Source of the DNA: Methanothermobacter thermautotrophicus str. Delta H
GTDB lineage: Archaea > Methanobacteriota > Methanobacteria > Methanobacteriales > Methanothermobacteraceae
NCBI RefSeq assembly: GCF_000008645.1
Contig: NC_000916.1
Location: 810,001-842,000, forward strand
Direction of reading: 5' to 3'
DNA: 32,000 bases
The first letter of the stretch is position 1; each line of letters starts with the position of its first letter. The notes beneath the pieces are model-generated. The model was not told where the DNA came from. It ran no database searches and saw only the letters and a program-made list of their open reading frames with translations. The position numbers and the translations under genes are program-made. Shown piece by piece: positions 1-32,000 of this stretch.

Positions 1-662
1 AACTTCCGGCCGGCCCCAACGTTGAAACTTCAGACGCCATACTGGTGGTTGAGGGAAGATCAGACGTGCTCAACCTCCTCAAGTACGGTATAAAGAACGC
101 CATAGCAGTGGAGGGTGTCAGTGTACCGAAAACCGTGGCTGATTTAACCAGGAAAAAGACCGTTACCGCCTTCGTTGATGGTGACAGGGGCGGTGAACTC
201 ATACTCAAGGAACTCCTCCAGGTTGGTGAAATAGACTACGTCACCAGGGCCCCTAAGGGCAAGGAGGTGGAGGACCTTGAGAAGGACGAGATAATGATGG
301 CCCTGCGTAACAAGGTGCCTGTTGAACAGTTCTACCATGACCTTGGAATGAAGAAGGAGAAGAAGAAGACAGAGGACAAGATGGTGCTCCTCCGTAACAT
401 CCTGAAGGAGCTTGAGGGCACCGGAAACGCCGAGATACTCGACGACGCCCTGAACATACTCAGGGAGGTTAAGGTGGAGAACCTCTATGACGAACTGAGC
501 AGGGTCAACAACCACCCCTACGCCGTGGTATTTGATGGTGTGATAACACAGCGCCTGGTTGACCTCTCCTTCGAGAAGGGTCTCAGATACCTTGTGGCCG
601 TTAGAAGCGGGGATATAGTTAAGAAACCCCACAACCTCAAGCTTATAACCGGTCACACCTGA
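1..662 (+). CDS. dnaG: Archaeal DnaG primase (Toprim domain), 5' end cut by the window edge
   Basis: Frame 3 is open from base 3 ([22 protein letters not shown]), so the gene starts upstream of the listed Met at 45. Toprim motifs are present: EGxxD (VVEGRSDV) and DGDxxG (FVDGDRGGE). Stop at 660-662. Confidence 0.85.
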
Positions 663-683
663 AATTAACAGAAGGCATCAAAA

Positions 684-2189
684 ATGTATGTTGATATGAA
701 CCGTGAGTATCTGAAGGACATAAACACCACGGAAGACGTTAAGATACCTGAGGATCCCCTTGAAAGGGTTATAGGGCATGAAGATGTCATGCCAATGATA
801 AAGATAGCTGCTAAGCAGCGTAGACACCTGCTACTTGTTGGACCGCCGGGCATAGGAAAATCACTCCTTGCCCAGGCAATATCCTTTCACCTGCCTGAAC
901 CATCTGAGGAGATAACGGTTGTCCACAACCCTGAAAGGCCAGAGAGACCATTCGTTGAGATAAAAAACAGGAAAGAGATCGAGGATGAAATCCTTGAAAT
1001 CGAAAGGGCTGAGGGGGAACTCATAGACCCCCAGAGCGCCCCTGATGCTGTTGCAGAGCGCCTGGGCTTCAAGTGCATCCACTGCGGGGAGTACAGCAGC
1101 GCCTATAACAGTATCTGCCCGCGGTGTGGTGGGGACAAGTTTTCACACATTAAGGCCCGGAGAAAACATATCGGAGACCTCCTTGGAATGTTTGAGATGA
1201 GTTCAGGGAGCCTCAGCGTCCCCCAGAAGAGGGTGACAACGACCCGGATCATTGATGGTGTTGAGGAGGTTGTGATCTATGAGCGGGTTGGTGGTGAGGA
1301 GATCAAGGTACTTGATCAGAGGGCCCTTGAAAAGCGAAGGCAGATCGTTGAGGAGAAGCCCAGGAACGTCATAGTACCCCTTGATAGAAAAACCTTTGTC
1401 CAGGCCACAGGGGCCAGTGAAACCGAACTCCTGGGAGATGTCCGCCATGACCCCTACGGAGGTCACCCTGACCTTGGATCCCAGCCCTATGAACGCGTTG
1501 TGCCGGGAGCCATCCATGAGGCCCATGAGGGTGTCCTCTTCATAGACGAGATAGTTCACATTGCAGGCCTTCAGAGGTTCATATTCAGCGCAATGCAGGA
1601 TAAAACATTCCCCATAGTCGGTAGGAACCCCCAGAGTGCTGGAAGTTCCGTCAAGGTCGATGAGGTTCCATGTGACTTCATATTTGTCGGTGCCTGCAAC
1701 ATTGCGGACCTCCAGTACATACTCCCCCCTCTGCGATCAAGGATCCAGGGAGAGGGTTATGAGCTTCTTCTGAACACCACAATGCCTGATACCGATGAGA
1801 ACCGGGCAAAGATAGCTCAGTTCGTTGCGCAGGAGATAGAGCTCGATGGAAAGATACCCCATGCCCGTGCCGCTGCCGTTGAACTCCTCATTGAAGAGGC
1901 TAGACGGAGGGCAAGGGCCGTGGATGATGTTGATAACGCCCTCACCCTCAGGCTCCGGGACCTCGGAGGGGTTGTGAGGATGGCCGGGGACCTTGCAGTT
2001 ATGGATGGAAGCCCCTACATTGAGACCCGGCACATGGAGGTCGCCATAAGGAAGGCCGTTTCAGTTGAGGACCAGATAATAAGAAGATACAAGAGCTATG
2101 AGAAGGCCCTCGAGAAGGATCTATCAAGCTCCCAGAGGATGTCACAGCATGGATACAGCAGTGAGAACATAGACCGCAGCTACATGTAG
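684..2189 (+). CDS. Lon-related AAA+ ATPase with no recognisable protease domain and an inserted zinc ribbon
   Basis: The N-terminus resembles archaeal LonB (VIGHEDVMPMIKIAAKQRRHLLLVGPPGIGKSLLAQAIS, Walker A). Walker B is GVLFIDEI. A CxxC...CxxC insert is present (CIHCGEYSSAYNSICPRCGG). At 501 aa I see no Ser-Lys protease module and no TM helices. Confidence 0.7.
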   Translation: MYVDMNREYLKDINTTEDVKIPEDPLERVIGHEDVMPMIKIAAKQRRHLLLVGPPGIGKSLLAQAISFHLPEPSEEITVVHNPERPERPFVEIKNRKEIEDEILEIERAEGELIDPQSAPDAVAERLGFKCIHCGEYSSAYNSICPRCGGDKFSHIKARRKHIGDLLGMFEMSSGSLSVPQKRVTTTRIIDGVEEVVIYERVGGEEIKVLDQRALEKRRQIVEEKPRNVIVPLDRKTFVQATGASETELLGDVRHDPYGGHPDLGSQPYERVVPGAIHEAHEGVLFIDEIVHIAGLQRFIFSAMQDKTFPIVGRNPQSAGSSVKVDEVPCDFIFVGACNIADLQYILPPLRSRIQGEGYELLLNTTMPDTDENRAKIAQFVAQEIELDGKIPHARAAAVELLIEEARRRARAVDDVDNALTLRLRDLGGVVRMAGDLAVMDGSPYIETRHMEVAIRKAVSVEDQIIRRYKSYEKALEKDLSSSQRMSQHGYSSENIDRSYM

Positions 2190-2249
2190 TGAGAACTGCA
2201 TCAGATGAGTTCGATGAGTGCATGATCCGCAAGGTTTAAGTGGATATTT

Positions 2250-3185
2250 ATGGTAGATACCATGAATATGAAGAGGGAGTCAGAGGAAAGGCAGGGTCTT
2301 CTTGAACGTTACAATTTTCCAGAGCTCATTGAGGATTACCTCATTGAACTTGAGATCAGGAATTACTCTCCAAACACGATAAAGACGTACAAATCAATTG
2401 TTAAAAACTTTTATGAGTTTCTGATGAATGAGGATGACCTCTACGATGACCGGAGGGTCCTCAGGTCCTTCAAGAGGTATATACAGTACCTTAAAAGGGA
2501 TAAAAAGGTTACACAGAACTATATCTACCTTGTAACCGTTGTTGTTAAGAAGTTCTTTGAGTTCAGTGGCATAGACTGCTTGGAGGAGGTTAAGGCCCCC
2601 AAGAGGACCAAGTCCCTCCCCAAGTCCCTCAATGAGGATGAGGTCAAAAGTCTCATCAACGCCGTTGAGGTGGCTGATGATGGCTCCGTCATAAGGAGGT
2701 TCATAAAGACACGTGACCGCCTTATACTCTCACTTCTCTACTCATCGGGTCTCAGGGTCTCTGAGCTGGTCTCACTCAGGATCAATGACATAGACCCTGA
2801 TGAGAGGACCATAAGGATCAGGGGTAAGGGTGATAAGGATCGTATAGTCCTATTTGATGAGAACACCCGTGATCTCCTCATGGATTACCTCAAAAGAAGG
2901 ATTCATGAAAGCGAGTACCTGTTCCTCAACCGTTTCGGCGATCCCCTCACCCCCAGGTACGTTCAGATGATGATAAAGAACTATGCACGGAAGGCCGGGA
3001 TAAAGAAGAAGGTCACCCCACACATACTGAGGCACTCCTTTGCAACCCACCTCCTCAAGAACGGTGTGGATATAAGGGCCATACAGCAGCTTCTGGGCCA
3101 TTCAAACCTTTCAACGACACAGATATATACCAGTGTGGATATGCAGACCCTTAAAAATGTTTATGACAGGGCCAGACTCCTCTAA
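2250..3185 (+). CDS. xerA: Tyrosine recombinase XerA (XerC/D-like)
   Basis: Catalytic signature of tyrosine recombinases: SGLRVSEL (Arg), [12 protein letters not shown] (HxxR), [14 protein letters not shown] (His, Tyr). The N-terminal SAM-like core-binding domain is present ([14 protein letters not shown]). Confidence 0.85.
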
Positions 3186-3210
3186 TTAATTTATTTTTCA
3201 TTTATTTCAA
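3186..3210 (+). terminator. Oligo-T tract after xerA
   Basis: ttaatttatttttcatttatttc lies directly after the xerA stop. Archaeal termination typically uses T-runs. Confidence 0.35.
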
Positions 3211-3213
3211 TAA

Positions 3214-3247
3214 AATTCAGGTCAGGAGCCAGAAGATTGCCTGAATT
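3214..3247. repeat. Inverted repeat aattcagg / cctgaatt (8 bp arms, 18-nt spacer) in the xerA-permease intergenic region
   Basis: Arms read directly at 3214-3221 and 3240-3247 and are perfectly complementary. It lies upstream of a TATA-like ttatatatactgg (about 3310). Function unknown. Confidence 0.5.
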
Positions 3248-3379
3248 CTTCCTTCAAGGGCGGGCTTAATTTTTCAGAAGGTCAGTGACTTCATCGAACC
3301 ATGGAAAGTTATATATACTGGCAATCCCAATTTACCTTTATATCCATAAATTTGAATATATTGATTGGAGGTTAAAGGA

Positions 3380-4348
3380 TTGTTACAGGAATTCGCCGAT
3401 TATGTAACATACAATCTCATGGGCCTTGAACCGGCCTCCCACCTCGGAAGCGCCGTTAACTTCTTCATATACGACACCATAAAGATATTCATACTTCTCG
3501 CCACACTCATATTTGTCATATCATTCATAAGAACATATATACCGCCCAACAAGGTTAAGGAAACACTTGAAAAGAGACACAGGTACACAGGAAACTTCAT
3601 AGCAGCCCTGGTTGGTATAATCACCCCCTTCTGTTCATGTTCAGCCGTGCCACTGTTCATAGGCTTCGTTGAAGCTGGCGTGCCCCTGGGTGCAACATTC
3701 TCATTCCTCATATCATCCCCCATGATAAATGAGATAGCAATAATATTGCTCCTTGGACTGTTCGGATGGCAGATAACCGCCTTCTATATATTATCAGGTT
3801 TCATAATCGCAGTTCTTGGCGGAATCCTCATAGGAAAGCTTAAAATGGAAACCGAACTTGAGGATTACGTCTACGAGACACTGGAGAAGATGAGGGCGCT
3901 GGGGGTAGCCGATGTTGAACTACCAAAACCAACACTCCGGGAGAGGTACGTGATAGCCAAGAATGAGATGAAGGATATACTCCGCCGTGTTTCACCCTAC
4001 ATAGTTATAGCAATAGCCATCGGGGGATGGATACACGGTTATCTCCCCGAGGATTTCCTCCTCCAATATGCCGGTGCAGACAATATATTCGCTGTTCCGA
4101 TGGCAGTTATAATAGGAGTGCCGCTGTACTCAAACGCCGCCGGAACCATCCCCCTCATATCAGCCCTCATAGAGAAGGGAATGGCTGCCGGAACCGCGCT
4201 GGCACTTATGATGTCAATAACCGCCCTGTCACTCCCCGAGATGATAATCCTCAGGAAAGTGATGAAGCCAAAGCTCCTCGCCACATTCATAGCAATCCTG
4301 GCAGTCTCAATAACACTGACAGGATACATATTCAACCTAATAATCTAG
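3380..4348 (+). CDS. DUF318 / ArsP-like membrane permease
   Basis: Polytopic membrane protein with the family's Cys-x-Cys motif (ITPFCSCSAVPLF). It is followed by a small thioredoxin-like gene, a common pairing. The ORF opens at TTG 3365, but GGAGGT at 3367-3372 sits 7 nt before the in-frame TTG at 3380, which I prefer as the start. Confidence 0.75.
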   Translation: MLQEFADYVTYNLMGLEPASHLGSAVNFFIYDTIKIFILLATLIFVISFIRTYIPPNKVKETLEKRHRYTGNFIAALVGIITPFCSCSAVPLFIGFVEAGVPLGATFSFLISSPMINEIAIILLLGLFGWQITAFYILSGFIIAVLGGILIGKLKMETELEDYVYETLEKMRALGVADVELPKPTLRERYVIAKNEMKDILRRVSPYIVIAIAIGGWIHGYLPEDFLLQYAGADNIFAVPMAVIIGVPLYSNAAGTIPLISALIEKGMAAGTALALMMSITALSLPEMIILRKVMKPKLLATFIAILAVSITLTGYIFNLII

Positions 4349-4399
4349 AGAATCTACAACATGTCATGTTAACAGGTTCAACCTGGAATTTGAGGTGAA

Positions 4400-4633
4400 A
4401 TGATGAAGATACAGATATATGGTACAGGATGTGCAAACTGTCAGATGCTCGAAAAGAACGCCAGAGAAGCAGTCAAAGAACTTGGAATCGATGCCGAATT
4501 CGAAAAGATAAAGGAAATGGACCAGATACTGGAGGCAGGACTCACCGCCCTTCCAGGACTGGCAGTCGATGGTGAACTGAAAATCATGGGCAGGGTGGCC
4601 TCAAAGGAAGAGATCAAGAAGATCCTCTCCTGA
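4400..4633 (+). CDS. Small thioredoxin-like redox-active disulfide protein (77 aa)
   Basis: CxxC active site near the N-terminus (GTGCANCQ), with the size and pattern of the redox-active disulfide protein 2 family. From memory it resembles the 77-residue MTH895-type protein of M. thermautotrophicus. SD GAGGTGA lies just upstream. Confidence 0.85.
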   Translation: MMKIQIYGTGCANCQMLEKNAREAVKELGIDAEFEKIKEMDQILEAGLTALPGLAVDGELKIMGRVASKEEIKKILS

Positions 4634-4647
4634 AACCCCTCATTTCC

Positions 4648-4857
4648 ATGGTGATGACTATGGTCAAAGATGAAGAAAAGGGCTTTGATGGAAAAATAAA
4701 GGCAATGATCTCATCAAAGGCATGCGCCTGCCAGACAGGCATCCTTGAGAAGAAGAAGTCAGGGCTGAGGTACGTAAACTGCAAGGGCTGCGGTAAACTA
4801 TTCAAAACCGACAGGGACACCGAGTACTGCATGGACTGTGAAAAAAAGATGAAGTGA
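4648..4857 (+). CDS. Small Cys-rich (zinc-ribbon-like) hypothetical protein
   Basis: Cys pairs are present (CAC, CKGC, CMDC). It is tightly packed between neighbours, with its stop overlapping the next start region. GGTGAT at 4650-4655 suggests the ATG at 4660 may be the real start. No family recognised. Confidence 0.4.
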   Translation: MVMTMVKDEEKGFDGKIKAMISSKACACQTGILEKKKSGLRYVNCKGCGKLFKTDRDTEYCMDCEKKMK

Positions 4858-5615
4858 TGGAGATGAGAATAACATTCCTGGGTGGTGGCCGGGTAGTCAG
4901 AATAATCCTCGGGGGCCTCCAGAGGGCAGGTAAACTACCCCGGGAGGTGATGGTGTGCGACCCCGATGAGGATTCCCTCAGAAGCCTTGAAGATGAATTC
5001 GGGGTTAAAACATCAGCTGACTGCAGCAGCATGGAAGGAGATGTGATATTCCTTGCACTGCATCCACCTGTCCTGAAGGATGTTCTGAACAAAATGGAGT
5101 CCCCTTCCCCTGAATCACTGATAGTGTCCCTGGCGCCCAGGATCAGAATAGAGGAGATACAGCAGGCACTGGACCACCCAAAGGTCGCGAGGGTCATACC
5201 CAACGCCCTCTCTCTTGTTAACAGGGGCTACAATCCCTTCAGCGCGGCAGATGAACTCACCGGGACTGACCTGGAAATACTTCAATCACTATTTGAACCT
5301 CTCGGAAAGTTTCCAGAGGTATCTGAGGACAAACTTGAAGCATACGCCGTTATAACTGCGATGGGTCCGACTTATCTATGGTTCCAGCTGGCTGAACTGG
5401 AAAAACTGGCTGTTGAGTTCGGCATGTCCCCTGATGAGGCTGCAACCGCTGTGCATTCCATGGCATCAGGCGCAGTGGAGGCCCTGTATTCACACCCAAA
5501 CAGGGATATGGTTATGGACCTCATAGCTGTGAAGCCCCTGGAGGATGCAGAGGATGATATAAGGGCCATCTACAGGAAAAGTCTTATGAGAATATACCAA
5601 AGCCTGACGGAGTGA
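4854..5615 (+). CDS. Pyrroline-5-carboxylate reductase-like NAD(P) oxidoreductase
   Basis: N-terminal Rossmann loop (ITFLGGGRVVRIILGGL). The C-terminal segment resembles the P5CR dimerisation domain (AVITAMGPTYLWFQLAELEKLAVEFGMSPDEAATAVHSMASGAVEAL). Substrate not determinable. Confidence 0.6.
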   Translation: MMEMRITFLGGGRVVRIILGGLQRAGKLPREVMVCDPDEDSLRSLEDEFGVKTSADCSSMEGDVIFLALHPPVLKDVLNKMESPSPESLIVSLAPRIRIEEIQQALDHPKVARVIPNALSLVNRGYNPFSAADELTGTDLEILQSLFEPLGKFPEVSEDKLEAYAVITAMGPTYLWFQLAELEKLAVEFGMSPDEAATAVHSMASGAVEALYSHPNRDMVMDLIAVKPLEDAEDDIRAIYRKSLMRIYQSLTE

Positions 5616-5637
5616 CAGCACCCTAAGGAGGTATGAT

Positions 5638-6087
5638 ATGTACAGAAAAATATTGCTTGCAACGGATGGATCCGAATGTTCAATGCAGGCTGCAGGATAC
5701 GCCATTGAAACTGCAGCGCAGAACCGGGCCGAACTTCTGGCACTCACGGTCACAGAGACCTACCCCCTTGATAACCTTCCTGTGGAGGAACTCACAAGGA
5801 AGGTGACGGAACTCTTCAGGAAGGAATCAGAGGAGGCCCTCCAGAAGGTCGAGGACCTTGCAGTGAGTCTCGATACTCCTGTTAAGGTCCGTAAAATGAT
5901 GGTGGATGGTTCACCTGCAGAAACAATTCTGAAAGTCGCCGATGAAGAAAATGTGGATCTCATAGTTGTAGGGGCATCAGGAAAACATGCCCTTGAAAGG
6001 TTCCTCCTTGGAAGTGTGTCAGAGAAGATTGTGAGACACGCCAGGGTACCTGTGCTTGTGGTCCACAGCAAGAAACTTGAATGTTAG
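5638..6087 (+). CDS. Universal stress protein (UspA family)
   Basis: Starts KILLATDGSE and carries the ATP-binding motif VVGASGKHALERFLLGSVSEKIVRHARVPVLVV. A strong SD (AAGGAGGT) lies upstream. Confidence 0.9.
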   Translation: MYRKILLATDGSECSMQAAGYAIETAAQNRAELLALTVTETYPLDNLPVEELTRKVTELFRKESEEALQKVEDLAVSLDTPVKVRKMMVDGSPAETILKVADEENVDLIVVGASGKHALERFLLGSVSEKIVRHARVPVLVVHSKKLEC

Positions 6088-6449
6088 GTAGTACCATGAA
6101 TTCATGTAACGCTGATAGACCAAGCCCCGAGCAGATTGAGAGATTGAAAGAAAGGCTTGCTGGACTCCCGGATGAGGATAAAATAAAGAAGGAAGCAGCA
6201 GCCCTTAAGGCCCTGGCAGATCCAACCCGCCTTCTCATAATCTACCTCCTCTCTGAGGGTGATCTCTGCGTATGTGAAATAATGGCTGCCCTTAAAAAGC
6301 CCCAGCCAACCATTTCACACCACCTGAACATACTCAGGCGGGCTGGTTTCCTGAAGGCGGAGAAACGCGGTGTATGGGTCCACTACAGTCTGGCCAGTGA
6401 TGACCTCCCATCAATGATAAAGCAAGTGATTGAAGCAAGTGATTACTAA
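6081..6449 (+). CDS. arsR: ArsR/SmtB-family metalloregulator
   Basis: LADPTRLLIIYLL, the metal-site CVC motif (DLCVCEI), and HTH PTISHHLNILRRAGFL. The start overlaps the usp stop. An alternative ATG is at 6096. Confidence 0.85.
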   Translation: MLGSTMNSCNADRPSPEQIERLKERLAGLPDEDKIKKEAAALKALADPTRLLIIYLLSEGDLCVCEIMAALKKPQPTISHHLNILRRAGFLKAEKRGVWVHYSLASDDLPSMIKQVIEASDY

Positions 6450-6458
6450 GGTGGTATC

Positions 6459-7556
6459 TTGACCGGTGATTCCTGCAGTTTAGATGGTGATATCTGTCCA
6501 TCAAGGCTCGGATTTCTCGATAAATATCTGACACTCTGGATTTTCCTTGCAATGGCGGCAGGTGTTTCAATCGGATACTTCTTTCCTGAATCCCGTCAGT
6601 TCATAAACATGTTCCAGGTGGATACAACAAGCCTCCCCATTGCCATTGGACTCATACTGATGATGTATCCTCCCCTTGCAAAGGTTCATTATGAGGACCT
6701 CCCTGATGTCTTCAGAAACTTCAGGATACTTGGACTTTCACTGTTGCAGAACTGGATCATTGGCCCTGTACTGATGTTCATCCTTGCCATTGTCTTCCTG
6801 ATGGACCATCCAGAATACATGATCGGTCTCATACTAATAGGACTCGCAAGGTGCATTGCGATGGTGATAGTCTGGAATGAACTTGCCATGGGCGACAGGG
6901 AGTATGCAGCGGGGCTTGTGGCATTCAACAGCCTCTTCCAGGTTTTCTTCTACAGCATATATGCATGGGTCTTTATAACCCTCTTACCGCCACTCTTCGG
7001 GGTTCAGGGGACTGCTATCGATGTCAGTATATTTGAGATAGCAAAGAGCGTCTTTATCTACCTGGGAATACCCTTCATTGCAGGATTTTTGACCAGGTAT
7101 ATCCTCCGGAGAAGGAAGGGTTCTGAGTGGTACGATACAAGGTTTATCCCCAGAATAAGTCCCCTGACACTAATGGCGCTCCTCTTCACCATCGTGGTGA
7201 TGTTCAGCCTGAAGGGAGACTATATAGTGCAGATACCCTTTGATGTGCTTCTAATCGCCATACCCCTCATCATCTACTTCGTGTTCATGTTCCTAATATC
7301 CTTCATCCTGGCATACAGTGTGGGGGCTGATTACTCGAAGTCATGCGCCATTTCATTTACAGCTGCAAGCAACAACTTTGAACTTGCAATAGCTGTCGCA
7401 GTGGCCGTCTTTGGTATAGATTCGGGTGTGGCATTCGCAGCCGTTGTGGGACCGCTCATCGAAGTGCCTGTACTCATAAGCCTTGTAAATGTAGCACTGT
7501 ACTTCCAGAGGAGATTATACAAGAGGGTTAAACCAGAAAATTCTCTTTTTCATTAA
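6459..7556 (+). CDS. acr3: ACR3-family arsenite efflux transporter
   Basis: [16 protein letters not shown] at the N-terminus and the conserved Cys segment [15 protein letters not shown], in a polytopic protein. TTG start preceded by AAGGTGGT. Confidence 0.9.
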
Positions 7557-7559
7557 AGC

Positions 7560-7602
7560 GGAGGATTTTGAAGGGAATCCTCCACCAGATTTATTTTTGT
7601 TT
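7560..7602 (+). terminator. Hairpin plus T-tract between convergent acr3 and the kinase gene
   Basis: ggaggatt (7560-7567) pairs perfectly with aatcctcc (7576-7583) around an 8-nt loop. It is followed by ttatttttgttt (7591-7602). Confidence 0.6.
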
Positions 7603-7645
7603 AGATCATCTGCGGTAGGACTGGGGAATCCAGACAAGACAATCA

Positions 7646-8704
7646 TCACGTTATTCTGTCAGCATAGAACTGCTCAAAGAACTCAAATATGAATACAACG
7701 CCATCATCACTGCTTTCAACCTTAATATGTCCTCCAAGCTGCCCTGCAAGATTGTCCATCATCCGGAACCCGAAGGACCCCCCTTCTGGAAAACTGACAT
7801 CCTCAGGTAAACCTGGACCACTGTCCCGGTATACCAGCCGGTGACGGCCATTGAATCTTCTAATTTCGATGTGTATCTCACCGCCCCCACTTAAGGCGTG
7901 TTTGAGGGAATTGGAAATCAATTCTGCAGTTATGAGCGCCAGTGGAACTGCCGTATCCATGTTAAGCTCTGCAGTATCCCCGCTAACGGTAACCCTGACA
8001 TCGGATGCCCTCCCATGGGCACTGATGAGATGTGATGAGAGGCTCCTGACATACTCCTGAAAATCAATTATGTAGGTGCCTGAAGAGGGATAGGCGCGCT
8101 CATGTATCATTGCAATCGAGCGCAGCTGGTTCACGTAGTCCCTGAAAAACTCCTCAACGCCTGGATCCTCTATGTACCTTATCTGGAGTGAGAGGAGACT
8201 TATGATGAGCTGGAGGTTGTTCTTGACCCTGTGGTGAAGTTCCCTCAAGAGCTGTTCCTTCTCCTCGATGGACCTTTTAAGGTACTCATTGATGGCCTTC
8301 TCCCTCACAAGTTTAACCCTGTTCTTCTTTGCCTCATGCTTGTAGAGGGCCATTTCAAGGTTCACCCTTATATCTCTCTCATGGAATGGTTTGAGGATGT
8401 ATGCATATGGCTCAGTCTCCCGTGCCCTCTTCACAATCTCATCACTGCTGTAGGCTGTGAGGTATAGGACCGGGATGTCCATCTTCTTCTTTATTATCCT
8501 TGCAGCATCGATACCATCCAGTTCGCCCTCCAGCATGATGTCCATTATTATGGAGTCAGGTTCCAGTTTTTCCAGTGACTCAAGTAGGTCCTCTGCTGAA
8601 TGGAATATTGCAGCGACCTCATAACCTGCATCCTCCAGTATGTACCGGATATCCTGGGCAACCAGTTCCTCATCCTCAACTATAACAACCCTTCCCCTCA
8701 TCAT
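7646..8704 (-). CDS. Hybrid receiver-histidine kinase (REC + HisKA_2 + HATPase_c)
   Basis: REC domain (VVIVEDEELV, IIMDIMLEG, KPF). H-box ELHHRVKNNLQLIISLL. ATPase N-box ELISNSLKHA and G-box DSGPGLP. Confidence 0.85.
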   Translation of the reverse strand: MMRGRVVIVEDEELVAQDIRYILEDAGYEVAAIFHSAEDLLESLEKLEPDSIIMDIMLEGELDGIDAARIIKKKMDIPVLYLTAYSSDEIVKRARETEPYAYILKPFHERDIRVNLEMALYKHEAKKNRVKLVREKAINEYLKRSIEEKEQLLRELHHRVKNNLQLIISLLSLQIRYIEDPGVEEFFRDYVNQLRSIAMIHERAYPSSGTYIIDFQEYVRSLSSHLISAHGRASDVRVTVSGDTAELNMDTAVPLALITAELISNSLKHALSGGGEIHIEIRRFNGRHRLVYRDSGPGLPEDVSFPEGGSFGFRMMDNLAGQLGGHIKVESSDDGVVFIFEFFEQFYADRIT

Positions 8705-10089
8705 TCACCACCAGCATCAAAGGTGACCGTGAAAACAGCCCCATCACGGTTCTCTGCAACTACTGATCCATTGACTCTCCTGAGCATGAAGTTAACGAGT
8801 TTAAGACCAAAACCTGGCGAATCTGAAACCTCAAAATCCTGAGGAAGCCCGCAGCCGTTATCTGCAACCACAAGTGTGCCCCTTCCATCTGAGACCGAAA
8901 GCGTGATCCTCACCTCACCATGGGAGTCTATACCATGATTTATGGCATTTGTAACGAGTTCATTGACAATGAGGCCAATGGAAACCGCGGTGTTGATTCC
9001 CACCCTGACCTCATCAAGTTCCGTCCTGAATACCGTGTCCCTCCCCCGGCACATATTTCGGAGTTCAGAAAGCAGTTCCTCTATGTATTCCGCAAGGTTG
9101 ACCACCATCATGTCCCCTGATCCATAGAGCTTCTCATGGACGAGGGCTATGGACTTAACCCTGTTCTGACATTCCATGAATATTTCAAGGGACCTCTCAT
9201 CCTCTATGTACCTTGACTGAAGCCTCAGGAGACTCGATATCAGCTGAAGGTTGTTCTTGACCCTGTGGTGTATCTCAGATAGGAGGAATTCTTTCTCCCT
9301 TATGGAAGCCTCAAGGGACTCCCTGATACGTTTATCCTCTGTTATATCCTGTTTTATCCCTATCAGAGACTTTGGATTCCCTTCGGAGTCCCTCAGCACC
9401 TCTGCCCTGAGCAGCACGGATGAAGTGGAACCATCATCCCTGAGTATCCTGTATTCACCCTCGAATGAACTCAAAGACCTGATTGAGTCATTGAAGGTCC
9501 TGCGTTCATCAGGGTGTATCCTTGAAACCATCTCATGAATGCTACCACTGAATTCATCCCGTGGGATTCCAAGTATCCGCAGGGCCTCATCAGAGCATGA
9601 TAGGGTGTCCGAGTCAATGTCCCACTGCCAGCTTCCTATCCTCCCTATCTTCTGCGCCTCCCTCAGCTGCCAGTTGCTCTCAATAAGGGACTGCCGTGTC
9701 CTTTCAAGCTCCTGCTCCTTTTCAATCTCCCTTATGGCCCTCTTTATTGCAATGGGGACCTTTGAAAAGTTGCTCTTGAGGACGTAGTCTGTGGCCCCGG
9801 CCTTCAGGGCCTCAACTGCAAATTCCTCGCCGATCTTGCCACTCACAAATATGAAGGGTACCCATGGGCACCTCTCCCGGGCTATTGAAAGGGCTGAGAG
9901 GCCATCAAAGGAGGGCAGGGAGTGGTCTGCCAGTATAACGTCGGGTCTGAACTCATCAATGGCCCTTATAAAGTCCTCTTCATTATCAGCTGTCTCTGAT
10001 ATGAACTCAATTCCGGCCCGCCTTATCTCCCTCTCCATGAGCTCAACGTCCAGCGGGACGTCCTCAAGTATAAGAATCCTGCATGTCAT
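8701..10089 (-). CDS. Hybrid receiver-PAS-histidine kinase (REC + PAS + HisKA_2 + HATPase_c)
   Basis: REC domain (ILILEDVPLD, VILADHSLPSFDG, YVLKS). PAS-like region (IGSWQWDIDSDTL...EGEYRILRDDGS). H-box EIHHRVKNNLQLISSLL. N-box ELVTNAINHG and DNGCGLP. Its stop overlaps the downstream kinase start by 4 nt. Confidence 0.85.
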   Translation of the reverse strand: MTCRILILEDVPLDVELMEREIRRAGIEFISETADNEEDFIRAIDEFRPDVILADHSLPSFDGLSALSIARERCPWVPFIFVSGKIGEEFAVEALKAGATDYVLKSNFSKVPIAIKRAIREIEKEQELERTRQSLIESNWQLREAQKIGRIGSWQWDIDSDTLSCSDEALRILGIPRDEFSGSIHEMVSRIHPDERRTFNDSIRSLSSFEGEYRILRDDGSTSSVLLRAEVLRDSEGNPKSLIGIKQDITEDKRIRESLEASIREKEFLLSEIHHRVKNNLQLISSLLRLQSRYIEDERSLEIFMECQNRVKSIALVHEKLYGSGDMMVVNLAEYIEELLSELRNMCRGRDTVFRTELDEVRVGINTAVSIGLIVNELVTNAINHGIDSHGEVRITLSVSDGRGTLVVADNGCGLPQDFEVSDSPGFGLKLVNFMLRRVNGSVVAENRDGAVFTVTFDAGGE

Positions 10090-10215
10090 CCTATCATCTG
10101 ATCATTTTTGAACCATGTCACATATCTTGATTACTGTTTACAGCAAGTATATCCATGGAACTTAATCACCGGGTTCCAATAAGGCTTATCTATGATTTGG
10201 ACCTAAATATAGTTT

Positions 10216-11175
10216 ATGAGAAAATTCAGAAGGCCCCTCATTGTGCTCAGCCGCTGCATTGAACATGACCACTGCCGCTACGACGGGTCAATGATATCAA
10301 GTCCCTTTGTGAGGCAGTTCGAAGACTACGCAGACTTCATAACGGTCTGCCCCGAGGTTGAGATCGGACTTGGTGTTCCAAGGCCGCCCATCCACATAAC
10401 AGAGGTGGATGGTAAACCCAGGCTTGTGCAGCCAGAAACCGGCAGGGACATAACAGCTGACATGAGATCATTCATAGACTCATTCCTGGGTTCACTGGAT
10501 GCTGTTGACGGCTTCATACTTAAGAACAGATCGCCCTCATGTGGCATAAGGAACGTGAAGGTCTACCGTGGCGAGGGTCGGCGCCCTGGACGTGACGGAA
10601 TGGGTTTCTTTGGAAGGGCCGTGATGGAGAGATTCCCCCACCTCCCCCTTGAAGATGAGGGGAGGCTCCGGAACCTGCAGATAAGGGAGGACTTCCTCAT
10701 CAAGCTCTACCTTGTAAGGGACCTCCGCTCCGTGGAGGGGCTGCAGGACCTCATAGAGTTCCACACCCAGAACAAGTTACTCCTGATGTCCATCAGTCCA
10801 GAGGGACAGAACATCCTTGGAAGGGTGATAGGAGAGCAGACGGACCATGAGGATGCAATTAAGGAATACTCAGAAATATTCCATGAAATCATCCGAGAGC
10901 CCCTTAAACCTGAAAGACTGATCAACGCCCTGCTGCATGCCTTCGGCCATTTTTCATCGGAACTCAATGGCGAGGAAAAGAAATACTTCCTTGAATCTGT
11001 TGAATGGTACCGCAGGGGTGTGGTGCCGCTCCTTGTGCCAATAAGCATACTCAGATCATGGGTTGTGAGGTTCGGAGGATATCTACCTCGAGAAACAGAC
11101 ACTATTCGAGCCCTACCCACGGGAGCTCGTGCCGGTAACCCTCATCATCTGAGGGATCAGGATGATACATGCTGA
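10216..11175 (+). CDS. DUF523 + DUF1722 (YbgA-like) protein; the last ~30 codons appear to be in the wrong frame
   Basis: DUF523-like N-terminus ([20 protein letters not shown]). The expected DUF1722 C-terminal motif appears only in the +1 frame from 11069 ([27 protein letters not shown], stop 11150-11152). See the finding for this region. Confidence 0.75.
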
Positions 11176-12499
11176 AAGGATAAGAAACCTCAACGGTGAG
11201 GAGCCAGATCTTCGCGGCAGTTACGTTGTGTACTGGATGCAGGCATCTGTGAGGAGCCACTGGAACCATGCCCTTGAATACGCCATTGAAACCGCCAACA
11301 GTCTCAAAAAGCCCCTTATAGTGGTTTTTGGTCTTACAGATGATTTCCCTAATGCCAATTCCCGCCATTACCGTTTCCTCATTGAGGGTCTCAGGGATGT
11401 GAGGTCAAATCTCAGGGAAAGGGGGATTCAGCTTGTGGTTGAAAGGGACTCTCCACCATCCGTTCTTCTCAAATATGCTGATGATGCCGCTGCAGCTGTG
11501 ACAGACAGGGGATACCTTGACATACAGAAGGAATGGGTGGATGAGGCTGCAGGTGCACTTCACATCCCCCTCACACAGGTTGAGTCCAACGTCATAGTAC
11601 CTGTCGAAACGGCCTCAGATAAGGAGGAGTACTCCGCAGGGACCTTCAAACCAAAGATAAAAAGGCACCTGAAGAGATTCATGGTCCCCCTGAGGATGAG
11701 GACCCTGAAGATGGATTCCCTGGACCTTGAACCGGGACCTGAATTTGAGGATGCTGTGAGGGACTTCAGGGCCCCTGAGGATCTTGAACCGTCAGTATTC
11801 CGGGGCGGAACATCCACCGCCCTTTCCATCTTCAGTGAGTTTCTGAGGGAAAAACTTGAATGCTTTGAGAGGTACCGGAACGATCCTGTGAAGAACTGCC
11901 TCTCCAATATGAGCCCCTACCTGCATTTTGGACAGATATCCCCCCTCTACCTTGCACTGAGGGCTTCAGAGGCCGGTGAATGTCCCGAGTTCCTGGAGGA
12001 GCTAATTGTGAGGAGGGAGCTCAGCATGAACTTTGTCCACTACAGTGACAGTTACTCAAGCATCAGTTGCCTCCCTGAATGGGCCCAAAGAACCCTCATG
12101 GACCATGTGGCTGATCCCAGGGAGTATGAGTACAGCCTCAGGGAACTTGAATCCGCCAGTACCCATGATCCCTACTGGAACGCTGCGCAGCAGGAGATGG
12201 TCATCACAGGGAAGATGCACGGCTATATGAGGATGTACTGGGGTAAGAAGATACTTGAATGGACCGATCACCCTGCAAGGGCCTACGACATTGCCCTTTA
12301 CCTCAATGACAGGTATGAAATTGATGGCAGGGACCCCAACGGATTCGCGGGAGTTGCATGGTGCTTCGGCAAACATGACCGTGCCTGGGCTGAAAGGGAG
12401 ATCTTCGGTAAGGTCAGGTACATGAATGACCGCGGACTTAAGAGGAAGTTCAGGATAGATGAATACGTCGATAGAATCAGGGGCCTCATGGATGAGTAG
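11162..12499 (+). CDS. phr: Class II CPD photolyase
   Basis: [18 protein letters not shown] at the N-terminus and the class II C-terminal signature [19 protein letters not shown]...[17 protein letters not shown]. Confidence 0.9.
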
Positions 12500-12641
12500 A
12501 GACCACACAGCAGATGAAGAACTTTATCCTCAGGTCCAGTCACCTGGGGTCCACATAAGGATACAAAACTTTTTATCTTCAGGTGACCAACTATCTAGGG
12601 GACTCTAATTATATTACCATTCACTCCAGGGAGGTTAGGAT

Positions 12642-13302
12642 ATGAACATTAACCTTGAGGGATACTACAGAATGCGTTACACATTATTCAGATGGAGACA
12701 CAATCAGAACTGGATAAACAAGACGGTGATGGCCTTTTTCATGCCTGTGTAACAGCCTCCTGGCCCAGGTTGTCATTCCACTGCCATGGACACCCGTACC
12801 AATCACAGCCCAGACACTGGCAGTCCTCATGTCAGGTGTGATCCTTGGAAGGTACTGGGGTGGGCTGAGCCAGCTAATCTATGTGATCATCGGTGCAGCC
12901 GGCGTGCCCTGGTTTGCAGATATGAGCGGCGGCCCTGAGGTACTCCTGGGGGCCACCGGAGGTTACCTGCTGGGATTCATCCTCGCAGCCCTTCTTCTGG
13001 GTCACTTCGTTGACAGACACATAAGGGCCAGAAAGTTCACCCCCATGCTGGGCCTCATGACGATAGCAAACTTCGGCCTCATATACATACCCGGACTTGT
13101 TGTGCTGGGCCTCTGGAGCCTGAAGACCCAGGGCACACTGCCGGGACCATGGGAACTTCTGGTAATGGGACTGCTCCCATTCATACCAGGGGACATCCTG
13201 AAGATAACCGGGGCTGCTGCCCTCACAAGGGCCATAACACCCAAGGAGCCCTATGGTGAAGAGATTGACATCCAGAAGGCAGAAGGGTGGAGGGTGCCCT
13301 GA
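12642..13302 (+). pseudogene. bioY: BioY biotin transporter S-component, reading frame broken near the 5' end
   Basis: An SD-preceded ATG at 12642 (GGGAGGT) opens a 36-codon frame that stops at 12750. The BioY core (PVPITAQTLAVLMSGVILG, GGYLLGFILAALLLG) runs in the +1 frame, open from 12730 to 13302. A T5 run at 12735-12739 lies in the overlap. Confidence 0.7.
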
Positions 13303-13678
13303 TCTAACCATCAGGGCCCATCACCTCCTATGCATGAGGGGCTTTCAGGGGTACGGCTACAGTGAGGAGTTCACAGAAAACCTTGCACGTATCATCCATG
13401 AAATAAAAGGTAACCCCTCAGCTTTCCTCATGATCGTTGATTTTCCAGATGACATATGCCGGGCCTGTCCCTTCATGGATGGTCTCCGGTGTCTCAGGGA
13501 TGAAGAAAGGATCAGATCCATGGACAGGAGAGTCCTGGAACTTCTTAAACTGGAGAGCGGCTGCATGGTGACGTTCCATGACATCGAAGACGCCCTGCTT
13601 GCTCTAATCACTTCAGGCAAGATCATGGAGATATGCGGGGAATGCTCCTGGATGGATCTATGCCTCATCCACAGGTAG
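13253..13678 (+). CDS. DUF1284 family protein
   Basis: IRAHHLLCMRGFQGYGYS matches the N-terminal signature of DUF1284, followed by several Cys pairs. Start is uncertain: ATG 13253 overlaps bioY by 50 nt, and a strong SD (GGTGGAGGGTG, 13286-13296) is followed by no canonical start codon. Confidence 0.65.
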   Translation: MVKRLTSRRQKGGGCPDLTIRAHHLLCMRGFQGYGYSEEFTENLARIIHEIKGNPSAFLMIVDFPDDICRACPFMDGLRCLRDEERIRSMDRRVLELLKLESGCMVTFHDIEDALLALITSGKIMEICGECSWMDLCLIHR

Positions 13679-13698
13679 TTCTTTGCAGATGAAACCAT

Positions 13699-14800
13699 AT
13701 GATTCAAAGAAAACTTGGGTCGACAGATATAGAGGCATCAGTTCTGGGTATAGGCGTTATGCGCTTTCCAGAGGTTGACGGTAGGCTTGATAGGCTGCGG
13801 CAGATAGGATCATGCCTTCGCCCTTGACAATGGTATAAACTACATTGACACCGGCTACACCTACCATGGTGGTGAAAGTGAGGTTTTCATAGGGGACTTC
13901 CTCTCAGAAAACGATTACCCTGATGTTTACGTTGCAACCAAGCTCCCCACCTGGCTGGTGAGGGACAGGAGGGACATGGAGAGTTATCTGAATGAACAGA
14001 TGGAAAGGCTCAGGGGTAAGCTGGATATATACCTCCTCCACAACCTTAAAATGGACTCCTGGCTGGCCCTGAAGGACATGGGGGTGCTTGAATTCCTGGA
14101 CTCACTCAGGGATGAGGGTATATATGCTGGTTTCTCATTCCATGACACTGCAGACGTCTTCTTTGATATATTCGACGCCTATGACTGGGACCTTGTTCAG
14201 GTTCAGCACAACATAGTCGACGATGAACAGGCAAACCCCGCCACCATAGCCCATGCAAGGTCCCAGGGCGCGGGTACCGTTATAATGGAGCCCCTCCGTG
14301 GGGGTTCACTGGTAAGGAACATCCCCCCTGAGGTCATGGAGATATATGAGATGGCCGGGAGGCCCAGGAAACCAGTGGAGTGGTGCCTGAGGTACCTCTG
14401 GGACATGGATGCTGTTGATGTTGTTCTGAGTGGAATGAGCAGCATCTCCGAAGTGAAGGAGAACATCAAAATCGCATCATCCCCTGAGGAACTTACAGAG
14501 GATGACCATGCAATTTTAAGGGAGGTTAAGAGGGCCTACCGTATGAGAAAGACTGTCCCCTGCAGTGAGTGTGGCTACTGCATGCCCTGCCCTGAGGGCG
14601 TGGACATACCACGTAACCTCAGACTACTGAATGACATCTACAGGTTCATGAGTACGAGGGGTGTTAGAACAGAGTACCGTAAGATCATGGGTGAGGCGGA
14701 GAGGGCCTCAAACTGTTCCGGCTGTGGCTCCTGCATGCCCTGCCCCCAGATGATTGACATACCCTCTGAACTCAGGAGGCTCCATGAGAAGCTTGGATAG
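13699..14800 (+). pseudogene. Aldo/keto reductase with C-terminal 2x[4Fe-4S]-type Cys motifs, frameshifted near codon 36
   Basis: The AKR N-terminus (MIQRKLGSTDIEASVLGIGVMRFP) runs from ATG 13699 to a stop at 13825. The rest (DHAFALDNGINYIDTGYTYHGGESE ... CSECGYCMPCP, CSGCGSCMPCP) is in the +1 frame, open from 13808 to 14800. Confidence 0.75.
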
Positions 14801-14810
14801 GTGAATCAGC

Positions 14811-15008
14811 TTGATTGAAAGGTTGAAGTACTCCATTAAAATCTCATTTATGCTGGCTGTTCTTGGTTCTGCTGTCCTGTTTATCTGGGGAATGATCGGA
14901 AGGCTGGATATCAGCTGGGATGTTCTGAGATCAGCCCTTGAGGGTTTTGTTGCCTTTGGTATATTTGGATTCATACTGGGCTTCCTGATATATGACCTTG
15001 AGTCCTGA
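14811..15008 (+). CDS. Possible small two-TM membrane protein
   Basis: ORF with two hydrophobic stretches (FMLAVLGSAVLFIWGMI, FVAFGIFGFILGFLI). TTG start, no clear SD, no family recognised. Confidence 0.3.
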   Translation: MIERLKYSIKISFMLAVLGSAVLFIWGMIGRLDISWDVLRSALEGFVAFGIFGFILGFLIYDLES

Positions 15009-15098
15009 TAAACAGATGTGAGTTGAGGGTCCTCCAGATCACACCAACCATAATGACTTATGTATCATATAACATAGTAATTGAAGGGGGTGATTTCT

Positions 15099-15629
15099 TT
15101 GAAGGTTCCTGAAAATTTCAACCTCCTTGTTACACTGCGCGGCCAGAAGGGTGAAACTGCAGGCGAGGAGATAGTTGGTCTTGAAGAGACTGAAATGGCG
15201 CTATCCAGGTATGAAGGGGAACTTAGAGTCATTGAATCTGATTTTCCAAATGTTATGATGTTTGATCTTAATATGGATCCCCTTGAAGCGGTTAATATTA
15301 TCAAAAATTCTCCAACGACTGTCATATCAAAGGTTGTCCCTGTGGAGGCTGTTGTGAGGACAAGACTTGACAGTATCCTCGAGAAGGTAATAGCGCTGGT
15401 ATCAGAAAAGGTTGAGGCAGGTGAAACCTTCAGGGTGATCTGTGATCTGAGGGGTAGAAGGTATATCAGGTCAGCCGGAGAGCTTGTTGAAGCTGTTTCA
15501 GAGGCTCTTATGGAACGTTTCCCCATCACAGAATCAGATGAACCTGACTGGATCATTCAGATTGAGGTGGTGGGTGATTCTACAGGTGTCAGTGTTCTCA
15601 GGCCCCATCAGGTGATTAAGAAGGAATGA
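15099..15629 (+). CDS. THUMP-domain-like protein
   Basis: The N-terminal FNLLVTLRG pattern and overall size fit small archaeal THUMP proteins. The ORF opens at TTG 15081, but GGGGGTGA (15087-15094) precedes the in-frame TTG at 15099. Confidence 0.55.
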   Translation: MKVPENFNLLVTLRGQKGETAGEEIVGLEETEMALSRYEGELRVIESDFPNVMMFDLNMDPLEAVNIIKNSPTTVISKVVPVEAVVRTRLDSILEKVIALVSEKVEAGETFRVICDLRGRRYIRSAGELVEAVSEALMERFPITESDEPDWIIQIEVVGDSTGVSVLRPHQVIKKE

Positions 15630-15644
15630 TAGTCCCCCAAATAC

Positions 15645-15746
15645 AACTCCTGATTTAGAAATTTTTACGCAACATATATAGATACTCAAATACATAGAAA
15701 ACTCCCTGATTTAGAATTTTTACAGCAACATACTAATAGATAAACT
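15645..15746 (+). repeat. Tandem imperfect direct repeat (period 55 bp) in the promoter/leader of the 15758 gene
   Basis: Copy 1 starts at 15645: AACTCCTGATTTAGAAATTTTTACGCAACATATATAGATA. Copy 2 starts at 15700: AACTCCCTGATTTAGAATTTTTACAGCAACATACTAATAGATA. They differ by a few indels or substitutions. Confidence 0.8.
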
Positions 15747-15757
15747 GGAGGAATTAT

Positions 15758-16408
15758 ATGGAAATACAGAAAGGGGTCTTCCTGTTCCTGTTTGTTGCCG
15801 CCATCCTCCTCGGGATGGGTCAGGCAGCAGCAACAGACGATATAACGACCGGTGAATTACCAACAGGAGGATCAGGTGACTTCATCGTCACATCCGCACC
15901 CTCAAATGGTGTCTACTACACCATTAACGGCGGCATACCAACACTTAACAGTACAAGATACACCGCTCCCATAGTCCTGAACAGAACACTCAACATCAAA
16001 TACATGATAGTGAAAAACGGCACCGTAAAGTACGGTATAATACACCACACCCTAACCGGAAACATCACAAACAGAACATACCCCCACCTCATATTCAACG
16101 AAACACCACTGATACAGATACCCAACGGAACCTACTACCAGCTCAACAACGGCAACATAACACCATACACCACCCCCCTCGCCCTAACCGGAAACACAAT
16201 CATGAAATACCTCAAAAACAGCACCAACACAACACAGATGGGCATAATAAAAAACACACCAGCAAAACTGGTAAACAAGATCAAAACCTCAAAGATCAGG
16301 GTCAAAAAATGGTACAGAAGAGGCGGTAAATGGAGATACAAGTGGAGATACTACTGGACCTACAAACAGATAAAACAGAAATACCAGGAACTCCAGCCAG
16401 CCGCATAA
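15758..16408 (+). CDS. Secreted, N-glycosylation-sequon-rich protein with two internal repeats and an aromatic-basic tail
   Basis: SD GGAGG upstream. Signal peptide MEIQKGVFLFLFVAAILLGMGQAAA. Two repeats (YYTINGGIPTLNSTRYTAPIVL / YYQLNNGNITPYTTPLAL). Ten N-x-S/T sequons. Tail KKWYRRGGKWRYKWRYYWTYKQ. Confidence 0.7.
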   Translation: MEIQKGVFLFLFVAAILLGMGQAAATDDITTGELPTGGSGDFIVTSAPSNGVYYTINGGIPTLNSTRYTAPIVLNRTLNIKYMIVKNGTVKYGIIHHTLTGNITNRTYPHLIFNETPLIQIPNGTYYQLNNGNITPYTTPLALTGNTIMKYLKNSTNTTQMGIIKNTPAKLVNKIKTSKIRVKKWYRRGGKWRYKWRYYWTYKQIKQKYQELQPAA

Positions 16409-16438
16409 TCTTTTACTTTTTTTACCCTTTCGATTTTT
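16409..16438 (+). terminator. Oligo-T tracts after the 15758 gene
   Basis: T4, T7 (16417-16423), T3 and T5 runs lie immediately after the stop codon. Confidence 0.5.
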
Positions 16439-16613
16439 AGCAGGTCTGATGCTTCAGAAATTCTTTAAGATTTAGTTTATAAAAACTCATCTAAATTTTA
16501 ATTTAGTATATAAATATTTTGTTTTATTATCTTGTGGAAAATTTTATATACTGGATATTATTTATTGATGTAAATGTACTACAAGTTGAGGAGGTCTGAT
16601 TATTAAAGACTCA

Positions 16614-18710
16614 ATGAAATGGGGCTTCATTCTCTTTTTTGGAATGACACTGCTCAGCGGATCCAGTTACGGTGCAGACTACATCGTTGATAACACAACC
16701 TACCTTCAGGTATTCACACCCGGCGGGGTGCAGGGAACCTTCACCCTAAACGGGACCGAATACACCCTTGAGGACGGTGATACCTTCACCTTCCTAGAGG
16801 GCATCTATGATACGGTGAACATGGTGATCAACAGGACCATCTCCCTGGTTGCATCAGGCACGGTCCAGCTGAATGGTGTTATTGACGCCATTGCACCTTC
16901 CAGCATAACAGGTTTCAGTGTCAACGGGACAGTGAACCTCCGCGGAAACGGATGTAACCTCAGCAGCACAAACATCACAGGCACCCTGAATATCACAGGC
17001 AATTCCTCGCGGGTCAATGATTCAAGGATACTCAACCCTGCTTCAGCCGTGATGGTATCAGGGGACAATGTAACAATTACCAGCAGCTACATAAACGGTT
17101 CCGCATCCCATGGAATTGTTGTGAATGGCAGGAATGCCCGGATCCAGGGTAACAATATAACAAACAGCAATGGAAGCGGAATCCTCATCCATGGGGATGG
17201 ATGTCTTGCAGAGGGGAACACCATATACCTCTCAGGGGGTGATGGGGTAACCTCAGATGCATCTGGAGCCTCAATAATCAGAAACAGCATATCATTTAAC
17301 TCAGGAGACGGTATAAGATCCTCCGGCAATAACTCGGTGATAACAAACAACACGGTTCTCAGGAACAACGGGACCGGCATATACTCCTCAGGAAAAAATG
17401 CAACCATAAACTCAAACACCGTCAAGTACTCAGGCGATGACGGGATATATGTTGCAGGGAATGGCTCCACGGTACAGGGCTGCTATGTCCAGAACAACAC
17501 GAAGAACGGCATAAAAATAACAGGATCTGGCTGTACAGTCAGCAGTTCCTACACCTATTACAACGGTGAAAACGGGATATACTCCACAGGGGATAACACA
17601 TCATTCAGATACCTTGATTCCAGTTTCAACGCCAGGAACGGCATATACTCCTCAGGAAAAAATGCAAGCTTCTTCTATATAACCAGCGCATCCTACAATG
17701 GTGAGAACGGCATACTCTCAACCGGACCATCGGCAAGTATGCAGATCATCCTTGATGTGACCTCAAATTCACAGAACGGTGTCTCATCCAGGGGTGATAA
17801 TGCATATATATGGTTCGTTGAGGTTAAAAAGAACGGAATGAACGGTATCCATTCTTCAGGAAAGAATCTATATCTATCATACGTTAAAAACGCCACCAAC
17901 AACACCCTCAGCGGTATAAACTCAACAGGAATAAATGCAAGGATACTGGACGTCACTGTGAACCTCAACCGTGGAAACGGGATATACTCCTCAGGGTACA
18001 ACACGACCATAGCCTACTTTGAAGCAGTCAACAACCGGGGAAATGGTTTATGGATTTCCGGAGGCAGGAGCTACATTGTCGAGGGGAATACGACATCCAA
18101 CCGCCAGAACGGAGTCAGAGTGAATGGTCCCGATGCCATTGTAAGGTCCGTGAATGCGACAGACAACACCGCCAGCGGGATAGCCATCTACGGTAAGAAT
18201 GCCATCATATACAACTGCACATCCATGAGGAACACCGATGGGGTGTACGGAATAGCCAGCTTCAGGATGATCCTGAGCAGAACATCAGCCAACAGGAACT
18301 GCGGTGTGAATGCAAAGGGAACTGCAACGATAGAGCAGTGCACGGTGTATGGTAACCGTTATGGAATCTATGCTGGTGGCGCGAATTCAGTCATATACTC
18401 ATCCAGCATCAGCAGTAACAGGGGCTACGGTGTCTATGCAGCCGGTTCATCAGCAACCATCTACAGGAACACGGTACAGTCAAACGGTGGAGACGGTATA
18501 ACTGCAAGGGGAAGCTATGCAAAGATATACTACAATACAGCAAACAGGAACAGGGGCTCAGGCATAAGCTCATCATCCTACAGAGCAGTTATAGCCTACA
18601 ACAGGGCATCATATAACTCCTACTACGGAATATACTCTTCAGGTAAAAAAACGACGCTTGCAAAGAACAGTGCAGCCGGTAACAGAAAGAGAAATATAAG
18701 AAGGGGCTAA
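16614..18710 (+). CDS. Secreted parallel beta-helix repeat (PbH1-type) adhesin-like surface protein
   Basis: Signal peptide MKWGFILFFGMTLLSGSSYGA. About 25 degenerate ~22-23-aa repeats of the type NGIYSSGxNxxIxxN. Many N-x-S/T sequons. An AT-rich upstream region carries a BRE/TATA-like element (aaaattttatatactgg). Confidence 0.85.
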   Translation: MKWGFILFFGMTLLSGSSYGADYIVDNTTYLQVFTPGGVQGTFTLNGTEYTLEDGDTFTFLEGIYDTVNMVINRTISLVASGTVQLNGVIDAIAPSSITGFSVNGTVNLRGNGCNLSSTNITGTLNITGNSSRVNDSRILNPASAVMVSGDNVTITSSYINGSASHGIVVNGRNARIQGNNITNSNGSGILIHGDGCLAEGNTIYLSGGDGVTSDASGASIIRNSISFNSGDGIRSSGNNSVITNNTVLRNNGTGIYSSGKNATINSNTVKYSGDDGIYVAGNGSTVQGCYVQNNTKNGIKITGSGCTVSSSYTYYNGENGIYSTGDNTSFRYLDSSFNARNGIYSSGKNASFFYITSASYNGENGILSTGPSASMQIILDVTSNSQNGVSSRGDNAYIWFVEVKKNGMNGIHSSGKNLYLSYVKNATNNTLSGINSTGINARILDVTVNLNRGNGIYSSGYNTTIAYFEAVNNRGNGLWISGGRSYIVEGNTTSNRQNGVRVNGPDAIVRSVNATDNTASGIAIYGKNAIIYNCTSMRNTDGVYGIASFRMILSRTSANRNCGVNAKGTATIEQCTVYGNRYGIYAGGANSVIYSSSISSNRGYGVYAAGSSATIYRNTVQSNGGDGITARGSYAKIYYNTANRNRGSGISSSSYRAVIAYNRASYNSYYGIYSSGKKTTLAKNSAAGNRKRNIRRG

Positions 18711-18773
18711 CCCCCCTATTTTTCATATAAGAAAACTGTCAAGTCCTGAGACTAATTTTCCCGATCACCCTTT

Positions 18774-20249
18774 TCATTGTGGAGGGTCAAGGACCCGTAT
18801 ACTCTCATCCTCAAAGATCAAAAATTCTTCCCGGTTCCTTGTGTGTATCGGGTATATTGACTCTGGCTCAATATCCCGTATCATCCCCAGCAGGTCTGAG
18901 CGCCCTGCATGGCCAGACGAATGGAACCTTCTGTACTGGTATATGCCGAAGTGCCTGAGCCAGTTACTCTCACGCTCTGCATCAATCTCCATCTCCTCAT
19001 TGAAGGGTTCCGTCTTGGATTTGATGTAGGCTGCCCCCTCCGGTTTTATGTCTATGAACTCCTTGAATTCAAAGTAATCGCACTGGAAGAGGTACTCCTC
19101 AGGTTCCTCCCGGAGGTCCCTGCAGGTTATGGTGTTGTCAAGTTCAAGGAACGCCCGCTCCCATCCCCTGTAGTCCTGTTCCATGTATTCCTCTGGAAGG
19201 TCAGCTGCAGGTATCCATTCCCCATCAAAGCATACGAAGGCGTCCTCAGCTATCAGTCCCCAGTTCCGCCGTGGTATGTAGACCGCCAGGTCCCTTAGCC
19301 AGGGGTAACCCAGACCCTCGAAGAGTTTAATGATGTAGGCCTGTTTCAAGCTGACTGCGAGGGTCCTATCCGAGTTCTCGGCGGCTCTGTAGAATGTCAG
19401 GAAACGGTCCAGGTCCCTTATGGGGTAATTGATGATCACAAGTCCCCTGTGATTAACAGCTATGTCTGAGGTCCTCCTCTCAATGTCCTCCTCAAAGGTG
19501 CTGTTATCCTGATCTATCCGCGTCCCCTCTGTTATCATAACGGTGGGGGAGAACTTCCTTGCCTTCTTAACGAATTTACGGGATTCCTGATCTCTCCGGC
19601 CCCTGAACCTGATATCGCCTGTGTATACGATGGCCTCCTCGGATTCTATCAGATAGGCGCATGATCCTGGCACTGAATGATCAACAGGTGCCTGTGTGAT
19701 TTCAAATTCGCCCAGATCCTCAGCTTTATAGGGTTCAAGCAATTTTATGGGTCTTTCTATTTTGATATTCTTGTCTCTCATGTGTGAGGTGTTTCCAGTT
19801 TTTCTTTTCTTTTCTTTGAAGTGGAATTTGGGTTTGTAGTGAAGGAGATCTGAACTCAATGTGGATGTATCCTCTATGGCCTTCAGGATGAGGAAACTCT
19901 CCTCTGTCATGTAGAAGGGTATATCGTGGCGGATGTACTTGAGACATCCTGCATGGTCCAGGTGGGGGTGACTCAGAAGTATGCCTGATACTGCAGGCTC
20001 ATCCTCGAATCTCATTCCGAGGTACCTTACCTGGTCCTCACGGTAAAGTCCGGGTATCCATGGGAGGGCCTCGAGTTCAATGAGATCTGCGATCCCGCTG
20101 AAGCTCCTGGGCTGCAGGAATTCATCAAAGTACAGGTTTTCAATATTGAATCTTTTGCCAAAGTCAAGGAATATACCATCGCCATTGCAGGATACCTCTA
20201 TCCTGTTACCGCCTATCTCATCAACTCCACCATAGAACCTGAAGTCCAT
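18774..20249 (-). CDS. Metallo-beta-lactamase / beta-CASP ribonuclease, RNase J-like
   Basis: MDFRFYGGVDEIGGN start, HxHxDH motif (LLSHPHLDHAG), VDHSVPGSCAYLIE...YTGDIRF, and C-terminal HSSGHAG...PIHT. I prefer the ATG at 20249 (GGTGAT 3 nt upstream) over the ORF-caller start at 20339. Confidence 0.75.
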   Translation of the reverse strand: MDFRFYGGVDEIGGNRIEVSCNGDGIFLDFGKRFNIENLYFDEFLQPRSFSGIADLIELEALPWIPGLYREDQVRYLGMRFEDEPAVSGILLSHPHLDHAGCLKYIRHDIPFYMTEESFLILKAIEDTSTLSSDLLHYKPKFHFKEKKRKTGNTSHMRDKNIKIERPIKLLEPYKAEDLGEFEITQAPVDHSVPGSCAYLIESEEAIVYTGDIRFRGRRDQESRKFVKKARKFSPTVMITEGTRIDQDNSTFEEDIERRTSDIAVNHRGLVIINYPIRDLDRFLTFYRAAENSDRTLAVSLKQAYIIKLFEGLGYPWLRDLAVYIPRRNWGLIAEDAFVCFDGEWIPAADLPEEYMEQDYRGWERAFLELDNTITCRDLREEPEEYLFQCDYFEFKEFIDIKPEGAAYIKSKTEPFNEEMEIDAERESNWLRHFGIYQYRRFHSSGHAGRSDLLGMIRDIEPESIYPIHTRNREEFLIFEDESIRVLDPPQ

Positions 20250-20431
20250 ATAATCACCCGGGGTCAGTATGTGAGGAGTGCCAGGAGAATCAATAAGCCC
20301 ACCATGCAGAGCATGCACCCAGCGACTCCACCACAGCAATCATCATCCATTCAATCACCTTTATGAGTACCCTACCCCATACCATCAGAGAGACGGCAGA
20401 GGCGAGTCCAGATTAAACCCTGATGGTTCAA

Positions 20432-20449
20432 TAATATTAATTAATATTA
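20432..20449. repeat. 18-bp perfect AT palindrome
   Basis: taatattaattaatatta reads identically on both strands. It lies in the AT-rich region upstream of the RNase J-like gene. Confidence 0.8.
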
Positions 20450-20599
20450 AGCATATTTTATAAATATTTTGCTCATTGGGTTTACATTTAAATGGTTTTA
20501 TAGATCATGGCTATGAGGGCGCCACTGACTGAACTTCGATTTTTTTTATGCTCGAATATGCTGTAAAGCCTTTCATCTATAAAAGGTCTCATCAGAAGG

Positions 20600-20796
20600 C
20601 CCCTGCTTGACCTGCGGGCGACTTCATGGGCTGGCGGTTAACAGCCTCGATGACCCCACCGGAGCTGAAACTCTTAGCATCTGGAGTGTGAGCTGGACCT
20701 ATTTTCTCAGAGTAACTGGACCTGCTGCGATCAGAATGAATGCTGCCAGGGTCCCATAATAGCTGCAGGCCAGTTTTCTGCATTGGCCCCTTTTTT
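20600..20796 (+). other. Candidate unannotated plus-strand transcript (structured ncRNA or gene remnant)
   Basis: A ~200-nt segment visibly richer in G+C than its AT-rich flanks. A TATA-like tctataaaag (about 20575-20584) lies upstream. It ends in the hairpin ggcca/tggcc (20768-20772 / 20784-20788) followed by T6 (20791-20796). All plus-strand ATG-initiated ORFs are short (the longest is 52 codons) and lack an SD. No RNA family recognised. Confidence 0.25.
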
Positions 20797-20849
20797 AAGG
20801 AAGAGAGGATCAATCACTGCACATCATCCTGTGAATTAATTTTTATATT

Positions 20850-20869
20850 CGTAATAGTGACCTATTACG
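20850..20869. repeat. Perfect 8-bp stem / 4-nt loop hairpin
   Basis: cgtaatag tgac ctattacg read directly. It lies in the intergenic region downstream of the minus-strand surface-protein gene. Function unknown. Confidence 0.6.
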
Positions 20870-20940
20870 AAGGTAGCTGTAGGTCCACACGGACATAAGA
20901 CCCTGAAAATTAAAACTGACATCTGCATCATTCAGTTCAT

Positions 20941-20962
20941 AAAAAAAGAAATAGGTGATGGA
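20941..20962 (-). terminator. T7 tract just after the stop of the 20963 gene (minus strand)
   Basis: On the minus strand the TAA stop is followed by tccatcacctatttcttttttt. The T7 corresponds to plus-strand A7 at 20941-20947. Confidence 0.5.
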
Positions 20963-22264
20963 TTATTTGCCCGGTTGCCATATTGCCTCGTTGGATCTGC
21001 CGGCCCTTCTCCTAAAGAGGTACATGCCCAGACCCCCGACAGCCAGAATAATTGCCGCATACACAGGTATAAACCAGCTTGATGATGCACTGCCGGGATG
21101 CTCTGCTGGATTTACTGGTGATGATGTTCCCTGACCGGTAACCTCTTCGACCACAGCACTGGAGTCATCAGATCTTATTCTTTTCATGATCCACGAAATC
21201 ACTGAAGCTTTTCCTGCTGTCACTGATCCATAGGAAACTTCTGGTGTGTTCTGAGCCTGGTTTTCTGGAACACTTATACTGCCTACCTGATGGGCATTTC
21301 CTGCAAGATCAACAGCATAGTAATAGACTGTCTTTACATGCTTACCCAGTTTGACAGGTGCACTGTAAACATTCCATGTTCTGCCATCAAAGGAATAAAA
21401 GATCGTCCCCTCCTCATTGATATCCATGTACAGTGTGGAGTCATCTACTCGCACATTTAAAGATGGTGCTGTAACATCTTCAAAGTCCTTAATATAGCTC
21501 ACTGGATCACTGGCAGCAATTAATGACCTGAACTCTCCTGATGTCAGAGTTACTGATTTTGCAATGGAATAAGCAGACGTCACTGTACCATAGAGTTCTT
21601 TACCAGGGAATGCCTGTGTAATGTACCAGAGAGCCCAGTACATTGTTTTGTAGTAACTGTTAGATGCTGGCTGTATGGCGTTGACTGCATCTTTATTGTA
21701 GGATACAAGTATGGCCTTTCCCGTGTTCTTAACAGGATCCCACCTTATGGCAATACCAACTGCACTGGCATCTGATGCTGTTCTGGTTCCTGTCGTGAAA
21801 TAGTTACCTCTCGCTGCTGAGAGTCCCAGGACCTCCATGAGCACCTGTTCCTTACAGTGAGCAGGCACACCGATGTATGCATAGTACTGTCCATCTGATA
21901 GAGGAAGCCATGATCGGATTATGTTGGCAAGCACGTATCCCTGCGCCAGACCGGACCCTGGACATCCACCCCCGGTGGCAGCCAGAGCGAACTCGTAGGG
22001 CATAGCATAAGCCCACTGGTTCGCCAGACTCACAATATAGTAGTCCTGCTGTGCGTACTGGGGAATGCTGTATCCATAGGTTGACGCGACTGCGAGGGAT
22101 TTCTGATAGCCTTCGGTTCCCGTAGCACCGGCAAGGTTTACAGCGCTGATATCAAACACATTGAACTGTGTCCCTCCATATGTGACCGGTCTTATGGCTC
22201 CATTACCATCAACAAAAACCGCGTGGAGTGGACCTGTCGTTTCGTCTGGTTTTTTAACGAACAC
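20963..22264 (-). CDS. C-terminal part of an exported FmdE-like repeat protein (second FmdE-like module, Y-x-x-DG beta-sandwich-like segment, TM anchor)
   Basis: No ATG, SD or signal peptide at its 5' end (GTG only). Contains GGGCPGSGLAQGY and AHCKEQVLMEVLGLSAARGNYF...IAIRWDP (FmdE-like), IFYSFDGRTWNVYSAPVKL, and the C-terminal TM helix WFIPVYAAIILAVGGLGMYLF followed by RRRAGR. It is in frame with the upstream ORF. Confidence 0.7.
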   Translation of the reverse strand: MFVKKPDETTGPLHAVFVDGNGAIRPVTYGGTQFNVFDISAVNLAGATGTEGYQKSLAVASTYGYSIPQYAQQDYYIVSLANQWAYAMPYEFALAATGGGCPGSGLAQGYVLANIIRSWLPLSDGQYYAYIGVPAHCKEQVLMEVLGLSAARGNYFTTGTRTASDASAVGIAIRWDPVKNTGKAILVSYNKDAVNAIQPASNSYYKTMYWALWYITQAFPGKELYGTVTSAYSIAKSVTLTSGEFRSLIAASDPVSYIKDFEDVTAPSLNVRVDDSTLYMDINEEGTIFYSFDGRTWNVYSAPVKLGKHVKTVYYYAVDLAGNAHQVGSISVPENQAQNTPEVSYGSVTAGKASVISWIMKRIRSDDSSAVVEEVTGQGTSSPVNPAEHPGSASSSWFIPVYAAIILAVGGLGMYLFRRRAGRSNEAIWQPGK

Positions 22265-22279
22265 GTACCAGAGAGGTGT

Positions 22280-23527
22280 CTACGTACCTCTTTTGAGGGA
22301 GTATATGTTTTTAAATTTTATGCCTGTTGCTGATATTATACCATCAATGGCGCCAGCAGAGATTCCCTGTGTCTCTGAGTAACCTGCAGATGTTATTAGA
22401 AGATCATCACTGTCAAGCGGTTCAAAACCAGCAGCTTGAAGGGCTCTATTGGCTACCATGACAGCATTAATACCACTGGCATACATTGCGCTGTACTCCT
22501 CACGTGGGATGACACTGACTGTGCTTGTCCACTCAATTGGAGTTACCGGGATGGATGAAATGTATTCGCTGTCAATTCCAGTATCCCATAGTGTTTTAAA
22601 GGTCTGATAGTCGATATTTGTTGCTTTAAGTACCTTGTAGAGTGCTGATGGATTAGTTGCGAGCATTCCTATACACTGAGCATTCTTTATAAGTCCCTGA
22701 AGTGTCTCCCCACCATTATATGTCATATCTGAGAGGGTCCAGTAAAACATCACACCTGTCCTTGAGAGAGAATCCCATCTTATGTAAATGTTCTCATGGG
22801 AATCATCCGTGTATGCTGATTTGAAGTTATAAAATGTGTCTGAACCTACTGTAACCCACTTCAAAGGCGTTGAATCCATGAAAAACATTGGCACGTCATC
22901 ATCACCACCCCCAGTGGAGACTATCACATGATATGATGTTGCATTTGAAGTTAGTGGATAGTTGGCCAGGAACTGTTTTGAAGCGGAGTATGCCCCTATA
23001 AGACCAGGGCTAACGTTTCCAGTCCACGCAGCCACCTTTAAAAGATCACTGGGTGCGCCAGCATTCCATGCACTCAGCAGGCTCAGCACATCATAACCCA
23101 GATTCGCCTTTGCCTGCTGGAACTGGTTTTCAGTCATGTCAAGACCTATGTATACTACGGGTGTTTTTAGCACTGCCCCTGACTGAAGAACTGTGTATTT
23201 CCTTGCATAATATCCCTTGCTGTTTTTCACGGCAAATGTGAAGGTTGGGTCATGGTCCGGCTGGTTCATCTGAAAAATCTTTGAATATTTTATAGGAACT
23301 GTTTCCATCACGGTCTGTATCGCGTCTTCTGTTGTGGTGTTGGAATACCTTGCTGAACCGGCATTTGTTATAAGGATCATATCATCTGCGTTTGATATGT
23401 TCAGGGAAGTCTCCGCGTCATTTGAGATGTGGTGTGTAATATCTTCCAGTGGTGTCGCTGAGCTGATACCGGTAAAAAGAAACACCGTTAGCACTGGGAT
23501 CACTAGAGTCAGAAGTTTGTTTTTCAT
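22280..23527 (-). CDS. N-terminal part of the same exported FmdE-like repeat protein (signal peptide plus first module), ending at an in-frame TAG
   Basis: GGAGGTGA lies 7 nt before the ATG at 23527. Signal peptide MKNKLLTLVIPVLTVFLFTGISSA. FmdE-like segment TGNVSPGLIGAYSASKQF. Stop TAG at 22282-22280. Confidence 0.7.
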   Translation of the reverse strand: MKNKLLTLVIPVLTVFLFTGISSATPLEDITHHISNDAETSLNISNADDMILITNAGSARYSNTTTEDAIQTVMETVPIKYSKIFQMNQPDHDPTFTFAVKNSKGYYARKYTVLQSGAVLKTPVVYIGLDMTENQFQQAKANLGYDVLSLLSAWNAGAPSDLLKVAAWTGNVSPGLIGAYSASKQFLANYPLTSNATSYHVIVSTGGGDDDVPMFFMDSTPLKWVTVGSDTFYNFKSAYTDDSHENIYIRWDSLSRTGVMFYWTLSDMTYNGGETLQGLIKNAQCIGMLATNPSALYKVLKATNIDYQTFKTLWDTGIDSEYISSIPVTPIEWTSTVSVIPREEYSAMYASGINAVMVANRALQAAGFEPLDSDDLLITSAGYSETQGISAGAIDGIISATGIKFKNIYSLKRGT

Positions 23528-23676
23528 TTCAATTTTCACCTCCATTTAAATCATAAATATCGAGTTACATTTTTATGTAATTCGTATATAAATAGGTATG
23601 TGAATCCACAGAACTGCAGTACTCTGCCGAGGAGAAAGATCAGTTTTAAAAGAATAACTGGGTGTGAAATGCAGAT

Positions 23677-24300
23677 ATGATGATTCATGGATTTAAAAGA
23701 CTTGAAAGTAAGAGAAACCATGTATACTTAATCCAATCAGGTACAGAAAGTTTCATAGTCAAAGTACACAAAACCAGCGAAAAATCTTACCTCGAATCAG
23801 AAAATGTGAAACTACTGAGGGATAAAGGAGTCAGAGTGCCTAGAATACTTGGTGTCTCCGAAAATATCCTGATTGAGGAGTTCATCGAGGGAAAAACCAT
23901 CGGAGAACTGATATCTAGGGCAGACACAAAATGGGCAGAAAGCCTTGGAAAGTGGTTCTCAGAAATTCACAGTATAAAAAAACAGTCCAAGACCCTTTTA
24001 AAGGGTGACTGCAATCTTAAAAACTTCATATTCACAGAAAAAGAGATTTTTGGGCTTGATTTTGAATATATGTACTATGGGAATCCTTATAATGATCTTG
24101 GAAAACTATGCTTCTTCATAATGGATAGTAACTCACAGATGTCCATGAATGACAAAAAACACCTTATAAAAAGGTTTCTGAGTGCCTATGAAGATCACTC
24201 AAAAACTGTTGTAAATCCAAAAATTGTGGCTGAATACATGGAAATCGAGAAGAAACGGGCCCTGATAAGAAGGGAACGTCATACTCCTAAATGGTTATAA
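23677..24300 (+). CDS. Small protein-kinase-fold phosphotransferase (APH/choline-kinase/Bud32-like)
   Basis: FIVKVHK (Lys of the beta3-like strand), hinge IEEFIEGKT, catalytic-loop-like LLKGDCNLKNFIF, and metal-binding-like GLDFEYMYYGNPYNDLGKL. Confidence 0.6.
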   Translation: MMIHGFKRLESKRNHVYLIQSGTESFIVKVHKTSEKSYLESENVKLLRDKGVRVPRILGVSENILIEEFIEGKTIGELISRADTKWAESLGKWFSEIHSIKKQSKTLLKGDCNLKNFIFTEKEIFGLDFEYMYYGNPYNDLGKLCFFIMDSNSQMSMNDKKHLIKRFLSAYEDHSKTVVNPKIVAEYMEIEKKRALIRRERHTPKWL

Positions 24301-24329
24301 TTTGAATAATCGAGCCAGGAGGGATAATT

Positions 24330-24746
24330 CTGAGTAAAAAAACTTTCCTAACCGAAAGACAGAAAACCGTTCTTGAAATGAGGGAGAGGGGATGGTCCCA
24401 GAAGAAGATTGCAAGGGAATTGAAGACCACAAGACAGAACGTGTCAGCAATAGAAAGAAAGGCCATGGAGAACATAGAGAAATCCCGGAACACTCTAGAT
24501 TTTGTTAAATCCCTAAAATCACCTGTAAGAATACTTTGCAGACGCGGGGATACCCTTGATGAAATTATAAAGAGATTATTGGAAGAATCAAATAAAGAGG
24601 GCATACATGTAATACATGACTCAATTACACTCGCATTTCTGATAAGGGAAAAGGCCAGCCACAGGATCGTTCACAGGGTTGTTAAAAGCGATTTTGAGAT
24701 AGGAGTGACAAGGGACGGAGAAATTATCGTCGATCTAAATTCCTAG
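24330..24746 (+). CDS. tfx: DNA-binding protein Tfx (N-terminal LuxR/sigma-70-region-4-like HTH, acidic C-terminal domain)
   Basis: FLTERQKTVLEMRERGWSQKKIARELKTTRQNVSAIERKAMENI is an HTH that needs residues upstream of the first ATG (24378). The frame is open from 24306, with CCAGGAGGG at 24315-24323 followed by ATA/ATT/CTG. The position directly upstream of fmdECB matches the published tfx locus. Confidence 0.8.
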   Translation: MSKKTFLTERQKTVLEMRERGWSQKKIARELKTTRQNVSAIERKAMENIEKSRNTLDFVKSLKSPVRILCRRGDTLDEIIKRLLEESNKEGIHVIHDSITLAFLIREKASHRIVHRVVKSDFEIGVTRDGEIIVDLNS

Positions 24747-24749
24747 AAT

Positions 24750-24807
24750 CTATAAAAAAATTTTTATAGTACCTTCCATATACAACGAGATGCAGATATA
24801 TGCATAT
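24750..24807 (+). promoter_or_regulatory. fmdECB promoter region with inverted repeats (candidate TATA box and operator)
   Basis: ctataaaaa (24750-24758) and tttttatag (24761-24769) form a 9-bp inverted repeat that includes TATA-like sequence. A 10-bp perfect palindrome, atatgcatat, lies at 24798-24807, between the TATA-like box and the fmdE SD (GGTGAT, 24812-24817). Confidence 0.5.
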
Positions 24808-24823
24808 CGTGTGGTGATCAAAG

Positions 24824-25366
24824 GTGGGGCAGGTCAGAGAATACCTTGATTTAATAAAAAATTTCAGTGGGTTCGCAAGCCCGGGCAGTGTCATAGGAGC
24901 TCATATGTTACTAATAGCCCGGAAGGTCCTTGATTTTGAAGTCGATGAAGAAATTTATGTTACATGTGAAACGACAAACTGTTTACCCGACGCATTCCAG
25001 GCCATATGCAAATCAACAATAGGAAATGGGAGACTGAATATCCTGGACACTGGAAAAATGGCTGTCATCATCAACAGAAAGGGTATGCCTGGAGAAACAG
25101 TCCAGGCTCTTAGAATAATACTGGATCCTGAAAAGACCGTCAATTACCCGATCATACATGAATGGTACATGAACACCCGCAAGGTATCCGCAGAAGAAGT
25201 GAATCCAGAACTCATAAGAGCCGGTGAGAATCTATATTCCTGGTATTTTGTTGATGTGATCGTCCCGGAAAAAGAAAAGAAGATAATTGAAATCTGTAAT
25301 CTTTGCAACGAACCTTTCATAAAAAGAAACGAGCTGGATCTCTGTCCAGCTTGTCTGAAAAGATAA
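24824..25366 (+). CDS. fmdE: Molybdenum formylmethanofuran dehydrogenase operon protein FmdE
   Basis: GTG start 6 nt after GGTGAT. FmdE-family core (GFASPGSVIGAHM ... CETTNCLPDAFQAICKSTIGNGRLNILDTGK) and a C-terminal zinc ribbon (CNLCNEPF...CPAC). It is the first gene of an E-C-B arrangement. Confidence 0.85.
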   Translation: MGQVREYLDLIKNFSGFASPGSVIGAHMLLIARKVLDFEVDEEIYVTCETTNCLPDAFQAICKSTIGNGRLNILDTGKMAVIINRKGMPGETVQALRIILDPEKTVNYPIIHEWYMNTRKVSAEEVNPELIRAGENLYSWYFVDVIVPEKEKKIIEICNLCNEPFIKRNELDLCPACLKR

Positions 25367-25383
25367 ACATGAGGTGAAAAAAT

Positions 25384-26586
25384 ATGGGATTTGTGTTGGT
25401 ACCAAAATCAGATTTCCAGATACCTCTGGAAGCAGATACCATAAGACCCGATCTGTTTGAAGGGCTGGATCTTGATGAAATTCGTTCCCTTCAGGTATAC
25501 GAAGGGAACATCAAAAGACCCCTAGGCGAATTTTTTGAGATAGCGGAGACACCCCATGCAGATCAGTTAATACGGATCGATGGTGATGTCAGCAGGGTGA
25601 AGTATATCGGTTCAGGGATGAAATCCGGAAAAATCATCATAAACGGCGATGTTGGACTCCAGCTTGGCTGTGAAATGAAAGGCGGTGAAATAGAGGTAAA
25701 TGGAAATGTTTCTTCATGGATCGGCATGGAAATGCATGGTGGCACCATAAAAATTAATGGAAACGCGGGGGATTATGTTGGCTGCGCATATAGGGGAGAG
25801 TGGCGTGGCATGAAAGGAGGTAAAATCATTATACAGGGTAATGCAGGGAACAATATTGGGGGTGGTATGATGGCCGGAGAAATTTATATAGGTGGAGATG
25901 CAGGTAATTTCTGCGGCATCCGAATGAATGGGGGTGAAATAACAGTACGCGGGGATGCTGGAAGGGCCCCCGGGGCAGAGATGGTATCAGGTATCATCAA
26001 AATTCATGGCCGAATCTCCTCTCTCCTCCCGGGATTCAAGGAGATCTCAACATTCAAAGAAGATGGATCCCTTATGATCCTATTCAAAGGAGATCTATCC
26101 GAAAAAAATCCGGAGGGTAATCTATACATCAATTATAATAAGAACCTTCACATTCTAGAGAATGAGACCGATGAAGGGAGAGTCATCACAAAAAAGGGAA
26201 TTAAAGTAATCTACAACAGTGGAAGTACAATACGTGAAGGTCAGATAATAAAGGGAGGCAATAAACTCACAGATGATTATATAGATGAATGTGCACGCTG
26301 CTGTATTAGTCCTGAAGACTATAAGCTCCTAGGTGAACCCGAAAATGTTGTAGTATCCTCACATGGAAATGAAGTTGTTCTGAGAGCTGTTGAGGACCCT
26401 GGAATCCAGATGGGAACAATATTCATACCCAGAGGTATATGGGCCAATGTGCTAACGCCACCGTATACCGAGTCAACCGGTTCCCCAATGTATAAAGGAG
26501 TGCCGGTTTATCTTAGAAAGGCTTCACAAGGTGAAAGGATCCTGAGTGCCGAGGAACTTGTAGAGGAATACGGGGTGGGAAAATGA
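25384..26586 (+). CDS. fmdC: Formylmethanofuran dehydrogenase subunit C (FwdC-like GXGXG repeats fused to an FwdD-like domain)
   Basis: Repeated G-rich beta-helix motifs (INGDVGLQLGCEMKGGEIEVNGNV, GMEMHGGTIKINGNAGDYVG, and others). A C-terminal molybdopterin-dinucleotide-binding-like domain (HGNEVVLRAVEDPGIQMGTIFIPRGIW). SD GAGGTGA upstream. Confidence 0.9.
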   Translation: MGFVLVPKSDFQIPLEADTIRPDLFEGLDLDEIRSLQVYEGNIKRPLGEFFEIAETPHADQLIRIDGDVSRVKYIGSGMKSGKIIINGDVGLQLGCEMKGGEIEVNGNVSSWIGMEMHGGTIKINGNAGDYVGCAYRGEWRGMKGGKIIIQGNAGNNIGGGMMAGEIYIGGDAGNFCGIRMNGGEITVRGDAGRAPGAEMVSGIIKIHGRISSLLPGFKEISTFKEDGSLMILFKGDLSEKNPEGNLYINYNKNLHILENETDEGRVITKKGIKVIYNSGSTIREGQIIKGGNKLTDDYIDECARCCISPEDYKLLGEPENVVVSSHGNEVVLRAVEDPGIQMGTIFIPRGIWANVLTPPYTESTGSPMYKGVPVYLRKASQGERILSAEELVEEYGVGK

Positions 26587-27893
26587 GCGTCTATAAAAAT
26601 GTGACATGTCCCGTCTGCGGAGGGTCTTGTGATGACATAGAGGTTCTCTATGATGGGAAAACAATAAAAACAAGGAATGCTTGCAGGATGGGGAATGCAA
26701 AGTTTCAGGAGATGGTCAGCTCCCACAGAATACTTAGACCCCAGATTAAAACTGAAAGTGGTTTCAGATCCGCAGAATGGGATGAAGCCCTTGACGCTGC
26801 AGCAGAGATACTTACAGAGTCAAAAAGACCAACCCTATTCATGGGTAGTGAGATGTCAACTGAAGCCATGGCTGCAGGTCTTGAACTTGGTGAGTATCTA
26901 AATGCCATGGTGGATTCAAATGCAACCATATGTCATGGCCCCACATTAATGGGAATCCAGGAAGCTGGACAGAGCGCTGCTACGGCAGGTGAGATAAAGA
27001 ATAGAGCTGACGTCATCATTTATTGGGGTACAAATGTTATGGACTCCATGCCTCGCCACATGTCACGTTACAGCATATTCATGCGCGGATTTTTCAGAGA
27101 ACGTGGTAAAAAAGATAGGACTGTCATCTCCGTGGATCCCCGTGAAACAGCAACAACTAAAGCCTCCGATATCCATCTGCAGCTGAAACCAAACTCAGAT
27201 TATGAACTCTTTTCAGCACTGCTTACAGTTATAAGGGGCAATGAACCGCACAGGAGTATTGAGAGTATAACCGGGATATCAGTTGAAACCATAAAGGAAG
27301 TCGCAGACATAATGCTGAATGCGCAGTTTGGAGCCATCTATGGGGGTCTTGGACTTGCATCATCAGAAGGTAAGCATAGAAACGTTGAGATGGTTCTCAA
27401 ACTGGTAGCTGCACTTAATGAACACACCAAATTTACAATAGGAGCCATAAGAGGTCATTGTAATGTCGCAGGATTTAATCAGGTGGCTTCATGGGAATAT
27501 GGTTTCCCCTTTGGTGTTGATTTTACAAGGGGTTATCCACGCTACAACCCCGGAGAAACAACTATAGTCGATCTTCTCCAGAGAAAAGAATCCGATGCAG
27601 TCCTCGTTATATGTTCAGATCTTGGAGCTCACCTCCCCAAAGAATGCGTTGAGTATATGAAAGAGATTCCTGTAATATGCATAGATATTGCCCCATGTCC
27701 AACAACACTTGTATCCGATGTTGTGATCCCTGGAGTTATTGATGCTATGGAGTCCAGCGGCACCTTCTACCGCTTTGACAATGTTCCCATCCACCATAAG
27801 GCATTCACAACATCACCATTCCCTGAAACAGAGAGCAACGAACATACTCTTAGACAGATCCTTGAGAGGGTTAAATCAATTAAAGGCGAATAA
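26583..27893 (+). CDS. fmdB: Formylmethanofuran dehydrogenase subunit B (molybdopterin-binding catalytic subunit)
   Basis: N-terminal Cys cluster CPVCGGSCDD...C. Molybdopterin oxidoreductase fold, with the metal-ligand position in RGHCNVAGFNQ encoded by TGT (Cys, not Sec). ATGA overlap with the fmdC stop. Confidence 0.9.
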   Translation: MSVYKNVTCPVCGGSCDDIEVLYDGKTIKTRNACRMGNAKFQEMVSSHRILRPQIKTESGFRSAEWDEALDAAAEILTESKRPTLFMGSEMSTEAMAAGLELGEYLNAMVDSNATICHGPTLMGIQEAGQSAATAGEIKNRADVIIYWGTNVMDSMPRHMSRYSIFMRGFFRERGKKDRTVISVDPRETATTKASDIHLQLKPNSDYELFSALLTVIRGNEPHRSIESITGISVETIKEVADIMLNAQFGAIYGGLGLASSEGKHRNVEMVLKLVAALNEHTKFTIGAIRGHCNVAGFNQVASWEYGFPFGVDFTRGYPRYNPGETTIVDLLQRKESDAVLVICSDLGAHLPKECVEYMKEIPVICIDIAPCPTTLVSDVVIPGVIDAMESSGTFYRFDNVPIHHKAFTTSPFPETESNEHTLRQILERVKSIKGE

Positions 27894-27900
27894 ATATCTG

Positions 27901-28980
27901 CTAACCATTTTTATTTTTTTCTCCTATGATACGGACATTCGTGGCTTTAATCAGAACTTGAAACTCTTCGCCCGTTCTTATACCAAGCTCAGTGACTGCG
28001 CCTGGAGTTACAGCCGAGGTCAGAACTATATCCCCTATCCTCAAGTTTACATAAACAATCCTTGAAGTTTCTATAATGTCTTCAACTGTACCCTTGAAGA
28101 TATTCTGTGCAGATGCCATAAACGGATCAGCTGCTATCATTATATTTTCTGGTCTGATGGAAAGTATCACAGACCCCTCCCCGCAGTCAACTGTCCTGAA
28201 GATATTTGAATTAACATTTACAGAGGTGAGCCCATTCACCTGGCCTTTAACAGTCCCTTCAAGTATATTAGCACCCAGAAAATCTGCAACAAAGTAGGGC
28301 GATGGTTTATTGATGACTTCCTCCTTTTTACCCATCTGAATGATTTTTCCATGATTCATCACCGCCACCTTATTTGAAAGCCACCATATATCATCAAGGT
28401 CATGTGTAACATGGATCACAGTGGTTTCAAAATTATCCCTGATATCTGCGATAAGTTTTCTTAGGGATATCTTTGTTCTCTGGTCAAGGGCACTGAATGG
28501 TTCATCCATCAATAGCAATCGGGGATTCACTATGATTGCCCTTGCTATCGATGCCCTCTGGAGCTCACCTCCACTGAGGGTTCCAGGGTATCTATTCAGT
28601 ACGTGATCTATACCCATCATAGCTGCGATTTCATGGACTTGTCTGTGAATATTTTCCTTCATCTCTGTCTGCTTACGAAGGCCGTAGGCTATATTCTCCT
28701 CCACGGTCATGTGAGGGAAGAGACAGTGGTCCTGATATACTATGCTAACATCACGTTCCTCAGGTGGGAGGGTGGTTAGATCCGCCCCATCAAGAGATAT
28801 CGTCCCCGAAATCGGTTCAAAGAATCCCATGATGGTCTCAAGAAAGATAGACTTACCACTACCAGTCGGGCCGATTATAACAAGATAATCTCCCCTCGAA
28901 AGGTGGAGTTCATCTACCCTGACTACAAATTCGCCAAGGTCGATTTCTAAATTATCTATATCCAGAAAACTCATTCCCAT
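27901..28980 (-). CDS. modC: Molybdate/tungstate-type ABC transporter ATPase with a C-terminal TOBE/Mop domain
   Basis: Walker A GPTGSGKS, signature LSGGELQR, Walker B LLLMDEPFS, and a TOBE-like tail (NIFKGTVEDIIETSRIVYVNLRIGD...). Candidate starts are TTG 28998, ATG 28980 and ATG 28974; all overlap the permease 3' end. Confidence 0.85.
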   Translation of the reverse strand: MGMSFLDIDNLEIDLGEFVVRVDELHLSRGDYLVIIGPTGSGKSIFLETIMGFFEPISGTISLDGADLTTLPPEERDVSIVYQDHCLFPHMTVEENIAYGLRKQTEMKENIHRQVHEIAAMMGIDHVLNRYPGTLSGGELQRASIARAIIVNPRLLLMDEPFSALDQRTKISLRKLIADIRDNFETTVIHVTHDLDDIWWLSNKVAVMNHGKIIQMGKKEEVINKPSPYFVADFLGANILEGTVKGQVNGLTSVNVNSNIFRTVDCGEGSVILSIRPENIMIAADPFMASAQNIFKGTVEDIIETSRIVYVNLRIGDIVLTSAVTPGAVTELGIRTGEEFQVLIKATNVRIIGEKNKNG

Positions 28981-29761
28981 AAGCCCCCATTTTTTCAAGG
29001 AAAAATATTGTTATGAATGAAATTATCATAAGGAAGATACCGGATGCCACAGCCATCTCCACGTTTCCATAGGATAAATTAAGATACAGAGATATAGGGA
29101 GAGTATCTGTTTTCTGATAGGTACCTCCGGCAACTATCAGTACCGCTCCAAAGCAGCCTATGCACCTTGAAAAGGTAATTATTGTTGCAGCTAATATTCC
29201 ATCCCTGGATAAAGGGATCATGATATTTCTGAACGTCTCAAATTCTGTATATCCAAGGGAACGGGAAACAAATTTGAGTCTCCTATCGATGTTACAGAAT
29301 GTTGAGTAACATATTCTGACCGTATACGGTAAAGAGACAAAGAACTGTGCACAGATGACTCCAAGATCCGTGAAGACTATCTGAATACCGAGTCCATCCA
29401 TCATATAATTTAGAGGGGTGTTTCCAAGAAATATGAGAAGCATTATACCTATAAGAATTTCAGGTAATGCTATAGGAATATCCAGCACTGTTTTAACAAT
29501 GGATTTCCCTCTGAAGGAGTCCTCTGATAGTGAATAAGCAATGAGCAGCGCAGATAACATCACAATCAGTGTTGTTATAGTGGATGTTAAAAGAGATAAT
29601 TTCACTGAGTGGATCATATCAGCACTTCTGAATGAATCCAGGATGGATTGCGGAGAGGATACTGTCCAGAGTGAAATACATATTATAAAAAATGCGGCCA
29701 CAAAGATGACCGCAAAGAATCTGCAAGTACCTCTGAAAATACTCACTCGCTCAATGGACAA
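28952..29761 (-). CDS. modB: ABC transporter permease (ModB/WtpB-like)
   Basis: Multi-TM protein with an EAA-type loop (SRSLGYTEFETFRNIMIPLSRDGILAA). An alternative GTG start at 29746 forms a GTGA overlap with the upstream stop. Confidence 0.85.
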   Translation of the reverse strand: MSIERVSIFRGTCRFFAVIFVAAFFIICISLWTVSSPQSILDSFRSADMIHSVKLSLLTSTITTLIVMLSALLIAYSLSEDSFRGKSIVKTVLDIPIALPEILIGIMLLIFLGNTPLNYMMDGLGIQIVFTDLGVICAQFFVSLPYTVRICYSTFCNIDRRLKFVSRSLGYTEFETFRNIMIPLSRDGILAATIITFSRCIGCFGAVLIVAGGTYQKTDTLPISLYLNLSYGNVEMAVASGIFLMIISFITIFFLEKMGAYGNEFSGYR

Positions 29762-30451
29762 AACCGTTCAACCCCCATCAGTGCTGCTAACCCTGCTATC
29801 GTTGTTCCATAAAATATTACTCTTTTATCTGATGCCATGGCCATGATATCTTCAAATGTACCGTTAGCTACAGTAGAACCGGTTACCACTAAAACATCAG
29901 AATTCTGAATTATCTTCTTATTGCATTTTTTTGCATCAAATACATCTACACCATATTTTTTGCCCTTATTTCCAGGATTCAGATCTGTAACCCGCAATCT
30001 GTCTCCAAATGTCTCGTGAAGTTTCCTTACAAACGCCGGTTGAAACCCAAGCAAAGCAACTCTGTCATATCCCAGCAATTCAAGGTAATCTGAAAGTAAT
30101 TCAGCACACCTTTCAGGAGCGTTTCCAGTGCAGTGAACTGTCCTATCAATGAAACCCTTTCTTCCTCATGAGTGCATTGAAAGTAGCTATCAAACACGAT
30201 TGTTTCCCTTTTACTAAAAGTTCCCCGAGGGTTCCTCTGAAATGAGTGGGAGTAGCTGTGAAGCACTCCCCTACAGTACCATCTTCAAGAGTCGCTCTGA
30301 GCATGACCTCTCTCCCCTCAACAAGAGGATAATCCTTGATGGTTGATGTATCAAGGAGAGGGTTCTTCACAGAGATCTCGACATATGTGGACTCCATGGC
30401 TGACGAATGTATCAGATAGTTCATTTTATCCCTGATAAACTCATGTATCAT
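29743..30451 (-). pseudogene. DUF364-like (Rossmann-like, putative metal-chelation) protein split by a single-base frameshift
   Basis: ORFs 30146..30451 and 29743..30078 join if one base is removed in the AAAGGGTTT run (plus-strand 30152-30160), giving ...FNALMRKKGFIDRTVHCTGNAPERCAELLSDYLELLGYDRVALLGFQP... The C-terminal half parallels the 31258 gene (DVLVVTGSTVANGT vs DVLAVTGSTLVNHS). Confidence 0.65.
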
Positions 30452-30472
30452 GGTATCAGATCCTGGTTTAAA

Positions 30473-31255
30473 TCAGAAAATGACTTTGAACCCCCATTTT
30501 TCCCATATAACCCTGGCCTCATCTGATTTAATGTATTCAACGAATTCTTTTGATGTTTCAACGTTTCCTGAAATTGAAGTGACCGCTGCGGGTATTGTCT
30601 GGTTCTTTGCTCCCTCGATTTCAATCATTTCCAGCTTTGATTTACTGTTGTTCCATGTCAACATGTCCTCCCATATTATAACTGCATCTACCTGTCCTGA
30701 GAGGATGTATGTTAAGAGCTGATTAACTGTCGGAGTCTTCGCAACTAAATTTTCATTTATATTTACGCCCTCTTTATCAAGCATTTTCTGGGCGACTTTG
30801 CCTATCGCGCATGCCTTGGGATCTCCTATCGCAACTCTCACGTTTTCTTTACCCAGATCTTTAAGGGAGGTTATGTTCTTCGGATTTCCCCTTTTAACGG
30901 CTATGACGGGTTTATGTGAGGTCACATTCACAATGGTATCATTGATTATGTAACCCTTTTCTTTTGCCTTGTCCATTGTCGTATATTCGCCTGTTATGAG
31001 TACATCGCCCTTTTTTGATGTCATCAGTGTTGCAAGAAGTTCTCCTGAACCCCCATACTGAACATTAACCTTTTTTCCTGTCTTTTTCTCAAAATTAGTT
31101 ATTATCTCATTCATTGGTTTCATGAGCCCTGCCCCTGCAAGGACTGTGATCTCTGATCCCTTCATAGTCTTTGAATTTCCTGTGATAAGATACGCTCCTG
31201 TAACCGCTGAAAGGATCAGCAACCCTATTACAAACGCCATTATCTTCTTATCCAT
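30473..31255 (-). CDS. modA: Periplasmic-type substrate-binding protein of the ModA/WtpA molybdate/tungstate family
   Basis: N-terminal signal/anchor MDKKIMAFVIGLLILSAVTGA. ModA-like VLAGAGLMKPMNEIITNFEKKTGKKVNVQYGGSGELLATL and GDPKACAIGKVAQKML. Mo versus W specificity cannot be determined from the sequence. Confidence 0.85.
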   Translation of the reverse strand: MDKKIMAFVIGLLILSAVTGAYLITGNSKTMKGSEITVLAGAGLMKPMNEIITNFEKKTGKKVNVQYGGSGELLATLMTSKKGDVLITGEYTTMDKAKEKGYIINDTIVNVTSHKPVIAVKRGNPKNITSLKDLGKENVRVAIGDPKACAIGKVAQKMLDKEGVNINENLVAKTPTVNQLLTYILSGQVDAVIIWEDMLTWNNSKSKLEMIEIEGAKNQTIPAAVTSISGNVETSKEFVEYIKSDEARVIWEKWGFKVIF

Positions 31256-31257
31256 GA

Positions 31258-31968
31258 TCAGGCCTCCATTACCCTGTAGATTATTCCTCCATCTTTTTCA
31301 TGTAACATGCCCTCATTGAACCTTATTTTCTTTAGAATATTAACAGGATCAGTTATTTCAACCCCTGCAATCATATCAACCCCGTATTCAAAAAAAACAT
31401 CTGTCATTGGCGTTGTGGGTCCTATGATAGCCACAAAAGCATCAAGTTCTGCCAGTGCAAGGTAACGTTCTGTGCTGTGATTGACCAGTGTGCTGCCAGT
31501 CACTGCAAGTACATCAACCCGGGGGATAATCTGTTCAGCCGCTGTTTCAGGAAAAACACCCCTTTTAGGATTGACCTTAAATGGATTGATCTCCAGAATA
31601 TAGAACTCGTCCGAAACCGTCCTTATCCTGTCAGTGTAGCGGCGTGGGAATTCACCCACCATAGCGATTTTTCGATTTCGGCATTCCTCCATCAGTATAT
31701 CAAATGCATTGCATCGTTTACCACCTCCCTCGATCACTGAGTTAACAGTAGCAATTCCCAGGCTGGAATAAAATGGGTCCCATGACCTTGAAAGTTCAAG
31801 TAATTCATGAGTCATCTCTGGAATTTCAAAATCTCTGATGAATCCATTATTACTGGCTATACCGCAGGAGCTGCTCCAAACAGCCGTCCATGATCTGCCT
31901 ATGGCCACATCCCTTACTCTGATTTCAGGCATGTTCTCAATCTCATCCAGTATATCATCAAGTATCAT
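31258..31968 (-). CDS. DUF4213/DUF364 protein (Rossmann-like, putative heavy-metal chelation domain)
   Basis: N-terminal VRDVAIGRSWTAVWSSSCGIA pattern and C-terminal KIAMVGEFP...DVLAVTGSTLVNHSTE...VAIIGPTTPM pattern. Its stop is 2 nt from the modA start. Confidence 0.7.
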   Translation of the reverse strand: MILDDILDEIENMPEIRVRDVAIGRSWTAVWSSSCGIASNNGFIRDFEIPEMTHELLELSRSWDPFYSSLGIATVNSVIEGGGKRCNAFDILMEECRNRKIAMVGEFPRRYTDRIRTVSDEFYILEINPFKVNPKRGVFPETAAEQIIPRVDVLAVTGSTLVNHSTERYLALAELDAFVAIIGPTTPMTDVFFEYGVDMIAGVEITDPVNILKKIRFNEGMLHEKDGGIIYRVMEA

Positions 31969-32000
31969 AATAGCACCAGTATAATGGCAATTTCGGGCAT

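What the first reader, a model, noticed from the sequence alone, without database searches (positions are those of the whole stretch)
20963..23545. An exported, membrane-anchored protein with two tandem FmdE-like modules, split by one in-frame TAG
The minus-strand ORFs 22280..23545 and 20963..22264 share one reading frame (23545-22264 = 1281 = 3 x 427). Only TAG (22282-22280) and five sense codons (TPLWY) separate them before the GTG that the ORF caller used as a start.

- The upstream part has an SD-preceded ATG (23527) and a signal peptide, but no anchor.
- The downstream part has no ATG, SD or signal peptide, yet it ends in a TM helix plus a basic tail.
- An internal repeat aligns straight across the stop: ILITNAGSARYSNTTTEDAIQTVMETVPIKYSKIFQMNQPDHDPTFTFAVK versus LLITSAGYS-ETQGISAGAIDGIISATGIKFKNIYSLKRGT*TPLWYVFVK. 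The TAG aligns with a His.
- Each module also carries a segment resembling the FmdE-family core, including the FmdE encoded 1.3 kb away. Compare TGNVSPGLIGAYSA and TGGGCPGSGLAQGY with FmdE SGFASPGSVIGAHM, and AHCKEQVLMEVLGLSAARGNYF...IAIRWDP with FmdE TNCLPDAFQAICKSTIGNGRLNI...LRIILDP.

FmdE is normally a small cytoplasmic accessory protein whose role is poorly defined. I do not know of a described case where a duplicated, exported, anchored FmdE-like ectodomain sits next to tfx-fmdECB and a Mo/W uptake operon. The TAG could be a nonsense mutation, a sequencing error or a read-through site.
Basis: partly seen in the sequence, partly recalled or inferred. Interest (0 to 1): 0.8.

Follow-up and report, generated by a model that had tools for sequence, protein, structure and literature searches.

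The report
Broken gene for exported double-FmdE protein
In Methanothermobacter thermautotrophicus ΔH, two adjacent "unknown" genes are one surface-protein gene cut by a recent C→T stop mutation; the intact protein is an uncharacterised, exported, membrane-anchored tandem of two degenerate FmdE-type domains that tends to sit beside metal-uptake genes and has been knocked out independently in several Methanothermobacter lineages.

Summary
Minus-strand 23545..20963 is one reading frame with a single in-frame TAG at 22282-22280. The window is M. thermautotrophicus ΔH, and the two pieces are deposited as separate "unknown" proteins.

All 18 close relatives are single 805-878 aa proteins, with Gln (12) or Trp (6) at that codon. 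A ΔH-type allele (CP194219) differs only by CAG there. The split persists in the independent ΔH re-sequencing (CP064324), so it is a real, very recent nonsense mutation. It is not a sequencing error, two genes or recoding.

The architecture is also supported: signal peptide, two homologous ~320-345 aa modules (hhalign E=2e-16), stalk, C-terminal TM helix. Both modules are homologous to a larger family of exported single-module proteins (E=1e-33 and 1e-44). All 58 of those tested hit Pfam FmdE. However, the window protein does not pass Pfam's FmdE threshold, module 1 alone gives no FmdE fold match, and the canonical His2Cys2 metal site is lost in module 1 and reduced to Cys2 in module 2.

Relatives sit beside metal or metal-chelate uptake genes. 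The archaeal two-module form always neighbours a small Bud32/APH-like kinase gene and often ModABC. The gene is independently inactivated four times in Methanothermobacter. Its function is untested.

The parts
20963..23527 (-). One gene, deposited as two 'unknown' proteins (AAB85412, 421 aa, and AAB85411, 433 aa; probably MTH914 and MTH913). It encodes an 854-aa precursor counted from ATG 23527, or 860 aa from ATG 23545, and is interrupted at codon 422.
   Evidence: Single frame. All 18 homologues are single 805-878 aa proteins. Exact look-up identifies ΔH and the accessions.
23536..23543 (-). Shine-Dalgarno-like GGAGGTGA, 8 nt upstream of ATG 23527, the likely true start.
   Evidence: Sequence. 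Homologue N-termini align with MK... at codon 7.
23456..23527 (-). Signal peptide (aa 7-30: MKNKLLTLVIPVLTVFLFTGISSA), with predicted cleavage after the conserved S29-A30.
   Evidence: Hydrophobicity scan and conservation in all 19 family members. No dedicated signal-peptide predictor was available.
22511..23455 (-). Module 1 (aa 31-345): an N-terminal alpha/beta subdomain (ILITNAGSA...) plus a degenerate FmdE-type core. The four canonical metal ligands are replaced by T175, N177, S179 and G214. It has its own invariant SYH...GGGDDDVPM motif.
   Evidence: hhalign vs module 2 E=2.2e-16 and vs the single-module FmdE set E=1.3e-33. AF2 pLDDT 87. No FmdE fold hit on its own.
22280..22282 (-). In-frame TAG at codon 422, lying inside the N-terminal subdomain of module 2. 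It is a nonsense mutation of CAG (Gln).
   Evidence: CAG in L001 and in all intact Methanothermobacter alleles. Gln in 12 and Trp in 6 homologues. It is the only difference from P0027. Present in both ΔH assemblies.
21476..22510 (-). Module 2 (aa 346-690): an N-terminal subdomain (LLITSAGYS...PLWYVFVKKP) plus an FmdE-type core with GGGCPGSG and AHCKEQ.
   Evidence: hhalign vs the single-module set E=1.2e-44. Pfam FmdE E=0.063 at aa 528-586. The top four PDB fold hits of the full model are chains of the three FmdE-like structures (2glz A and B, 3d00, 2gvi).
21962..21964 (-). Cys528, the retained equivalent of the first Cys ligand of the FmdE metal site.
   Evidence: Invariant in the family. Aligned to C of HxHxCPG. 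Ligand identity taken from PMC2954224.
21854..21859 (-). His563-Cys564. Cys564 is the retained equivalent of the second Cys ligand, and His563 is an invariant neighbour.
21266..21466 (-). Small beta-sandwich domain (aa ~694-760), chitobiase-C/OmpL47-like. It is present only in the Methanothermobacter-type clade of the family.
   Evidence: CHB_HEX_C_1 E=0.0044 and OmpL47 barrel E=4.7e-7, both below their cutoffs. 5 of 19 members hit CHB_HEX_C_1, best 3.8e-7. Beta strands in the AF2 model. This region is a gap in the Methanobacterium-type members.
21077..21265 (-). Low-confidence, poorly conserved stalk (aa 761-823).
   Evidence: pLDDT below 50. Variable in the alignment.
20963..21076 (-). C-terminal TM helix (W824-F844), a short basic tail ending in the conserved ...GK (R845-K860), and the stop codon.
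   Evidence: Hydrophobicity. AF2 helix 826-850. Y842 invariant and C-terminal GK conserved.
23677..24300 (+). Divergently transcribed small Bud32/RIO/APH-fold kinase-like gene (207 aa). It is the one neighbour conserved beside the two-module gene in every genome examined.
   Evidence: Pfam APH 1.2e-10 and RIO1 1.2e-6. NCBIfam arch_bud32 51.9 bits against a cutoff of 125. Adjacent in 6 of 6 other genera-level loci. Invariant catalytic-type motifs.

Best explanation
Shown: window 23527..20963 (minus strand) is a single gene of M. thermautotrophicus ΔH that a CAG-to-TAG transition at codon 422 has recently turned into a pseudogene.

Shown or predicted: the intact product, found in sister strains, is a Sec-type exported, C-terminally anchored surface protein. 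It consists of a signal peptide, two tandem homologous ~320-345 aa modules, a small beta-sandwich, a stalk, a TM helix and a short conserved basic tail. Each module has an N-terminal alpha/beta subdomain followed by an FmdE-superfamily alpha+beta core.

Inferred (about 0.35 confidence for this functional part): FmdE cores are described as forming intertwined homodimers, each with a His2Cys2 metal site. The tandem duplication may therefore make a single-chain pseudo-dimer. In that arrangement module 1 would be a ligand-less structural partner, and module 2 would keep a reduced Cys528/Cys564 (+His563) site. Relatives with intact sites are exported partners of TonB-dependent receptors and FecCD-type importers. 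The archaeal form is linked to ModABC/TOBE and to a small kinase-like protein. I therefore think the protein most likely binds or senses a trace metal or metal chelate (Mo/W being the favoured candidate) outside the membrane, in support of uptake or its regulation. It would be dispensable when metals are plentiful, which would explain its repeated loss.

In ΔH, only a secreted, unanchored fragment could be made: 421 aa as annotated, or 415 aa counted from the likely start at codon 7. This fragment would contain module 1 plus a stub of module 2.
For: One gene and a nonsense mutation:
- Single frame with one TAG.
- All 18 homologues are uninterrupted, with Q or W at the site.
- A 99.5% identical contig has CAG.
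- P0027 differs from ΔH only at codon 422.
- The identical split appears in the independent re-sequencing CP064324.
- TAG ends 7 of 25 window ORFs, and there is no SD or start for the 3' piece.

Architecture:
- Signal-like N-terminus and C-terminal TM helix in all 19 members.
- AF2 model pLDDT 75, pTM 0.72.
- Module 1 vs module 2 E=2.2e-16.

FmdE ancestry:
- Modules vs single-module set E=1.3e-33 and 1.2e-44.
- 58 of 58 of that set hit PF02663, best 6.7e-26.
- That set's profile hits crystal structure 2GLZ at 5.4e-10.
- 13 of 19 family members hit PF02663 at E<=0.1, best 2.5e-6.
- The top four PDB fold hits are chains of the three FmdE-like structures 2glz (A and B), 3d00 and 2gvi, with prob 0.94-0.99.

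Metal link:
- The FmdE site is His/His/Cys/Cys binding Zn/Ni, and PF02663 genes cluster with metal transporter genes (PMC2954224).
- Single-module relatives sit next to a TonB-dependent receptor plus flavin reductase, or inside a FecCD/ABC/Peripla_BP_2 cluster with CobW.
- Two-module homologues sit next to TOBE+ModABC in L006 and L009, and have modC nearby in 4 of 6 genomes.
- The window itself has tfx-fmdECB and modABC.

Dispensability: there are four independent lesions in near-identical alleles, namely ΔH Q422*, +1 T at codon 171, -1 C at codon 129, and a Marburg deletion leaving 24 codons.
Against: - The window protein itself does not reach Pfam's FmdE gathering score (13.8 vs 22.9 bits).
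- Each half alone gives no FmdE hit.
- Profiles of the family hit no solved structure directly.
- Module 1 alone gives no FmdE fold match.
- The defining His2Cys2 site is absent from module 1 and half lost in module 2, so metal binding is not assured.
- ModABC adjacency is not universal: it is absent in L002 and L007/L008, and one Electrothrix single-module locus has no adjacent transporter.
- No expression or proteomic data for this gene could be read.
- Signal peptide and topology rest on hydrophobicity heuristics, not a dedicated predictor.
Confidence: 0.8

Rival explanations
1. The TAG is a sequencing or assembly error, and ΔH really encodes the intact 860-aa protein.
For: The 1997 ΔH sequence differs from the 2023 re-sequencing at several hundred positions (PMC10579436 Table 1). 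A second apparent frameshift lies in the same window, in the DUF364 gene, and I could not confirm that one independently.
Against: The exact 421-aa and 433-aa pieces are also deposited under the re-sequencing accessions WBF07128 and WBF07127, on the 1,751,429-bp contig. That project corrected many other differences but kept this one.
Confidence: 0.03
2. The TAG is read through or recoded (pyrrolysine or natural suppression), so ΔH still makes full-length protein.
For: The stop is a single in-frame TAG in an otherwise undamaged ORF. There are no further amino-acid changes relative to the intact allele.
Against: - Orthologues carry CAG or TGG, not a conserved TAG.
- TAG terminates 7 of 25 ORFs in the window.
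- Methanobacteriales are not known to carry the pyl system (established knowledge, not testable in this window).
- No Rfam element or notable structure was found around the site.
- The lack of further decay is equally explained by the mutation being very recent.
Confidence: 0.03
3. The two ORFs are, or have become, two separately expressed functional genes: a secreted N-terminal protein and a separately translated C-terminal membrane protein.
For: They are annotated as two genes in both ΔH records. In M. wolfeii BSEL, a 'FmdE domain containing protein' (A0A9E7UME9) was detected by proteomics (PMC13355700). This might be the 668-aa 3' fragment of the frameshifted homologue, but the link is unverified.
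Against: - Every homologue outside the damaged strains is one ORF.
- The 3' ORF has no SD, no ATG and no signal peptide, so its modules could not reach the outside.
- The break falls inside a folded subdomain.
- The break points differ between strains (codons 129, 171, 422, and a deletion), which looks like damage rather than design.
Confidence: 0.05
4. The intact protein is a structural or adhesive surface protein with no metal-related role. The FmdE-type cores would be merely a degenerate scaffold, and the gene would be lost in culture as adhesins commonly are.
For: - Both metal sites are degenerate.
- The gene lies in a variable block with other exported surface-type proteins: a beta-helix/NosD-like 698-aa protein and a CHB_HEX_C protein. 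That block is missing from Marburg.
- It carries a chitobiase-C-like beta-sandwich and a stalk.
- It has been inactivated repeatedly in cultured strains and reactor populations.
Against: - Module cores are strongly conserved. Cys528, His563 and Cys564 are invariant, as is module 1's SYH...GGGDDDVPM motif, across 37-62% identical homologues. That argues for a specific site rather than a passive scaffold.
- Linkage to ModABC/TOBE and to a kinase-like gene is conserved across genera.
- Relatives are embedded in uptake operons.
Confidence: 0.25

Closest known systems
FmdE family (Pfam PF02663); crystal structures 2GLZ, 3D00, 2GVI (Axelrod et al. 2010, PMC2954224)
   Same: The alpha+beta core of module 2 is homologous to this family, shown transitively by sequence and as the top PDB fold hits. 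The CPG and C-x-x-[DE] motif positions are retained. The family tendency to lie next to metal-transporter genes is also shared.
   Different: - Exported and membrane-anchored rather than a small cytoplasmic protein.
- Two tandem copies in one chain, each preceded by an extra ~100-aa subdomain not covered by PF02663.
- No C-terminal treble-clef zinc finger.
- His-x-His ligands lost in both modules, and both Cys lost in module 1.
- The window protein scores below Pfam's threshold.
Exported single-module 'FmdE family proteins' of Desulfobacterota (e.g. Desulfonema DENIS_4330, Desulfospira, Electrothrix); uncharacterised
   Same: The same module (N-terminal TNAGY-type subdomain plus FmdE core plus C-terminal extension) aligns end to end, at E=1e-33 and 1e-44. 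Both groups have signal peptides and a genomic association with uptake systems.
   Different: The single-module proteins have one module, are mostly soluble or lipoprotein-like with no C-terminal TM, and keep the full HxHxC...C site. Their partners are TonB-dependent receptors, flavin reductase and FecCD-type importers rather than ModABC and a kinase-like gene.
FmdE of the fmdECB operon in the same window (24824-25366)
   Same: Same superfamily. It is also degenerate at three of the four core ligands (S15, F17, S19). It lies in the same Mo-related neighbourhood.
   Different: It is 180 aa, cytoplasmic and single-domain, with a weak zinc-finger-like C-terminus. There is no detectable pairwise similarity to either module.
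Strain-specific pseudogenes of surface or uptake genes in laboratory strains (general phenomenon)
   Same: A single-nucleotide nonsense or frameshift lesion sits in an otherwise intact ORF. Independent lesions occur in sister lineages, while environmental and other strains keep the gene.
   Different: Nothing unusual here; this is the ordinary part of the finding.

Membership tests
FmdE family (Pfam PF02663) | Protein scores above the Pfam gathering threshold for PF02663 | tested here: not met
   Halves: no hit at E<=1. Joined protein: 13.8 bits, E=0.063, against a cutoff of 22.9. 13 of 19 family members match at E<=0.1, best 2.5e-6.
FmdE family (Pfam PF02663) | Homology to bona fide members demonstrable through profiles or intermediates | tested here: met
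   Module 1 and module 2 vs 58 single-module relatives: E=1.3e-33 and 1.2e-44. All 58 hit PF02663. Their profile hits 2GLZ at 5.4e-10.
FmdE family (Pfam PF02663) | Alpha+beta core fold as in 2GLZ, 3D00 and 2GVI | tested here: inconclusive
FmdE family (Pfam PF02663) | His-x-His-x-Cys ... Cys metal site in the core domain (PMC2954224) | tested here: not met
   Module 1: T175, N177, S179, G214. Module 2: gap, G526, C528, C564. The site is fully present in the single-module relatives.
FmdE family (Pfam PF02663) | C-terminal treble-clef zinc finger (present in a subset of members) | tested here: not met
   No zf-Tbcl_FmdE hit in either half. This feature is optional for the family.
Exported, C-terminally anchored (type I) archaeal surface protein | N-terminal signal peptide and a single C-terminal TM helix followed by a basic tail | tested here: met
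   Hydrophobicity scan of all 19 members. Conserved S-A cleavage motif. AF2 helices 2-24 and 826-850. Only heuristics were used; no SignalP or TMHMM was available.
Tandem internal duplication | The two halves align over most of their length with statistical support | tested here: met
   hhalign prob 98.7%, E=2.2e-16 over 297 columns. The subdomains separately give 4e-11 and 3.5e-11.
Programmed TAG recoding (pyrrolysine or read-through) | TAG conserved at the site in orthologues | tested here: not met
   CAG or TGG in all orthologues. TAG is a common terminator in the window.
Programmed TAG recoding (pyrrolysine or read-through) | pylTSBCD genes present in the genome | not testable with these tools
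   Only a 32-kb window is available. From general knowledge, Methanobacteriales lack the pyl system.
Molybdate/tungstate uptake accessory component | Conserved genomic linkage to ModABC/TOBE | tested here: inconclusive
   Linkage is present in the window and in L003/L006, L004, L005 and L009. It is absent in L002 and L007/L008. Binding and transport were not tested.
KEOPS Bud32 (for the conserved neighbour at 23677-24300) | Score above the NCBIfam equivalog cutoff | tested here: not met
   arch_bud32 51.9 bits against a cutoff of 125. It is a paralogous small kinase fold, not Bud32 itself.

The most novel reading that the evidence does not exclude
The anchored two-module protein and the small Bud32/APH-like kinase always encoded beside it could form a previously unrecognised trans-membrane unit of Methanobacteriaceae. 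The degenerate FmdE ectodomain would detect or capture extracellular Mo/W (or another trace metal or chelate). Its short conserved cytoplasmic tail would engage the kinase-like protein, feeding into control of uptake (ModABC) and, in Methanothermobacter, of the Tfx-regulated fmdECB operon. More broadly, this would make the exported branch of the FmdE superfamily a new class of extracytoplasmic metal or metal-chelate handling domain.
Probability: 0.12. Interest if true: 0.75.

Novelty: new variant of a known kind. Interest (0 to 1): 0.45.

Why it matters
- **Annotation.** Two long-standing 'unknown' ORFs of the reference methanogen ΔH are one pseudogene. Anyone using ΔH or Marburg as a model is working with natural knock-outs of this gene, while strain Z-245 and others carry it intact. 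That gives a ready-made comparison.
- **FmdE biology.** FmdE has had no assigned function since the fmdECB operon was described in the 1990s. A sizeable exported branch of the superfamily is embedded in TonB/FecCD-type uptake clusters in bacteria and next to ModABC in methanogens. This points to extracytoplasmic metal handling and gives a testable direction.
- **Gene loss.** Four independent inactivations in near-identical alleles suggest relaxed or negative selection on this surface protein, possibly under metal-replete cultivation. This is relevant to strain choice in biomethanation.

The TAG itself is ordinary.

Tried and rejected
- Direct Pfam and NCBIfam scans of the two halves gave no FmdE hit.
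- I suspected the N-terminal subdomain might be a second, permuted FmdE half. hhalign of N- vs C-subdomains shows no similarity (E 0.12-0.4), so I rejected this.
- A module-1-only model was searched against the PDB and gave no meaningful hit.
- Profiles of A1 and A4 against PDB sequences gave nothing.
- NCBIfam has no model matching the single-module family.
- Literature: no paper mentions MTH913 or MTH914. A first FmdE/TonB query was too loose to be useful. Supplements of the two relevant omics papers are not held, so expression could not be checked. The possible identity of A0A9E7UME9 with the M. wolfeii fragment remains unverified.
- The genome-contig scan returned no Methanothermobacter genome. 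I reached those loci instead through the identical FmdB protein.
- tRNA, Rfam and promoter/terminator scans around the gene found nothing informative. The promoter scan is bacterial-type and at chance level.
- An exact look-up of the DUF364 fragments failed.


Full report
**1. The observation**

Translating window 23545..20963 on the minus strand gives 861 codons with a single internal stop. This is TAG at 22282-22280 (codon 422), followed by TPLWY and the GTG that the ORF caller used as the start of the second ORF. The first ATG (23545) is followed immediately by GGAGGTGA and, 8 nt later, by ATG 23527. Homologues start at the position of that second ATG, so 23527 is the likely start. No SD-like element precedes GTG428 or any later in-frame start. 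TAG terminates 7 of the 25 long ORFs of the window.

**2. Organism and annotation**

Exact look-up shows the window is Methanothermobacter thermautotrophicus ΔH. The pieces are AAB85412 (421 aa) and AAB85411 (433 aa), both named 'unknown'. By accession order relative to Tfx and FmdE they are probably MTH914 and MTH913; that numbering is my inference. The same two sequences also exist as WBF07128 and WBF07127 on a 1,751,429-bp contig. Casini et al. 2023 identify that contig as their independent re-sequencing of ΔH, CP064324 (PMC10579436). No paper in the searchable library mentions these ORFs.

**3. One gene, recently broken**

- All 18 relatives found in 5.8 billion proteins are uninterrupted 805-878 aa proteins. 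At the TAG column, 12 have Gln and 6 have Trp.
- A 99.5% identical contig has CAG at the site.
- A ΔH-type allele (P0027, CP194219) differs from the ΔH translation at codon 422 only.

The lesion is therefore a single C-to-T transition that is private to ΔH and very recent. Sequencing error is unlikely because of the re-sequencing. Recoding is unsupported because the TAG is not conserved and TAG is a normal stop here. Two independent genes is contradicted by every orthologue and by the absence of start and export signals on the 3' piece.

**4. Recurrent loss**

I used the window's FmdB, which is identical in many strains, as a handle to fetch ten Methanothermobacter loci, then compared the DNA.
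- The gene is intact in six loci: AP018336, a JGI contig, Z-245, CP194219, an ENA contig and CaT2.
- L018 has a +1 T at codon 171 (GGT to GGTT), matching the M. wolfeii 178 + 668 aa split that is seen in 21 contigs from several sources.
- L019 and L020 have a -1 C at codon 129 (CCC to CC), in two separate assemblies.
- M. marburgensis Marburg is reduced to the first 24 codons. After that point a ~10-kb block (window ~13362-23474) is missing, while the kinase-like gene, tfx, fmdECB and modABC remain at 99% identity.

Together with ΔH this makes four independent inactivations in alleles that are otherwise at least 99% identical. The neighbouring genes are intact wherever they are present.

**5. 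Architecture**

All 19 family members have a signal-peptide-like N-terminus ending in a conserved Ser-Ala, and one C-terminal hydrophobic helix followed by basic residues. An AlphaFold2 model built on the family alignment has pLDDT 75 and pTM 0.72. It is confident across residues 31-760 and disordered in 762-831.

Profile-profile comparison shows that residues 31-345 and 346-690 are homologous over 297 columns (prob 98.7%, E=2.2e-16). Their N-terminal subdomains give E=4e-11 and their C-terminal cores 3.5e-11, with no similarity between subdomain types. A weak chitobiase-C/OmpL47-like beta-sandwich follows at aa ~694-760. It is found only in the Methanothermobacter-type clade.

**6. Is it FmdE-like?**

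Directly, barely:
- The halves give no PF02663 hit.
- The joined protein reaches 13.8 bits, E=0.063, below the 22.9-bit cutoff.
- There is no pairwise or profile similarity to the FmdE encoded 1.3 kb away.

Transitively, yes:
- A profile of the family searched against 1.84 billion representatives finds 216 relatives, many of them 330-400 aa single-module proteins.
- 58 of these align end to end with each module, at E=1.3e-33 and 1.2e-44.
- All 58 hit PF02663, best 6.7e-26.
- Their profile hits the FmdE-like crystal structure 2GLZ at 5.4e-10, with the FHxHxCP...CxxDAxQ...TxG motif aligned.
- 13 of the 19 two-module proteins hit PF02663 at E<=0.1, always in module 2.

At the fold level:
- The top four PDB fold hits of the full model are 2glz_A, 2glz_B, 3d00 and 2gvi (prob 0.94-0.99, E 0.02-0.09).
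- A confident model of module 1 alone (pLDDT 87) retrieves no FmdE structure.
- Module 1's assignment therefore rests on sequence-profile homology only.

**7. Metal site**

The FmdE core binds Zn/Ni through His-x-His-x-Cys...Cys (PMC2954224).
- The single-module relatives keep all four ligands.
- Module 2 keeps only Cys528 and Cys564, with an invariant His563 beside the latter.
- Module 1 has Thr, Asn, Ser and Gly at the ligand positions, but carries its own invariant SYH...GGGDDDVPM motif.

Among more distant long relatives there is a series. Some unanchored two-module proteins keep HxHxCPG in both modules. Some anchored ones keep it only in module 2. The window's subfamily keeps it in neither. 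Axelrod et al. describe FmdE cores as tightly intertwined dimers. A tandem duplication that replaces the homodimer by a single-chain pseudo-dimer, followed by decay of one site, is a reasonable evolutionary reading. I could not inspect the coordinates to test it.

**8. Context**

In the window the gene is flanked by a divergent small kinase-like gene, then tfx, fmdE, fmdC and fmdB, then a convergent modC-modB-DUF364-modA-DUF364 operon. ModA scores above the TIGR01256 cutoff.

Across six other genomes with 37-56% identical homologues:
- The kinase-like gene is adjacent in all six, even though its orientation and position change.
- A modC homologue lies within a few kb in four of the six.
- TOBE+ModABC are immediately adjacent in two (L006 and L009).
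- tfx and fmdEC are not found.

The kinase-like protein has the Bud32/RIO/APH fold but scores far below the Bud32 equivalog cutoff. It keeps invariant Lys, LKGDCNL[KR]NFI and GxD[FY]E motifs.

The bacterial single-module relatives come mostly from Desulfobacterota and are labelled 'FmdE family protein'. In two genomes they lie directly after a TonB-dependent receptor gene and before a flavin reductase gene. In a third genome the gene sits inside a FecCD/ABC/Peripla_BP_2 cluster with CobW. A fourth has no adjacent transporter. This agrees with the remark in PMC2954224 that most PF02663 genes neighbour metal-ion transporter genes.

**9. Most likely mechanism**

Shown: this is a single gene for an exported, anchored, two-module protein of FmdE-superfamily descent, inactivated in ΔH by Q422*.

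Inferred: the ectodomain binds or senses a trace metal or metal chelate outside the membrane in support of uptake or its regulation. Mo/W is the favoured candidate in Methanobacteriaceae. Module 2's Cys/Cys/His cluster would be the working site and module 1 a structural partner. The protein would be dispensable when metals are abundant, hence the repeated loss. I give the structural and pseudogene part about 0.9, and the functional part about 0.35. The main functional rival, at about 0.25, is a purely structural or adhesive surface protein lost in culture.

**10. Novelty and score**

- The stop codon is an ordinary strain-specific nonsense mutation.
- The protein family is not described in any paper I could find. 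It has no NCBIfam model and no solved structure.
- Exported FmdE-domain proteins are numerous in databases and already carry the family label. The anchored, duplicated, ligand-depleted archaeal form is therefore a new variant of a known kind, not a new kind.
- It is useful for annotation and as a lead on FmdE function, and it comes with natural knock-out and intact strain pairs.
- Interest: 0.45.

Noticed in passing
window 23677-24300 (+): A 207-aa Bud32/RIO/APH-fold kinase-like gene is the only neighbour conserved next to the two-module gene in all seven genomes examined, despite changes in orientation. It is not the KEOPS Bud32 (51.9 bits against a cutoff of 125). Its catalytic-type motifs (K, LKGDCNLxNFI, GxDFE) are invariant. 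It persists in M. marburgensis even though the partner gene is deleted there.
   Followed up: partly
window 29743-30451 (-), between modB and modA: The DUF364 ('putative heavy-metal chelation') gene is a single 235-aa ORF in Marburg, Z-245, CP194219 and CaT2. In this window it carries a +1 A insertion at nt 291, giving a stop at codon 102 and two short ORFs. It could be a second ΔH-specific pseudogene in the same metal-related neighbourhood, or an error of the 1997 sequence. Exact look-up of the fragments found nothing, so this is unresolved.
   Followed up: partly
window 24824-25366 (+), fmdE: The genuine FmdE of the fmdECB operon hits Pfam FmdE at 1e-30. However, it has Ser15, Phe17 and Ser19 where the family's metal site has His, His and Cys; only Cys52 and Asp55 remain. 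The operon's own FmdE therefore probably cannot form the canonical His2Cys2 site either.
   Followed up: partly
window ~13362-23474: A ~10-kb block is absent from M. marburgensis Marburg. In that genome the collinear sequence resumes at window 23474, 24 codons into the gene. Besides the two-module gene, the block carries several other genes, including a CHB_HEX_C_1/Fn3_assoc protein (15758-16408), a 698-aa beta-helix/NosD-like protein with a hydrophobic N-terminus (16614-18710), and an MBL/RMMBL-fold protein (18774-20339). It looks like a variable surface-protein island.
   Followed up: partly
L019, L020, L021 positions ~1-4200 (downstream of the gene): In three Methanothermobacter genomes, the MBL and beta-helix genes downstream of the two-module gene are replaced by a segment encoding a phage-type integrase and small ORFs. 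No tRNA gene was found anywhere in the ΔH window that could serve as an attachment site.
   Followed up: partly
L006 19196-21067 and L009 17750-19638: In the Methanobacterium-type loci, a CLIPPER (PF01345) + MotA/ExbB + DUF2149 gene trio lies just beyond ModABC. In L006 a FecCD/ABC/Peripla_BP_2 importer lies between them. An ExbB-like motor next to importers is unexpected in an archaeon without an outer membrane.
   Followed up: no
L010 1377-3614 (Desulfonema ishimotonii): A 745-aa FmdE-domain protein lies immediately upstream of the TonB-dependent receptor + single-module FmdE + flavin reductase cluster. Two-module forms may therefore also exist in bacteria, in the same uptake context.
   Followed up: no
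L007/L008 4490-8578 and L021-L023 16778-21311: Very large CobN/Mg-chelatase-like genes (1362-1666 aa) recur near the locus in several Methanobacteriaceae. This adds to the impression of a trace-metal island.
   Followed up: no
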